A stretch of 64,000 nucleotides of DNA from Patescibacteria group bacterium (GCA_041653535.1 JBAZFH010000001.1:6052-70051); one strand, 5' to 3'. Positions 1-64,000 are shown, counted from the first letter of the stretch. Made by a program: numbers and translations. The notes: a model not told the origin generated them from the letters alone.

Positions 1-600
1 ATTCCCTTATCCACCGCGCAGCAATTTTTTATTGGCGGTGATTATGTCAATTCTATTAATGTTCAGGCGGAAAGCGAAGAGGTCATGATCACGGTTCAAG
101 AAGACATTACAAATTTATTGCTTTCGCGGCACGGCATAACCGATTCCACTTTGGCAGATTTTCGTATTATGAACCAGACTGATATTTTGGAAAGCGCTTC
201 TTCAATCACCGAAACATTAACCATGTTGCTGGCGGCTATTGCCGGTATTTCCTTGGTGGTTGGCGGCATCGGTATTATGAATATGATGCTTACCACGGTG
301 ACGGAAAGAACTCGCGAAATCGGTTTGCGTAAAGCCATTGGTGCTAAAAGGAAGGATATTAATATTCAATTTTTAACCGAAGCGATAATGCTGACTTTCA
401 TCGGCGGTGTTATCGGCGTGATTATAGGCTGGTTGGCGGCTTTGGTAGCAAACAAATTCGGCGGTATCGCTACGGAAATATCGTTGATATCCGTAGTTTT
501 GGCTTTCGGCGTTTCCGCTATTATTGGTATAGTTTTTGGTTATTATCCGGCACGGCGGGCGTCAAAACTAAATCCGATTGAAGCCTTACGTTACGAATAA
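1..600 (+). CDS. ABC transporter permease, FtsX/MacB-like C-terminal part (5' end lies outside the window)
   Basis: Frame is open from base 1. Hydrophobic FtsX-like C-terminal helices (IGLRKAIGAKRKDI ... YYPARRASKLNPIEALRYE). Confidence 0.7.
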   Translation: MPLSTAQQFFIGGDYVNSINVQAESEEVMITVQEDITNLLLSRHGITDSTLADFRIMNQTDILESASSITETLTMLLAAIAGISLVVGGIGIMNMMLTTVTERTREIGLRKAIGAKRKDINIQFLTEAIMLTFIGGVIGVIIGWLAALVANKFGGIATEISLISVVLAFGVSAIIGIVFGYYPARRASKLNPIEALRYE

Positions 601-619
601 AATATTTTTTTGAAAAAAT

Positions 620-826
620 ATGAATAGACAAAAAATAAATTACGTTTTAGACGCGACTATGTTTTTGGTCTTTGTCGTTAATTTGCTTTCGCTTCTTTTG
701 CACGACAAAGAGTTGCATGGTTTAACCGGCTATTTGTTTGCGATTTTGCTTTTGGCGCATCTTTTTTTACATCGGAAATGGTTGGCAACAATGACAAAAA
801 ATTTATTTTCCACGGAACAAAAATAA
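620..826 (+). CDS. hypothetical small membrane protein
   Basis: 68-aa ORF with two hydrophobic helices; no recognisable family. Confidence 0.3.
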   Translation: MNRQKINYVLDATMFLVFVVNLLSLLLHDKELHGLTGYLFAILLLAHLFLHRKWLATMTKNLFSTEQK

Positions 827-842
827 TAAATAACAAAAAACT

Positions 843-1307
843 ATGAAAAAAAATCTAGTGATTTTTATTGTGATCGTCGTTATCGTTGCTGCCGGATCTT
901 TTTATCTGGGTATGAGTTATGGCAAAAAGGGCAACGGAAAAAATTTTGCTGGTCCGGTCGGAGAGTTTAGTCGCAACGGTATTCAGGGGACTGGTCTAGA
1001 AAAACAGAACGGTCAGGGTAGTGGTTTTGTCGATGGTGAAATAATCGCCAAAGATGATAAAAGTATAACAGTAAAATTAAAAAATGGTGGTTCGAAAATA
1101 GTTCTTTTTTCCGAAACTACAACCGTGGGAAAAACTACTGACGGTACTGTCGCTGATTTAGAAGTGGGGAAAACAGTTATGGTTAGCGGCACAACCGGTA
1201 GTGACGGCAGCGTGGCGGCAAAATCGATACAGATTCGTCCAGATGCAGAATCACAACCAACGGCACAGCCAATAAACGATCTTCCGGCAGAGCAGCCAAA
1301 ACAGTAA
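843..1307 (+). CDS. hypothetical secreted/membrane-anchored protein
   Basis: N-terminal TM/signal segment (IFIVIVVIVAAG) followed by a G/T-rich soluble domain. Confidence 0.5.
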   Translation: MKKNLVIFIVIVVIVAAGSFYLGMSYGKKGNGKNFAGPVGEFSRNGIQGTGLEKQNGQGSGFVDGEIIAKDDKSITVKLKNGGSKIVLFSETTTVGKTTDGTVADLEVGKTVMVSGTTGSDGSVAAKSIQIRPDAESQPTAQPINDLPAEQPKQ

Positions 1308-1458
1308 TTATTAGTCAAAAAGGTATTACGTTTATGAGTACGTGGTACCTTTTTGTTTATCCTAATCATTGGCTTGATTATTATTTATTACTATGTTAAA
1401 TTTAACTATTCAAGATTATTGACAATAAACAACCTAATATTTGAAGGGGGGGATAAAA

Positions 1459-2493
1459 ATGAAAACAATTCAGGTAAAAAAACTTTTTCCTGACGCTATT
1501 ATCCCGGCTCGCGCCACCAACGGTGCGGTTGGTTTTGACGTTTATGCCTATGGTGTTTTGGATATTGAAACCAAGGAGTACGGTGGCGAATTGCCTTATG
1601 TATTAGATCCCGGGCAGAAGATTTTGATCGGTGTTGGCGTGGCCTTCGCTTCGCCTTGGCCGGTTGAATGTCAGGTGCGACCGCGTAGCGGACTTGCTAA
1701 TAAGTATGGTATTGAACTGGGTAACTCCCCGGGAACTGTTGATCCGGATTTTCGCGGCAACGTCGGAGTGCTGCTGCGCAACCGCAGCGATGCGCCATTT
1801 GTCGTGACCAAAGGCATGCGTATCGCTCAGCTGATTTTTTCCGAGGTACAAATTCCAGTCTTTGAAGAAGTCAGTGATCTACCGCCGACTAGACGAGGAG
1901 CCGGAGGGTTTGGCTCTACCGGTTTATCGGATATTTCGGAAGGGACCGAAGCGTATCGTCTGGCGGTCATCGAACGCGATGTTTTCTATATGAAAATGGC
2001 GATCGCTGCTTCTGATCGTTCTACCTGTGTTCGTGGTTGCATTAAAGATGCCGAAGGAAGATATTTGCTTGATAAACGAGGTCGACCAATCGGTCAAACT
2101 CGAAAATTTGGTTGCGTTATTGTCAAAGAAGACAACGTGGTTTCTTTCGGCTTTAATGCTCAAGCACCGGGTATGCCAGCTTGTCTTGAAGTCGGTTGTT
2201 TGCGTGAAGCTGAAGGCATTCCTTCAGGCATGCGGATTGAACGTTGTCGGGCGGTGCACGCAGAAGAAATGGCATTTCTCAAAATGCTGGTTAGCGGCGT
2301 GGCCTCATCGACGTTGGGAGCCACTGCGTATGTTACTGCCGAGCCTTGCGAAGTTTGCGCTAAGACTCTCGCTGGCTCGGGCATCGATACTCTGGTAGTG
2401 ATGGAGGGTGTTTATCCTAACAACGGAATTCAAATCGTAAAAAATGCCGGTATTAATCTTCGTTTTGTTCCCAAAGCAATGTTAGTCTGTTAG
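1459..2493 (+). CDS. dut: bifunctional dUTP diphosphatase (N-terminal) fused to dCMP/CMP-type zinc deaminase (C-terminal)
   Basis: RBS GAAGGGGGGG then ATG at 1459. All five dUTPase motifs are present (VGFDVYA, RPRSG, GTVDPDFRG, GMRIAQL, RRGAGGFGSTG). The C-terminal half carries HAEEMA and PCEVCA zinc-binding motifs of the cytidine/dCMP deaminase fold. Confidence 0.75.
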   Translation: MKTIQVKKLFPDAIIPARATNGAVGFDVYAYGVLDIETKEYGGELPYVLDPGQKILIGVGVAFASPWPVECQVRPRSGLANKYGIELGNSPGTVDPDFRGNVGVLLRNRSDAPFVVTKGMRIAQLIFSEVQIPVFEEVSDLPPTRRGAGGFGSTGLSDISEGTEAYRLAVIERDVFYMKMAIAASDRSTCVRGCIKDAEGRYLLDKRGRPIGQTRKFGCVIVKEDNVVSFGFNAQAPGMPACLEVGCLREAEGIPSGMRIERCRAVHAEEMAFLKMLVSGVASSTLGATAYVTAEPCEVCAKTLAGSGIDTLVVMEGVYPNNGIQIVKNAGINLRFVPKAMLVC

Positions 2494-2709
2494 TCTGAAA
2501 TAAACAACAAACGAAGCCGCTGATACTAGTGATCGGCGGTTTTTTTAATTATTCACTGCATGACCGGACATTTCAAAACGGGGCGTGAAGGTAATGTGGG
2601 GGAGGATGTCATTGTTTAATTTTATTATTAATTTAAATATAAAATTGTTTGACGGTTGAGTGTTTTCTTGCTAATCTTTATTTTATGGCAATGAGTATAA
2701 TTGCGTTTT

Positions 2710-4110
2710 ATGAAAAATAAGATTTTTATTACTACTGCTATCGATTACGCCAATGATGTTATCCACGTCGGTCATGCCTATCAAAAGGTTTTAGCTGACG
2801 CTTTGGCTAGATTTTTTCGTCTCACAGGCAGAGAAGTTTTTTTTCTTACCGGTACTGATGAACACGGAGCTAATATTGAAAAGAAAGCTAAAGAAAACAA
2901 CAAGAAAGTCCAGGAATATGTTGACTCGGTTTCCGGTCAAGACAAAGAGCAAATCGCGGCGCTTGGCGTTGTCCCCGACCGTTTTATCCGCACTACAGAT
3001 GCCGATCATAAAGAAGTGGTAAAAGATTTTTGGAATAAAATTTACGCCAAAGGGGAAATCTATTCCAAATCTTTTGAGGGTATGTATTGTATGAGCTGCG
3101 AGGCTTTCAAAAACGGCGATGAAATAGTTGACGGTTGTTGTGACGTCCACAAAAATCTTAAACTCGTCGAGCATAAGGAAAATAATTATTTTTTCCAATG
3201 GTCGAAATATCAAAGTTTTTTGACCGAATGGTTTAAAAAAAATCCGCAGTTTGTTTTGCCGGAAGGTAAATATAAAGAAATGAAAAGTTTTCTTGCTGCC
3301 GGAGTTGAAGATATTTCCATTTCCCGACAAAACGTTTCCTGGGGGATTCCGGTGCCAAACGATCCGGCACAGGTAATTTATGTTTGGTTTGACGCGCTAA
3401 TCAGTTATTATACCGCTGGGACTAAAACAGGTTTCTGGGACGATGATGTTACGATTATTCATGTTTTGGGCAAAGATAACCTTCGTTGGCACGCGTTGCT
3501 TTGGCCAGCGATGCTGCAAGCGGCCGACCTAAAACTGCCGGATATAGTTTATGCGCATAGCTTTATCAATATTAATGGTCAAAAAGTAAGTAAGACTTTG
3601 GGTAATATTATTAGACCGACTGAGTTAGTCGATGAATTTGGTACTGATGCGGTTCGTTATTTTTTTCTTAAGCGCGGACCGCTTGATGATGATGTCGATA
3701 TTTCATTGGATAAAATTAAAGAAGTCTATAATGCCGATTTGGCCAACGGTCTTGGTAATTTAGTGCAGCGAGTATCAAAAATTTGCCAGTCGATAGATTA
3801 TGCCAACAAAAATACAGCAGGGTTAACCCTTTCACCGGAGGTTGCTACTAAAATTGAAAATTTTAAAATTAATGAAGTGATCGAAGATATTCAGGCGCGG
3901 ATAGGAGCGGAAAATCGTTTTATTGAAAATGAAAAATTATGGCAAAAAACAGGCGAAGCTCTAGAAAAAGATCTTGATCGTTGTATCACGAATATTCGTC
4001 AAATTGTCTATGATTTGAGTCCGGTAATACCAACCATTGCTGTTGAAATAGAAAAAAGGCTGTCCGGGCAGGTAGTTTGCGGCGAGCCGCTGTTTGCCAG
4101 GATAAAATAA
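2710..4110 (+). CDS. metG: methionyl-tRNA synthetase (short form lacking the C-terminal tRNA-binding domain)
   Basis: HVGH (HIGH) motif, KVSKT (KMSKS variant) and a class I MetRS catalytic core. ATG at 2710; the upstream TTG at 2701 is an alternative start. Confidence 0.9.
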   Translation: MKNKIFITTAIDYANDVIHVGHAYQKVLADALARFFRLTGREVFFLTGTDEHGANIEKKAKENNKKVQEYVDSVSGQDKEQIAALGVVPDRFIRTTDADHKEVVKDFWNKIYAKGEIYSKSFEGMYCMSCEAFKNGDEIVDGCCDVHKNLKLVEHKENNYFFQWSKYQSFLTEWFKKNPQFVLPEGKYKEMKSFLAAGVEDISISRQNVSWGIPVPNDPAQVIYVWFDALISYYTAGTKTGFWDDDVTIIHVLGKDNLRWHALLWPAMLQAADLKLPDIVYAHSFININGQKVSKTLGNIIRPTELVDEFGTDAVRYFFLKRGPLDDDVDISLDKIKEVYNADLANGLGNLVQRVSKICQSIDYANKNTAGLTLSPEVATKIENFKINEVIEDIQARIGAENRFIENEKLWQKTGEALEKDLDRCITNIRQIVYDLSPVIPTIAVEIEKRLSGQVVCGEPLFARIK

Positions 4111-4304
4111 TCTTGTTTGTTAAAATTTATCATAAAATTCCCGATATTATCGAGGAATTTTTATTTTTTATATATGTTTTTAGTATATCAAAAAACCGTC
4201 GATTCGGCGATTTTAAAATTATATTAAAAAGAAAGTGTATTACGCCGGAGTTTAAACGTGATATAATCAAGGCGTGTTTAATTAACCAAATTAAGATCAT
4301 CAGC

Positions 4305-4964
4305 ATGTATTCAAAAATAAAAGAACTTATCAAAAAAATTGATGTTTTGAACGAGGCTTTAAAAGAGGAATACTCGCAGCTCGCCACAAAATACGGTTTT
4401 TCTTTCACTCAGAGAAAAATTGTGTTTTTGGAAAAGTTTAAAGCCAGAAATAAAAAATTTCGCATCCCTACTTGGAAGTATGCCGTTCCCAAAAGTATTT
4501 GTCACGTTCTCTCTATGCCGTTTATTTACATGATGATTGTTCCGCTAGTGATACTGGACATATTTATTACTATCTATCATTTAGTGGCTTTTCCTTTATA
4601 CGGCATACCAAAAGTTGAGAGAAAAAGTTATATAGTTTATGATAGAAGGTTTCTCGACTATCTCAACGTTATTCAAAAAATTAATTGTTTGTATTGTAGC
4701 TACGCCAATGGATTTTTAGCTTACGCAGCGGAAATAGCCGGTCGCACAGAAAGATATTGGTGTCCAATCAAAGCCGCCCATCAACCGACTGCTTATCACG
4801 GTTGGTATAAAGATTTTGCCGACTATGGCAATCCGGAGGAATGGAAACAAAAATTCAATGATCAAGAGGCTTTTAATAAAGAAAAAGATTGCCGTTTTTT
4901 AAAAAAGGGTGTTTTATTATCTTCAAATAAAAAATCTCCGTCAGAAGTCACGGAGATTTTTTAG
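4305..4964 (+). CDS. hypothetical membrane protein with conserved cysteines
   Basis: Long ORF overlapping the metG end. Likely start is ATG at 4305 (MYSKIKELIKK). Two TM helices and a Cys-containing C-terminal region (CLYCSY ... YWCP). Confidence 0.45.
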   Translation: MYSKIKELIKKIDVLNEALKEEYSQLATKYGFSFTQRKIVFLEKFKARNKKFRIPTWKYAVPKSICHVLSMPFIYMMIVPLVILDIFITIYHLVAFPLYGIPKVERKSYIVYDRRFLDYLNVIQKINCLYCSYANGFLAYAAEIAGRTERYWCPIKAAHQPTAYHGWYKDFADYGNPEEWKQKFNDQEAFNKEKDCRFLKKGVLLSSNKKSPSEVTEIF

Positions 4965-4970
4965 ATAAAA

Positions 4971-5183
4971 TTATTTTTTCTTTTTACCTAACGCCTTTTT
5001 GGCAATACTGGCACCTGCCAAAAAAACAGCTGCGCCGGCGATAGCCCCGGCTATTTTTTTCTTGGTTTGAGGATCAATACCATCGTATTTATCTTTTAGG
5101 TCTTCAAAATGGTCGACTAGATCGTCCAATAAAACGTGGAGCTTTTTGACAGTTGGGTTTTTGCTATTTGATATTTTTTTCAT
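4971..5183 (-). CDS. hypothetical small protein with C-terminal hydrophobic/K-rich tail
   Basis: 70-aa ORF immediately downstream of and co-oriented with the large surface-protein gene. Confidence 0.35.
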   Translation of the reverse strand: MKKISNSKNPTVKKLHVLLDDLVDHFEDLKDKYDGIDPQTKKKIAGAIAGAAVFLAGASIAKKALGKKKK

Positions 5184-5186
5184 ATT

Positions 5187-7433
5187 TTATTGTTTTATCG
5201 TATAAGCCGAGGAAATCCAGCCAATCGTACCGGTAGCTGTTTTTATCTTGTACCAACCATTGTTTTGTTCAAGCACTGTAAATACTTCGTCCTTATTAAC
5301 ACTGCCCAAAATATTACCCTTGGTGCTGTTTGTCTGCCGAACTCGCAGTGTAGGAGTGCCGGTAACCTTTACCCTTAAAATAACAGTTGTAGCATCGGGA
5401 TAAGCGGCAAGAGTAGTGGTAGGAGTCACCACGATATCTGACCAGCTATATCCGGCAGCGTTAAATTCAGCTTCGGTTTTTACCCACTGTTTAACGCCGT
5501 TTTTGACCACATAAACTTTATTATCGCCGTCAGCGCGCAAAAGAATAGCGCAAACTGATGCCGACGGTAATGGCGTGTTGGTTGCTGCGTCAGTATAAGC
5601 AGCTAAAGATACGTTAGTGGAAACAATAACATCAGACCAATGATATCCGGCAGCGTTAAATTCAGCTTCGGTTTGTATCCAGCGTTTGGTGCCATTTTGG
5701 ACAACATATACCTTACTATCACCATCTGCTCGTAAAAGTTTCACGCAGGTAGAAGAAACTGTCGCCGGGGTCGTAGTAGTGGTGGTTGTTGTAGTAGTGC
5801 CGGTAACAGTCACTGTCAGAGTAGAACATTTGCTGCTATATACATCTGACGGACAGATCATGATATTGGAAGCTCCGGATATACCACCAGTTACCACTAG
5901 CCCTGTACCGTTTTTTTCCAGATAAACAGAGGCAACGTCACGGTTGCTATTGGAATAAATCGTAGTATGATCGTCACCGCCAGTAATAGAAACTATGCCT
6001 TTGGCGCCAGGGGCTAGAGAAAGACTATTTGGACTGAGAACGATTGTCGTCAAAGCAGAGGTAACAGTCACGTACATGCTGGCGCAAGTAGTGCCGCTGG
6101 CAGACGAACAAATAGTAACAGTGGACGTTCCAATAGCGTTGCCATAAAGACTGACGATATTACTAGAACCGCTAATAGTGGCTGTGACTATACCGGGGTT
6201 GGAAACTCCGGAAACCGAGTAGCTACCGCCACCACCGGTAATAGTAACGTAAGAAGTTTCGTCTTTAGCCAGAGAAACAATATTTTGATTAAAGGTAACG
6301 GTATTAGCAGAATAAGTAGCCGAAGTGTTGAGGGTGACATTGAGGTTACCGCAGCTATCATTAACTGTTGTCGAACAAACCTTCACCACGGTCGATCCGG
6401 CGTTGGTACCGCCGACAACAGTAACAATATTGTCAGAAACAGTAGCTCGAGCAACGCTGGAATCAGAATTTGAGGAAACATAGTAACTGCTGCTAGTTCC
6501 GCCGGAAACAACCGAACTTTGTGACTGACCGGTAACCAGTACTAGATTGTTTGGCGAAAAAGACAGGGTTGTCGCTGAGTTGTCTAAAACGGTGACGGTA
6601 ATATTGGAACAATTAGTACTGGCTTCTTTGGAACAAACAGTAAGAGTAACCGAGCTGGCAGAGTTGCCAAAAAGCACCAATACCGGCAAACGCTCACCAA
6701 CCGCTCTGGCGTCTAGAGCTGTAGGATTGGAGTTGTAAGTAACAGTCATACCGCTATTACCACCGCCGAAAATAGAAACATTGTTTGTTTGTCTGACATT
6801 AATAACCGGATTGTCGGGACTAAAAGTAATCTGGGTTTGTCCGGCAGTCGCTCCAACCTCGACAGCAACAGAACTACAACCGACATTGGTGCCGCAAACA
6901 GTGACCGTGCCTGAGCAAGAAGCAAGGCCAATAATAGTCAGCTGGCTGCCGCTGATGGATGTAGAGATATTGCTGCTTTGACTGTTGGTCGCCAAGATCA
7001 AAGAAGTAGAACCGTTGATAGTAATGCTTTGACCAGCTGCCAGCTGTACGCTGTTTCTGTTTAAAGTCAGAGAACTGTCATAGTCTGGCCACAAGGTCAT
7101 GGACGACTGTACACCCAAAATCGTGGCAAAAACCGGTGAGCCCTGAGGAATGGCATAGCCGCCGCTAGAAATAGAAGTAGAAAAGTTACCAGCCGTATCA
7201 GTTTTACCAAGACTAATAGTGGTTAACGCCGGTGCTCCTGGCGGTAAAAACGACAGCTGTACGGTGCTTTCGGTAGCTCCTTTAACAGTTACCTGCACCG
7301 CATCGCCAGAGGCATGTGTTAGTGTCAAAACAGTAGGTACGGTAGCTGCCTCTGCCGCAGGATTTAATAAAAATAATGAAACTAAGAAAATAACCGGCAT
7401 TAAAAAATAAGCGAATTTTTGTTTTGTTGTCAT
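5187..7433 (-). CDS. large secreted Ser/Thr-rich repeat protein
   Basis: Signal peptide, then long S/T/G-rich beta-type repeats, a poly-Thr linker and two tandem ~52-aa repeats (LRADGDSKVYVVQNGTKRWIQTEAEFNAAGY.WSD). The C-terminal domain is SH3b-like (WYKIKTATGTIGWISSAY). The tandem repeat is also visible at nucleotide level (about 5440-5540 versus 5620-5720). Confidence 0.7.
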   Translation of the reverse strand: MTTKQKFAYFLMPVIFLVSLFLLNPAAEAATVPTVLTLTHASGDAVQVTVKGATESTVQLSFLPPGAPALTTISLGKTDTAGNFSTSISSGGYAIPQGSPVFATILGVQSSMTLWPDYDSSLTLNRNSVQLAAGQSITINGSTSLILATNSQSSNISTSISGSQLTIIGLASCSGTVTVCGTNVGCSSVAVEVGATAGQTQITFSPDNPVINVRQTNNVSIFGGGNSGMTVTYNSNPTALDARAVGERLPVLVLFGNSASSVTLTVCSKEASTNCSNITVTVLDNSATTLSFSPNNLVLVTGQSQSSVVSGGTSSSYYVSSNSDSSVARATVSDNIVTVVGGTNAGSTVVKVCSTTVNDSCGNLNVTLNTSATYSANTVTFNQNIVSLAKDETSYVTITGGGGSYSVSGVSNPGIVTATISGSSNIVSLYGNAIGTSTVTICSSASGTTCASMYVTVTSALTTIVLSPNSLSLAPGAKGIVSITGGDDHTTIYSNSNRDVASVYLEKNGTGLVVTGGISGASNIMICPSDVYSSKCSTLTVTVTGTTTTTTTTTTPATVSSTCVKLLRADGDSKVYVVQNGTKRWIQTEAEFNAAGYHWSDVIVSTNVSLAAYTDAATNTPLPSASVCAILLRADGDNKVYVVKNGVKQWVKTEAEFNAAGYSWSDIVVTPTTTLAAYPDATTVILRVKVTGTPTLRVRQTNSTKGNILGSVNKDEVFTVLEQNNGWYKIKTATGTIGWISSAYTIKQ

Positions 7434-7624
7434 AGGTTTTATATATTTATATTGTTAAACGTCGATTTTTACAGGTGGATTAAGATATGCTTTAGTCTTT
7501 AAACTAAAGATAGCCAGGGGAGGGGGGGGTAACGAAGATTTTTTATCCTTATAATTATACCACTTTTTGTTAAAAATGGCACCAAAATGCAGAATCAGTA
7601 CCTGAGAGAGATGCGTTGTTTATA

Positions 7625-8320
7625 TTATCTTTTTATTATCATCGCTTGGGTCAGCGATAGTTCGATTATTCCTTCCGGCTTGTTGTTTATAAATTCGTCA
7701 AAAGCTCGACGTACGCCTTCGGCTTGGGCGTAATCATGGGTTAAAATAACTCCTCCGCTTACCATTTTGCCATAAAAGAATTCCAAAGCCGCCCTGGTGC
7801 TAGTATAAATGTCTACATCCAGATGGACAAAAGCAAACTTTTTATCTTCTATCGGACTCGAAGTTTCCGGAAATATCCCTTGATATATTTTTACGTTAGG
7901 ATATCTCTGTAGCCGTTTCTCAACCTCTACTTTGCTGGCTATGAACATGTTTCGATGAAATCGACTGTCGTTGGTTCCGACTTTTGGCAAGCCGGAAAAA
8001 GTGTCAAAAAGATATAAGTTTTTGCCGCCTTTAACTTCGCAAATAATTTTGGCTGAGGTGCCATTATAGACGCCGACTTCGGCGAAATCACCTTCTAATT
8101 TAACACAAGCTTTAGCAATAGAATAAATATGGAATATTTCACTGGGTTTAAATAAAAAATGACCTTCCCTTCTTAAATCCTTAATCATTTTTAAAACCCG
8201 CTTGTCTTTATATGGTTTCATTAATAATAACTCGACAAAACTAAAAAACCGATTACCCAGACGACCGACCCAGGTTTCAAATAAACGACGATGGAGAAAG
8301 TCACTTACTGGTTTTTTCAT
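7625..8320 (-). CDS. TylF/MycF-family SAM-dependent O-methyltransferase
   Basis: Motifs EVGVYNGTS, LFDTFSGLP, HLDVDIYTST and GGVILTHDY match the macrocin-O-methyltransferase fold. Confidence 0.65.
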   Translation of the reverse strand: MKKPVSDFLHRRLFETWVGRLGNRFFSFVELLLMKPYKDKRVLKMIKDLRREGHFLFKPSEIFHIYSIAKACVKLEGDFAEVGVYNGTSAKIICEVKGGKNLYLFDTFSGLPKVGTNDSRFHRNMFIASKVEVEKRLQRYPNVKIYQGIFPETSSPIEDKKFAFVHLDVDIYTSTRAALEFFYGKMVSGGVILTHDYAQAEGVRRAFDEFINNKPEGIIELSLTQAMIIKR

Positions 8321-8451
8321 AATTATTCAAAGTATACCAAAAAATCGCCTAAAATTATAGGTGATTCTTTGGTCTATTTAATTCTCGAAACCTGAGAGCA
8401 CTCGGGTCTAGAACCACGAGATACCCATGGGGTCTCGATACTTTTTTTCTT

Positions 8452-8526
8452 TGGTGACCCCACGGGGAATCGAACCCCGATTGCCAGGATGAAAACCTGG
8501 TGTCCTAACCGTTAGACGATAGGGCC
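8452..8526 (-). tRNA. tRNA-Glu (anticodon UUC)
   Basis: Reverse complement folds as a cloverleaf with anticodon loop TTTTCAT, T-loop GGTTCGATTCC and encoded CCA. Confidence 0.85.
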
Positions 8527-8653
8527 AGAAATTAGTATATAGGTCTTAGTATGTAGGTCTTGGGGGGTACTTTAAAAATATTTAATGATTATTTTAGAAT
8601 TTTTTTAATATGGCTTGAGTATAATATGATTATTATTAATAATCCATATATTT

Positions 8654-9025
8654 ATGAAACAACATGTTAGGTCTTTTACTGGTTTAATATCTTGGCAGGA
8701 GGCCCGTAGGCTGACACTGAGCGTTTATCAAGCGACCAGTTTATTTCCAAAAAATGAGATATATGGTTTGACTAGTCAAATGCGTCGTGCGGCAGTGTCG
8801 GTCTGTTCTAATATAGCCGAGGGTTTTTCTCGAAAATCACGGGCGGAAAAAATACAATTTTACACCATAGCCAAGAGTTCTTTAACAGAATTGCAAAATC
8901 AGCTTATTATTTCTCTTGATGTTCATTATTTAGACAAAGAAGTTTTTCAAAGAATTTCCCTAGTATCCGTTGGCTGTTGTAAGCTGTTGTCAGGTTTGAT
9001 TCGCACTGCTGAAAATAAGCAGTAA
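8654..9025 (+). CDS. four-helix-bundle protein (TIGR02436 / 23S rRNA-IVS protein family, Avd-like)
   Basis: Hallmark LTSQMRRAAVSVCSNIAEG motif. The gene sits between a 17-bp perfect inverted repeat (8531-8547 and 9044-9060). Confidence 0.75.
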   Translation: MKQHVRSFTGLISWQEARRLTLSVYQATSLFPKNEIYGLTSQMRRAAVSVCSNIAEGFSRKSRAEKIQFYTIAKSSLTELQNQLIISLDVHYLDKEVFQRISLVSVGCCKLLSGLIRTAENKQ

Positions 9026-9498
9026 CGGCCACCTAAATACCAGATACTAAGACCTATATACTAAACTGTGCCTTATAATAATACCAAATTGTCGCCTTGT
9101 CAACAATGATAATTGCGTCTATACTATTACCATATGTCATATAAAAAGAAAGCTATAGCGGCGAGGAAACACCAGAAAAAAAGAGGTAAAACCATTGGTT
9201 CCTTGCGCAAGCGCTAAAATGATTGCCCCGGCTATTTCGCCGGGTCTTTTGTTGTCTTGACAAAAAGCTGTTTTATGATAACGTAAGAGTATAAGCTATA
9301 AAAGGATATGAACAACCTATTTCTTAAAAATTATCAGATTGAAAAATATGTCGACGCTTCTACCGGCGATCGCTACTTTTTTGGTCTGGGATTTTTGAGA
9401 AAAAATATGTAAACAAACTTTGATTATCAATATTTTTTCCTAAGCACCCCGGACCAAAACCGGGGTGTTTAATTTTTCCAACTAAAGGAGACAGGAAA

Positions 9499-10089
9499 AT
9501 GGAAAAAGACAGAGTAGTGTTTTTGAAAGGTTTGCGTGGGACTGTTTTGCGGCCGATGAACAAAGAAACAGATTTAGATTTCTTTTATCGGGGGATTAAC
9601 AATCCGGAAGCTAATCATTATTTGCAACGTTATTTACCACAGACCAAGGCAGATGAGGAAAAATGGTTTGACGCTATGGTTGGTCGTACCGATAGGCTAA
9701 TACTGGCGGTCGAAACTCCGGATGGTGAGCTGCTTGGTAGTGTTGGTCTGCATGAAATTGACTGGCGCAACCAAGTCGGGACCATGGGCATTGCTCTCTT
9801 TGCCAAAGACCAGTGGCACAAGGGCTACGGTAAAGATGCCGTCATGGCTTTGCTGGAATACGCCTTTATGCGGTTGAATCTGCGAAAGGTGCGTTCCAAG
9901 GTTTATTCGATAAACCAGCGAAGTTTGGCGCTGCACCGTTCCTGCGGCGGAGTGCAGGAAGGCACTGCTCGTCAGGAAATATTTATCGATGGTCAGTTTC
10001 ACGACGTGCTATACTTTGGTATTTTCCGGTCAGAATGGGAAGTGTTTTTTGCTTCTTACAAGGAAGGGTCGGTAGTCAAAAAATCTTAG
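9499..10089 (+). CDS. GNAT family N-acetyltransferase (RimJ/RimL-like)
   Basis: RBS AAAGGAGA. GNAT core motifs (VGLHEIDWRNQVGTMGIAL ... GYGKDAVMALLEYAF). Confidence 0.75.
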   Translation: MEKDRVVFLKGLRGTVLRPMNKETDLDFFYRGINNPEANHYLQRYLPQTKADEEKWFDAMVGRTDRLILAVETPDGELLGSVGLHEIDWRNQVGTMGIALFAKDQWHKGYGKDAVMALLEYAFMRLNLRKVRSKVYSINQRSLALHRSCGGVQEGTARQEIFIDGQFHDVLYFGIFRSEWEVFFASYKEGSVVKKS

Positions 10090-10227
10090 TCATTCAAAAC
10101 GTGGGGTTCGGACCATATCCGACCCCTTTTTATTGCGAAAAATCAGGATTTTGAGTACAATTAGAATAGCTCATAGTCAGTAGCCTGTAGCTCATAGCAA
10201 TTTATTTATTTCTTAATTTTTAACTTT

Positions 10228-10656
10228 ATGGATCTCAAAGAATTTTTTATTACTCCTCAGGATTTTACCGAAAACGATTTACAACAACTTGAAGAACACA
10301 CTAAGACAGATTGGTCGTCGCCGGATGTCGAAGGACAGCTAGCTGTTGATGTTTTTCAAGATCAAAACAATATTGTAGTTAAAACTGCTATTGCCGGAGT
10401 GAAACCGGAAGATATTCAGATATCTATCAATGGCGATGTTTTAACTATTAGAGGCAAAAGATCGGCGCACGAAGGAGTAAAGGACGAAGATTATTATTAT
10501 CGAGAGTGTTATTGGGGGGCTTTTTCTCGGTCGGTAGTTTTGCCTATAGAAGTACAACAAGACAAGATTGAAGCGGTTTTGAAAAACGGCGTGATGACCG
10601 TAACATTGCCTAAAGCAAAACCGGAAAAGACGGTAAAAATTAGATTTGAGGAATAA
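10228..10656 (+). CDS. Hsp20/alpha-crystallin family small heat-shock protein
   Basis: Alpha-crystallin domain (VDVFQDQNNIVVKTAIAGVKPEDIQISINGDVLTIRGKR). Confidence 0.8.
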   Translation: MDLKEFFITPQDFTENDLQQLEEHTKTDWSSPDVEGQLAVDVFQDQNNIVVKTAIAGVKPEDIQISINGDVLTIRGKRSAHEGVKDEDYYYRECYWGAFSRSVVLPIEVQQDKIEAVLKNGVMTVTLPKAKPEKTVKIRFEE

Positions 10657-10666
10657 AACAGGCGAT

Positions 10667-12613
10667 ATGAAAAAAGGGATTATACCAAAAGTTTTACCAA
10701 AGCCGGAAATTCATATTTCCACCCGGACCAAGATTGCCATTGGTTGTTTTTTGGCTGTAGTAATTCTGATTATTGGCGGAGGTTTTGCTTATAGCCAGGT
10801 TTATGCGGAGAAATTTTATCCCGGAGTGGTTTTGGCCGGAGTTGACGTTGGTGGTCAGACTTACGACGAAGCTAAGAGTGTTTTTGAATCCAAGGTTGAT
10901 GGTATAAATATTTCTGGTTTTAACTTTATTTCCGGCGAGCGAAAGGTGAATATTTTGCCACGAGTAGTTTCTTCTTCAGATCTGGACATTTCTTATGACC
11001 TGGTATCTTTTGATATAGAAAAATCTTTAGACAATGCTTGGGAAATCGGTCGACATGGCGGTTTTATTTATAGTTGGCGACAAAGATTAGGAGTTCTTTT
11101 GGGCGGTGAAAAGCTGAACTTTCAATACAAGATAAAAGAGGGTAATCTAGTTGAAGCTTTGAAACAAAATTTTTATGATCTGGAAAAACCCGGACAAAAC
11201 GCTCGACTAATTTTAACCAAAGGCGACAATGGTTATGACGCAACAGTGGAGCAAGAAAAACCGGGTATGTCTTTTGATTATCAGCAAGTATTGGCAAAAC
11301 TAGATAATAATTTAAAAAATTTGGATACCAGCGATATCAGTTTTGGTCTTGGTGAGGACGTGCCGGAAATATTGTCTTTTCAGGTCAAAGATTTGGCTGA
11401 CGTTGCTGTAAGTGTTTTGGACAAAGCGCCATTAACCTTGAAATTTGAAAAAGACCATTGGGATATTAATAAAGAAGCTGTTGCCGGGTTGCTTGATTTT
11501 GTAGTTTTGGACGGACAGCCGGCGCTAGGATTTGGTCAAGAATTATTTGTTCAATATTTAAACCAAAAAATCGGACCAAACATCAATCAAGAAGTTCAAA
11601 ATGCTAAGTTCAAAATTACCGACGGCAGAGTAGCGGAATTTGTCGGGGGACAGCAAGGAAGAGCTATTGACGTTGACATGCTTTTAGCGGAGATAAATAC
11701 TAAGTTCGTAAATGGCGAAACAAAAGGGTTGGAAGTACCCGTCAAGACCGTTGAGCCAGATGTGGCGACAGCAGATGTTAATGATCTTGGAATCAAGGAG
11801 ATTATCGGTGTTGGTAAATCAGATTTTTCCGGCAGTCCAAGCAATCGTCGGCATAATATTGCCACTGGGTCGAGCGCTCTAAACGGCGTGTTGATCAAAC
11901 CGGGTGAAAATTTTTCGCTTATTACTGCTCTTGGTCCGGTGGAAAAAGAGACTGGATATCTGCCGGAATTAGTAATCAAAGGAAATAAAACCGTTCCCGA
12001 ATACGGCGGCGGGCTGTGTCAGATCGGGACGACCGTTTTTCGCGCGGCGTTAGATTCGGGTTTGCCGATACTGGAACGCGCGGCGCATTCTTACCGCGTG
12101 TCTTACTATGAGCCAGCCGGCATGGATGCCACTATTTATATTCCTCATCCCGATGTTGTTTTTACCAATGACACCGGTAACCATATTTTGATTCAAGCAA
12201 AGGTGATTGGTAATAATTTACGTTTTGAGTTTTGGGGAACAAAAGACGGACGCAAAACTCATTTCATTGGTCAGCAGGAAAGTGATTATCTTTATGACGT
12301 GACGCCAAAGATTTGGGGTTTTGTCCGACCGGCGGCAACCAAACTGATTGAAAGTGTTGATATTGCCGTAGGTACAAAAAAATGCACTGAAAAAGCGCAT
12401 GTCGGGGCAACGGCGGAATTTACTTATCAGGTAACTTATTCCAGCGGCGAAAAAAAAGAAAAAGTATTTAACAGTGTTTATAGACCATGGCAGGAAGTTT
12501 GTTTGGTTGGCGTGGAAAAATTGACCGAGCCGGAAGTACCGGCAGAAGGAGCACCTGCTGCAGACGGGACAACCGAGGTCAACACGGTGGACAATAATAC
12601 CACTAGCAGCTAG
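10667..12613 (+). CDS. VanW-domain protein with N-terminal TM anchor
   Basis: TM segment followed by peptidoglycan-binding-like repeats. C-terminal VanW signature (YGGGLCQIGTTVFRAALDSG ... SYRVSYYEPAGMDATIY). Confidence 0.7.
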   Translation: MKKGIIPKVLPKPEIHISTRTKIAIGCFLAVVILIIGGGFAYSQVYAEKFYPGVVLAGVDVGGQTYDEAKSVFESKVDGINISGFNFISGERKVNILPRVVSSSDLDISYDLVSFDIEKSLDNAWEIGRHGGFIYSWRQRLGVLLGGEKLNFQYKIKEGNLVEALKQNFYDLEKPGQNARLILTKGDNGYDATVEQEKPGMSFDYQQVLAKLDNNLKNLDTSDISFGLGEDVPEILSFQVKDLADVAVSVLDKAPLTLKFEKDHWDINKEAVAGLLDFVVLDGQPALGFGQELFVQYLNQKIGPNINQEVQNAKFKITDGRVAEFVGGQQGRAIDVDMLLAEINTKFVNGETKGLEVPVKTVEPDVATADVNDLGIKEIIGVGKSDFSGSPSNRRHNIATGSSALNGVLIKPGENFSLITALGPVEKETGYLPELVIKGNKTVPEYGGGLCQIGTTVFRAALDSGLPILERAAHSYRVSYYEPAGMDATIYIPHPDVVFTNDTGNHILIQAKVIGNNLRFEFWGTKDGRKTHFIGQQESDYLYDVTPKIWGFVRPAATKLIESVDIAVGTKKCTEKAHVGATAEFTYQVTYSSGEKKEKVFNSVYRPWQEVCLVGVEKLTEPEVPAEGAPAADGTTEVNTVDNNTTSS

Positions 12614-12889
12614 CGGCTAGTTGCTAGCTGCTAGCAAATAAAAAAATCCCCGAATACCTGCAGTCAAGAAATTTTTTTAGCGTAATGATCCAGCCGGAGC
12701 CGGAACACCCGCTAGAAAAATTCCATGCTTGTCGTGACCGCAGGTATTAGGGGATACTACCCACAAAATAAAACATAAGTTCTGTTCCGTGAGTAATAGA
12801 GTAGCTTAACATATCCCAATATCTTTGTCAATAGTTGTGTTTAAAAGTGGTGATAAGATATTGTTTTTTTGTTTAAAATTAGGTTTTTA

Positions 12890-12918
12890 TTGACAAATAA
12901 GCTTTTAACGATTAGAAT
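12890..12918 (+). promoter_or_regulatory. sigma70-like promoter for tRNA-Leu (TTGACA-17-TAGAAT)
   Basis: Near-consensus -35 and -10 hexamers about 15 nt upstream of the tRNA 5' end. Confidence 0.55.
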
Positions 12919-12933
12919 ATGAAATAACTTGTG

Positions 12934-13018
12934 GGCGGGTGGTGAAATTGGTAGACACGCTAGCCTTAGGAGCTGGTGCCCAAAAGGCATGGAGGTTCGA
13001 GTCCTCTCCCGCCCACCA
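12934..13018 (+). tRNA. tRNA-Leu (anticodon UAG), type II with long variable arm
   Basis: Acceptor GGGCGGG/CCCGCCC, anticodon loop CTTAGGA, long variable arm, T-loop GGTTCGAGTCC, discriminator A and encoded CCA. Confidence 0.85.
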
Positions 13019-13189
13019 ATTTGATTTTAACTTAAAGTGAAAATACACCGTTTCGTAGGTGTATTTTTTGTTTATATTTAGCATAAAAACAGTTGATTGA
13101 GGAAAAAAATGTTGACATAAAATATAACCTGTGCTATTATAAACAATCATGTTGTGTTCATGGATTATTTAAAAATATGAACATGGATG

Positions 13190-13735
13190 TAACCAACAAA
13201 CCGCCATCACCAAATAGGAGGATTGTCTCGATGGGATTGTAGGTTTAAGCGCCTTGGGCACAGGCGCTATAACTAAGTATCTGTGCCTCCTTTGGTGGCG
13301 CTACTGTCGATTAATAGGGCGGTGGCGCATCATCGTAGATTCAGACTCTCATAGTCGGAGAGTCTGAAAAACCAATACGGGGAGAAAAAATGATTGGTCG
13401 CTATGTTATGTGAGCGCCAGGTTGATTCGGCGCTATAACAGCCTGAAAAGAAGTAAGGCGTCCTGAAGCATTGTTTGTCAGCTTTAGGATAAATAGACAG
13501 CCCGACGTGCAGTTGCGTCGTAAAAAAATAATTGCCGGAGTAAGTTCTTTTGCCCAATTTTTATCTCTTTACGAGCGGGAGATTGGCAGCTGCTAGGTAC
13601 CAGCAGAAAAAAGGAACACAATGTACTTCGTTAACGCGCTTTCGATTATTATGCGCGTATAAACATTATCACGTTACCGCGCGCCGCGACCTTTGGGTGT
13701 TAGCGCGGAACGTCGAAAAAAATGCGATCATATCA
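13190..13735 (+). ncRNA. candidate large structured non-coding RNA of unknown class, co-oriented downstream of tRNA-Leu
   Basis: Roughly 550 nt with no credible ORF on either strand. Multiple nested perfect stems: caccaaataggagg/cctcctttggtg, cagactctc/gagagtctg, accaat/attggt, gcgcc/ggcgc, cgacg/cgtcg. Motif GGCGCTATAAC occurs twice. Bounded by the tRNA promoter upstream and a strong intrinsic terminator at 13737-13775. Confidence 0.3.
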
Positions 13736-13736
13736 T

Positions 13737-13775
13737 GCCCCCGGCTTAGGTCGGGGGCTTTTCATTTTTTTTTAA
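13737..13775 (+). terminator. intrinsic terminator (GCCCCCGgcttaggtCGGGGGC + T-run), followed by a second A/T-flanked hairpin that can act bidirectionally
   Basis: Perfect 7-bp GC stem followed by ttttcattttttttt. Adjacent hairpin AAAACCCG...CGGGTTTT (13778-13805) serves the convergent minus-strand gene. Confidence 0.65.
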
Positions 13776-13819
13776 AAAAGAAAACCCGACTTTTTATGCC
13801 GGGTTTTTTAGTGGGATTT

Positions 13820-14278
13820 TTAGCCTGCTTTTTCCAGCGCTTTTGTCAGAGTCTCAATAAATTCTTCGGAACTCATGTCGTTGCCGATCAGACCGGATGT
13901 CCACTTGAAAGGTTTTTTGTCTTTGGATCCGGCTTTCAACTCCTCAAATCTTTGGCGGGTCAGAACTTTGATGTGGTTGTCTTTGACGGGCTCATCGCGA
14001 AAGATTTTTCGCTGGAGTATGCCAAGGTCAAAGGCAAGGCCAAGCGATTCATTGACCAGTACCATGAACTCTGTCATAACACTTTGTCGCGGTGGTAACA
14101 GTTTGGCTACCTGCAGCAACAAGTCTTTGTCCAGACAAAGAAACATGTCTTCCTTGCCGTCGACGTCGATCATTTCGGCGGGGAAAAAGCCCATCAGTCC
14201 GTGCTTGAGCTCAAGTAAATAAGCCGTTGCTAGTTTCCAGCCGGTCAAATCCTGACCAAGTAGTGTCTTGTGATTCAC
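13820..14278 (-). CDS. hypothetical protein
   Basis: 152-aa ORF with GTG start preceded by AAGGAGGtattc RBS; a bidirectional terminator lies downstream. Confidence 0.6.
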   Translation of the reverse strand: MNHKTLLGQDLTGWKLATAYLLELKHGLMGFFPAEMIDVDGKEDMFLCLDKDLLLQVAKLLPPRQSVMTEFMVLVNESLGLAFDLGILQRKIFRDEPVKDNHIKVLTRQRFEELKAGSKDKKPFKWTSGLIGNDMSSEEFIETLTKALEKAG

Positions 14279-14468
14279 GAATACCTCCTTTTGATAATTG
14301 CGGTTGTTCGCGTTAAGGACAATACCTATCTTTTACCGCATCTAGTTACAAGTTACAAGGGACGAGCTATAAGTAGAGAGCTTTTCCTAGTTCCTAGTCC
14401 CCGGTTCCCAGCCCTTATTTCCTAAAATTAAGCAAAAAATTACCCCCAGCCTGTGGGTTTTTCGACTC

Positions 14469-14496
14469 TTGACATATATTTTAGGAGGTATATAAT
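14469..14496 (+). promoter_or_regulatory. rRNA promoter (TTGACA-16-TATAAT)
   Basis: Consensus sigma70 hexamers about 370 nt upstream of the 23S 5' end. Confidence 0.6.
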
Positions 14497-14866
14497 GTAG
14501 GAGCTAAAAATAAAGCTTGTCCACGATTTTAAATATATGCGTAAAAATAACCTAATCAATAACGTTCTAGGCGGCTAGCAAGGAAATTTTTGTGCTATAT
14601 GGGACCGCTTAGAAGGCGGTTTTTTTAGTCAGCAGTAGAAAGCGAGTATTTTAACCTTTAGTGACTAAATGAAAATGACTCAGAGTCGTTTGGTCAGTGA
14701 AGGCTAAAGAGAAACGGAAAAACCGAACTTTAACAATTGAATCGAGGAATAATATTCCAACGTCAAAATGAAAATATAATTTTCGTCAAATTACGAAGAA
14801 GTAATATTAGAGAGTCTAATTAAAAAAATACATACTAAGCAAGGATTGTGTTTTCACAATTCTTGT

Positions 14867-18098
<3,232 letters not shown>

Positions 18099-18169
18099 AA
18101 TTATAAGAACATAAATTCAGATTATTATATTTAAATTTTGTACGTTACCATAGAAAAATGGTGATATTG

Positions 18170-18280
18170 TCCTGGTGCTTCCAGCAAGAGGGCCACACCT
18201 GTTTCCATTCCGAACACAGAAGTTAAGCCTCTTAGCGCCGATGATACTTAATAAGGGAAAGTAGGTCAGCGCCGGGACAA
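18170..18280 (+). rRNA. rrf: 5S ribosomal RNA
   Basis: CCTGGTGcttccagcaagagggccacacctgtttccattccgaacacagaagttaagc... matches bacterial 5S. Flanking processing stem ggtgatattgtcc/ggacaatgtcacc. Confidence 0.85.
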
Positions 18281-18315
18281 TGTCACCATTTTTTATTTCC
18301 TCAAATTTTTAAGAA

Positions 18316-18343
18316 AAAAACAGCTAAAAATAGCTGTTTTTTG
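18316..18343 (+). terminator. intrinsic terminator after 5S rRNA
   Basis: AACAGCTAaaaaTAGCTGTT hairpin followed by TTTTGTT. Confidence 0.7.
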
Positions 18344-18358
18344 TTATAGTATAAGACG

Positions 18359-18387
18359 TTGACAAATTAATGTTGAAATGCTATGAT
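18359..18387 (+). promoter_or_regulatory. sigma70-like promoter (TTGACA-17-TATGAT)
   Basis: Upstream of the 18438 gene; RBS GAGGAGGG precedes the ATG. Confidence 0.55.
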
Positions 18388-18437
18388 ATATAATTCGAAT
18401 TTTGACAATAAAATAACCTACCAACGAGGAGGGTCTC

Positions 18438-19466
18438 ATGAAATTGTGGTCGAAAAAGAAGGGTGAGAGTAAGCTTTCATCGAAGTCCAAAAACATTTTC
18501 GGCAGGGCGATCAGCACTGTCGGAAAATTTTTGGCGATGCGAAGCAAAATCTTTTGGATGGTAAGTGTCGCGGCGGTTGTTTTTACCTTCGGCATTGTCG
18601 CGCCTATCGTCGATGAATTCGTGGTCGTGCAAAAACTGACCGACTCGGTCAAAGCGGAAAAGTTTTTCGCTGCACCCAAAGGCTATGAAGGCGTGAAGGG
18701 CACGATTTTTGTCGCGGTAATGATGAATCTTTATGACGTCGAGTTTGATCGTCCCCTGGGTGGGTATCGACCCGACAATCTGATTTGGTTTGCTTGGCCT
18801 TATGATAAGGTCTGTAACTTTCAGTTGGGTGTAATGCAGGTATTGCAACGCACCGCGATTGAAATTAAAGATCGTACCAGCCGTTCCGGTGGCGGTGCCG
18901 ATCGGTTTGATCGGCGCGCCGCCAAGATGTCGGCTAAGTGGAATATGGATCTCGACGATTGGTTTTTGACTGCATGGAAGTTGGATAGCGGTCGTGATCT
19001 GCTCGACGATTATCTCGAGCAGTTGAAGGCGACTAAAGCTGTCAAGGAAAAAACCGGAAAATATCCGGCGGATGGCTCAGTATTCCTGACTAACAGTGTC
19101 ACGCTGGACGGATTGCTTGAGGTCTGGTATACGCTCCTTGGCGATGTCCACAAGGATTTGTCGGATCCCGATATGGTCAGCACTGAAGTGGATGATGTTT
19201 ACTTCCGTGCTCTGGGAGTGGTTTATGCCGTCGGCGCATTGGCCAGAGCCGCTCACGTCGAATTTGCCAACACCTTGGGAACCAAGGAAGGCGAAACGTA
19301 TTACGCGGAGCTGGAAATGAATTTCCGCAATGCAATGGCAAAGCCTATTCCTATCTGGACATTTGACGGTAAAGGGACGCTGTCCAACGATAGGAGCAAG
19401 CTCGAAACTGATGTCAACGCCATTCGGATGAACATCGGTTCGATCCGAAATCAGTTGGCAAAGTAA
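18438..19466 (+). CDS. hypothetical membrane-anchored protein (GC-elevated)
   Basis: 342-aa ORF with own promoter, RBS and terminator. N-terminal TM helix. About 52% GC versus about 40% background. Confidence 0.6.
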   Translation: MKLWSKKKGESKLSSKSKNIFGRAISTVGKFLAMRSKIFWMVSVAAVVFTFGIVAPIVDEFVVVQKLTDSVKAEKFFAAPKGYEGVKGTIFVAVMMNLYDVEFDRPLGGYRPDNLIWFAWPYDKVCNFQLGVMQVLQRTAIEIKDRTSRSGGGADRFDRRAAKMSAKWNMDLDDWFLTAWKLDSGRDLLDDYLEQLKATKAVKEKTGKYPADGSVFLTNSVTLDGLLEVWYTLLGDVHKDLSDPDMVSTEVDDVYFRALGVVYAVGALARAAHVEFANTLGTKEGETYYAELEMNFRNAMAKPIPIWTFDGKGTLSNDRSKLETDVNAIRMNIGSIRNQLAK

Positions 19467-19674
19467 GAGTTAATCAACAACCCCCCCGCTTGAGCGCAAT
19501 GCTTGGGCGGGGTTTTAAGTATGCAGGGGATTGGTTTATTCCCCGTATAACGTATGCTGTTCCCTGTATACCCGTCATTGACAAAAAAGGGTTACAGTGG
19601 TAAGTTGTGGTAATCGATTTGTTCTTTAGCAAGATGAAAAACAGATTTTTTAACATAAAAAGGAGGGTAGGAAG

Positions 19675-20136
19675 ATGGGTCTGGTTGTTCGCGCTGTGGA
19701 AGTCATGGCACTATTATCGGTCGTGGGAATTTTCGGTTTTGGTCTTATTTCTCTCGGGCGGCGGTTGTTTGGTAGCCGTCCCAAGGAAGAAAAAAAAGAA
19801 GAAAAAAAGTCGAAACAAAAAAAAGGTCACGATACGGTGACGGTGTTAGAAGGGGTTGAAGGACTCGGGGCTGTTTTGCCTGACGATTTCGATCTTCAAG
19901 TAAAGATCGCCGAGCTGAAAACCAAAGCTGCAGCGCTTGATCAAGAGCAACGGCTTTTGGAACTCGCTCGTCTCGAGGCAGCCATTGATGCTCAAACGAA
20001 CTTGACGCAAGAACAGCGTCGAGTCGTGGAAGAAACAAAGTTTCGTCAAGAGCTCACCCGGCGACCGCCGCACATGAATAATGACGAAGAAGGCGGGATC
20101 GACACCGCCGCCAAGAAGAAAAAAATTTTTGGCTGA
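19675..20136 (+). CDS. hypothetical small membrane protein with coiled-coil and K/E-rich segment
   Basis: RBS AAAGGAGGG; terminator hairpin catccggttttttccgggtg at 20147-20176. Confidence 0.5.
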   Translation: MGLVVRAVEVMALLSVVGIFGFGLISLGRRLFGSRPKEEKKEEKKSKQKKGHDTVTVLEGVEGLGAVLPDDFDLQVKIAELKTKAAALDQEQRLLELARLEAAIDAQTNLTQEQRRVVEETKFRQELTRRPPHMNNDEEGGIDTAAKKKKIFG

Positions 20137-20239
20137 TCAACAAAAACATCCGGTTTTTTCCGGGTGTTTTTCTTTTTGGCAAAAGAGGTGTTTTAGCCTA
20201 TAATATAGCTACGTTAAGTGTCTTTAATATTGATTTTTT

Positions 20240-22531
20240 ATGTATCATTTTAAAACTATTCAAGACATCGACATTTCTTACAAAAAAGTTTTACTCCGTG
20301 TAGCGCTCGATATCCCGCTGCGGCACGGCAAAGTAGCCGAAGATTATCGCATTAGACAGATACTGCCAACGCTTGCCTATTTGCTCAAAAAAAATTGTAG
20401 CGCGGTGATTGTTACTTGGCTCGGTCGACCTGATGGCAAAGTGATGGAAGAATATCGGCTCGACCCGGTAGCAAAACGTTTGTCGCAGCTGATCCGTCGA
20501 CCTGTAAAAAAAGTAAATGATTGTGTCGGTCCGGAATCGCAAAAAGCGGTTTTTGATTTGGAACCAGGAGAAATATTGATGTTAGAAAATACTCGTTTTC
20601 ATCCTGAGGAAATGAGCGCCGATCCTGATTTTACTCGTCGGCTAGCCGATGGTTTTGATATTGAAGTGTTTGACGGCTTTGCTCAAAGTCACCGCGTTCA
20701 TGCATCGACTACCGGATTACTCGATTATTTGCCGACGGTTTCCGGGTTTTTATTGCAAAAAGAAATGGACGCACTGGGTGGAGTCTTGCATCAGCCATCT
20801 CGTCCATTGACTTTGATCATTGGCGGTGCCAAAGTTTCCGACAAAATCGGCCTGACGGCTAATTTGATTTCCAAAGCCGACAAGGTTTTGATTGGCGGAG
20901 TTTGTGCTAGCGTTTTTATCAAAGCTCGCGGTCAAGATGTGGGGCAGTCTTATCTAGCCGATGTTTTCGTGAATCAAGCCAAAAAAGGTGGTAAAAAAGA
21001 TTATTTTGCTATCGCCAAATTTTTGCTCAAAAAATATCCAAACAAAATAATGTTGCCACTCGACATGATTGCTGCCAGTGATAAAAAGGGGACGAAAACC
21101 AAGGTGGTTGATTTGGTTACCGATGACATTCCCAAGGGTTGGTCGTTTTTTGATATCGGTCCGGAAACGGTAAAAATGTTTGCCAAACAAATCAATCGCA
21201 GCAAAACCGTACTCTGGAACGGCCCGATGGGAATGTATGAAAATAAGAAATTTGAAACCGGTACTGCTAGTTTGGTTAAAGCCGTAGCTGGTAGCGACGC
21301 TGTTTCTATCGGTGGCGGTGGCGACACTGAAGAGTTGATCGGCAAATACGGTCTCGCTGGCAAGTTTTCTCATGTTTCTACCGGTGGCGGAGCGATGTTG
21401 GAATTTTTATCCGGTAAAAAACTGCCGGTACTCGAAGCAATGGTAAAAAATCAGCACAATATCAGGCTTTGGCGACTCGGACCAAAACCGGTTGTTGCTT
21501 TTACCAAGGAAAACAATCCGTATTTTCGTTATCCTTTCCATAACCTCAAAGAAATTCTTGGCCCGGCGCAAAGAAATAAATTTGGCGTGCCGGCTTGTAA
21601 CATTCGTTCCAAATATATTTTGGACGCTGTACTGCAAGCGGCTTTTGAAGAGCGTTCTCCGGTAATACTCGAGATAGCCGAGTCGGAGATGGGATATTGC
21701 AATATTCCTCCCGAGCGGATGATCGATCTGGTTTTGGAGCGACTGCCAAAATTGGAAAAAAAGTTTGGCTACCGCGTTCCTGTTTGTCTGCATGCCGATC
21801 ATATGCAAAAAGATTTACTCCTAGCAGAAAGAGCGATGAAAGCCGGATTTTCCTCGGCGCTGATTGATCAGTCAGCTTATCCGCTGGACTACAATATTTC
21901 AGTGGTCAGATCTTTTGTCCAAAAAGCGCACCCGCTCGGTATTACGATTGAAGGTGAAATCGGTCAGATCGGTCAAGGAATGTCTGGCAAAGGTCAATTG
22001 GTTGGTAAAGATGTTCTAACGCATGCGCCGTCGGTGCATGAAGCGGTTGAATTTATTTCCCAGACGGGAGTCGATGCTTTTGCCGGATTTTTTGGCAACT
22101 ATCACGGTAAGTACGAAAAAGAGGCAACTATCGTTTGGCCGCGGATCAAGCAAATTGATAAACAGATCAAAAAAAGAGTTTGGACTGTGCCGATAGTTTT
22201 ACATGGTACCAGTTATCTGCGTACCAAAGACTTTGATCATATCAAGGTGTATCACCAGGCAATCAAATGCGGTATGCACAAGTTTAATTATGGAACGATG
22301 CTTTCTGATATTTTTAAAGACTATTTGCCGCAAAAGTTGGTAGACAAGATGGACAATTTTGCCGAGGGCGGCGAAGAAAATTGGAAAAAAGGACTGGGAC
22401 ATTATGAAAAAGAAATCGATGCGCTAGATCCAGCGGTACTAAAAAAAGCCGTAGATGGTATCAAAAAGCATGTCAAAGAGATGATGAAAAAGGCGTGGTA
22501 TTGTTCGGGAAAGGTGAAGTTATACAAATAG
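20240..22531 (+). CDS. pgk: fusion protein: phosphoglycerate kinase (N-terminal, about 400 aa) + class II fructose-bisphosphate aldolase (C-terminal, about 360 aa)
   Basis: N-terminal Pgk motifs (KKVLLRVALDIPL ... STGGGAML). C-terminal class II FBA motifs (LHADH, ALIDQS, EGEIG, GFFGNYHG, LHGTS). Single uninterrupted 763-aa ORF. Confidence 0.8.
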   Translation: MYHFKTIQDIDISYKKVLLRVALDIPLRHGKVAEDYRIRQILPTLAYLLKKNCSAVIVTWLGRPDGKVMEEYRLDPVAKRLSQLIRRPVKKVNDCVGPESQKAVFDLEPGEILMLENTRFHPEEMSADPDFTRRLADGFDIEVFDGFAQSHRVHASTTGLLDYLPTVSGFLLQKEMDALGGVLHQPSRPLTLIIGGAKVSDKIGLTANLISKADKVLIGGVCASVFIKARGQDVGQSYLADVFVNQAKKGGKKDYFAIAKFLLKKYPNKIMLPLDMIAASDKKGTKTKVVDLVTDDIPKGWSFFDIGPETVKMFAKQINRSKTVLWNGPMGMYENKKFETGTASLVKAVAGSDAVSIGGGGDTEELIGKYGLAGKFSHVSTGGGAMLEFLSGKKLPVLEAMVKNQHNIRLWRLGPKPVVAFTKENNPYFRYPFHNLKEILGPAQRNKFGVPACNIRSKYILDAVLQAAFEERSPVILEIAESEMGYCNIPPERMIDLVLERLPKLEKKFGYRVPVCLHADHMQKDLLLAERAMKAGFSSALIDQSAYPLDYNISVVRSFVQKAHPLGITIEGEIGQIGQGMSGKGQLVGKDVLTHAPSVHEAVEFISQTGVDAFAGFFGNYHGKYEKEATIVWPRIKQIDKQIKKRVWTVPIVLHGTSYLRTKDFDHIKVYHQAIKCGMHKFNYGTMLSDIFKDYLPQKLVDKMDNFAEGGEENWKKGLGHYEKEIDALDPAVLKKAVDGIKKHVKEMMKKAWYCSGKVKLYK

Positions 22532-22814
22532 AGTTAGTATATAGTATGTAGTATATAGGGGGGGCGAGAGCCCTCCTTTTTGTGTCCATAGCTTGGCTTA
22601 TAATAGCACAAAAATTGTTTAATTTTAGGCAAATTATAGGTTAAATGATTTACAAGAATAGCGTTTTATGCTATGATTACATATTAATTTACAGGAGGTC
22701 ATTTACAATACAATTAACCAAAAATTTTTTGAGATGGGCGTTTTGGATACTATTTTTAGTATTTAGAACGCTCGTCTCAATTCCGGGACGGCATCTATGG
22801 AAAGGAGGGCGATC

Positions 22815-23591
22815 ATGGCTCAGCCAATGACGTCCGAACAGGAAAGGCAGATCAAGAGGTTCTTCGAAGATGCTCTCATCGGTCTCGGATTGACGAAGGA
22901 CCAAGCGCAAACCCTGATTACTTCCGGCGGAGAGTTCCAGCAAGAAGTGAAGGATCTGATGCTGGCTTTCGTCACCGGAAAGCAGGTGTACAAGTTGGCC
23001 CGCGCCATTCTCGGGAACGATTTCATCACCCCCGAAGAGGTGGCCAAGACCCGCGGCATCACCTACACCGAAGAACAGCTCCGTCAATTCAGCAACACCC
23101 TTCCCAAGGTCGAAGTGCTCCAGTGGCTCCGCGAACACGGCTACATGCTGGTTCCCGGACCGGCCAACCCCATCGCGTTACTCGACATTCGCGTCATGAA
23201 CGCCACTTACTTCTACAGCAAGGAAGGCGGTTGGTACGCGAATGACAGCGAGAAGTTCTCGCGCGATGACAAGGCGGCGGTCAAATGGCTCGCTGTCCGC
23301 AAGGACATCGTACCCGACTCCACCAGCAAAACCTGGGAAGAGCAAACGGTGCTTCTGTCGTCCGACGAGTACGTCCCGAACGCCGGTGAATTCGCCTGGG
23401 CCATCACCACGTACTACGCCGTTCGTGGCATCTACCTGTTCCCGGGTCTCTACGCCCGCACCTCTTCCGTGGGCTCTGACGGCGGTCGCGTCGATCTGGG
23501 CGATTTCGGCTCGAGCGGCCTGCGCGTCGACTACTATTTCGACGACAATCGCTCTGGCGATCTCGGCGTCGCTTCGGCCCGGAAGTTGTAG
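22815..23591 (+). CDS. hypothetical protein encoded in a high-GC (about 60%) island
   Basis: RBS AAGGAGG + 7 nt + ATG at 22815. Strongly GC3-biased codons unlike neighbours. Many spurious overlapping ORFs on both strands, typical of high GC. Terminator hairpin ggctcaacttcggttgagcc at about 23673-23702. Confidence 0.5.
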   Translation: MAQPMTSEQERQIKRFFEDALIGLGLTKDQAQTLITSGGEFQQEVKDLMLAFVTGKQVYKLARAILGNDFITPEEVAKTRGITYTEEQLRQFSNTLPKVEVLQWLREHGYMLVPGPANPIALLDIRVMNATYFYSKEGGWYANDSEKFSRDDKAAVKWLAVRKDIVPDSTSKTWEEQTVLLSSDEYVPNAGEFAWAITTYYAVRGIYLFPGLYARTSSVGSDGGRVDLGDFGSSGLRVDYYFDDNRSGDLGVASARKL

Positions 23592-23774
23592 GACTTCGGT
23601 TCTCGGCTTCTTGTCCCTTTTGGATTTTTGGTCTTCCGCCACGCAGTGGCGGTCGCGATAAAATCGCAATCACGGCTCAACTTCGGTTGAGCCTTTTCTT
23701 TTTTGATAAATTTTTAAAGGTAAGATGTGGCGGAATTTTTTTATTTCCGAGGATATGTTAAACTACTAAACACT

Positions 23775-25049
23775 ATGCAATATATCGCCGATCTACATAT
23801 TCACTCCAAATATTCTCGAGCCTGCAGCCCGCAGCTGACGCTGGAAAATATCAGCAAGTACTGCGCCATCAAAGGCGTTGACGTGGTAGCAACAGGGGAC
23901 TTTACCCACCCGATTTGGTTTAAAGAAATAGAAACTAAACTGGTCGAAGACGGGAGTGGAATCTATAAACTGAGAAATGCCGATGACAAAACGCGTTTTG
24001 TTTTGAGTACGGAGATTAGCTGTATTTATTCCAAGAGTGTTCCAGGCCAAAAAGAAGGATCAAAAAAAGTTCGTCGGCTGCATATTGTTGTTTTGGCGCC
24101 GGATATTGATACGGTAAGAAAGATAAATGAGACTCTTGGTAAAATCGGCAACCTGCGTTCCGATGGTCGGCCGATACTTGGCCTAGACGCCAAGCGACTA
24201 GCGCAAATAGTTTTTGATATCTCACCTCGCTGTATGGTAATCCCGGCGCACGCCTGGACACCGTGGTTTGCGGTATTTGGTAGCAAGTCCGGATTTGATT
24301 CGCTGCAAGAATGTTTTGAAGAGTACACGGATAAAATTTATGCGATTGAAACAGGACTATCTTCCGACCCGCCAATGAACTGGCGACTGTCAGCTCTTGA
24401 TAATGTCGCTCTGATTTCGAACTCCGACGCACATTCACTACCTAATATCGGCCGCGAAGCTAACGTGTTTGATTTGCCGGAACTAACTTACGACCAGATT
24501 TGCGATGCGATAAAAGATAAAGATAAAAAAAGATTTCTTTATACCATAGAGTTTTACCCCGAAGAGGGGATGTATCACTTTGACGGTCATCGGGATTGTG
24601 CCGTTTGTTTACCGCCAAGCGAGACTAGAAAACAAAAAGGTGTTTGTCCAAAGTGCAAAAAATATTTAACTGTGGGGGTGTTAAGTCGCATCGAAGAGTT
24701 GGCTGATCGACCGGAAGGGTTTATGCCGCCAGAGGCGATACCTTACAAAAGCTTGGTAGAACTAGACAAAATTATTGCCGAAAGTTTAAACATCAAATCT
24801 CGTCAGTCAAAAGGCGTACAGAGTGAATACGATAATTTGGTGAAAAAGGGGAAAAACGAAATGAATGTTTTATTAAACCTTGATTATAAGGAACTAGAAA
24901 AAATTACATCTTCAAAAATAGTTGAAGGCATCCGCCGTGTTCGTGAGGGAAAACTGATTATCCGCCCCGGATTTGACGGACAGTACGGAAAAATAGAAAT
25001 TTTTTCTCCGGCAGAGCGCGAAGAAAGTTTTCAGAAAAAACTACTTTAG
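23775..25049 (+). CDS. Endonuclease Q (EndoQ)-like PHP-domain nuclease with C-terminal Cys4 zinc finger
   Basis: N-terminal ADLHIHSKYSRA ... VVATGDFTHPIW (PHP metal site). C-terminal CAVCLPP ... CPKCKK zinc ribbon. The roughly 420-aa length matches archaeal/Bacillus EndoQ. Confidence 0.6.
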   Translation: MQYIADLHIHSKYSRACSPQLTLENISKYCAIKGVDVVATGDFTHPIWFKEIETKLVEDGSGIYKLRNADDKTRFVLSTEISCIYSKSVPGQKEGSKKVRRLHIVVLAPDIDTVRKINETLGKIGNLRSDGRPILGLDAKRLAQIVFDISPRCMVIPAHAWTPWFAVFGSKSGFDSLQECFEEYTDKIYAIETGLSSDPPMNWRLSALDNVALISNSDAHSLPNIGREANVFDLPELTYDQICDAIKDKDKKRFLYTIEFYPEEGMYHFDGHRDCAVCLPPSETRKQKGVCPKCKKYLTVGVLSRIEELADRPEGFMPPEAIPYKSLVELDKIIAESLNIKSRQSKGVQSEYDNLVKKGKNEMNVLLNLDYKELEKITSSKIVEGIRRVREGKLIIRPGFDGQYGKIEIFSPAEREESFQKKLL

Positions 25050-25119
25050 ATAAATAATTCTTGATCAAAAAAACCCACTGTAACTACAATGGATTTTTTT
25101 GTTTGAGATAAAGAGATAC

Positions 25120-25224
25120 TTATCTCTTTTTAGCCTTTTTAGCCTTCTTTGCCTTTTTAGCCTTCTTTGCTGGCTTTTTGGCTTTTTTTACGGCTTTTTT
25201 GGCTGCTTTTTTCTTTTTAGCCAT
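25120..25224 (-). CDS. candidate 34-aa Lys/Ala-rich histone H1/Hc1-like basic peptide
   Basis: Minus-strand translation is MAKKKKAAKKAVKKAKKPAKKAKKAKKAKKAKKR. No obvious SD; below the 60-aa ORF cutoff so absent from the track. Confidence 0.35.
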   Translation of the reverse strand: MAKKKKAAKKAVKKAKKPAKKAKKAKKAKKAKKR

Positions 25225-25506
25225 AGTTTTTGTTTTTGAGAGAATAGTTTTAAAATTTTTTCTCTCTTACAAATTATTTTTAAAAATAACTTGTGAGAAG
25301 TTTTTTTGCTAAAAAAGCAAAAATATTTCTCTACGACTATAATTATAGCATTTTTTTGCCACCTTAACAATAATTCAGTTAAATAAAACTGTGGATAACT
25401 TTATTTTTTTAAAGAAAAATTTTTTTTAAAAGTTTTTATTTTGAAAAATAATAAATTTTTTTATTATTTTTTTTATACAAATAAAAAATGATTCCCGAGG
25501 GGGGAA

Positions 25507-25905
25507 TCATTTGATGATGATTTCAAGTGTTGGATCGATTTTGGAGCAGGCTTCGGCCACGAGTCGGCGGTGACAATGTTCCGGCGTGTCCTCGATGCAC
25601 ATAATAGTGACATCGCCGGCACGCGCCATGCGAATTAGGTGCTCGAGCCACATTTGGGTTATCGGGCGCGCCAGGTGTTCGTCGAACCTTGCGGAAAATT
25701 CCGACCAGGTCATCCCATTTTTGTAATAGGCGCCGATCAGTTTTGGTGGGGGAGCTAATTCCTTCATTGTTCGATTAAAGAGGTCTTCGGTAATACGCGG
25801 GTCAGGGGTGGTGCCGTCGGATAAGGTGTGCCGACTCATGATGGAGATGCGCAGACCGTCGTTTTGCTCTTTTGGTGCTAGAATTGATTTGGTTTTGAGG
25901 GGCAA
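25507..25905 (-). CDS. DUF488 family protein
   Basis: N-terminal KxKxI..P...DGxRI.I.R and C-terminal MCIEDTPEHCHRR motifs typical of DUF488. TTG start with GGAGA RBS. Confidence 0.55.
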   Translation of the reverse strand: MPLKTKSILAPKEQNDGLRISIMSRHTLSDGTTPDPRITEDLFNRTMKELAPPPKLIGAYYKNGMTWSEFSARFDEHLARPITQMWLEHLIRMARAGDVTIMCIEDTPEHCHRRLVAEACSKIDPTLEIIIK

Positions 25906-26104
25906 TGGGTTATCTCCTTTTTGAAAATTGGTTTTGATGGTCGTCCTAGATTACTGCAATTCGGCAGAAAAAGCAATATCCACAGCCTGATTGACAGCTG
26001 GCTGGTTATGCTTTATAATAATTAGTCCTTTAACAATCTATAAACGATCACGTTGTGTTCCTACTGTATTATAAATAGCCATAGGCTATGGAAAGGAGAG
26101 CGCA

Positions 26105-26425
26105 ATGTCTCTGATTTGTATTGAGAATGGAAGGGATGTCATTTTTGGCGAGACGTTGATGGCTGCGACCCGGCCGGGCGGAAAAATATTTTCGGCTCTG
26201 AGTCCGGAAGTGATCGATTCGATTCCCGAGACGGAACGTAAATATCAGCCGTCGCAACCGGGAGAAGGTGGTGTTCACATCCACCTGGCGACATCGGATA
26301 TAAACTGGAACGGCGCTTATACAGTCGTTGATTTCGCCTTGGGCGAGTTTTTTTTCTCGATTTCCGAGGAAACCGCCGTCAGGTATTTGCCCAACTTCGT
26401 TGGGCGGTTTCCGGCTACTGCCTAA
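26105..26425 (+). CDS. hypothetical protein
   Basis: RBS GGAAAGGAGAG; intrinsic terminator at 26436-26464. The overlapping antisense ORF 26069..26437 is judged spurious. Confidence 0.45.
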   Translation: MSLICIENGRDVIFGETLMAATRPGGKIFSALSPEVIDSIPETERKYQPSQPGEGGVHIHLATSDINWNGAYTVVDFALGEFFFSISEETAVRYLPNFVGRFPATA

Positions 26426-26476
26426 ACTCAACAACAAAACCCCGTCGAAAGATGGGGTTTTTGCTATCCGAAATTT

Positions 26477-26821
26477 TTATTTTAAAACATCCAACATTTC
26501 TAGTAATTCTTGTTTTATGTTATTAGGTGGAACAGTGTCTTGGCTCGGATACTGTTCTTTCAGTTCGTACAGTCTTTGTTTTAAATCTTCCAACCTTTTT
26601 ATGATAGCGGTATACTTTGCTATTCCAACTTCATTTTTTACCTCTTTGCTGCTTAAGTACGTTTCAATAATAAAAACACGGGTGCCAAAACACGCCATCC
26701 AGGAATTACTAGTCCTAGCAAATTCTTCCTCGATTTTAGTTGATGAGTTCATGATCGCATCTTGCGCTTCCTGGAGGCTGGTTTTGGTCTGTTCACTAGA
26801 TGGACTTGGTTCTTTTATCAT
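26477..26821 (-). CDS. hypothetical coiled-coil protein
   Basis: 114-aa ORF. The opposite-strand ORF 26328..26861 is low-complexity and likely spurious. Confidence 0.35.
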   Translation of the reverse strand: MIKEPSPSSEQTKTSLQEAQDAIMNSSTKIEEEFARTSNSWMACFGTRVFIIETYLSSKEVKNEVGIAKYTAIIKRLEDLKQRLYELKEQYPSQDTVPPNNIKQELLEMLDVLK

Positions 26822-26917
26822 ACGAATTTTTATAAGTGGCTGCGTTCTTAGCTTAAATTAAATAATAAATTAAGTCAATTTGAAATAAAAGAAGGGACTA
26901 CGTTGTCCCTTCAAGGT

Positions 26918-27337
26918 TTAAGAATTGATAATCCTTTCCGCCAGTATACAGGCGTGGAGAAAGCCTTTTTCGTTGTAGCCGGTGTAAGCTAGAGGAACGC
27001 CGTTGGGCATGGACGACAGATTAAATGTCGCATCCTCAATCAAGGACTGACCGGGATTTTTGGTGAAACGAACTCCAAAAATTGGGATACTCCTTTCTTT
27101 TAGATAACCGGCGATAACACCCGGTAGTCCAGTCGCTGTTGCTGCGCCTCCAATAATCACTTTGAGATTTTTGTTTTTAAGCGACTCGATGATTTTTGCG
27201 TTGGTTTTTTGAGGTTCTCTGTGGGTTGAGCTTACGATGACTTCATGTTTTACGCTATGTTGGTTGAGATACTCCAGTCCATCATGTAAAAAATGTTCGT
27301 CACTTGAACTTCCGATCATGATAATCAAATGAACCAT
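26918..27337 (-). CDS. PurE-like (AIR carboxylase fold) protein
   Basis: IMIGSSSDEHF ... SSTHREP ... IIGGAATATGLPGVIAG ... PIFGV match PurE/LarB-type fold motifs. Confidence 0.55.
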   Translation of the reverse strand: MVHLIIMIGSSSDEHFLHDGLEYLNQHSVKHEVIVSSTHREPQKTNAKIIESLKNKNLKVIIGGAATATGLPGVIAGYLKERSIPIFGVRFTKNPGQSLIEDATFNLSSMPNGVPLAYTGYNEKGFLHACILAERIINS

Positions 27338-27407
27338 CTTGTCCTCCTGTGTATTTTTTGTTACTTCTAGAGTGGTATTTCAGCTAATTTTTTGGACGAA
27401 AAAATTT

Positions 27408-28733
27408 TTAATAACGCAGGGAATCTTCGGCCATTTTCGTTATAGTTTCACCTTCAAAGTTGTAAAGCTTTACTTGAGTCTTTGAAAACGGATTAATACT
27501 TTGTGGGGTTATAACAACGAAATTCATGGTTGTTAGATCGGGATTGTGATCGATCCAGGTGCCGGAGTTTGCATAGATTGATTTTTTTCCATTGTGATTA
27601 TTAGACGAAATGATTTTCGCAACATGGGTATGTCCAAAAATAACAATTCTCTTATCAGAATCAGGGTTCATGAAATATTGTACTATTGCCTGATTATCCG
27701 TTTCTTCCGCGGAAGAAGCCTTGGCAATAGCTTGATCTACGGGAATATTGACGGCCACTTTGTTGATAGTTTGTCTTTGGTCCCAAGTATCCTGGATTCC
27801 CTTGAAGAGATTAACGTCCAGTTTTCCGCCGGCTGTTAGTTGATAGGGTAGCAGGTCGTTAACCGCATATGTTTTGGTGAACCCATCAACGTTTGTTACG
27901 ATAATTTTTTCGCTAAGTCTCTCTTTTATCGGCAGATAATTTATCGCCCATTCCCAAAGTTTCCAATAGGCAAACAACGAGTTTTGGCTTGCGTCACCAG
28001 AAATATTTGGTGTAACAACTGGCATGGTATCGCCCGGTTGTGGATTTTTTTGTATCACGTGAAGAGCAGCTATTCTGGTAAAAAAGTATCCCGGAGGCAT
28101 TATGGTCCCCGGTGCGACAGCTTGGTTGGAAATCGGATCTGGCGCGCAGAAAAAATTGTACCGATGACCGTGCTCAATAGCAATTTTCGGATAATCAGTC
28201 GGTGAATAAGTGCCCAAGCCTTGCTCTTTGTCTCGTACCTGATTTATTCCCGGGAGAATAAGGTCAATATTTTCCGCAGTTATTGTCAGATCATGGTTTC
28301 CGGGAACATAGGTGACCAAAATTTTTCCGGATTTGATTATGTCGTTAAAAGCATCAATCACGTCTTTGTTTGTTGCCGCAATACGCTGTACAAAATCACG
28401 TTGATCTTTTCCGGCATAAGTATCTATTGTTGCTGGCACAAACCATTCATCGAGCAGGTCTCCGGCTATAACTAACTCCTTGATGTTTGGTGATGCGCTG
28501 ATTTGTTTGAGTAGTTTTTGGAGAGAGGAGAGGTTTTTGTTGCACTCGGCATAAGCGATGTCGGCACCAAGATGAAGGTCGCTGAGAACGACTATCATAT
28601 TCCTTTTGTTTCCTCCGTTTGAAAATTGGTCTATTGGGTCAGTCGATTTTAATCTGCCGTACAATACAAAGGCAACTAAAAAGACTATGATAATGATGAT
28701 AACTCCACTTAAAATTTTTGCTGTTTTTTTCAT
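27408..28733 (-). CDS. calcineurin-like metallophosphoesterase with N-terminal TM anchor
   Basis: Motifs DLHLG, GDLLDEW, GNHD, GHRY and GHTH. Confidence 0.75.
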   Translation of the reverse strand: MKKTAKILSGVIIIIIVFLVAFVLYGRLKSTDPIDQFSNGGNKRNMIVVLSDLHLGADIAYAECNKNLSSLQKLLKQISASPNIKELVIAGDLLDEWFVPATIDTYAGKDQRDFVQRIAATNKDVIDAFNDIIKSGKILVTYVPGNHDLTITAENIDLILPGINQVRDKEQGLGTYSPTDYPKIAIEHGHRYNFFCAPDPISNQAVAPGTIMPPGYFFTRIAALHVIQKNPQPGDTMPVVTPNISGDASQNSLFAYWKLWEWAINYLPIKERLSEKIIVTNVDGFTKTYAVNDLLPYQLTAGGKLDVNLFKGIQDTWDQRQTINKVAVNIPVDQAIAKASSAEETDNQAIVQYFMNPDSDKRIVIFGHTHVAKIISSNNHNGKKSIYANSGTWIDHNPDLTTMNFVVITPQSINPFSKTQVKLYNFEGETITKMAEDSLRY

Positions 28734-28961
28734 AGTATAAAATTATTTATTTTGTCTGTTATGTTTAAAAATTTATTGTTGATAACGTTTTGGCGTAGGC
28801 GAAGTTCGTTTGAAGCAATTTGCCATAATCTTGTGACTGCCCACCGCAGCTTTAGTATAGGCGGGAGCATTGACAAACTATAACGTCAGGGATAAAAGAA
28901 GTTTTCGGAGCATAGCTAAAGAAAAATTTGGGTGTAGCGTAGCGCAACCAGATATGCCGTG

Positions 28962-29507
28962 TTAGACGATATTGCCGTGTGAATTTCGAAAAGGAAAAAT
29001 TGCGTCCTTGATATTGCGCTCAAAGAAATTAAGGTGCGCCGTTCCTGTAATAATTACAATATTACCACCTTCAATAATATTTGCCTCAACGTTTTTAAGC
29101 ATCTCATTCTCGCGCGCCCTCTCTTTATCTTGGTCAATTAGTTTATCTAGGCCATCAACATCTAGCAATTTTTCATTTTCGATTTTATTAAAGTTCTTCC
29201 ATGATAACTTTTTTATCAATTTTTTTTGTTTCTCAATCATCGCTTGATTATCCTCGGGCATAACGCCCTCCCGAAAAACATCTATTTTTGAATCGAAACC
29301 CGCTACGTTCACATTATTATTTTTAGCCCATTCAAACGCAAATATCATTTCGGGAGGGTATGAACTTAAATCTTTTTTAACAATATCATCGTTAGCTATC
29401 TCAACCAATAGTTGGTCAGGCTCAAAACTTTCAATAACCTCTTTAAGTTCATTGTTTGGCGTTATGCCAGCGTGTAAAGTGCCAATAACTATGATTTTTC
29501 TCGGCAT
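28962..29507 (-). CDS. hypothetical protein, possibly TraB/GumN-like
   Basis: Start at the internal ATG (MPRKIIVIGTLHAG...). Two GT(L/A)H-containing segments reminiscent of the TraB family. Weak call. Confidence 0.35.
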   Translation of the reverse strand: MPRKIIVIGTLHAGITPNNELKEVIESFEPDQLLVEIANDDIVKKDLSSYPPEMIFAFEWAKNNNVNVAGFDSKIDVFREGVMPEDNQAMIEKQKKLIKKLSWKNFNKIENEKLLDVDGLDKLIDQDKERARENEMLKNVEANIIEGGNIVIITGTAHLNFFERNIKDAIFPFRNSHGNIV

Positions 29508-29703
29508 AAAAAATTGATAAAAAAATAATTCACACGGCAATTTCACATAACTAGCTACTATCTGCAGTGTTTGGGTGATAAGTGCCGTTTTTGGTGTGTT
29601 GTGCGCGGAGTTTAGAAGGATTTAATCTTTACTAAAGTACTGTGGATAGTAGAATAAGATAAATTGATTTATCTTATCTAAATTTAGCAAATAACCAAAT
29701 TTT

Positions 29704-30525
29704 ATGCAAGATGTCAAGAATTATCTAGAGAGAACTAAAACAGAGCTAAGATTAAAAAATTATAGCTCAAAGACCGAGAAAAGTTATCTTCGTTGTTTGG
29801 CGGAATACTTGGCTTATCTTGGTACGGAAACGCCAAGCGTTAACACCGATGCGATCAAAAGATTTTTGCTGGAAAAACAGTCATCTGGCAAAGCGCCGCA
29901 AACGGTCAATTTTTATCTCAATGCGATTAACTTTTTTTATCGCGAAGTCTTGGCTCTGCCAGCCAGGGTAGAGATTAAATTTGCCAAGCGATCCAAAAAA
30001 TTGCCGGTGGTTTTGTCTCGCGAGGAAGTACAAAAAATTATTACCGCGCCGAAAAACTCGAAGCATCGTTGTCTTTTGGCATTGACTTATGGTTCGGGAC
30101 TGCGCGTCAGCGAAGTGGTTAGTCTAAAAATCGGTGATCTGGATTTTGATCGAATGCTTATTCATCTCAAAGACGCCAAGGGTAATAAAGATCGCTTGAC
30201 GCTTTTGCCGGAAAGTTTATTGCTAGATTTAAAAAACCTTATCGCGAGTCGAGAGGCGAGTGACTATCTTTTTTCCAGTGAACGCGGTGGAGCGCTGTCT
30301 AGTCGAACCGCTCAGGCGATTTTTTACCTGGCGTTAGAAAAATCAGGGGTTACCAAAGCGGTTACTTTTCATTCTTTACGGCACAGTTTTGCTACACATT
30401 TGCTGGAAAACGGAGTGGATATTCGTTATGTGCAGGAGTTGCTCGGTCATAACAGTATCAAGACTACTCAGATTTATACGCATATGACCAGCTTGGGACT
30501 AAAAAACATCAAAAGCCCTCTTTGA
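29704..30525 (+). CDS. tyrosine site-specific recombinase (XerC/XerD-like)
   Basis: Catalytic R...HxxR...Y region (GLRVSEVVSLKIGDL ... HSLRHSFATHLLENG ... LLGHNSIKTTQIYTH). Confidence 0.8.
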   Translation: MQDVKNYLERTKTELRLKNYSSKTEKSYLRCLAEYLAYLGTETPSVNTDAIKRFLLEKQSSGKAPQTVNFYLNAINFFYREVLALPARVEIKFAKRSKKLPVVLSREEVQKIITAPKNSKHRCLLALTYGSGLRVSEVVSLKIGDLDFDRMLIHLKDAKGNKDRLTLLPESLLLDLKNLIASREASDYLFSSERGGALSSRTAQAIFYLALEKSGVTKAVTFHSLRHSFATHLLENGVDIRYVQELLGHNSIKTTQIYTHMTSLGLKNIKSPL

Positions 30526-30579
30526 TATTCAGATCTTTTGCCGTCATTAAAATATTTTTTCCTCGTCTGACGATCGAGA

Positions 30580-31107
30580 TTATTGTTTATTTTTTGTATC
30601 CGGATATCTGATGGTTATAGTGAATGTTGATTCGTTGGCATCAATATTTTCCAGTCTGGATAAAAGGTCAAATACCGTATTTTCCGTAATATCTTCTTTT
30701 AACCTGATAATTAAAGCATAGTTAATACCGAGTTTTTTATACAAATCTTCCATTTGTTTGAATTTTTTTTGTTTGTTTATCACCACGACACTTTTACCAC
30801 TAGTCACGTCAACAGCGTATGTTTTTCCGTTAAATCTAAAAAGCAGATCGATGCCTAACAGTCGGTCTGTTAATGTTTCGTTTGACAGGTCGGACAAACT
30901 CAATCCTTCTTTTTGTAGTTTTTGTACGACTAATTCATATCTTTGTGGTAACTCTCGTCTGACATGTTCCAATATTTTTTCTCTACTTTCTTGTAAAGAC
31001 AAAACCTCCACTCCTAAGTCTTTCGCTATTTCAAATAAAACCCGCATTCTTTCCTCTGCCAGTTTGGATATTTCGTTAGTGAAATTTGGAACTATTTCTT
31101 TTTCCAT
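30580..31107 (-). CDS. hypothetical protein
   Basis: 175-aa ORF with no recognisable family. Confidence 0.5.
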   Translation of the reverse strand: MEKEIVPNFTNEISKLAEERMRVLFEIAKDLGVEVLSLQESREKILEHVRRELPQRYELVVQKLQKEGLSLSDLSNETLTDRLLGIDLLFRFNGKTYAVDVTSGKSVVVINKQKKFKQMEDLYKKLGINYALIIRLKEDITENTVFDLLSRLENIDANESTFTITIRYPDTKNKQ

Positions 31108-31263
31108 AAAATTATTTTGGTAATTCTATGTTAATTTGATAATATATCATATAACAAATCCTCTCTGAATTTAACAGATAAATTGAATTTAGGCAATTTC
31201 ATTGCAGTTGACTAAGATAAGTTCCATATAAAAAAACACTGTTTTTAAAAGTGTTTTTTTATA

Positions 31264-31336
31264 TGGACCCGACCGGGCTCGAACCGGTCACCCCCTGCTT
31301 GCAAAGCAGGTGCTCTACCAAATGAGCTACGGGCCC
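31264..31336 (-). tRNA. tRNA-Ala (anticodon UGC), CCA not encoded
   Basis: Reverse complement GGGCCCGTAGCTCATTTGGTAGAGC ... anticodon loop TTTGCAA ... GGTTCGAGCCC. Confidence 0.85.
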
Positions 31337-31580
31337 CCACACCAACCTTAAACCACTGGTAATTTGTCGAAAATAAAGTTTTTAACAAAATGACTTTTTT
31401 AGTCCTTTGAATATTGTTATCAAAGTTGGTCTGGGGGTACGCCTAAAACGGTAAAAAGTGCCTATATAATATAGGAGAAAGGTGAAATAGTCAACAGTTT
31501 AACAATATTTAATAGTTTTTTTAGAATTATTTTACCCTCGCCGCGTTAATATTTGGCTAGATAATAAATAGTCTAATTTT

Positions 31581-33815
31581 ATGAAAAAAATAGCACTTTT
31601 TGGGATTATTTGCAGTTTGTTGTTTTGGCAATTATTGCCAATTTTTACGTTAGCCGATGGTTGCTCGATAGTGATCATAGAGATCGGAGCCAGCGAAAAA
31701 ACCGATCACGAGTGGGTCAAGATTTTTAATCGTAGTAATGAAGACGTTGATTTAAATAATTGGAAATTTTATGAAGACAAGACTAATCACAAACTAACAT
31801 TGTTTCGCGGCGACAATTTTATAATCAATGCCGGACAATACGCCGTAATAGCACAAGCGGCGGAAAATTTTGTTAGTGACTATCCGGATTTTACCGGTGC
31901 GATACTAGACAGTTCGTGGGGTAGTCTGTCAGAACAAGGAGAAGAAATCGGATTAAAAGATTCTAGCGGAACAACGCAAGAATTATTTACTTATGTCGCT
32001 GTTAACGGTTTTATTTTAGAAAGAGTTGATCCGATGATTGATGATTATACGGCAAACAATTGGCGGACAAAAACAGCGACAACTAATCCGGGATCGTTCG
32101 ATCAAGAAGGTAATACCGATCCGGTTGTTCCTACTGACCCAAACGATGGGCAAAACGCTGTTTGTCAAAATTTAGATTTAAAAATTAATGAGTTTGTTTC
32201 CAGTCCGGCAGACGAGCAAGAGGAGTTTATCGAGTTGTATAATAATGGTGTTCAGGCAATTGATTTAACCAATTGGTCGGTAGAGGATGGATCAAAACGA
32301 GTGACGATGCTGACCGGAGAAGTAGAGTCGGGAGGTTTTTTCATTATAGATAAGCCAAAAGGCGTTCTCAATAACGATGGAGATTTGATCGTTTTGCGTT
32401 GCGCGCAAAAAATAATTGATCAAGTTGCCTACGGTGAGTGGAATGACAGCGATATTAGTAATAACATATTGGCTCCAGAGGATCCATATTCGGCAGCGCG
32501 TACGGTTGATGGTCAAGATAGTGACGTTGATAGTATTGATTGGCAAGTAACAACAAATATTACTCGCGGAGCGGCAAATATTATTATTACCCCACCATCA
32601 CCGCCGTCATCTGGAAGAACCGTCGTGGTAACAGGAGATGATGCTGATATGGAAAACGATGAGGCGGCTACAATCATGGAAAATAGTTTGGACGCACCGA
32701 TAGAAAAAATTATTATTAATGAAATTTTTCCAAACCCCGCCGGTATTGATCGCGAAAAAGAGTTTATCGAATTGAAAAATATTGACATCATTGACGTTGA
32801 TTTGGACGGCTGGATAGTGAGTAAAGGCGGGTTTGATTATCATATTAAAAAAGATGATTTTTTTAGCACCGTAATACCGGTTGGCGGACTGTTTGTTTTG
32901 CCGCGAAAAGTGACCAATATTGCCCTAAAAAATACCGGAAAAGAGGTTGTTTCTTTAGAAAATACCAGAAAAATGACGGTTGATAAGGCGGAATATTCTG
33001 CCAGAGGAATAGAGGAAGAATGGAGTTATTCTTTGTTTGCTAATGGTTGGCAGTGGACACTACAAATAACTCCGGAACAAGAAAATGTTTTGGAAAAAAT
33101 AAGTTTAGCACCGTTGGCGTCATTAGTTCTAATAAAAAATTCTCGACCCAAAACAGGAGAGAAAATAATTTTTGACGCAACCGATTCAACCGATCCGGAC
33201 GGAGACGCGCTAGACTATCGTTGGAATTTTGGCGATGAAAATTTTGGCAGTGGGGAAATGACCGAACATGTTTATGCGTCATCAGGAAAATACGAGATAG
33301 TTTTAACTGTTGATGACGGTCGCGGTAAGAGTGATATCCTGAAAAAGAAAATTACTATTTATCCGGCGCCGGTTGAAGAAAAAGAAGAAGTTGATGTCGA
33401 GATAGCTGGTAGCAGGTCCAGCGTTGTAGAAAAAGCGAGCGCTACAAATATTGGTAAGACGATGAAAACAAGCGGTGAGGTGATAGAAAAAAACGGACAA
33501 AAAATTTGGCTGGATGATAATGGTGATGAAAGTCTGGTCTATATCAGCAAAACTCTAGGAATCAAAATGTCCAGTTTTAGTATCGGTCAAAAGTTGGAAG
33601 TAACCGGCGTGGTCAAAAAATATCAAGATGAATATCGGATTTGTCCTCGTGATAAAAATGATATTATTTTTATTAACAATGAGCCGCAGATTCTGGGTGC
33701 GGAAACAACGAAACAGCGAGACGATTGGGTAAAATTGGCGCTGATCGGAGGAATGATTATCGTGGCGGTTGTTACCGCGATTATTATTAAGATAAAAAAT
33801 AAAATATCAAAATAA
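31581..33815 (+). CDS. cell-surface protein with three lamin-tail (LTD) domains, a PKD domain and C-terminal TM anchor
   Basis: Signal peptide. LTD-like segments (INEFVSSPADEQEEFIELYNNG..DLTNW; IINEIFPNPAGIDREKEFIELKN). PKD motif (DATDSTDPDGDALDYRWNFGD ... YEIVLTVDDGRG). Terminal hydrophobic helix. Confidence 0.7.
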   Translation: MKKIALFGIICSLLFWQLLPIFTLADGCSIVIIEIGASEKTDHEWVKIFNRSNEDVDLNNWKFYEDKTNHKLTLFRGDNFIINAGQYAVIAQAAENFVSDYPDFTGAILDSSWGSLSEQGEEIGLKDSSGTTQELFTYVAVNGFILERVDPMIDDYTANNWRTKTATTNPGSFDQEGNTDPVVPTDPNDGQNAVCQNLDLKINEFVSSPADEQEEFIELYNNGVQAIDLTNWSVEDGSKRVTMLTGEVESGGFFIIDKPKGVLNNDGDLIVLRCAQKIIDQVAYGEWNDSDISNNILAPEDPYSAARTVDGQDSDVDSIDWQVTTNITRGAANIIITPPSPPSSGRTVVVTGDDADMENDEAATIMENSLDAPIEKIIINEIFPNPAGIDREKEFIELKNIDIIDVDLDGWIVSKGGFDYHIKKDDFFSTVIPVGGLFVLPRKVTNIALKNTGKEVVSLENTRKMTVDKAEYSARGIEEEWSYSLFANGWQWTLQITPEQENVLEKISLAPLASLVLIKNSRPKTGEKIIFDATDSTDPDGDALDYRWNFGDENFGSGEMTEHVYASSGKYEIVLTVDDGRGKSDILKKKITIYPAPVEEKEEVDVEIAGSRSSVVEKASATNIGKTMKTSGEVIEKNGQKIWLDDNGDESLVYISKTLGIKMSSFSIGQKLEVTGVVKKYQDEYRICPRDKNDIIFINNEPQILGAETTKQRDDWVKLALIGGMIIVAVVTAIIIKIKNKISK

Positions 33816-33882
33816 AAAATATGATCATTTAAACTTTGAAACTTAAAATCAAAATATTATCGGTGTCAGTATTTAAATAATA

Positions 33883-34599
33883 ATGAAAAGCAAAGAATAT
33901 TTTTTAATTTTGAGTTGTATTCTTGTCTTTGACTTTCTTGCTGCCATACTGGATAATAGATCTATGGTCAAAAAGTTAGTTTTATTGGCAGTTTTAATAG
34001 TAGCGGTGTTTGCCGCCGGTTTTATTTTTATTTATTTTATTAATGATCAGCGTGAAGAAACAAGCCTTAATAAGCAATCGACTGATTATTATGATAGTTT
34101 AGCCGAGGGTTGTCCGGTTGATGAAAATCAGCAAGTTTGCTGCTTGCTTTCCGTGGGAGAGATGCGCCAGTCCGGATTTTTATTGGTGCCGCAAGAAGGC
34201 TGTCCGCAAGGACAGTGGGAAAAACAGTTGGATTGTGCCGGTAGCTACAAATGGTGTCGGGTTATGACAGAAAGTGATTTAGTTTGGCAGAAGGAAGAAA
34301 AAGAGCGTGAAGACGAACTGGGGATTTGTCGGTATGAAGACAGCGAGTATTTTATCGAAGCGATTTGTAATCAGCTGGTGGTGCGTTTATCTGGCGGAAT
34401 TTTGGATAGCCAAAAGGGAGAGATTGAAAAAACAATCAAAAAATATAACGGTCAGTATTTGCAGCGTTTGCTACAGGATACTTATTGGGTTGTTTTTATT
34501 TCTCAGCGCGATGATCTGCTCGCGTTAAAATCAGAATTGACCAGCAGAGATAACGTTAACGTTTTTTTTAACGTTATTTCCACTGTTTTAAAGAATTAA
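33883..34599 (+). CDS. hypothetical membrane-anchored Cys-rich protein
   Basis: N-terminal TM helices followed by a Cys-containing extracytoplasmic domain. Confidence 0.5.
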   Translation: MKSKEYFLILSCILVFDFLAAILDNRSMVKKLVLLAVLIVAVFAAGFIFIYFINDQREETSLNKQSTDYYDSLAEGCPVDENQQVCCLLSVGEMRQSGFLLVPQEGCPQGQWEKQLDCAGSYKWCRVMTESDLVWQKEEKEREDELGICRYEDSEYFIEAICNQLVVRLSGGILDSQKGEIEKTIKKYNGQYLQRLLQDTYWVVFISQRDDLLALKSELTSRDNVNVFFNVISTVLKN

Positions 34600-34685
34600 A
34601 AAGAAAAAAATAGACCTCTTTAACTTTTGTTTAAGAGGTCTTTTAAATTTGTTTTATTTCAAGTTCAGATTTTAGTTCTCGATAA

Positions 34686-34889
34686 TTAGTTGGCATTATT
34701 TTTTTCCTGTGTTTTTTCTTCGTAGAAAACGGTTAAATAGGTGCGCACGGCTTGCTTTCCAAAAGAGACGGGAATCGCAGCTGAGCTTTGGCTGGCTGTG
34801 ATAAGCTGAATGGAATTGATAAATTTGTTGAATTCTTTCAACTGTTCATCGGTTGGAGCGCCGTTAAAAACAAAAAACTTCGCTTTCAT
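34686..34889 (-). CDS. hypothetical small protein
   Basis: 67-aa ORF. Bidirectional hairpin terminator (agacctctttaacttttgtttaagaggtct) at about 34610-34645. Confidence 0.35.
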   Translation of the reverse strand: MKAKFFVFNGAPTDEQLKEFNKFINSIQLITASQSSAAIPVSFGKQAVRTYLTVFYEEKTQEKNNAN

Positions 34890-35029
34890 TTTTTTACCTC
34901 CTTTCTTGCGTTGTTTTGGTTTTTGTCACGGTCTGTTTTGATTGTATTATAATATAATCAGCCGGTCAAAAGCCGTTAAATTGATATTTATCTTTTATCG
35001 ATTTTTTGCTACAATATTTACATAGTTTT

Positions 35030-36166
35030 ATGAAAAACATTATAGAAGGGTCGCGAGCAGTGGCTCTAACAATCAAAATGTGTAAACCGGGAGTAGTGTC
35101 GGCTTATCCCATTACTCCGCAAACCCATATTGTAGAAGATTTGGCGCGTTTCAAAGCTGACGGTGAAGCCGACTATCAATATTTAATAGCGGAAAGCGAA
35201 TTTGCCGCTGCTTCGATAGTGTTGGGTTCGTCACTTGGCGGTGTGCGGTCTTACACGGCTTCTTCTTCACAAGGACTGCTTTTAATGACTGAAGTATTAT
35301 TTAGTATTGCCGGACTGCGCGCGCCGATTGTGCTGACTTGTGCCAATCGGGCGATATCGTCGCCGATTAATATTTGGAACGACCAGCAAGACGCATTAAC
35401 CATGCGCGACAGCGGTTGGATCATGCTTTACTGCGAAGACAATCAAGAAGCGATTGATTTGCATATTCAAGCGTATAAAATAGCTGAAGCGGTAAAATTT
35501 CCGGTAATGGTAAATATGGATGGTTTTATTTTGACGCATACTTATGAACCAGTAGATTTGCCCGGTCAAAAAGAAGTTGATGCTTTTTTACCCGCCTATA
35601 AACCTAAGAGAGGTTTTTATTTGGATTCGAAGAATCCCGCAAGTTTTGGACCGTTTGTTACGCCGACGACATATATGGAGCAGCGTCAAGAAATGTTTGG
35701 AGATTTCATCGGGAGTAAGACGGTGATAAAAAAAGTTGCTGCCGAGTTTGCAAAAAAATTTGGGCGTAAACAAGGCGATGGCTTGGTTGAGTATATTGGC
35801 AGTGGTAACGAAGACGTGGTGCTTGTCGCGATGGGTTCGATAGTAGGGACATTACGGGAAAGTAAGAAGGGGGTTAATTTTGGAATATTAAAGATAAAAA
35901 CTTTTCGGCCGTTTCCGGACGAAGAAGTTTTGAAAAAACTAAGCAAGGCAAAATACATCGCTGTGGTTGATAAGTCGATTTCTATGGGAGCCGAAGGAAT
36001 ATTAGCTATGGAATTAAAGCGCGTTAGCTGTGGAAGGCTAAAAGGTAGGATAAAAAGTTTTGTTGTTGGTTTGGGCGGTAAAGATATTACTATTGGTGTA
36101 ATAGAAAAAATAGTAAAAGAAGTTAAAAAGTCAGATGACAAAATCGCCTGGGTTTATCCAGAATAA
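35030..36166 (+). CDS. 2-oxoacid:ferredoxin oxidoreductase alpha subunit (PorA/KorA-like)
   Basis: Conserved EGSRAVA ... AYPITPQT ... GGVRSYTASSSQGL motifs. ATG at 35030 (or TTG at 35006). Confidence 0.8.
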   Translation: MKNIIEGSRAVALTIKMCKPGVVSAYPITPQTHIVEDLARFKADGEADYQYLIAESEFAAASIVLGSSLGGVRSYTASSSQGLLLMTEVLFSIAGLRAPIVLTCANRAISSPINIWNDQQDALTMRDSGWIMLYCEDNQEAIDLHIQAYKIAEAVKFPVMVNMDGFILTHTYEPVDLPGQKEVDAFLPAYKPKRGFYLDSKNPASFGPFVTPTTYMEQRQEMFGDFIGSKTVIKKVAAEFAKKFGRKQGDGLVEYIGSGNEDVVLVAMGSIVGTLRESKKGVNFGILKIKTFRPFPDEEVLKKLSKAKYIAVVDKSISMGAEGILAMELKRVSCGRLKGRIKSFVVGLGGKDITIGVIEKIVKEVKKSDDKIAWVYPE

Positions 36167-36177
36167 AATATAATTTT

Positions 36178-37065
36178 GTGCCAGAAAAAATATTAAAACA
36201 CAATCCTTTGTTTAACCCCGGTCACACGGCTTGTGCTGGTTGCGGTCAGGCAATGACAATACAGCATATTACCAAAGCTCTTGGTAGCGATGTTGTGATT
36301 GTTAATGCTACTGGTTGTTCGGAAGTATATTCGTCAAAATACGGCGAATCAGCGTGGGGACAACCTTGGGTACATAGTCTTTTTGAAAATTCTGCGCCGC
36401 TTGGTAGTGGTATTGCAGCGGCGTTACATCAAAGGGGAAATAAAACTACTCGTGTGGTGGTCCAAGGTGGAGACGGCGCGACTTTTGACATTGGTTTTGG
36501 TTTGATCTCCGGTATGTGGGAACGCGGTGATGACGTTCTTTATATTTGTTATGATAACGAAGCTTACATGAATACGGGCGTACAGTCTTCTGGTTCCACG
36601 CCGCATTTTGCGAATACCACAACTACTCCGGCCGGCAAAAAAAATCATGGCAGCCAGCAGTATAAAAAAAATATGATTGACGTGGCGCTTGCTCACGGAC
36701 TGCGTTATATGGCGACAACAACCTGCGGTTACCTTGATGACATTGAAAATAAGGTCAGAAAAGCCATGACTTTTTCCGGACCGCGATATATCCAGATCCT
36801 GACCACTTGCGTTCCCGGTTGGGGAACCAAAGAAGATATGGCTGTTGATCTTGGTAAGCTGGCAAGCGAAACCGGCCTATATCCTGTTTTGGAATATATT
36901 GACGGTGCTTTGGTAAACAAAATGAAAGTAACAAAGCCAAAACCAGTGGAAGAATATCTAAAACACCAAAAACGTTTTATCCATATTATAAAAGATCCTG
37001 AACGTTTGGCCTGGGTACAAGGTTTGGCGAAACGGAATATCAATAAATACGGACTTGATAAGTAA
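36178..37065 (+). CDS. 2-oxoacid:ferredoxin oxidoreductase beta subunit (TPP-binding)
   Basis: CAGCGQ ... GGDGATFDIG ... YDNEAYMNTGVQ thiamine-PP binding motifs. GTG start. Confidence 0.8.
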   Translation: MPEKILKHNPLFNPGHTACAGCGQAMTIQHITKALGSDVVIVNATGCSEVYSSKYGESAWGQPWVHSLFENSAPLGSGIAAALHQRGNKTTRVVVQGGDGATFDIGFGLISGMWERGDDVLYICYDNEAYMNTGVQSSGSTPHFANTTTTPAGKKNHGSQQYKKNMIDVALAHGLRYMATTTCGYLDDIENKVRKAMTFSGPRYIQILTTCVPGWGTKEDMAVDLGKLASETGLYPVLEYIDGALVNKMKVTKPKPVEEYLKHQKRFIHIIKDPERLAWVQGLAKRNINKYGLDK

Positions 37066-37331
37066 AAAATGATACGGCGGTTTTTCGCTAGAGCTTTGTA
37101 AAGTTGAAAGAATAATTAAGAAATTTTAAAAACCATAGAGAAGTCTTTGGTTTTTTTGTTTTTGTCATCATGTCGGGCAAGTCCGCCAGTTGGCAGACCC
37201 CCAAACCACCGAGACGGATCGTTTTGTTACTGTAAGTGGGGGTGCTTTTTTGCTACCGTGCCTCTCTATTGATAAAAGTTAAAAAGTACTGTACAATTCT
37301 TTTTAACGTTTTTATCCACATTTATTATTTT

Positions 37332-40148
37332 ATGGCGAACCAAATAAAGATTCGTGGCGCTCGGGTGAATAACCTCAAAAATATTAATGTTGATATTCCC
37401 AAAGATAAATTGGTGATTATTACCGGTTTGTCAGGATCTGGTAAATCGTCGCTTGCTTTTGACACGATTTACGCCGAAGGTCAGCGTCGTTACGTTGATT
37501 CTCTTTCTTCGTATGCGCGGCAGTTTATGGGAGTGATAGAAAAGCCGGATGTCGACTCTATTGAAGGTTTGTCGCCTGCTATTGCTATCGATCAGCGTAG
37601 TGTTAGCCATAATCCTCGCTCGACCGTTGGTACTGTGACTGAAATATATGATTATTTACGTTTGTTGTTTTCCAAACTCGGTCATCGATTTTGTCATCAG
37701 TGCGGCAGTGAGGTAACTAAGCAGACTTTAGAGGAAATAACTAGCATGGTTTTGAAGCTGGAAGCCGGTGAATATTATTTGGTCGCCCCGGTGGTAAAAA
37801 GTCAAAAAGGGGAACAAAAGAAAGTGGTTTCTGGTATTACCAAATCTGGGTATCTTGGACTAGTCGTCGATGGGCAGTTTTTTCATGTTGATCAGCTGTC
37901 AACCATTAAAATAGATAAAGCGGAAAAACACGATGTTGATATAGTTTTATCCAAAATAAAAATCAACGGTGACAATCAAAAGATTTCCGAGCTAGTAAAA
38001 GTGGCGCTCGATCTTGGTAACGGTGAGCTGAAAGTAAAGAAGGTAAATGGCGGAGATTTTACCGGCAAAGAATATAATTTTTCTCAATATTATACTTGTC
38101 CCAGTTGTGGCATCACTCTTTCGGAAATCGAGCCGCGATCTTTTTCTTTTAACTCACCGCAAGGAGCGTGCGCTGCCTGTGCCGGTCTAGGTGTTAAAAT
38201 GGAAGTTGATCCTGATTTGATAATTCCTAATCGTAAATTAACTATTGCTGAAGGCGCGATTAAGCCTTGGGTGCGCATGGTTGGTGGTCAGACCGGTCAA
38301 TATAAGCTACTCGAAGCCATGTCTAAGGAAAATGGTTTTTCGATTCATCAACCTTTGGAGAAAATAAAAGCTGACCAAATCGATATTATTTTGTATGGTA
38401 CGGGCGCCAAAAAATATCTTATTGGGTCGCAAGAGCAAGTATATGAAGGAGTGATCCCGCAGCTTGAACGCCGCTATCGCGAAAGCGATTCTGATTTTAT
38501 GCGTTCGGAAATCGAAGGTTATATGCGTTCAATGATTTGTCCTTCTTGTCATGGTCAGCGTCTAAAAAAAGAAAGTTTGTCCGTCAAAGTCGGTGGACTG
38601 AATATCGCCCAAGTGGTGGCACTTAATATTAATGACGCAGGAGTTTATTTTAAGGGATTGGAAAAATTATTTGATAAAAAAGAAAAACAGATCGGTAGTC
38701 AGATTATCCGCGAGGTATTAGCCCGTATTGATTATATTAAGGGTGTCGGGTTAGATTATTTGGCACTTGATCGTAGCGCTGGTACGCTATCCGGTGGTGA
38801 AGCGCAAAGGATTCGTCTGGCTACTCAAATGGGGTCGGGATTATCCGGCGTTATCTATATCCTCGATGAACCGTCGATTGGTCTGCACCAAAAAGACAAT
38901 GCTAAACTAATTAAAACCCTTAAAGAGCTGCGCAATATTGGCAATTCAGTAGTGGTTGTTGAACACGACGAAATGATTATTCGCGAAGCTGACGAAATTA
39001 TAGACATCGGTCCCGGCGCCGGCACTTATGGCGGACACGTGATCGCCCAAGGCACGCTCAAAGAAATTTTAAGCAACAAAAAATCTTTAACCGGACAATA
39101 TCTATCCGGTAAGAAGAAAATTGATACCCCTAGCGAATACCGTAAGGGTAATGGCAAGTCTATCGAGATTGTCGGTGCTAAGGCGTTTAATCTCAAAAAT
39201 ATCAGTGTTAAACTGCCGCTTGGCAAATTTGTTTGCTTCACCGGCGTTTCCGGTTCAGGTAAATCAACTCTAATGACTGAGATCCTTGCCAAGGCTTTAT
39301 CCCGACATTTTTATCGCGCCAAAGATTTGCCGGGAGAGCATAAAGAAATAAAAGGTTTAGAAAATATTGACAAGGTGATTTCCATCGATCAATCGCCAAT
39401 TGGTCGGACACCGCGCAGTAATCCGGCTACCTATACCGGTGTTTTTACTTACATCCGTGATTTGTTTACCCAATTACCGGAAGCCAAGATTCGTGGTTAT
39501 GATGCCGGTAAATTTAGTTTTAATGTTAAGGGCGGACGTTGCGAATCCTGTGGTGGCGACGGACTCGTTCGTATCGAAATGCAGTTTTTGTCGGACGTTT
39601 ATGTTCTCTGTGACGAATGTCACGGTCAGCGTTACCAAAAAGAAATACTAGAAGTACATTTCCGCAATAAAAATATCGCTGATATCCTAGACATGACTGT
39701 CGAAGAAGCTAAATACTTTTTTTCCGATAAACCGATTATTGCCGAAAAACTCAGCACGCTATCAGAAGTCGGACTGGGCTATGTTAAGCTTGGTCAGTCA
39801 GCCACTACACTGTCTGGCGGTGAAGCTCAGCGTGTCAAACTGGCAACCGAGCTAGCTCGCCGTTCGACTGGTAACACTCTGTATATTCTCGACGAGCCGA
39901 CCACCGGTCTTCATTTTGATGATATTAAAAGACTGCTCGCTGTTTTGCAGCGTTTGGTAGATAAGGGAAACACCGTACTGGTTATAGAGCATAATTTGGA
40001 AGTGATAAAATCTGCCGACTGGGTGATTGATCTTGGACCAGAGGGTGGCGACAAAGGCGGAGAAATAGTAGCGCAGGGAACGCCGGAAGATATTGCCAAA
40101 GAAAAAAGAAGTTTTACCGGACAATACCTGAAGAGCGTTTTGGATTAG
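37332..40148 (+). CDS. uvrA: excinuclease ABC subunit A
   Basis: Two ABC ATPase modules ([17 protein letters not shown] x2) and zinc-finger CxxC pairs. ATG at 37332 ([15 protein letters not shown]). Confidence 0.9.
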
Positions 40149-40149
40149 T

Positions 40150-40330
40150 AGTTAGTGGTTAGAATTTTTATAAGCTGGTGGGTGACTGCCGGCTTTTTAG
40201 TTGGGGAAACACGTCCGGCACCCCCTCTGCCTCCCCCTTGGCAGGGGGAGAATTATAAGACAGACTCCGTCTAGTCTCCTCCCCTGCTAAGGGGAGGAAC
40301 AAGGAGGGGTGCTGGACGTGTTCGTTCTAA
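40150..40330. repeat. roughly 180-bp GC-rich imperfect palindrome with two internal G/C hairpins
   Basis: aacacgtccggcacccc ... ggggtgctggacgtgtt outer stem. Inner hairpins ctccccc-ttggca-gggggag and cctcccc-tgctaa-ggggagg. Resembles the GC-rich element family below. Confidence 0.6.
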
Positions 40331-40416
40331 TAATTGACATTATTGTTTTAATATGGTAAAAATAGGAATTAGATTTTTGACAATAAAAACCATGATATAA
40401 AAGAAGGGAGTACAAA

Positions 40417-40890
40417 ATGGTTGAGATGATTAAGAGGCTATGGGATTGGCTTGATTTTGGTGTCCTTCCTGACGATGGTTATATCAGAGGAGGATGGTGT
40501 GGATCGTTGGTACTTTTGTTAGTTGGTCTAGGAGGAACTTTACTGCTTATAGATCTTCTGGCTGGTACCAAGGCAGAAGATTACCTTGTTGCGGCGATAA
40601 TTATCGGCATGCTTCTTTCGATGTGGGGCATGTGCGGTTTCATGTTCAAGACGCCGGGATTTGCTCGGAGCTTTCGTTATTCATATCAAGTCATCGGACT
40701 TGGTCCTGCTAGCGCAGGTTCCAGTATTCCACTAAAAGGTGGAATTATGGACGGTAGCATGATTTGTTGGCGGAAAATTTTTTCAAGCAGAGAAAGCGCT
40801 TTGGCGTTTGTGTGTTCAAACTCAAATCGTTTGAACGTGAGAAAGGACACGGGTCGAAAAATCTTTGTCTGGGACTTTTATGCCGAGTAA
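40417..40890 (+). CDS. hypothetical membrane protein
   Basis: RBS AGAAGGGAG. Three predicted TM helices. Confidence 0.5.
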   Translation: MVEMIKRLWDWLDFGVLPDDGYIRGGWCGSLVLLLVGLGGTLLLIDLLAGTKAEDYLVAAIIIGMLLSMWGMCGFMFKTPGFARSFRYSYQVIGLGPASAGSSIPLKGGIMDGSMICWRKIFSSRESALAFVCSNSNRLNVRKDTGRKIFVWDFYAE

Positions 40891-40906
40891 AAAGGAGGAA
40901 AAAAAA

Positions 40907-41230
40907 GTGTCCTACCCGATAAAGCCGAGTGATATCAACGCTGAGAGTCTACCGCTCGCTTTTTCCGGCAACGAGGAGTCAAAGAAATTTATCACCGCCC
41001 TTATTTTGTTGGCACAAAAGAACGGTGACTGGCGGGATTTCTATTTAAAGCAATTAACCGTTCAGTGCCGCTCCGGGAAATTTGAAAGGTTTTTTGTCTC
41101 CAACGGACTGATCAAGAAAAATGCCGACAAAACATATTCTTTTACTCACGGGTTTGTCGCCAGATGTTTTGTTGGGGCGCCGGCGACAGAAGATCTTTCT
41201 CTATGGAGAAAGATTGAGTTCAAAAAATAA
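40907..41230 (+). CDS. hypothetical protein
   Basis: RBS AAGGAGG + 8 nt + GTG at 40907. Terminator at 41247-41279. Confidence 0.5.
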   Translation: MSYPIKPSDINAESLPLAFSGNEESKKFITALILLAQKNGDWRDFYLKQLTVQCRSGKFERFFVSNGLIKKNADKTYSFTHGFVARCFVGAPATEDLSLWRKIEFKK

Positions 41231-41435
41231 CAACAATCAACCAAAAACCCTGCGCATGTAGTGCGGGGTTTTTATTTTTGGCATCTCTTGTCCCGGCCAA
41301 AACGGGTCGAAGCTCGGCGCATCCGCTCAGGGCGGACCCCGGACCCCCGCGGTTTTAACAACTTAATATTTTTTGATTTAAAACAATATTGTAAAAGTAG
41401 AAGCGGCGGAAGGTGTTTTTCCGCCGCATCGGTTT

Positions 41436-42332
41436 TTAGACCGATTGTTGGTTGTAGCGTCGCACGTAGAGTGTTGGCGCCCAGGGGCGCAGGAGAAAGA
41501 TCGAGCCAAAGGTCACGGCCTTAGCGCCCTGTTTTTCCGCCTTAGCGATGTCTTGGTAAGACCAGATGCTCGGCCAAACGGTTGGCATGATTTGGCTGAG
41601 TTCACTCGCCATTTGCCAGGTAAGATGCTGGACAATTTTTCCCGACACACCGCCACCACCGAAGTGATCCAGCGGGCTAGTTCTGCTAGGAAAAGCGTAG
41701 CGCCAGGGGACCGAATTGATTTGCACTGCCTCGGCGATGCCAGATAGAGATGTGGCCGTAAGTAGGTAGTTTTTTTGCGGGTCATAGCCAAGTTTGATCA
41801 GCAGTGGCAGGCAAGTTAGTTCTTTTACTTTTCGGCAGGTGGCGACAAGGTCGGTAGGCAAGCCGCATTCTTGGACGTTGGGACAAGAAATATTGATCTC
41901 GATGCCAACAATTTTCTTGCTGCTTAGCTTGCCGTCAGCCATTTCTTGTTTGATTACCGTCGCCATATTTTCTAGCTCTTGGTTGCTACCAAAAATCGAG
42001 ATGACGACTGGTAGGTCGCTCGGAATTTTTGGCGCGTGTTTTGCTAGCCAACCATTGATGCCGGGATTACGCATGCCGACAGCGTTAACTGTACCATGTC
42101 GCAAAACCCTTACGGTTTTGACTAGCCCGACGCCTTGGCCATTTCCGGCTCGCGGATTTTGTGTAATGGTTTTGAGAACGACGGTAAAGAGATTTGGTTG
42201 TAGCAGGTTAACCCAATGCAGTGGTGCCTCCCATGACCAACCGCGGCCGTCAAAACCGAGTGCGCCAGAAGCAACGATAAATTTGAGCTCGTGGTCGTTT
42301 GATAGAGTGATGCCGTTAATTTTTGTTTGCAT
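41436..42332 (-). CDS. dihydroorotate dehydrogenase family flavoprotein (PyrD-like)
   Basis: IEINISCPN and GGGGVSG motifs of the DHOD/DHPD TIM-barrel family. RBS AAAGGAG. Confidence 0.6.
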   Translation of the reverse strand: MQTKINGITLSNDHELKFIVASGALGFDGRGWSWEAPLHWVNLLQPNLFTVVLKTITQNPRAGNGQGVGLVKTVRVLRHGTVNAVGMRNPGINGWLAKHAPKIPSDLPVVISIFGSNQELENMATVIKQEMADGKLSSKKIVGIEINISCPNVQECGLPTDLVATCRKVKELTCLPLLIKLGYDPQKNYLLTATSLSGIAEAVQINSVPWRYAFPSRTSPLDHFGGGGVSGKIVQHLTWQMASELSQIMPTVWPSIWSYQDIAKAEKQGAKAVTFGSIFLLRPWAPTLYVRRYNQQSV

Positions 42333-42450
42333 TCTATACTCCTTTGCTCCCGCAAAAAAAGCCCACCGCTATTTTCGATGGGATTTGGTGGTTGTAAAAG
42401 AACCACGGTTGCTATCAAAAACCCCCCGCATTAATGCGGGGGGTTAGAAC

Positions 42451-42960
42451 TTACTTCTTTATAATTGTTTCTTTCAGTCTTTTGCTCCAGTTGCGGAGGA
42501 AATAGAGTTTACTGCGACGTACTTTGGCTTGTTTAACCACTTCTAGCTTGGCAACATTTGGCGAACGGAGAGGAAATATCTTTTCTACTCCGATACCGTC
42601 GGAAACCTTGCGAACAGTGATAGTAGCGCCGGCTTCGTTGCCATGTTTATGAGCGATGATCATACCTTCATAAATCTGGATTCTTTCTTTTTCTTCGCCC
42701 TTGGTATTTGTTTCTTTAATTTTTTGGTGAACGCGAACGGTCATACCCGGACGGATGTCGGAGAAGTCTTTAACTTCTTCTACGGCAGCAGGGGAGATCT
42801 CTTCTGGAGTTGGTTCTTCATTAGCAGTTGGAGCGGCTTCTGCTACTGGAGTTTCTGTCGCCGGTGTTTCTACTACTGGAGTAGTTTCCGGTGTTGGTTC
42901 GGCAGTCTGTGGAGCAACGTTATCGGTTGCAGCCTGATTTTGAGTATTTTCTTCTGTCAT
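42451..42960 (-). CDS. rplS: 50S ribosomal protein L19 with roughly 65-aa T/P/E/A-rich N-terminal extension
   Basis: C-terminal region ([14 protein letters not shown] ... [41 protein letters not shown]) matches L19. Confidence 0.85.
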
Positions 42961-43080
42961 ATGGTTTTTTATTTATTGCCCCTATTTTAGCGGAATATTA
43001 ATATAATGTCAAGATATGGGAAAAGAGGCAAAATAGCCTCTTTTTAAAAGAAGTTAAAGTTGGTTCATTGACAATACGTT

Positions 43081-43282
43081 TCGCTCTCATGCCGCCTGCC
43101 TGCCGGTAGGCAGGGGCGGGCACTTACTTTTTGTAACCAAAAAGTAAGCAAAAAGTTCCGGGGGCGCAAGTAAGCGCGTGTCCTTATCACCTTAAGGTTT
43201 CCTTACCCCGCCCCGCCCCTGCAGACCATAATTACCGAAACGGTTCGGGGCTTGGCGCGGCTTTCGCCCCCGGACCCCCGAG
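43081..43282 (+). repeat. GC-rich structured element, family copy C
   Basis: Shares the 5' module ctcatgccgcctgcctgccggtaggcaggg, a central perfect hairpin (cttactttttg-taacc-caaaaagtaag), caccttaaggtt and the 3' ggttcgggg...cccccggacccccg modules with the copies at 57453 and 59189. Confidence 0.7.
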
Positions 43283-43307
43283 AAGAAAAACACGATACAC
43301 TGATTTA

Positions 43308-43904
43308 TTATTGGGAAGTATTATTGATTTTGGCGAGGTGGCGCTGGATTATACCAATTATTCTTTCGACAGTGTCGTTCATCTTGCCTTCGTAGTTGAT
43401 TACAGTATAGTCGTAAAATTTGGCCTCTCCCAGTTCATCCTTTGCATTTTGTAGTCTTTTTTTAAACTCTTCCGGATCAATACCAGGGTCGCGGGTAATC
43501 AGACGATTTTTGATGCGAGAGATTCTGTCAGGCTTGATAAAAATTGATAGAGAATTTGGATAGAGTTTTTTTATAACTTTTTTGCCTTTTAACTCAAGGT
43601 TGATAACAATATTAATGCCATTTTTTAGCTTGTCCTCAATATCCTTTTTATTAGTGCCATAATAATGACCGCGATTTAAAACTTTGATATATTCCAAAAA
43701 TCCACCGGCTTTGATTTTTTTCTCAAAATCTTTAACGGAAAGAAATTTGTAGTCAACGCCGTTTTTTTCTCCAGGGCGGGGATCTCGAGAGGTATAAGTG
43801 GTGGTCATCTTGAGGTTTGGTATTTTTTGACACACAGCTTTGCTGACCGATGTTTCTCCGGCGCCAGTGGGACCGGCAATAACAAAAATTATTCCCCGCT
43901 TCAT
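43308..43904 (-). CDS. gmk: guanylate kinase
   Basis: P-loop GPTGAGETS, TTRDPRPGEKNGVDYKF and YYGTNKKDIE motifs. Start at MKRGIIFVIAG. Confidence 0.75.
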   Translation of the reverse strand: MKRGIIFVIAGPTGAGETSVSKAVCQKIPNLKMTTTYTSRDPRPGEKNGVDYKFLSVKDFEKKIKAGGFLEYIKVLNRGHYYGTNKKDIEDKLKNGINIVINLELKGKKVIKKLYPNSLSIFIKPDRISRIKNRLITRDPGIDPEEFKKRLQNAKDELGEAKFYDYTVINYEGKMNDTVERIIGIIQRHLAKINNTSQ

Positions 43905-43909
43905 ATTTT

Positions 43910-44901
43910 TTATTTTGTTGTATTTAAGTAATTTTTCAGATCCGTAGGTAAATCGGAGGAAAACTCCTGCCATTGATTATCTGAGTCGTAAAATCCAAGT
44001 AGGTGAGAATGCAAAAATAGTCTGGGTGGAGGAGCGGTTTCTTTTTTTTGTTTTCTGATCGTGTAGAGTTTGTCGCCGGCCAGCGGGTGTCCCAGGGCTT
44101 TAAAATGAACGCGGATCTGATGAGTGCGACCGGTTTTAATCGTAACTCGAACCAAAGTATAGTTGATAAAGTATTTTACTACATGGTATTCGGTCAGCGC
44201 ATTTTTCCCTTCTTGGCTTAGTGGTCTTGCCGCCATTGTTCCAGCAGATGATCGAGCGATAGAAAAATTTATTGTTCCAGAGTCTTTTTCCATTTTGCCT
44301 CGGACTAGAGCGAGATATTCTTTTTTTACCTTGCGGTCGGCAAATTGACTTTTGAGAAAAATAAACATTTTTTTGTTACGGGCGACAACTAGCAGGCCAG
44401 AAGCATCTTTGTCGATACGATGAACAATGCCCGGGCGATTTTTGTCCTCACCTATTTTTTTTACCTCGGGATATTTTGTCGCTATCTTTTGGATTAGTGT
44501 TCCGGTTAGGTATTTGCTGTCAGGATGAACAGGAATACCAGATGGTTTATTGATTACTAAATAATCGTCGGTTTTGGCGATGATGTCTAGGTTGAAGGGA
44601 GGGAGTTTGGAGCTGGTAGGTGGTAGTTGGTAGTTGGGGACTTGGAAATTGGAACAATTTTTTTATCGATGGTTATCTTGTCGTTGGTTTTCAGAAATTC
44701 GTGGACTGATGGAATCTCGCCGTTAACTAAAACCGCGCCTGATTTGATCAGTTTCTGAACTTGGGCGCGAGGTAGGTCAAGTTTGGTGGTTAGCAAAACA
44801 TCAAGACGGTTATTGTTATCTTTAGATTTTACGGTTATTGATTTCATTATAGTAGTGGGTAGTGGGTAGTGGGTAGTGATATTTTTAATAATTTTACTCA
44901 C
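43910..44901 (-). pseudogene. RluA-family pseudouridine synthase (S4 domain + catalytic domain) interrupted by a frameshift inside a heptanucleotide tandem repeat
   Basis: S4 domain (RLDVLLTTKLDLPRAQVQKLIKSGAVLVNG) lies in one frame and ends at the stop at 44587. The catalytic domain (DIIAKTDDYLVINKPSGIPVHP ... TGRTHQIRVH) is open in another frame from 44662 to 43910. The overlap contains the (TAGTTGG)n tract at about 44610-44637. Confidence 0.6.
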
Positions 44902-44922
44902 TAATCAATACTCGCTACACTG

Positions 44923-46410
44923 TTAAGAAGTCAGTTTTTTAATAAATTTCATCGCTTGTTGTTTTGTCTTAACCCTTCCTCTTAATTGTTCCTCACGTAA
45001 CTTAGCAATTGCTCTACCAACGTGTGGCCCGGGTTTGATTTTGAGTATTTTAATAATCTCATTACCGTCGAGAATCGGAGCGGGCAATGTTTTTTTGTTT
45101 TTAGCTAGCTTGGCAAGAACAGCTATTCTTCTACGCAGAGCGGCGGAGTAGCTGATAAATTTTTCACCTTTGGCAGGAACAGTAGCCATTTCATCGGCGT
45201 GAATCAGTTTAATTAAATCCTGCCCCGCTGGAGCAATAAAAAAATATTTTTCTATGGTAGTGCTTTTCATTTCGGCAATGCGGCCATGAACGGCGATCAT
45301 GTGTTTGGCGATCAGCCAAAAAACTTTATCCGGGTCGCAATCAATATCAGCATCTTTGTAGGCAGATAGCTTTAGCCGATCGCATATTTCTTTGGCTTTT
45401 TTGGCGCCGACTAAGTCGTGTTCGTTAAAACGAATACGATCACTGCCGTTTTTTTCCGGAGTCTGAATAGTGTAAGGTTTACCAATATCGTGAAAAAGTA
45501 GGCCAATAATAAGATTGACCGAAGGATATCCAGGGTAAAGTTTTTGAAATCTTTTGCTAGTCAAAGTTTTTAGGGCTAAGACAGTGTGCTGCCAGACGTC
45601 GCCTTCGCTATGCCAATTGTTTGGCTGCGGACATTTTTTTATTTTTAGTAATTCTGGCATCAGTTGTTTGATAAAACCAGCTTGGTCGAAAAGTCCTAGT
45701 GCTAGTACTGGCGCGGCATAGAAAGCTTTGAGCAAATCTTTGGCAATAGTTTCGCGAGGAACCACAAAATCATTGCCATTTTTTTTGTTGATTTTTGGCG
45801 CCAGTTTTTTTATGGTTGCCCAGGTATTTTTTTCAATAGCAAAATCTAGCTGGCAGGCAAAGCGGATAGCGCGTAGCATCCGACTATAATCTTCGGCAAA
45901 ACGGACGGAGGGTTTACCAACGGCGCGAATGATTTTTTTTACCAAATCCTTTTGGCCGGCAAAAGGATCGACGATTTTACCGCTGATCAGGTCTAGAGCC
46001 ATGGCGTTGACAGTGAAGTCACGCCGAGAAAGGTCTTCTTCGATTTTCAGTCGGTAGTTGGTCTGGACTTTGAAATCGCGATAAGCTCCGCTGCGGTCGA
46101 TGGAATATTCGGTGCGGGGAAGAGCAATGTCAATAGGAGATGGGAACTGGGAACTAGGATCTGGTAGTTTTGGGTTGAACTTAAAAACACCGAAAGATTT
46201 GCCGACTAGGTCAACTTTGCCATTTTTTCTGAGAAAAGCTTCAAGGGGTTTAGCGGGTACGCCGCGGACGAGCAAATCGTAGTCTTTGATTTTTTTGTTC
46301 AGTAGCAGGTCGCGGACCGCTCCGCCAACCAAAAATACTTCCGCAGCAGGAAAAGTGCGGGTTACCTTTTGAGCTAATTGGATTATTGATTTGTCTATTT
46401 TATTTAGCAT
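44923..46410 (-). CDS. cca: CCA-adding tRNA nucleotidyltransferase with HD domain
   Basis: GGAVRD head motif and LLFHDIGKP HD motif. Start is probably MLNKIDK. Confidence 0.8.
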   Translation of the reverse strand: MLNKIDKSIIQLAQKVTRTFPAAEVFLVGGAVRDLLLNKKIKDYDLLVRGVPAKPLEAFLRKNGKVDLVGKSFGVFKFNPKLPDPSSQFPSPIDIALPRTEYSIDRSGAYRDFKVQTNYRLKIEEDLSRRDFTVNAMALDLISGKIVDPFAGQKDLVKKIIRAVGKPSVRFAEDYSRMLRAIRFACQLDFAIEKNTWATIKKLAPKINKKNGNDFVVPRETIAKDLLKAFYAAPVLALGLFDQAGFIKQLMPELLKIKKCPQPNNWHSEGDVWQHTVLALKTLTSKRFQKLYPGYPSVNLIIGLLFHDIGKPYTIQTPEKNGSDRIRFNEHDLVGAKKAKEICDRLKLSAYKDADIDCDPDKVFWLIAKHMIAVHGRIAEMKSTTIEKYFFIAPAGQDLIKLIHADEMATVPAKGEKFISYSAALRRRIAVLAKLAKNKKTLPAPILDGNEIIKILKIKPGPHVGRAIAKLREEQLRGRVKTKQQAMKFIKKLTS

Positions 46411-47355
46411 AACTGCCTTTATTGTATCATAGTTTGATAAATGAAAAGAGCAGGGGGGGACCTGCTCCGCGGGCAAAAACACCGACATGGCGTTTTTGTT
46501 TTTTTGGTTGCTGTTGAGAAGGCGTCGCTAGGTTTTCTCTGCCCCCCAAAACCATGTAAACACCCTCTGGCGTCCTGTCGTTCCAAATTTGATGGAATGG
46601 TTAATAGTGTTGTGACTACAGAACACAACAGGACTAGGCATGTGCACTGATGGTATTTATTATTTTATTCTTTTTTAGGAACATGTCAATATTGATTTTT
46701 AAAGTAATAAAAAGACCCGAGTCAGTTGCGGCTCGGGCTATTTTTGCGGTTAGTTTAAGGCCGAGCCAGAGGAATATGGTGAGGATACCCATAAACCTCT
46801 GGCGTACTCTATGGTGGTGCCATTTTTTGGCGATTTTTGACGGTTTTCCTCTGAACCGTCAGGCACCTGGTCGCTTTGGTAGGCGTAAAGCCGCTAGCAA
46901 ATAAATTGCCTCGGCTTGCTACGGGCATCGCCACGCCATACTCACAGCGGTCGAGAACCCCACGGGTCTGCTTGATGATCAAGAGGAGGGCAAGATCTCC
47001 GCAGGGTTCGTCGCGCGCAACGCCGCCTCGGTCACGAGATTTATACTGGGCGGTAGTTGCGAAAAAAATCAAATCAAGTTGACAGCCCAGAGACAACTCC
47101 AGCCTCTCCTCAATATTCTGACCATCTTATTAACCAATGGCAGAGAAAAGGAGGTTTTGGCATTAGTGTCCCTGGGTCCAGTGACGCAAATTAATAGCGT
47201 CAATCTGGAAAATTTAAATTGTTAATATTTAATACTTCAGCTTGATTAGGTATTATTGCACAGTAGTATTTTTTTGTCAATACTTTGGATGCAGATTCGG
47301 TAAAAGTTGGTTTAATTTGTTTAAATTTAGATAAAAATATGGGAAATATTTTATC

Positions 47356-47386
47356 CACAAAAAGAGACCTGATGGTGCAGGTCTCC
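47356..47386 (-). terminator. intrinsic terminator on minus strand
   Basis: AGAGACCTG-atggtg-CAGGTCTC hairpin followed (minus sense) by TTTTTGTGG. Confidence 0.55.
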
Positions 47387-47580
47387 TGTGGTTGAATTGT
47401 ATTAATCTTTGTGGTAATGAATTATGTGTGGTGCAATCTTGGGGGCGAAGGGCTGCACTTACGCTTCGGCGGTAAACGATATAACTAATTCCACGTCGGT
47501 TTCCTTTTTGCTGCTTGTTTCGCATGTTTGCTTAATTTATGTTTAACCGTTTTAATAACTATTGTTAACAATGGAAAGCA

Positions 47581-47608
47581 TTGATTTAAGACAAAAAGGT
47601 GATATAAT
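47581..47608 (+). promoter_or_regulatory. promoter TTGATT-16-TATAAT (extended TGn) driving the leader element + tRNA-Ile
   Basis: Near-consensus hexamers about 135 nt upstream of tRNA-Ile; the leader contains a partial copy of the GC-rich element. Confidence 0.55.
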
Positions 47609-47621
47609 GCGAGGGAATTGA

Positions 47622-47710
47622 TATTTGCGTATGCCTGCCTGCCGGCAGGCAGGTAGCTTCCACCCAAGGCGGACAGGCAGCGGTTATGCTCCTGCTTCGC
47701 GGGAGGGGTG
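47622..47710 (+). repeat. partial copy (5' module) of the GC-rich element family in the tRNA-Ile leader
   Basis: atgcctgcctgccggcaggcagg matches the family 5' module; hairpin ctcctgcttcgcgggagg. Confidence 0.5.
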
Positions 47711-47744
47711 CATTTTACAATTTGGTTTTTTACTTTTTATTTAT

Positions 47745-47820
47745 GCGCGTGTAGCTCAGCGGTTAGAGCATCGCCCTTATAAGGCGGGGGTCGATGGTTC
47801 AAATCCATCCACGCGCACCA
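47745..47820 (+). tRNA. tRNA-Ile (anticodon UAU)
   Basis: Acceptor GCGCGTG/CACGCGC, anticodon stem TCGCC/GGCGG with loop CTTATAA (U33, anticodon TAT, A37), T-loop GGTTCAAATCC, encoded CCA. Confidence 0.75.
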
Positions 47821-47977
47821 GTGTGTTTTGTTTAGCAGCTCGGTTTTTACCTAATAATGTCGATCGATGGTTTGTCCCTTCGGGACATCTCCCGTAGGGA
47901 GACAAATCCATCCACGCGCACCATTCTTCGCTCGCTAGAGTGAAGAATGTCCTCCGTAGCTCGAAGAGCGAAGGAGG

Positions 47978-48002
47978 ACGAAACGTTGTTCGTCTCTTTT
48001 AG
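47978..48002 (+). terminator. intrinsic terminator after tRNA-Ile unit
   Basis: GACGAAacgttgTTCGTC followed by TCTTTTA. Confidence 0.55.
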
Positions 48003-48067
48003 TTCCGTCGCGAGCTTCGAATGGCGCGGCCATATTCTATTTATTAGGATTTCAGTATATTAAATTA

Positions 48068-48096
48068 TTGACAATGGTCGTTTTTGGCTTTATAAT
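48068..48096 (+). promoter_or_regulatory. consensus sigma70 promoter TTGACA-17-TATAAT upstream of tRNA-Val locus
   Basis: Perfect hexamers. Confidence 0.65.
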
Positions 48097-48263
48097 CAGC
48101 AGCACTAATATTTAGTAGTTATTAATTTGTAATTTGAAATTATCTTTTGGGCGTATAGCTTCCACCTACGCCCTCATTACATTCGGGCTTCGGCGGACAA
48201 GCATCTGGTATTTCACCATTTGCCTGCCAGTCGAAGCTCGCCAGTAATGGCGAGTGTAGATTG

Positions 48264-48317
48264 GGGCGGTTAGCTCAGTTTCTGCCAGAGGCAGACCCGC
48301 CTTCGGCGGGGGTTAGA
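48264..48317 (+). pseudogene. tRNA-Val 5' fragment (GGGCGGTTAGCTCAG) fused to a 34-nt GC double-hairpin insert
   Basis: 15-nt exact duplicate of the 5' end of tRNA-Val at 48564, followed by tttctgccagaggcagacccgccttcggcggggg + ttaga. The same 48-nt junction recurs at 48683-48730. Confidence 0.6.
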
Positions 48318-48563
48318 TTGTTTTTTTATGTCGGGAATATATGTTTTAAAAAGTTTAAAAAACGGTAAAAGATATGTGGGTAGTACTCGTAAAGATGTAG
48401 ATTTAAGGTTGAAAGAGCATAATTATGGGTCAAATGTTTGGACTAGGCAAAACGGACCTTTTAAATTAATTTATAAAGAAGGTTTTACTGACTATAAAGA
48501 TGCTTTGAAAAGAGAAAGATTTTTGAAGTCAGGCCAAGGCAGAAAATTTTTAGATAGTATTTT
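48279..48563 (+). mobile_element. roughly 285-bp insertion carrying a GIY-YIG nuclease gene, flanked by a 15-bp direct duplication of the tRNA-Val 5' end
   Basis: Direct repeats gggcggttagctcag at 48264-48278 and 48564-48578. The insert begins with two GC hairpins (ctgcc-aga-ggcag; cccgcc-ttc-ggcggg). Confidence 0.5.
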
Positions 48564-48573
48564 GGGCGGTTAG
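48328..48573 (+). CDS. small GIY-YIG nuclease domain protein (YhbQ/UPF0213-like)
   Basis: GIYVLKSLKNGKRYVGST ... RLKEHN ... motif. The last codons and stop overlap the first 10 nt of tRNA-Val. Confidence 0.65.
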   Translation: MSGIYVLKSLKNGKRYVGSTRKDVDLRLKEHNYGSNVWTRQNGPFKLIYKEGFTDYKDALKRERFLKSGQGRKFLDSILGG

Positions 48574-48640
48574 CTCAGCTGGTTAGAGCGTTACATTGAC
48601 ATTGTAAAGGTCACAAGTTCGAATCTTGTACCGCCCACCA
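48564..48640 (+). tRNA. tRNA-Val (anticodon GAC)
   Basis: GGGCGGTTAGCTCAGCTGGTTAGAGCG, anticodon loop TTGACAT, T-loop AGTTCGAATCT, encoded CCA. Terminator hairpin cagagactatagaagtctctg + T-run follows at 48645-48671. Confidence 0.85.
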
Positions 48641-48682
48641 AAGGCAGAGACTATAGAAGTCTCTGTTTTTTGTTGTATAAAA

Positions 48683-48783
48683 TTAGCTCAGTTTCTGCCA
48701 GAGGCAGACCCGCCTTCGGCGGGGGTTAGAGCGTTACATTGACATTGTAAAGGTCCGTGGTTCGAGTCCACGTATGCCCACCA
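48683..48783 (+). pseudogene. 5'-truncated second tRNA-Val(GAC)-like gene, D-arm onward, with the same 34-nt insert in its D-loop
   Basis: ttagctcag + 34-nt insert + ttagagcgttacattgacattgtaa ... ggttcgagtcc ... tatgcccACCA. No matching 5' acceptor strand (GGGCATA) upstream. Confidence 0.55.
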
Positions 48784-49325
48784 AAAGAACACCAGTGATG
48801 GTGTTTTTTTGTTTATTTAAAAAAGCCGACATTGCTATGTGCATCGTCGGCTATTGTTTTGATGCTAATCTTCGTCATCGTCTTCTAGCCCGTCAGAGGG
48901 CGGAAAGATTTCTATTGGATGATCTTCATTGTCTAGTTTTATGGCTAGCGCTAGGAGCATCAAGGCGTTTCTGGTTCTGGGGCTGCGACCGCCTCCGAAA
49001 TAAGTTCGGAAACGTAATACTGGTCCATGATGACCGTCTGTGCATACCCAGGCGTCACCGTCTTCCGAAAACTGGACTATTATTTGTCCTTTTGCCGTTC
49101 CGTCATTATCATCATGAAGTCGGGCGAATGTTTCTTTCGACGATAGGTCTGGAATCTAAAAGGGGTTGTTTAGAACACGATAGGCGTCTTTGATTAATCT
49201 TGCCGTTCCCGGTTCCGGTGGCATTTGCATTTCTCCTTTTGAGGTTGGTTTTTAAAATAAGCAGTGTTTTTTTGGTGCGTTAATAAATGCTAGCAAAAGG
49301 TCGTGTGAATAGCAAATGGGTATTT

Positions 49326-49354
49326 TTGACAAAAAGGCTTAACATTGTTAATAT
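49326..49354 (+). promoter_or_regulatory. promoter TTGACA-17-TAATAT
   Basis: Upstream of the glycoside-hydrolase gene. Confidence 0.5.
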
Positions 49355-49409
49355 TTATAGTCCATTGAAAATAAATAACTGTCGGAAATACATAGAAAGG
49401 GAGGGCACT

Positions 49410-50486
49410 ATGTCGCAAATTGAAAAAAAATTATTTGCTGCAACTGCGATTTTGCGTCGTTGTATTGGCAAGGAAGGTATCTGGGCCGACTCGACTCGTT
49501 ACCAGTATCAGTGCTGGACGCGTGATTTTGTATTGGCAGTGTTGGAAGTTTTGTTGCAATCGCAGCGAGACGACCTAATCCGAAAACATCTTCACGGCAT
49601 TGCCTTTCGGCAACAACCAAACGGTCAAATTCCGATCCTTTTTTTGGAAAATGAGTTTTGCTGGCTCTGGGAAAAAATCAAGCGCAGTATCAAAAATCGT
49701 AAAGTTTCTTTTATGCTGCGTCGGTACTTCACCGGACATCTGTGGGATCTTACTCCCGGGACAAGGGACTCGGAAATCATGTTTCTTGTCGGCATGTATG
49801 AATATGCCAAGCAGTCCGGCGACAACAGTTTGGTTGCCGAGCACAATGTCGGTTTGTACCGAGCGCAGACCTACATTGAAAAATTTTTAATGGAAAACGG
49901 TCTGGTCGTCGGTTGCGATTGGCGCGACACCATGGAGCGTGAGCTTGGCGACAAACCGCTACTGACCAACAATTCTTTGATGTATCGCGCTTATAATCTG
50001 ATGGGCGAAAAAGAAAAAGCCGATCGGTTGCGTGCGAACATCAATTCAGTGTTGTGGGACGGGCAGCGCTATCTGGATTATCCGGATAGCGAGCGCTTTG
50101 ATCCGCTCGGTGGCGCGTTGGCCGTACTGTATGATGTGGCTTTGCCGGAACGTTATGCCAGTATCATCGAAGGGTTCCGGTCGGTTGATACCGATCGCGG
50201 TGTAACCATTCAATGTCGGCATAATCCGATGGTTGCCGAAGAAGCCAAAGTGATCAACCGCACCAACGGCGTGGTGATCTGGCCATTTGTTCTCGGGTTC
50301 ACCGTCTTGGCTTTGATCAAGATGGGTGAGAAAAAGTTGGCCAAGGCGCAGTTCGACAAACTGGTCGCGCTTGACGGTTTCCGCGAGTGGTACGACCCAG
50401 CGACTGGCAAGGGTTATGGCGCCAAAGAGCAGCTTTGGTCCGCGGCGCTTTATTTGCGGGCACTGAGAGCGATTCGCAATATGTGA
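49410..50486 (+). CDS. (alpha/alpha)6-barrel glycoside hydrolase, glycogen-debranching/GH63/GH15-like
   Basis: RBS AAAGGGAGGG; start MSQIEKK. Motifs CWTRDFVLAVL and QLWSAALYLRA typical of six-hairpin glycosidases. GC about 52%. Confidence 0.55.
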   Translation: MSQIEKKLFAATAILRRCIGKEGIWADSTRYQYQCWTRDFVLAVLEVLLQSQRDDLIRKHLHGIAFRQQPNGQIPILFLENEFCWLWEKIKRSIKNRKVSFMLRRYFTGHLWDLTPGTRDSEIMFLVGMYEYAKQSGDNSLVAEHNVGLYRAQTYIEKFLMENGLVVGCDWRDTMERELGDKPLLTNNSLMYRAYNLMGEKEKADRLRANINSVLWDGQRYLDYPDSERFDPLGGALAVLYDVALPERYASIIEGFRSVDTDRGVTIQCRHNPMVAEEAKVINRTNGVVIWPFVLGFTVLALIKMGEKKLAKAQFDKLVALDGFREWYDPATGKGYGAKEQLWSAALYLRALRAIRNM

Positions 50487-50500
50487 AAAAGGAAGAGAAT

Positions 50501-50746
50501 ATGTTCGAAATAACCAAGCCGATCGACACGGCAGCTGATACGCAAGGAGAGCTTCAGGTTTTTTCCGCAAGCCCTGAAGGAAGCGAAGTTGACCCCGGTA
50601 GCATTAGTCACGTTATTGGTAGTGACGAAGTGAGTATTCGGTCGAACGTCGCTTTCGGTGGATCGATTTCCGTGAAGGGACGGGAAAGTTTGAAACTTTT
50701 GAGGGATGCCTTGGTCAGTATATGCAAGACTGAGGATATTAAGTAA
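50501..50746 (+). CDS. hypothetical small protein
   Basis: RBS AAAAAGGAAGAG + ATG at 50501; 81 aa. Confidence 0.45.
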   Translation: MFEITKPIDTAADTQGELQVFSASPEGSEVDPGSISHVIGSDEVSIRSNVAFGGSISVKGRESLKLLRDALVSICKTEDIK

Positions 50747-50858
50747 GGATATTAAGTAATAAACAATCAACCAAAACCGGTGAGATGTAATATTTCGTCG
50801 GTTTTTTGTTTTAGGTGGCGCGCGGCTGCGTGGCTCGCAGCAAGGGGAAATACTGTTC

Positions 50859-50879
50859 CCAGCTACCAACTACCAGCTA
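50859..50879 (+). repeat. heptamer tandem repeat (CCAGCTA CCAACTA CCAGCTA) upstream of promoter
   Basis: Three tandem 7-nt units ending 22 nt before the -35 hexamer TTGACA at 50902. Confidence 0.7.
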
Positions 50880-50901
50880 CTAACGTGGGGACAACCCTTT
50901 C

Positions 50902-50930
50902 TTGACATAATCGGTAAAGTTAAGTAAGAT
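50902..50930 (+). promoter_or_regulatory. promoter TTGACA-17-TAAGAT
   Basis: Drives the small ORF at 50957. Confidence 0.5.
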
Positions 50931-50956
50931 ACAAAATTAACAGTTTATATAATTTT

Positions 50957-51112
50957 ATGAAAATTAATTGGCCAAAATACAACCTAATCGCCTACACCAA
51001 CCGCTTTGTTAGCGGAGCTTTTGGCATGCTTGTGGTTTTTCTAACCGCAATTGCTGCTGGCAGCTCTCTGAGGGCAGAATATTTTTGGCGCTTTTATTTT
51101 CTAATGACTTAA
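50957..51112 (+). CDS. candidate 51-aa hydrophobic peptide with its own promoter and terminator
   Basis: MKINWPKYNLIAYTNRFVSGAFGMLVVFLTAIAAGSSLRAEYFWRFYFLMT. No SD. Terminator hairpin atatcctgctctaacgcaggatat + T-run at 51137-51168. Confidence 0.25.
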   Translation: MKINWPKYNLIAYTNRFVSGAFGMLVVFLTAIAAGSSLRAEYFWRFYFLMT

Positions 51113-51230
51113 TTTGTCTTATATATAAAAACCTCGAAATATCCTGCTCTAACGCAGGATATTTTTTAACCACCTCTCAAAAGCCACGAACTTTAACAAT
51201 TATATAGACCTTACCTAAAGGAGGTAGACC

Positions 51231-53060
51231 ATGTCGGACTGGGAAGACCAAACCGCAGGCAAAGACAGGAATCTGCATTTTTTTGTCACCGGAATGAGAA
51301 CTCTTTGGGATTTGCTCGGGCAAGAAAAAGGAAGGCTGACGGCGCTACTCGGCTGGCAAGTATTCCTTTCGTCGCTTACCCTGCTTTTTCCTTATTTACT
51401 GAAACTGGTTTTTGACCAGTTACCGCTGGTACTGGCCGGCACTGCTTCGATTGGATATATTGTTCAACTGATAGTAGCGATGTTTGTCATCAAAACCTGC
51501 GCCCAATTTTTGCATCATTTTTCCAAGGAGAAAAGATTTGCCAACAGTGTAATCTATCTGGAAAACTGGTGGCCGGTAATGGCGCAACAAAAACTGCTTG
51601 ATCTATCGCTTGGTTACCATGAAAAAGAAAACACCGGCAAAAAAATCGCTCGCATCAATAAAGGCTGTGACAAGCTGGTAGAAATTCTCATGCATCTGTT
51701 TTGGGGATTTTTGCCGCAGCTGTTTTTTCTGGTAGTGAACCTGGCTATCGTGTTAATTATTGATTGGCGACTGGGACTAGCTTTTGCTCTACCGTTTATC
51801 CCGGCAGCGATCATTAATATCAAAGCCTTTGATCGTTTTTCCGCAGACTGGGAAGAATGGGAAAGGAAAAAAGAAGTCTCGACCGGGTTTTTCTGCCAGT
51901 CGATAATCAACGTCAACACTGTTCAGAGTTTTGTTCAGGAAAAAGAAGAAGAAAGCCGTCTATGCGAAGTGCGTCAAAGCATGGAAAAATTGGACATCAA
52001 AGTTAATCGTCGGTTGCAAAAATGGCTTTTTGCCGTTGGTTCGATATTGCACCTGTGTTTTGTACTGACCATCGCTCTCGGCGTTTATCTGGTGATAAAC
52101 AAACAGACAAGTGTCGGTACATTGGTTTATCTGGTGGCCACCGGCACCGTTACTATCGATTCGCTTTGGGAGACGATCAACGTCTACATGCGAATCATGC
52201 GCAATCTAGTGGCTGTTCGCCGGATGAAAGAATTGATCGATGAACCGGTGGATATTGTTAACGGCGCTGAAGCCAAAACACTCGACGAGTTTGTTGGCGA
52301 TGTCGCCTTCGAGCAAGTAAACTTTGTTTATCCGGGCAAAACCGAGCCGGTGCTTGATGACTTTAACTTGAGTATTGCTGCCGGACAAATGGTGGCTCTG
52401 GTAGGAAAAAGCGGTGAAGGCAAAACCACAATCGCGCGACTAGTGTCTCGGATGTATGATCCGATCAATGGGCAGATAACCCTAGATCACAACGACATTC
52501 GCGATCTAGATTTGTACTGGTATCGCCGACTGTTTGCAGTAGTGCAGCAAGATGTCGACATTTTTGACGGTACGCTTTTCTACAACATCAGTTATCCGTG
52601 CGCTGGCGCTACTGAGGAGCAAGTGCTGGAAGCTTTGTCTGCCGCTCACCTAGGAGTGGTACTAAAAGACGCCAAGCGTTTTCCCGATGGCCTACAAACT
52701 CAAGTAGGCGAGCGAGGAGTACGGCTTTCTGGCGGTGAACGTCAGCGTGTCGGTATTGCTCGCGCCTATCTAGCGCTACTTTGCGGCGCAAGGATACTGA
52801 TCCTCGACGAAGCAACGTCGAGTCTGGATAGTGAAGCAGAGAGGGCGATCCAGACAATGCTTGACAAACTTCGTTCCAGGCAAGGTATTACTGTAATTGC
52901 TATTGCCCACCGGCTGTCAACTATCCAGCGCGCTGACAAAATCTGCGTGATCAGCGGCGGGACGATTACCGAGCAAGGCGATCATCAACAACTGATGAAA
53001 CAAAACGGACTCTATTCACATCTGGTTGAGCTGCAACAGCTCGGTGATTTGCGAGAATAG
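51231..53060 (+). CDS. ABC transporter, fused permease/ATPase exporter (MsbA/MdlB-like)
   Basis: Six-TM domain + Walker A GKSGEGKTT, signature LSGGERQRVGIARA, Walker B ILILDEATS. RBS AAAGGAGG. Confidence 0.85.
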   Translation: MSDWEDQTAGKDRNLHFFVTGMRTLWDLLGQEKGRLTALLGWQVFLSSLTLLFPYLLKLVFDQLPLVLAGTASIGYIVQLIVAMFVIKTCAQFLHHFSKEKRFANSVIYLENWWPVMAQQKLLDLSLGYHEKENTGKKIARINKGCDKLVEILMHLFWGFLPQLFFLVVNLAIVLIIDWRLGLAFALPFIPAAIINIKAFDRFSADWEEWERKKEVSTGFFCQSIINVNTVQSFVQEKEEESRLCEVRQSMEKLDIKVNRRLQKWLFAVGSILHLCFVLTIALGVYLVINKQTSVGTLVYLVATGTVTIDSLWETINVYMRIMRNLVAVRRMKELIDEPVDIVNGAEAKTLDEFVGDVAFEQVNFVYPGKTEPVLDDFNLSIAAGQMVALVGKSGEGKTTIARLVSRMYDPINGQITLDHNDIRDLDLYWYRRLFAVVQQDVDIFDGTLFYNISYPCAGATEEQVLEALSAAHLGVVLKDAKRFPDGLQTQVGERGVRLSGGERQRVGIARAYLALLCGARILILDEATSSLDSEAERAIQTMLDKLRSRQGITVIAIAHRLSTIQRADKICVISGGTITEQGDHQQLMKQNGLYSHLVELQQLGDLRE

Positions 53061-53217
53061 ATAGTTCAATCAACCAAAGCCCCTGGCAGCAATGTCGGGG
53101 GTTTTTAATAGCGCATAGCCGATAGTCCTCCTTCGCCAAGGCTGCGGCGTACAGGCTCATAGCTGATAGGGGATAAAAAAATAACGCCGGTAATTTTTGG
53201 TTACCGGCGTTGATGTG

Positions 53218-53799
53218 TTAAGGCGTGGTTCTATAGAGAGGGTCGATGATCTGTAGTTCTTTGTTGGCGTGCCAGAAGTGTTCGAGAGATCCTTTGTGTC
53301 TATTCCACCACTCAACTTCTTTTGTTGGCTCAATGAACTCTGGCCAAAGGAATGGAATGTGTATGGAGCTGAGAGCTACGCCTGTGACATCGTTGCTATC
53401 GGCGCGTATCCGTATTAATTTGTTGCCATCAAAGGTATGGCCATAGAGTTTCATGATAATACGGATCGACACGTCTTCGTAATGCGGCGCTTTAGCTTTT
53501 TGGATGGAGTAATCCAGTCCGGACTCTACGTCTGATTCTAGCTCTGTCCAAACTTCGCTGGCCTGTTTGAATAGATCTGTCCACAGATAGCGAGTATTTG
53601 GGCTAAGAAAATGCAGCTCGTAGCAAAGTTCATAAAGCCGCAGTGCTTCTGGCAGGTCGAGCAGTCGTGGACCGAGACGATGTCGTATGCGCCAGTTGCC
53701 AGCGCCGTAGGCTTTGTCGTAACCGGCCAGCCTGTCATTTTTGGCTTCGCCAAACCATCCGGGGTTAGAGACTGTTATCCAACGTTTTGACAGCTTCAT
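53218..53799 (-). CDS. hypothetical protein
   Basis: RBS AAAAGGAGCA + ATG; 193 aa with no recognisable family. Confidence 0.55.
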   Translation of the reverse strand: MKLSKRWITVSNPGWFGEAKNDRLAGYDKAYGAGNWRIRHRLGPRLLDLPEALRLYELCYELHFLSPNTRYLWTDLFKQASEVWTELESDVESGLDYSIQKAKAPHYEDVSIRIIMKLYGHTFDGNKLIRIRADSNDVTGVALSSIHIPFLWPEFIEPTKEVEWWNRHKGSLEHFWHANKELQIIDPLYRTTP

Positions 53800-53926
53800 C
53801 TGTTTGCTCCTTTTTTAGTTTTGGTATTTCAAGACAGTATTCTATTTTAGCGGGGGAGTAATATTATGTCAATAATTGTTGGACAAATGTTGACGAAATC
53901 CTGACAACAGTTTACACTGAGTCTAT

Positions 53927-54700
53927 ATGGAAATACAATCAATGCTCAAAAAAATAGGATTAAATGACAAAGAGGTTAAAGTTTATTTAACCTTATTTGA
54001 AAATGGGGCAACCAAACCGACGGTTTTGGCAAAGATGACAAAGTTAAATCGAGCCACTTTATATAATGTAGCTCAAGGGTTAATTTCCAAAGGAATTGTT
54101 TCCGGAGATTTGAGTGGCAAGTCGCTTGTTTTTACGCCACTGCCACCTAGTGATTTAGAAAAGATTCTTGCTCCAGCTAAAAGAGATTTGGAGGAGAAGG
54201 CGAGTTTAATCGAAGAGGCGGTTAGCGAGCTTAACTTAATAGTTAGCGGCAAGCAATATCCTATACCCAAAATTAGGTTTATCGAAGAAAATAATTTAGA
54301 AAAATTTCTTTTTGATAATTTAGAAAAATGGCAGGATGAAGTGATTGGTTCCGATGGTGTCTGGTGGGGCTACCAAGATCATACCTTTGCCGCTAGCTTT
54401 GAAAAGTGGCTGGACCAAACTTGGCGAACAACTCAAAGTAAAAATAGTCATTATCAGGCGCAAGTTTTTAGTAATGTGTCGGAAACCGAAAGCAAGCTGA
54501 AACGTAAATATGCCAATCCTAAACGACAAGTTAGGTTTTTAGAAAATACCAGTTTTACTGCTACCACTTGGGTTTGTGGCGATTATTTGATTATGATTAT
54601 GACGCAGCAACACCCATATTATCTGATAGAGATTCATGACCAGTTTTTGGCTCAAAATACCAAGGAAGTTTTTAAGAAACTTTGGGAGCTATCGAAATAG
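53927..54700 (+). CDS. TrmB-family transcriptional regulator
   Basis: N-terminal winged HTH (LNDKEVKVYLTLFENGATKPTVLAKMTKLNRATLYNVAQGLISKGIV). Confidence 0.7.
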   Translation: MEIQSMLKKIGLNDKEVKVYLTLFENGATKPTVLAKMTKLNRATLYNVAQGLISKGIVSGDLSGKSLVFTPLPPSDLEKILAPAKRDLEEKASLIEEAVSELNLIVSGKQYPIPKIRFIEENNLEKFLFDNLEKWQDEVIGSDGVWWGYQDHTFAASFEKWLDQTWRTTQSKNSHYQAQVFSNVSETESKLKRKYANPKRQVRFLENTSFTATTWVCGDYLIMIMTQQHPYYLIEIHDQFLAQNTKEVFKKLWELSK

Positions 54701-54900
54701 CTTTTAGCACCTTTGTTGTCATCCTGAACCCTTCGTCCCGCGTCGCGGGACTCAGGATAAACTCCGTTAAGGATCCCTCTTGATTGCCCACGACGGAAAA
54801 ATACTAATATTCACGTAATCATCGACGATTAAGTTTTATTTAATATTCGCTTTCATTTCTTTTCTGGAGGGATTCTTCGCTCCGCTCAGAATGACAATCC

Positions 54901-54921
54901 CCAACTACCAACTACCAACTA
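54901..54921 (+). repeat. heptamer tandem repeat (CCAACTA)x3 occupying the -35 region of a TATAAT promoter
   Basis: ccaactaccaactaccaacta + cc + gtatgc + TATAAT (54930-54935) + 8 nt + ATG at 54944. Possible leaderless transcript. Confidence 0.7.
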
Positions 54922-54943
54922 CCGTATGCTATAATTATTCCAT

Positions 54944-56038
54944 ATGAACAAACAACAAGAAATCCTGGCCTTATCTAAACGGCTTATCTCTATACCCAGC
55001 GTGGTGGGTGATTTTGCGGCACAGCAAAAATGTCTAGATTTTATAGAAAGATATTTCAAAGGATTGCCGGCATTAAAAGTGAAGCGGTTTCGGTTTGGCG
55101 ATCACGGCTCACTACTGTTTTATAATCAATCAGTCAAAAATCCCGACGTTTGTTTTTACGGTCACGTAGATGTGGTTAAAGCAGAAAAAAGACAGTTTTC
55201 TCCTAAGGTCAAAGGTGACAAACTTTTCGGCCGAGGAGCAAGCGACATGAAAGCGGTACTTGCTGCGCAGATGGTGCTACTCAAAGATTTGATAAAGTCG
55301 GGATATGCCGGTTCGGTTGCTTTGCTTGTCGTCACCGACGAAGAAATCGGCGGCGCGCTTGGTGCACAGAAAATTGCTGACGAGTTTAATTTTAGACCGG
55401 GATGCATTTTGGTTCCCGACGGCGGTGACAATTGGAAAATGTCGATCGGCGAAAAAGGTGTACACTGGACAGAAATTGCTTTTGAAGGAAAACCGGATCA
55501 CGGTTCACGGCCGTGGCTGGGGGTTAATGCTGGTGAAGAACTAATGGCGGCTTATGAAAAAATCAAGAAATCTTTTCGGCAAGCTAAATCAGAAAAAGAC
55601 AGTTTGTTGACCATTAATCTTGGCGCAATCGAGGGTGGAGTGAACTATAACCAAGTGATGCCTAGCGCGACCATGGGTCTGGATATCCGTTACCCCAAAA
55701 ATATTAAACTATCAGAAATCAAGAAAAAAATTAAAGCAGCACTACCGCTATATGCCAAGGTGAAAAGTTTGGAAGAGTCGCCAGCTTGGTCAGTGGATCT
55801 GGATAATAAACTGATCAAAAGATTTACCCGTTCCGCTTGCAAAGTTTTACGTCGCAAAAAAATCGAACAGCAGATTTCCTGTGGCGCATCTGACGCCCGG
55901 ATGTTTGGTTGGATTGGTGTGCCGACGATTGTTTTCAAACCCGTCTGTGGTGGGATGCATTCTCGTGATGAGTGGGTGAGTATAAAAGCATTGGGTAAAT
56001 TTTACGATATTTACAAGGACTTTTTGCTTAGCAAATAA
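54944..56038 (+). CDS. M20-family metallopeptidase/deacylase (ArgE/DapE-like)
   Basis: Motifs FYGHVDVV, GRGASDMKA, VVTDEEIGG. Confidence 0.75.
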   Translation: MNKQQEILALSKRLISIPSVVGDFAAQQKCLDFIERYFKGLPALKVKRFRFGDHGSLLFYNQSVKNPDVCFYGHVDVVKAEKRQFSPKVKGDKLFGRGASDMKAVLAAQMVLLKDLIKSGYAGSVALLVVTDEEIGGALGAQKIADEFNFRPGCILVPDGGDNWKMSIGEKGVHWTEIAFEGKPDHGSRPWLGVNAGEELMAAYEKIKKSFRQAKSEKDSLLTINLGAIEGGVNYNQVMPSATMGLDIRYPKNIKLSEIKKKIKAALPLYAKVKSLEESPAWSVDLDNKLIKRFTRSACKVLRRKKIEQQISCGASDARMFGWIGVPTIVFKPVCGGMHSRDEWVSIKALGKFYDIYKDFLLSK

Positions 56039-56159
56039 AGCTGTTTGACAACGGTTCTACCCAGAGTTACGATAAAGATGTATGAATAGTATTTATCAAT
56101 CTTTTGTTTTCTTTTTCGGATTTTTCTTTAGAAAGCGGGGATTTGATATTGCTTAAAGA

Positions 56160-56188
56160 TTGACAAAACTGATCAAAAGTGATATAAA
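56160..56188 (+). promoter_or_regulatory. promoter TTGACA-17-TATAAA
   Basis: Followed by a 5'UTR hairpin ccctatc-aatccc-gataggg and RBS AAGGAG. Confidence 0.5.
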
Positions 56189-56250
56189 TCCCTATCAATC
56201 CCGATAGGGGTTTTTAGTTCGTTAAAAACGAAAAGAAAGGAGTGCTAAAA

Positions 56251-57393
56251 ATGCAGCACAGGGGTATCTTTTTTCATCACACTCGAGATGTCGTTGATGG
56301 TATGCCCGAGTTGCTGTTTAGTTTTCCTTTGCGGATGCTAATAGCGGCTCGGCAGGGTGACAAGGTAGTACTACCGATCGGCGTCGAGCCGCTGGAGTTG
56401 GAATTACTTAACCGTCTCGGCTTTGGTCCGCGACCGGAAGACGTAGTTTACGTTGATGGCAATTTGACTTCGGCGGATTTGCACGGCAAGGTGTTTCCGT
56501 TTTCCGGTTGCTCAGTGCAGCAGCGACAAATGGTTGAGTTGGCAGGACTAGACTTTGCCGCACCGTCTTTGGAGATTTGTCGTCAGGCTGACAGCAAAGC
56601 TTTTTTTCAGTCGGTGCTTCATGATTTGCGTCTGCGGCCGTTTGGTAGGATCGTGGTAACCGGCGATCGAGAGAGGATGAAGGAAGTGGTCAAGGAAATG
56701 CTTTCTCGTCACGGGTCGCTACTACTAAAAGCAGCGCACTCAACTAGCGGTTTGCAGCAACACTTGATCATGTCGCTTGCAGACTTGCCGGAAGATTTGG
56801 CGCTGAAAGGAAAAGCGGTGGTGCAGGAATTTATTCCGCACGTTGTTTCTCCCTCGGCGCAATACTACCTGAAACCGGGCGGTAACTGGAAATTGAATTC
56901 CATGACCACGCAGATTTTGGACGGTCGTCATCATGTGGGAAATATTTTCCCGCCGACTGATCTGTCGCCGGAAGTGATTGCCGAGATTGAAAAAATCGGC
57001 AGTCGTATCGTGCCGCGTTACGCTGAGCTTGGATACTACGGTCCGCTTAGCGTAGACTTTATGCTAACGGAAAACAATCGGTTGTTTCCCTGTGAGGTCA
57101 ACGCTCGAGTTACCGCTCCGTGGTACCCTTGGGAAGCGGCTCGGCGCAACTTGGGCGCGCCGGTTCCATTTTGGATGAAAAGTCTGCGGATTAATCCAAA
57201 GACAACGATTGCAAAAATGGAAAAAGTCTTGGGAAAACTTTTGTTTAACCCCAAGACCAAAAAAGGCGCGCTGCCTTTCTCTTTTTTGCCCAAGCAGAAT
57301 TTTACCTATCTGGTGATTTACGGTTCGAATCAAAACGAATTCGTGAACCGTCTAGTGCCCCAAGTACAGTGGGCACTGGCTAAACTAGGCTAA
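56251..57393 (+). CDS. ATP-grasp domain protein (paralog A)
   Basis: ATP-grasp signatures LLLKAAHSTSG, VVQEFIP and CEVNARVTAPWYP. RBS AAGGAG + 8 nt + ATG. Confidence 0.6.
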   Translation: MQHRGIFFHHTRDVVDGMPELLFSFPLRMLIAARQGDKVVLPIGVEPLELELLNRLGFGPRPEDVVYVDGNLTSADLHGKVFPFSGCSVQQRQMVELAGLDFAAPSLEICRQADSKAFFQSVLHDLRLRPFGRIVVTGDRERMKEVVKEMLSRHGSLLLKAAHSTSGLQQHLIMSLADLPEDLALKGKAVVQEFIPHVVSPSAQYYLKPGGNWKLNSMTTQILDGRHHVGNIFPPTDLSPEVIAEIEKIGSRIVPRYAELGYYGPLSVDFMLTENNRLFPCEVNARVTAPWYPWEAARRNLGAPVPFWMKSLRINPKTTIAKMEKVLGKLLFNPKTKKGALPFSFLPKQNFTYLVIYGSNQNEFVNRLVPQVQWALAKLG

Positions 57394-57452
57394 CAATCAA
57401 TGAACCGTCTCGCTACGCAGTGGGACGGTTTTTCTTTTTTCCACGACTGCTC

Positions 57453-57660
57453 TCATGCCGCCTGCCTGCCGGTAGGCAGGGGTAGGCAGATACCCAGCCG
57501 CAGAGCCCTGCAGCTGGGTAACCAAAGATTTTCGGGGGTGGCATAAGCCCGAGTTTTATAGCACCTTAAGGTTCTTTAAACCCGCCTCGCCCCTTCCGCT
57601 CACTTACGTTCGACTCTCGGGGTTCGGCTCGGGGCAACGCCACCCCCGAACCCCCGATGC
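57453..57660 (+). repeat. GC-rich structured element, family copy A
   Basis: 5' module ctcatgccgcctgcctgccggtaggcaggg; central hairpin ccagccgcag-agccc-tgcagctgg; gattttcgggggtggcataagcccgag; caccttaaggtt; 3' cggggttcgg...ccgaacccccg hairpin. Confidence 0.7.
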
Positions 57661-57801
57661 TAAGCATTTTTATTTTATACATAATAAAAAATAAAAAGGA
57701 GTATTGACGGTAAGAAAAAAAGCTGTTAAATTACAAATTCGAGGCTTTTTGAAAAACAACAAAGCGAAAAAAAATACAGGAGGCTATACAGGAGGCTATA
57801 A

Positions 57802-59052
57802 ATGAGAGGTGCTAACGCTGCGGTACATATCCATGACGTTGTTGCGTCTTACCCTCTGCAAACAGTGCCGGGGCTAGGACGCTACGCTTGGCGATCACTA
57901 CTTCTCAAAGGAGCAAAGGTTGTCGGGCGTCATCCCAGTTTGAACGACTATCTTGCTTTTCTTAAGGAGGTGAAGGTTGGTAATGGCGGGGAAGTACTAA
58001 CTGCTTATGACGATCATCTTTACGACGTTGTTTTGGGCGATCGTAACTTACAGCGCGAGATTGATCGTTTGCTGTGCGTTGAAGATCGAACACTGCGACT
58101 ATTTGCCATCACCGAAAATGATGAAAAATTTTTGCGGTTGACCGGTTGGCAGAAAAAATCCGAGGTTTTTGCTCCGCCGCTACAGCTTTCGCTACGGGCA
58201 AATGACAAGGCATTTTTACGCCGGCTGGCGGTAGAAAAAGGAATCGGAAATATTTTTCCGCCCTTTGTTATCGTTGCAACAGTTGACGGTCTGGCCCGAG
58301 CGGTGGAGAGGATGTCTCGTGTCAATGACAGTGACTTTATCGTGGTCAAAGCAACCAATCTGGCCAGCGGTGAAGGCATGACTTTCACCAGTGAAAGAGA
58401 AAAGGCGATTGCCTTTGGTCGCAAGCTTTTTGCCAATGGTCAAAAAGAGGTGATTGTCGAAGCCGGCTACGACTCTGACAGTTATAGTATGCAATGGGAG
58501 CTGCGCCCACGCGATTTTCGCTTTCTCGGTGCGTCAGCTCAAATCATGAGTCATCACGGTAAAGTGCATGAAGGTAATATCGTGTCTTCGTCTTTACGGC
58601 AACTACCCGGTATTACCGAAAGAGAAATTGCTCGGATGCAGGGTCGCGCTTATCCACTGATCGATTGGTTTTGGCGGCAAGGACACCGCGGTATCTTTGG
58701 AATTGATTTTATCAAAACCAAGAAAGAACGTCGGCATCGTTTGCTACTGCTGGAATCCAATGCTCGTGTCACTGCCAGTACTTATCCTTTTTCGGTCGGT
58801 CGACAGCTTGCCGATCGCGGCATCGTTGAATACGGTATTGCCGCGCGAAATTGCTATCCATCAAGTCAGATGAATTGGGATGGACTGGTGAAGTTTTTGG
58901 GTAGCGATATTTTCGACGGAGAGAAAGGGATCTTACCTTATATTCCTAACTGTTTGCCGGAAAAAGTCGGGCTGATGGCGATCGCACCAGACGCTCCGGC
59001 TGCCGAAGATATGCTGGCGCACTACCACTGGGCGCTAGCACGTAATACGTAA
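57802..59052 (+). CDS. ATP-grasp domain protein (paralog B)
   Basis: LLESNARVTASTYPFS parallels CEVNARVTAPWYPWE of paralog A. Tandemly duplicated SD acaggaggctat x2 before ATG. Confidence 0.55.
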   Translation: MRGANAAVHIHDVVASYPLQTVPGLGRYAWRSLLLKGAKVVGRHPSLNDYLAFLKEVKVGNGGEVLTAYDDHLYDVVLGDRNLQREIDRLLCVEDRTLRLFAITENDEKFLRLTGWQKKSEVFAPPLQLSLRANDKAFLRRLAVEKGIGNIFPPFVIVATVDGLARAVERMSRVNDSDFIVVKATNLASGEGMTFTSEREKAIAFGRKLFANGQKEVIVEAGYDSDSYSMQWELRPRDFRFLGASAQIMSHHGKVHEGNIVSSSLRQLPGITEREIARMQGRAYPLIDWFWRQGHRGIFGIDFIKTKKERRHRLLLLESNARVTASTYPFSVGRQLADRGIVEYGIAARNCYPSSQMNWDGLVKFLGSDIFDGEKGILPYIPNCLPEKVGLMAIAPDAPAAEDMLAHYHWALARNT

Positions 59053-59188
59053 ACAATAAGTCAGAACCCCCGTTCGTCTAGGCGAATGGGGGTTTTAAAA
59101 TTGCTCCCTTCTGTGTGCGGTGAAGGCGTTTGTTAATAAGTTCTTGGATAATGAAACGAACACCTTTATTTTACTATTAGTTTTTTGC

Positions 59189-59377
59189 CCTCATGCCGGG
59201 CCGGCAGATACTTTCTGCAAACAGAAAGTATCCAAAGATTTTCGGGGGTGGCATAAACCCGAGTTTATAGCACCTTAAGGTTTTCTTACCCCGCCTCAAC
59301 CCATTCCGCTCGCCCCGCCAAGGCGGGGCTCGACTCTCAGGGTTTCGGCTCGGGGCAATGCCACCCCCGAACCCCCG
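59189..59377 (+). repeat. GC-rich structured element, family copy B
   Basis: ctcatgccgggccggcag; central perfect hairpin gatactttctg-caaa-cagaaagtatc; gattttcgggggtggcataaacccgag; caccttaaggtt; 3' tcggctcggggcaatgccacccccgaacccccg. Confidence 0.7.
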
Positions 59378-59488
59378 TAATTTTAGTATTTTAATATTTT
59401 TTTAAAACACCTGCCCTCGCGCAGATTTGTCGTCCTTAATTTTTCGATTTAAAAAACCGTCCTACTGTATAGCGGGACGGTTGGTTTT

Positions 59489-59722
59489 CTAGGTGATGCT
59501 GGCGACGTCTTTGTTTGTGAGAAAAACTACGTCGGCAAAGCCCTTTTTGATAAGAATGCCGCCGGGCACAATGGCGGGCGTTCTGCTGCCGTCCGGCGCG
59601 GTCGCTATTTGCGCTTGCGATGCGATATGTCTTAAGATTTCTCCGGTGATCTTTTCGCCGTCAACTAGAGTAACGGTAACCAGGTTACTTCTGAGGAATA
59701 TCGGACCGATGACATTTTTCAC
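59489..59722 (-). CDS. hypothetical small protein, possibly Sm-like beta-rich
   Basis: RBS AAGGAGG + 7 nt + GTG; 77 aa. Terminator hairpin ccgtcccgctatacagtaggacgg + T-run downstream on minus. Co-oriented immediately after the DHH gene. Confidence 0.45.
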   Translation of the reverse strand: MKNVIGPIFLRSNLVTVTLVDGEKITGEILRHIASQAQIATAPDGSRTPAIVPGGILIKKGFADVVFLTNKDVASIT

Positions 59723-59738
59723 TTTTTGTCCTCCTTTA

Positions 59739-60881
59739 TTAAAACTTTGGTTCGTAGCTTTGTTTGAATACAGAAACCACTTTTTCTTCGGCTAGAACCA
59801 GATCGTTACCGGCGATTTTGAACCGGACAAAGTTTTTGTCGCCAATCGGGATAAATTCGGTCAAAGCTTTTTGCAAGTCAGTAGAACCCAAGGATCTGGC
59901 AAAAACGCCAATATTCAAATTATCAAGGTGATAAAGCAAAATCGCTACATCGACATTTGGTACGGCGCTGAGCAGTTCATCGATGATATCGGGTAACGCG
60001 CTGCCGTCGGTTTTGGTATCGGCAAAATCTTGTTCGCTGATAGTAGCGGTAATCAGTTTGCCGCCGTAGTGCTCTTTGAGTTTGGTTAGTGTTTGTCCCC
60101 ATAGTTTGAGCGTGGCAACATCACGACTATAATAAAGGTTTTTCACTATTTCTTCGCGGCGCGCTTCGTTTTTGATCAAGTCGCTGGAAATTTGCAAAGT
60201 ATAAGGATTAATCATTCCCGCTTTGAAACTTTTGGTTTTATCAATAATGCCGGTCAGCAGGCAGGTGTTTACATCCGGGCTGAAAAGTTTTTCATTCCAG
60301 GATTTAATCAGGTTATAAAGCACGCCGCAGGTCGATGATGATGTCATATCTATAAAATTGATTTGACCGTATTGTTCGTTCGCCGGAGAATAATCGATAT
60401 TCAAAATTGGTCGGCGAAAGAAAAATTCCCTGTTTTTGGAAAACACGTCGCCAAGCGATTCCAGATCGGGAGTGTCAATGATGATAATTTGGTCGTAACG
60501 CCAGTCGGAAATACTCGCTCGTACATCCTGTGGCCCGAAAAACTCATTTTGCGGAGAAAGAAATATTTTTAGCTGTTCGCCGTCTGTATCATAGTGAAAC
60601 TCGTCTTGTTTTATTTTGTTTTTATCAATACTGATAATCATCCGGCGAAGAGTTTCCAGGGTCGGTTTGACATTTTCATTTCCAGGCAAAAATTTGTATC
60701 CTTTGGGTAAAATAAAACCATCACAAACCACATCGGGGAGTTTGCCCATTTTTTGCAGGATCAGATTTAGAGCTAGCGCGCCAGCCAAAGCGTCGCCAGA
60801 AAAATGTTTACGGAAAACAATTAACGGTTTGTTCGTTTTGACTAGTGCGGCAATAGCCTGCTGTTCGATAGTTAGACCCAT
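59739..60881 (-). CDS. DHH-family phosphoesterase (NrnA-like oligoribonuclease/pAp phosphatase)
   Basis: N-terminal DHH motif region (IVFRKHFSGDALAGALAL) and C-terminal DHHA1-like domain. Confidence 0.7.
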   Translation of the reverse strand: MGLTIEQQAIAALVKTNKPLIVFRKHFSGDALAGALALNLILQKMGKLPDVVCDGFILPKGYKFLPGNENVKPTLETLRRMIISIDKNKIKQDEFHYDTDGEQLKIFLSPQNEFFGPQDVRASISDWRYDQIIIIDTPDLESLGDVFSKNREFFFRRPILNIDYSPANEQYGQINFIDMTSSSTCGVLYNLIKSWNEKLFSPDVNTCLLTGIIDKTKSFKAGMINPYTLQISSDLIKNEARREEIVKNLYYSRDVATLKLWGQTLTKLKEHYGGKLITATISEQDFADTKTDGSALPDIIDELLSAVPNVDVAILLYHLDNLNIGVFARSLGSTDLQKALTEFIPIGDKNFVRFKIAGNDLVLAEEKVVSVFKQSYEPKF

Positions 60882-61103
60882 GGGAGATAATTACGAATTA
60901 ATAATTACGAATTAATAATAAGGTTAATGTGGTTAGCTTTTCATTATATAGAAGTGGCAAGATAAGGTCAAGGGTGGTGATTGTTAAGATTAAAAAAGGC
61001 AGAACTGTAAAGTCCGAGTATCCAGCCATTGAAAAGCGTCGTTAATATTGGTAAGATAGGATAAGCAGTTATTTATCTAAAATTCCGCTTATTTTTTTAT
61101 ATT

Positions 61104-63677
61104 ATGGATAAAGCCTATGAAGCCAAACAGGTTGAAGATAAGATTTACCAGATTTGGGAAGAGTCGGGTTTTTTTAATCCCGACAATTTAAAGGGTAAAG
61201 ATAAATATTGTAATGTTTTGCCACCACCTAATGCCAATGGCGAACTGCATATTGGTCACGCTTCAGGCTATGTAGTGATGGATTTTTTTGGTCGCTACCA
61301 GAGAATGCTCGGTAAAAAGGTTTTGCTTTTACCGGGAAAAGATCACGCCGGCATTCAGACGCAGGTGGTTTATGAGAAAAAGCTGAAAAAAGAGCAGGGA
61401 AAAACTCGTTATGATTTGGGTCGGGAAGAGTTTTATAAAGGGTGTTATGAGTTTTGTCTGGATCGGGCAAACTATATGCGCAACCAAGAAAGAAGGATTG
61501 GTTTGTCTGCTGACTGGTCGCGTGAGAAATTTACGCTTGATCCCGATCTGATCAAAACTGTTTCGGAAACTTTTGTTGAAATGTCGGAAGAAGGCTTGAT
61601 TTATCGCGGGCCGAGGATTATTAGTTGGTGTCCACGATGTTTTACTGCTTTGTCCGACATAGAGGTGGAGTACGAAGAGCAAGATGGCAAGCTCTATACT
61701 TTCAAGTATGATGCCGATTTTCCGTTTACTATTTCTACGACACGACCGGAGACTAAACTGGGCGATACGGCGGTGGCAGTTAATCCCAAAGATGAACGTT
61801 ATCAAAAATATATCGGACAGACGATCTCGGTCAATTTTTTGGGCGTGCCATTAAAACTAAAGATAATCGCTGACGATGGCGTTGACATGAACTTTGGTAC
61901 CGGTGCGCTTGGCGTAACGCCGGCGCATTCAATGGTTGATTATGAAATGGCGCAGAAGCATGATCTGGAAATTATTAGAGTGATTGATCAACAAGGAAAA
62001 ATTATCGTGGGTAATGATAATTTTAAGGCTTTTAAAGATTTAACAGCGCTGGAAGCTCGTGAAAAGGTTGTTGCCGACTTACGGCAGGCTGGTTTATTGA
62101 TCAAGGAAGAAGAATATAAAAACAATCTATCAGTCTGCGAGCGCTGTAAAACATCGGTTGAGCAATTGATTTCTGAACAGTGGTTTGTTAATGTGGATGA
62201 TTCTAAAAAGTCTTTGAAAAAAATGGCCAAGCGTGTGATCGAAAAAGGTGATATCAAAATTTATCCAGAGAAATTTAAAAAGACCATGCTTGATTGGATT
62301 GATAATGTTCATGATTGGTGTATTAGTCGACAGATTTGGTGGGGACCGCGCATTCCAGCTTGGTATCATCAGAGTAAGGGTCTAAAAGTTAGCCTGGATT
62401 CTCCCGGTGAAGGCTGGAAACAAGACGAAGATACTTTGGATACTTGGTTTTCTTCCGGTCAATGGGTTTACACCACGCTTGGTTATCCCAAAGGTAAAGA
62501 TTTTAAAGATTTTTATCCTACCGACAGCATGATTATGGGACGAGATCTGATTTTTTTCTGGGCTTTTCGAATGATTATAATGAGTCTGTACAAAACCGGC
62601 AAAGCGCCTTTTAAAAATTTGTATTTCACCGGATTGATTCGCGACGAGCAGGGAAGGAAAATGAGCAAATCTAAAGGTAACGGTATTGAGCCTCTAGAAA
62701 TGATTTCCAAATATGGTACGGACGCTGTACGGCTGTCTTTGGTTATTGGTTCTGCGCCGGGTAGTGATATGAACTTGGGTGAGGAAAAAATTGCCGGTTT
62801 TAGAAACTTTACCAACAAATTCTGGAATATCTCGAGATTTATCTTGATGATGATTGGTGAAGAAAAGATTGCCGACAAAACGCCCAAACCGAAAACTTTG
62901 GCGGATGCTTGGATTTTAAGCCGTTTGCAGCAAGTGATCGAGGTTGTTACTTTTAATATTGAAAAATTTAACTTATCTTTAGCCGGTGAGATTTTGCGAG
63001 ACTTCACTTGGAATGAGTTAGCCGATTGGTATTTGGAGATTGCCAAAATCGAAGGCGAGAAAAAAGAAATTTTAGCTTATATCTTACGGACTGTTTTGAA
63101 GCTCTGGCATCCGCTAATGCCGTTTGTCACGGAAGAAGTTTGGTCCAAATTTAACGACGGGATGATTTTGGTAGCACCTTGGCCGAAAGCAGAGAAAAAG
63201 TTGGCTGACGAATCAGTTGGTAAAGATTTTTTGTTAGTACAAGAAGTCGTCAGCGTTATCCGCAACCTACGCTCAGAAAACAAAGTTGAACCGGGTAAAA
63301 AAATAAAAGCGGTTGTCAAAGCGGGGGACAACGCGGATTTGGTTTCCAGCCAGAAAGAAATTATCACTACCTTGGCGCGACTAAGCGAATTGGAATTTAT
63401 TGAAAACGGTAAACCCGATAAATCTGCCGTAGCAGTGGTTGGCGGTGTGGAAGTATATTTGCCACTGGCCGATCTGCTCGATATCGATAAAGAAAAAGAA
63501 AGAATCGCCGGAGAAATAGAAATGACGAAAAAATATTGTGATAACGTCGGTGCTAAGCTATCTAACGATGATTTTGTCGCTCGCGCGCCGCAAGCAGTGG
63601 TGGATGGTGAAAAGAAAAAGTTAGAGCAAGCTAAAGAAAAACTGGAAAAACTAACCAAACAATGGGAAAGTTTGTAA
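61104..63677 (+). CDS. valS: valyl-tRNA synthetase
   Basis: HIGH (PPPNANGELHIGHA), KMSKS (RKMSKSKGN), editing domain and C-terminal coiled coil. Confidence 0.9.
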   Translation: MDKAYEAKQVEDKIYQIWEESGFFNPDNLKGKDKYCNVLPPPNANGELHIGHASGYVVMDFFGRYQRMLGKKVLLLPGKDHAGIQTQVVYEKKLKKEQGKTRYDLGREEFYKGCYEFCLDRANYMRNQERRIGLSADWSREKFTLDPDLIKTVSETFVEMSEEGLIYRGPRIISWCPRCFTALSDIEVEYEEQDGKLYTFKYDADFPFTISTTRPETKLGDTAVAVNPKDERYQKYIGQTISVNFLGVPLKLKIIADDGVDMNFGTGALGVTPAHSMVDYEMAQKHDLEIIRVIDQQGKIIVGNDNFKAFKDLTALEAREKVVADLRQAGLLIKEEEYKNNLSVCERCKTSVEQLISEQWFVNVDDSKKSLKKMAKRVIEKGDIKIYPEKFKKTMLDWIDNVHDWCISRQIWWGPRIPAWYHQSKGLKVSLDSPGEGWKQDEDTLDTWFSSGQWVYTTLGYPKGKDFKDFYPTDSMIMGRDLIFFWAFRMIIMSLYKTGKAPFKNLYFTGLIRDEQGRKMSKSKGNGIEPLEMISKYGTDAVRLSLVIGSAPGSDMNLGEEKIAGFRNFTNKFWNISRFILMMIGEEKIADKTPKPKTLADAWILSRLQQVIEVVTFNIEKFNLSLAGEILRDFTWNELADWYLEIAKIEGEKKEILAYILRTVLKLWHPLMPFVTEEVWSKFNDGMILVAPWPKAEKKLADESVGKDFLLVQEVVSVIRNLRSENKVEPGKKIKAVVKAGDNADLVSSQKEIITTLARLSELEFIENGKPDKSAVAVVGGVEVYLPLADLLDIDKEKERIAGEIEMTKKYCDNVGAKLSNDDFVARAPQAVVDGEKKKLEQAKEKLEKLTKQWESL

Positions 63678-63849
63678 TAAAAGAAAATCCCCACCATGCG
63701 GCGGGGGTTGATGACGAGGGTTATTTGAAAGGTTTGCTGGAAACAGCTAAATAAAGGGCACTCAAAAAAACCAGCATGATTAAATTTTCCATTATTTACC
63801 TTCCCTTCATTTGTTTTGAAAGCGTAATATACAAAATAATATACACTAT

Positions 63850-64000
63850 ATGACAAAGAAAGTAAATACCGACCCAAAGTTAATCCATCATCTTTTGACG
63901 CGCGGCGTGGAAAACGTCTATCCTAGCGTCGATAACTTGGAAAAAGTTCTCAAATCCGGCAAGCGACTTCGTATCTATAATGGTATTGATCCTACCGGAC
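63850..64000 (+). CDS. tyrS: tyrosyl-tRNA synthetase, N-terminal fragment (continues beyond window)
   Basis: MTKKVNTDPKLIHHLLTRGVENVYP ... LRIYNGIDPTG matches the TyrRS N-terminus up to the start of the HIGH region. Confidence 0.6.
   Translation, partial: MTKKVNTDPKLIHHLLTRGVENVYPSVDNLEKVLKSGKRLRIYNGIDPTG

Follow-up and report, generated by a model that had tools for sequence, protein, structure and literature searches.

The window analysed here, a 64-kb stretch of DNA from a Patescibacteria/CPR bacterium with a tiny genome, encodes an M20 family peptidase (M20) and two ATP-grasp ligases (A and B), preceded by an ABC exporter, a 51-aa ORF and a TrmB-family regulator (Table 1). All ORFs listed in the preliminary description of this DNA were located again, at the same coordinates. 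The GC content of about 50% then attributed to the whole ensemble holds for A (50.1%) and B (49.1%), but not for TrmB (37%) or M20 (44%); the described region overall reaches 45.4%, and the window 42.7%.

Table 1. Features of the locus and related elements (window coordinates unless a locus is named)
Feature	Position	Strand	Basis or remarks
GC-rich element, fragment	near 41290-41350		
GC-rich element, third full copy	43083-43285		
Heptamer arrangement preceding RluD-like gene	44852-44876	-	
Promoter-like site of 51-aa ORF	50902-50930		10/12 match
51-aa hydrophobic ORF	50957-51112		ORF; without family match
Hairpin and T-run	51137-51164		
ABC exporter	51231-53060		ABC_membrane and ABC_tran (Pfam)
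TrmB-family HTH regulator, 257 aa	53927-54700	+	PF01978, 3.2e-11, 43.4 bits (cut-off 25.6)
Heptamer repeat (CCAACTA)x3	54898-54922	+	Sequence read and motif statistics
TATAAT	54931-54936		Between heptamer repeat and M20 ATG
M20 family dimeric metallopeptidase/deacylase, 364 aa	54944-56038	+	PF01546 and PF07687 (Pfam)
ATP-grasp ligase A, 380 aa	56251-57393	+	A-type subfamily, PGM1/BesA/LdmS-like clade
Intrinsic-terminator-like hairpin and T-run	57402-57431	+	13-pair stem, then TTCTTTTTT; directly 3' of gene A
GC-rich structured repeat element, copy E2	57449-57660	+	Between A and B; MFE z-score -3.3
Promoter-like site TTGACG-17-TAAATT, TG-extended	57704-57732	+	Upstream of B; consensus match only
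ATP-grasp ligase B, 416 aa	57802-59052	+	B-type subfamily, PGM1/BesA/LdmS-like clade
GC-rich structured repeat element, copy E3	59188-59380	+	After B; z-score -5.95
Small hydrophobic ORF, locus L008	4357-4452		Near an A/B pair; found by eye
Small hydrophobic ORF, locus L011	2210-2338		Near an A/B pair; weak homologues

The M20 protein matches both the catalytic and the dimerization Pfam models (PF01546, 1.4e-28, 100.7 bits; PF07687, M20_dimer, 4e-14, 52.9 bits), and scores 171.7 bits against the ArgE/DapE subfamily model TIGR01910 (cut-off 217.6), while remaining far under every cut-off of the DapE and ArgE equivalogs in NCBIfam. Its best PDB match was 2rb7 (3e-31), followed by DapE (~1e-18) and CPG2 (3e-13); HmrA was not among the PDB matches at E<=1e-10. 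By sequence, it is thus ArgE/DapE/CPG2-like, under all curated cut-offs. Gene A starts with an ATG preceded by AGGAG 9 nt upstream, and a duplicated AGGAGGCTATA ribosome-binding region lies 5' of the B start codon. Since A and B each display their own promoter-like and terminator-like sites, with a repeat element in between, their co-transcription is only putative.

Further upstream, the ABC exporter corresponds by its domains to a generic, MsbA-like type-I exporter (353 bits against MsbA TIGR02203, cut-off 602). Its gene lies 3.2 kb upstream of A and has the look of a self-contained unit, with a promoter, a leader of ~200 nt containing a terminator, and then the gene. The promoter/peptide/terminator unit described at 50902-51168 was recovered as far as its promoter-like site and its hairpin with T-run are concerned, but no Shine-Dalgarno sequence was found before the 51-aa ORF, in which Asp and Glu together account for 2% of the residues.

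Sequence, fold and clade of ligases A and B

The A protein is identical to a deposited hypothetical protein (P0001), and B corresponds to P0002. As previously described, they are tandem, divergent ATP-grasp proteins with a common C-terminal motif, E-x-N-A-R-V-T-A; they share 24% identity over 263 aa (BLASTP, E 3e-9), and by sequence they are real paralogs that diverged strongly after an ancient duplication. The closest A-type relatives are P0022, P0025 and P0036 (40-41% identity) and P0056 (35%), and those of B are P0011, from Candidatus Nomurabacteria, and P0012 (45-46%); all close relatives are annotated as hypothetical. The family comprises 2,033 representatives at E<=1e-3, and among the best 90 matches 29 are recognized by ATP-grasp_3, 17 carry the Pre-ATP-grasp domain (PF18604), one matches PGM1_C (PF18105; the relative P0003 gives 0.017), and one is fused to an asparagine-synthase/GATase module. 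In A and B themselves, neither PF18604 nor PF18105 was detected by Pfam.

The catalytic set of ATP-grasp enzymes consists of two Lys, an Asp and an E-x-N (PMC4431377). These residues are kept in A (K116, K160, D269, E282-x-N284) and in B (K136, K183, D302, E318-x-N320), and, together with the following Arg (R286 and R322, respectively), are invariant or nearly so in A, B and 33-48 relatives, so that all canonical catalytic residues are, as read from the alignment, intact in both proteins; A-type proteins have a degenerate glycine-rich loop (S-x-S-G-L-Q-Q).

Both ligases fall below every curated family cut-off. The sole curated family touched by A was BesA (NF042917, 1.3e-7, 30.8 bits, cut-off 750), far from equivalog status, and it weakly matched BesA in the PDB as well (8yi6, 9e-5); B had no match to NF042917 in the NCBIfam search, and gave weak GARS_A (~2e-3) and ATP-grasp_3 (~5e-3) matches in Pfam, both under cut-off. 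A profile built from 33 members of the family recovered from the PDB, in order, PGM1 (6.4e-22), the Streptomyces ATP-grasp peptide ligase 8ynd (4.7e-16), BesA (6.5e-12) and LdmS (8.8e-12), with weaker matches to PurD (2.8e-10), CPS (4e-8) and Ddl (1e-4). The AF2 model of A (pLDDT 93.1, pTM 0.91) displays the three-domain ATP-grasp fold; in Foldseek, 8ynd, PGM1 (3wvq) and BesA ranked on top (TM 0.76-0.80), followed by LdmS (0.70), and by PurK and biotin carboxylase (0.60-0.65). More than 700 PDB matches were obtained at E<=1e-3, and the best 50 listed are all ATP-grasp enzymes. The model of B is weaker (pLDDT 63.5), yet it returns the same matches, with PGM1-like ligases still on top. On these profiles and models, A and B belong to the PGM1/BesA/LdmS clade of ATP-grasp carboxylate-amine ligases, i.e., they are members of a known enzyme kind within an uncharacterised branch.

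No housekeeping ligase accounts for the pair, in keeping with the preliminary description: a PurD identity for B was rejected (17.7 bits against an NCBIfam purD cut-off of 288), and neither protein matched Ddl, PurK/T or GshB at E<=0.01 in Pfam and NCBIfam. The same searches gave no RimK match, which excludes a RimK/LysX identity. Graspetide macrocyclases of the MdnB/C type, from which PGM1-type ligases are treated as distinct (PMC8939145), were absent from the 60 sequence matches and from the best 50 fold matches.

Gene neighbourhoods in related lineages

The genomic context of the family was compared in a small sample of ten lineages, the window and nine other contexts, several of them on short contigs (L011, L015, L021 and L024 were counted as one lineage). 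An A-type gene followed by a B-like gene was found in every locus with enough flank, namely in five lineages including the window: L008, L011/L015/L021/L024, L027, whose B-like gene encodes a divergent member (4.5e-19 against the family profile), and L026, with two tandem family members.

Hydrolases and amidotransferases recur beside these genes. A class-I glutamine amidotransferase (GATase) or C26 protein is the most frequent partner (6/10 lineages), with the class-I GATase present in L006, L011/L021, L025, L026 and L028; no homologue was found by tblastn in the 64-kb window. An M20 peptidase accompanies the ligases in three of the ten lineages, the window, L008 and L027. L008 is a syntenic relative, whose M20 is an orthologue (42% identical) at the same position, and which also has an M28-like gene and a PuuD-like C26 gene. 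The M20 of L027 is PepT-like and belongs to another subfamily, with 22% identity to those of the window and L008; because of this difference, and because HmrA is unmatched, the M20 link holds only at family level. The L027 lineage alone (1/10) additionally has a GCS2 ligase, of the Glu-Cys ligase/YbdK-like kind, and a bona fide gamma-glutamyltransferase (GGT; 376 bits, cut-off 358).

The co-occurrence formerly proposed therefore stands for the peptidase, in L008 and, as another subfamily, in L027, but not for the exporter. The exporter, the 51-aa ORF and a 193-aa protein of the window had no tblastn match in 30 related loci, and neither of the first two was found beyond the window in any of the ten lineages. 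A TrmB gene occurs near a B-like gene in a single other locus (L001), with 32% identity limited to the HTH; TrmB adjoins the module, of which it is only a putative member. These results do not support the grouping of the exporter, the small peptide and the regulator that had been suggested around the ligases.

A proposed small-peptide make-and-break module and its alternatives

The partners (M20, M28-like, C26, GCS2, GGT and GATase proteins) are of kinds that act on peptide or gamma-glutamyl bonds. Because the A/B pair recurs beside such peptide-cleaving or glutamine-handling enzymes, it most likely serves to synthesise and recycle a small molecule of peptide-like nature, and our best reading of the locus, which we hold with roughly even confidence, is a make-and-break module for small peptides whose functional unit is M20-A-B (54944-59052) and not the wider ensemble. 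From the earlier interpretation, amide ligases with a recurrent peptidase are retained. In the proposed scheme, each ligase would most likely use ATP to phosphorylate the carboxylate of its substrate, and couple the resulting acyl-phosphate to an amine. Acting sequentially or as a heteromer, A and B may assemble amino acids into a short peptide-like product, such as a dipeptide, a tripeptide or an adduct of an amino acid, for which a glutamyl or gamma-glutamyl link is plausible; a gamma-glutamyl product is possible, as suggested by the neighbours in other genomes only. The neighbouring M20 would hydrolyse this product or a related peptide, and such a cycle could buffer or channel amino acids in an organism forced to scavenge them.

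A functional parallel comes from staphylococci, in which the L-aspartate-L-methionine ligase LdmS (PDB 7r8p/7r8q) makes L-Asp-L-Met, and its gene shares a conserved operon with that of the M20 peptidase HmrA (PMC9486568). Here too, a same-clade ATP-grasp L-amino-acid ligase is encoded beside an M20 peptidase, and ligase and hydrolase plausibly share a dipeptide as their target; moreover, some LdmS homologues are found among several ATP-grasp genes, read by the authors as stepwise oligopeptide synthesis (PMC9486568). Orthology to the hmrA/ldmS type of operon was rejected, as LdmS is distant from A and B (~13-14% identity in the fold alignment, at the profile E-value given above), HmrA is unmatched by the ArgE/DapE-like M20 of the window, and A and B have separate promoter-like and terminator-like sites. 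There is a single ligase in the staphylococcal operon and two paralogous ones in the window, the host is a Staphylococcus and not a CPR bacterium, and the regulation by sulfur metabolism reported upstream of hmrA/ldmS, through an S-box riboswitch in certain species and CodY/CymR sites in S. aureus (PMC9486568), has no counterpart among Rfam riboswitches in the window. The resemblance, drawn by analogy, is thus functional.

Other known systems share some traits with the module. BesA (L-propargylglycine-L-glutamate ligase), with a TM of 0.78 to the A model, produces a gamma-glutamyl dipeptide, and relatives of A and B adjoin GGT, GCS2 ligase and C26-type proteins; however, no Bes pathway genes are present here. 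Glutathione-type sets (GshA/GCS2 with GshB; GGT with an M20 dipeptidase) and PuuA/PuuD cycles use the enzyme kinds seen in relatives (GCS2, ATP-grasp ligases, GGT, M20 and PuuD-like C26), but A and B gave no GSH-S matches, the window has only M20 and the two ligases, and no locus holds a complete canonical set.

Against the make-and-break reading, its most frequent partner, the class-I GATase, is missing from the window, and this partner could mean amidation instead of peptide synthesis. In such a case, the ATP-grasp enzyme would activate a carboxylate and the GATase supply ammonia to give a carboxamide, the window copy being lost or located elsewhere; MurT/GatD acting on lipid II and the logic of carbamoyl-phosphate synthetase provide parallels. 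A PRK07567/PRK09065-like GATase with GxCxG and HPE triad motifs does adjoin the B-like gene in the five lineages with this partner, two of these proteins also give weak GATase_3 matches, and the family member fused to an asparagine-synthase/GATase module points the same way. We nevertheless consider amidation unlikely, though to be taken seriously, as the copy of the closest relative is the PuuD-like C26 gene, which is encoded on the other strand and shares just 24-27% identity with the remaining copies, and gamma-glutamyl hydrolases, which suit make-and-break, share the GATase fold. Furthermore, BesA joins an amino acid or peptide amine and not ammonia, as also read from its NCBIfam name. The same is true of the other characterised members of the clade, PGM1 (PMC8939145) and LdmS (PMC9486568). 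A role in the cell wall, with A and B adding amino acids to the peptidoglycan stem or cross-bridge and M20 as a DapE-like or carboxypeptidase trimmer, appears improbable: mur, fem and ddl genes are absent near the pair in the window and in most loci, Ddl is reached by the family profile only at 1e-4, and M20 falls under the DapE cut-offs. In its favour, an ATP-grasp D-aspartate ligase acts in this way on the stem peptide or cross-bridge of enterococci, DapE enzymes are the nearest characterised relatives of M20, the family is distributed in CPR lineages, which have unusual envelopes, and in L028 a Ddl-like gene is located 2.3 kb upstream of the B-like gene, preceded at a greater distance by PMT glycosyltransferase and YdjC genes.

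The two readings tied to a ribosomal peptide or carrier fare poorly. PGM1 (pheganomycin peptide ligase, 3wvq/3wvr) and the Streptomyces enzymes 8ynd/8ynq are the best profile and structural matches, with a common three-domain architecture including an aligned C-terminal region. Accordingly, A and/or B might add an amino-acid-like acid to a ribosomal peptide, the 51-aa product or another small ORF, for secretion by the MsbA-like exporter upstream of A, all the more since three lineages have hydrophobic small ORFs close to A/B pairs, each with a promoter and a terminator of its own. We give this a slim chance, considering that these ORFs are mutually dissimilar and transmembrane-like, the exporter unit looks self-contained and is unconserved in the related loci, and the window has neither a conserved hydrophilic ribosomal precursor nor natural-product tailoring genes nearby; identity to PGM1 is ~15%, besides the missing PGM1_C match. 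The A/B cluster is most likely not an antibiotic-type peptide cluster. As for the graspetide (omega-ester/amide macrocyclised RiPP) and LysW-type amino-group-carrier systems formerly offered as examples, LysW pathways include an M20 deacylase, with LysX as the RimK-type ligase and LysK as the M20 hydrolase. Graspetide clusters in turn occur in CPR bacteria (PMC8939145). Both are contradicted and scarcely credible for this locus, given the clade of A and B, with no macrocyclase or RimK/LysX chain among the matches listed, and the score of M20 against the [LysW]-lysine hydrolase LysK (65.9 bits, cut-off 363). The general list of small ORFs contained no candidate precursor, and none of its entries was conspicuous for a LysW-like acidic tail. 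A graspetide precursor, with a P-h-h-x-h leader and a core of Thr/Ser and Asp/Glu, was absent, the lack of such a core agreeing with the preliminary description: none of the ORFs of 15-110 aa outside genes in 50700-59800 combines a richness in both Thr/Ser and Asp/Glu with a ribosome-binding site.

Repeated sequences around the proposed make-and-break module

The heptamer repeat upstream of M20 sits directly 5' of the TATAAT and the ATG, likely a leaderless promoter arrangement as judged from the sequence and motif statistics, in line with the promoter formerly described. The motif occurs at 4 places in the window (0.01 expected), and since it is also found before and inside an unrelated RluD-like gene (one occurrence each), it is not specific to the cluster. 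The GC-rich elements separate and follow A and B as had been noticed, and their 16-nt core pattern has 3 matches (0.12 expected). Copy E2, inserted between the two genes, is at most a putative part of the enzymatic module. In L008, a related element sits between the M20 and A-type genes, and the gap occupied by E3 in the window holds two tRNA genes together with the M28-like, C26 and 342-aa genes.

Locus layout and affiliation of the ATP-grasp proteins

The window is part of a metagenome-assembled genome of a CPR bacterium (Patescibacteria). The two ATP-grasp proteins, A (380 aa) and B (416 aa), are identical to the deposited entries hypothetical protein WC310_00320/00325 [Patescibacteria group bacterium] on a 347-kb contig, and every feature listed in the preliminary description of their locus was found in the window (table), including the GC-rich copies that separate A from B and lie 3' of B, and the heptamer repeat preceding the start of the M20 metallopeptidase gene. 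The paralogy of A and B was corroborated by BLASTP (24% identity across 263 aa, E 3e-9), with the motif E-x-N-A-R-V-T-A common to both, while the GC content of about 50% ascribed to the whole ensemble holds for A (50.1%) and B (49.1%) only, the region having 45.4% and the window 42.7%. The PADLOC defence models gave no match for A, B, M20 or the 193-aa protein, and for the latter no match was found in Pfam, NCBIfam or PDB, nor a homologue among the related loci.

Features of the ATP-grasp locus, with copies of the GC-rich element and of the heptamer repeat (window coordinates unless a related locus is named)
Feature	Coordinates	Strand	Basis
Glycoside-hydrolase-like	49287-50486	+	ORF
51-aa ORF	50957-51112	+	ORF
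ABC exporter	51231-53060	+	ORF; Pfam and NCBIfam agree
193-aa protein	53218-53799	-	ORF, no family assigned
TrmB	53927-54700	+	ORF; Pfam and NCBIfam agree
M20	54944-56038	+	ORF; Pfam and NCBIfam agree
ATP-grasp A	56251-57393	+	ORF
ATP-grasp B	57802-59052	+	ORF
DHH-like	59739-60881	-	ORF
ValS	61104-63677	+	ORF; Pfam and NCBIfam agree
GC-rich element	43083-43285	+
GC-rich element	57449-57660	+
GC-rich element	59188-59380	+
GC-rich element, fragment	~41290-41350
GC-rich element, locus L008	2555-2745
Heptamer repeat	44609-44640	-	motif search
Heptamer repeat	44852-44876	-	motif search
Heptamer repeat	50856-50880	+	motif search
Heptamer repeat	54898-54922	+	motif search

Curated family thresholds were reached by neither protein: the sole curated family touched by A was BesA (NF042917, 30.8 bits vs a cut-off of 750), with PDB 8yi6 at 9e-5, and B gave weak GARS_A, ATP-grasp_3 and purD matches. 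Word-indexed homologue searches recovered only A itself for A and two distant relatives for B, and a 4-sequence profile added two more; because these searches yielded so few relatives, a full HMMER scan was carried out with a profile of A, B and two distant relatives against 1.84 billion representatives, which returned 2,033 matches at E<=1e-3, 633 at <=1e-10 and 53 at <=1e-30. Among the 90 top family matches, 29 carried ATP-grasp_3 and 17 the Pre-ATP-grasp domain. When a 33-member profile was compared with PDB sequences, PGM1 (6.4e-22), 8ynd, a Streptomyces ATP-grasp peptide ligase (4.7e-16), BesA (6.5e-12) and LdmS (8.8e-12) ranked above PurD, CPS, biotin-dependent carboxylases and Ddl. Consistently, Foldseek with an AlphaFold2 model of A (48-sequence alignment, pLDDT 93.1, pTM 0.91) gave TM values of 0.76-0.80 for 8ynd, PGM1 and BesA, 0.70 for LdmS, and 0.60-0.65 for PurK and biotin carboxylase; the same ligases were retrieved with a shallower model of B (pLDDT 63.5). 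Following the catalytic-residue definitions for ATP-grasp enzymes (PMC4431377), the Lys, Lys, Asp and E-x-N residues and the next Arg are kept in A, in B and family-wide. Thus, given the profile ranking, the fold matches of the models and the conserved catalytic residues, it is most likely that A and B belong to the PGM1/BesA/LdmS clade as active carboxylate-amine ligases. Orthology to the housekeeping ligases Ddl, Pur and GshB, which the preliminary description had named as a refuting condition, was ruled out.

A and B fall into two distinct subfamilies, A-type (P0001, which is A, P0022, P0025, P0036 and P0056) and B-type (P0002, which is B, P0011 and P0012), the more distant B-like proteins being grouped with the latter. 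Both lack annotation, being assigned to no Pfam or NCBIfam entry, within a wider family of ~2,000 representatives (50% clustering). A and B represent uncharacterised members of an enzyme clade that is itself known, and their paired architecture is conserved; the consequence for annotation is modest, namely the label "ATP-grasp amide ligase, PGM1/LdmS-like", neither graspetide nor housekeeping ligase. Members of this clade are useful as biocatalysts that form peptide bonds.

Gene neighbourhoods in related lineages

Neighbourhoods were compared across ten lineages, the window included. An alignment search for A-type proteins gave two full-length relatives in GTDB genomes (five others were short and partial) and four metagenome loci, a B-type alignment search of metagenomes found nothing, and one locus (L030) was too short to contribute. 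Loci L008 and L010 are syntenic with the window, their order being M20 (42% identity), A-type (41.5%), B-type (46%), two tRNA genes, an M28-like peptidase, a PuuD-like C26 protein on the opposite strand, a 342-aa protein, DHH-like (43%) and ValS (62%); a GCS2-like identity for the 342-aa protein of L008 was dropped, as the likeness was seen by eye and had no Pfam, NCBIfam or PDB support. One high-GC lineage (L011/L014, L015, L021, L024) carries an A-type gene, a membrane thioredoxin-like protein, a B-like gene and a class-I glutamine amidotransferase (GATase). In L027, NDK is accompanied by an A-type gene, a GCS2 ligase and a gamma-glutamyltransferase (GGT) above its curated cut-off, after which come a divergent family member (4.5e-19 against the family profile) and a PepT-like M20 peptidase, and in L012/L013/L022 NDK precedes an A-type gene directly before the contig end. 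A GATase gene lies 3' of two tandem family members in L026 and adjoins the B-like gene in L006 (Candidatus Nomurabacteria), L025 and L028, and a more distant B-like gene stands among unrelated small proteins in L001 and L004.

This comparison leaves the ligase pair A+B as the conserved core. Conservation across the related loci examined was not seen for the exporter, small ORF and regulator that had been put forward as cluster partners: tblastn with the ABC exporter, the 51-aa ORF and the 193-aa protein of the window gave no match in any related locus, and a TrmB gene was seen 1.3 kb from the B-like gene of L001.

As an additional observation, the class-I GATase (PRK07567/PRK09065-like, with an intact Cys-His-Glu triad) is a stand-alone protein encoded directly beside B-like genes in five lineages (L006, L011/L021, L025, L026 and L028). 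The pairing of ATP-grasp and GATase seems uncharacterised, and our literature search found no papers on it in Patescibacteria, nor on the BesA or 8ynd structures; this recurrent link constitutes a testable lead.

Proposed function and competing readings

The best precedent for the M20-A-B arrangement is the staphylococcal hmrA/ldmS operon, in which a ligase of the same clade is likewise encoded beside an M20 peptidase: LdmS makes L-Asp-L-Met, the peptidase HmrA may degrade this dipeptide according to the authors, and some LdmS homologues occur among several ATP-grasp genes, which the authors read as stepwise oligopeptide synthesis (PMC9486568). By analogy, M20-A-B would most simply represent a two-step small-peptide synthesis unit with its hydrolase. 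From the GCS2, GGT and C26 neighbours of relatives in other genomes, taken with the connection to BesA, glutamyl or gamma-glutamyl chemistry may be inferred. A more specific proposal, which we consider unlikely, is that the A+B pair, with the GCS2, GGT, C26/GATase and M20 partners of its relatives, specifies an undescribed gamma-glutamyl-type small peptide made and recycled by CPR bacteria, A and B being an obligate two-step or heteromeric ligase; such a product, if real, might serve as a glutathione-like protectant, as an osmolyte or to store amino acids.

The main rival to two-step peptide synthesis is amidation, with the GATase as ammonia donor following MurT/GatD or CPS logic. A GATase/C26 protein is a partner in most sampled lineages and M20 recurs at the family level; the window itself contains no homologue of the GATase/C26, M28 or 342-aa proteins. 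A cell-wall ligase role for A and B is unlikely. Ligation in the style of PGM1 onto a ribosomal peptide, which would then be exported, is a weak candidate, as it would call on an exporter that related loci do not conserve, and the hydrophobic small ORFs near A and B in three lineages are unrelated to one another. Neither the graspetide nor the LysW reading passes the tests that define it, namely the listed PDB matches of the family profile, the listed Foldseek matches, the curated-family scores and the small-ORF list, in which no graspetide- or LysW-like small ORF stood out within 50700-59800. Of the peptide-ligation idea in the preliminary description, the amide-ligation module stands, and the kinds of system named, together with the exporter, small ORF and regulator, do not.

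CPR bacteria (Patescibacteria) have tiny genomes and are thought to possess almost no biosynthetic capacity and to scavenge nearly everything; therefore, a conserved pair of dedicated ATP-consuming ligases would rank among the few investments in biosynthesis that they make. What the pair produces could matter for amino-acid buffering, for protection against stress or for the chemistry of the envelope in these episymbionts.

Non-coding elements and additional features

The GC-rich element always occupies the + strand of intergenic DNA, 3' of terminators, and consists of a hairpin of varying sequence that is always paired, followed by a long closing stem (UUCGGGGGUGGC...GCCACCCCCGAA) in which copies differ by compensatory changes and which encloses a conserved CACCUU core. 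MFE z-scores range from -3.3 to -5.9, and RNAalifold gave 35 pairs for the four copies, with compensatory changes in 10 of these. The related copy in L008 lies between the M20 and A-type genes, in a locus whose proteins are only 42-62% identical to those of the window. The element could be a new ncRNA, a cis-regulator or a MITE-like element; Rfam gave no match at gathering or E<=1 for it, for the 51-aa unit or for the region upstream of M20.

The 51-aa ORF is preceded by a promoter-like site and followed by a terminator-like hairpin, and unlike its neighbours it lacks a Shine-Dalgarno sequence; the unit lies within 50902-51231 and ends 67 nt upstream of the ABC exporter start, and might just as well act as a transcribed leader (~230 nt) or a small RNA that controls the exporter. 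Small hydrophobic ORFs stand beside A/B pairs in three lineages (L008 4357-4452, 31 aa; L011 2210-2338, 42 aa; and the 51-aa ORF of the window), two of the three groups having their own promoter-like and terminator-like signals; they share no sequence similarity, and their position may therefore be coincidental.

A heptamer-repeat/TATAAT arrangement stands 7 nt upstream of the M20 ATG, two TTGACA sites resembling promoters lie together with a small hairpin in the 204-nt leader of A, and A is followed by a strong predicted terminator, a GC-rich copy and then, for B, a promoter-like site with a duplicated ribosome-binding region. Regional totals of promoter-like and terminator-like sites are not above those of shuffles; these observations are positional only, and co-transcription of M20-A-B is putative. 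The heptamer tandem repeat (CCAACTA / CTACCCA, 3-4 units) gave nine overlapping matches at four places, vs 0.01 expected; two of these directly precede a TATAAT box that is followed within 0-7 nt by the start codon (M20 and RluD-like genes), which suggests leaderless transcripts in which the repeat would replace the -35 element. A role as a shared regulatory site joining the exporter unit and M20 was rejected because the same repeat precedes and interrupts the unrelated RluD-like gene. This pseudouridine synthase gene (43910-44849, minus strand) is divided into two reading frames, with the S4 domain in one and the catalytic domain in the other, exactly at the internal heptamer copy; a frameshift, variation in the number of repeats or an error of assembly may account for this split.

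Several further features were observed in the window. A 31-nt stretch with a minus-strand TTGACA-17-TAAAAT promoter-like site occurs at 42982-43012 and 53842-53872 (84% identical), upstream of the ribosomal protein L19 gene and of the 193-aa gene, which is divergent from TrmB. Immediately 3' of the DHH-like gene is a 77-aa ORF (59489-59722, minus strand), whose ribosome-binding site, AAAGGAGG, is strong. The 23S rRNA gene (within 14866-18277) spans 3,231 nt vs a 2,925-position model, and this excess of ~300 nt implies insertions; the 5S gene comes next and the 64-kb window has no 16S gene. The two traits are frequent among CPR genomes. Finally, the tRNA cluster at 47745-48780 contains near-identical repeats (48270-48322 vs 48683-48735, 96%; 48581-48625 vs 48724-48768, 89%) flanking a GIY-YIG endonuclease ORF (48328-48573), and a low-scoring partial tRNA at 48722-48780; this layout may derive from an endonuclease-associated duplication or disruption of a tRNA gene.
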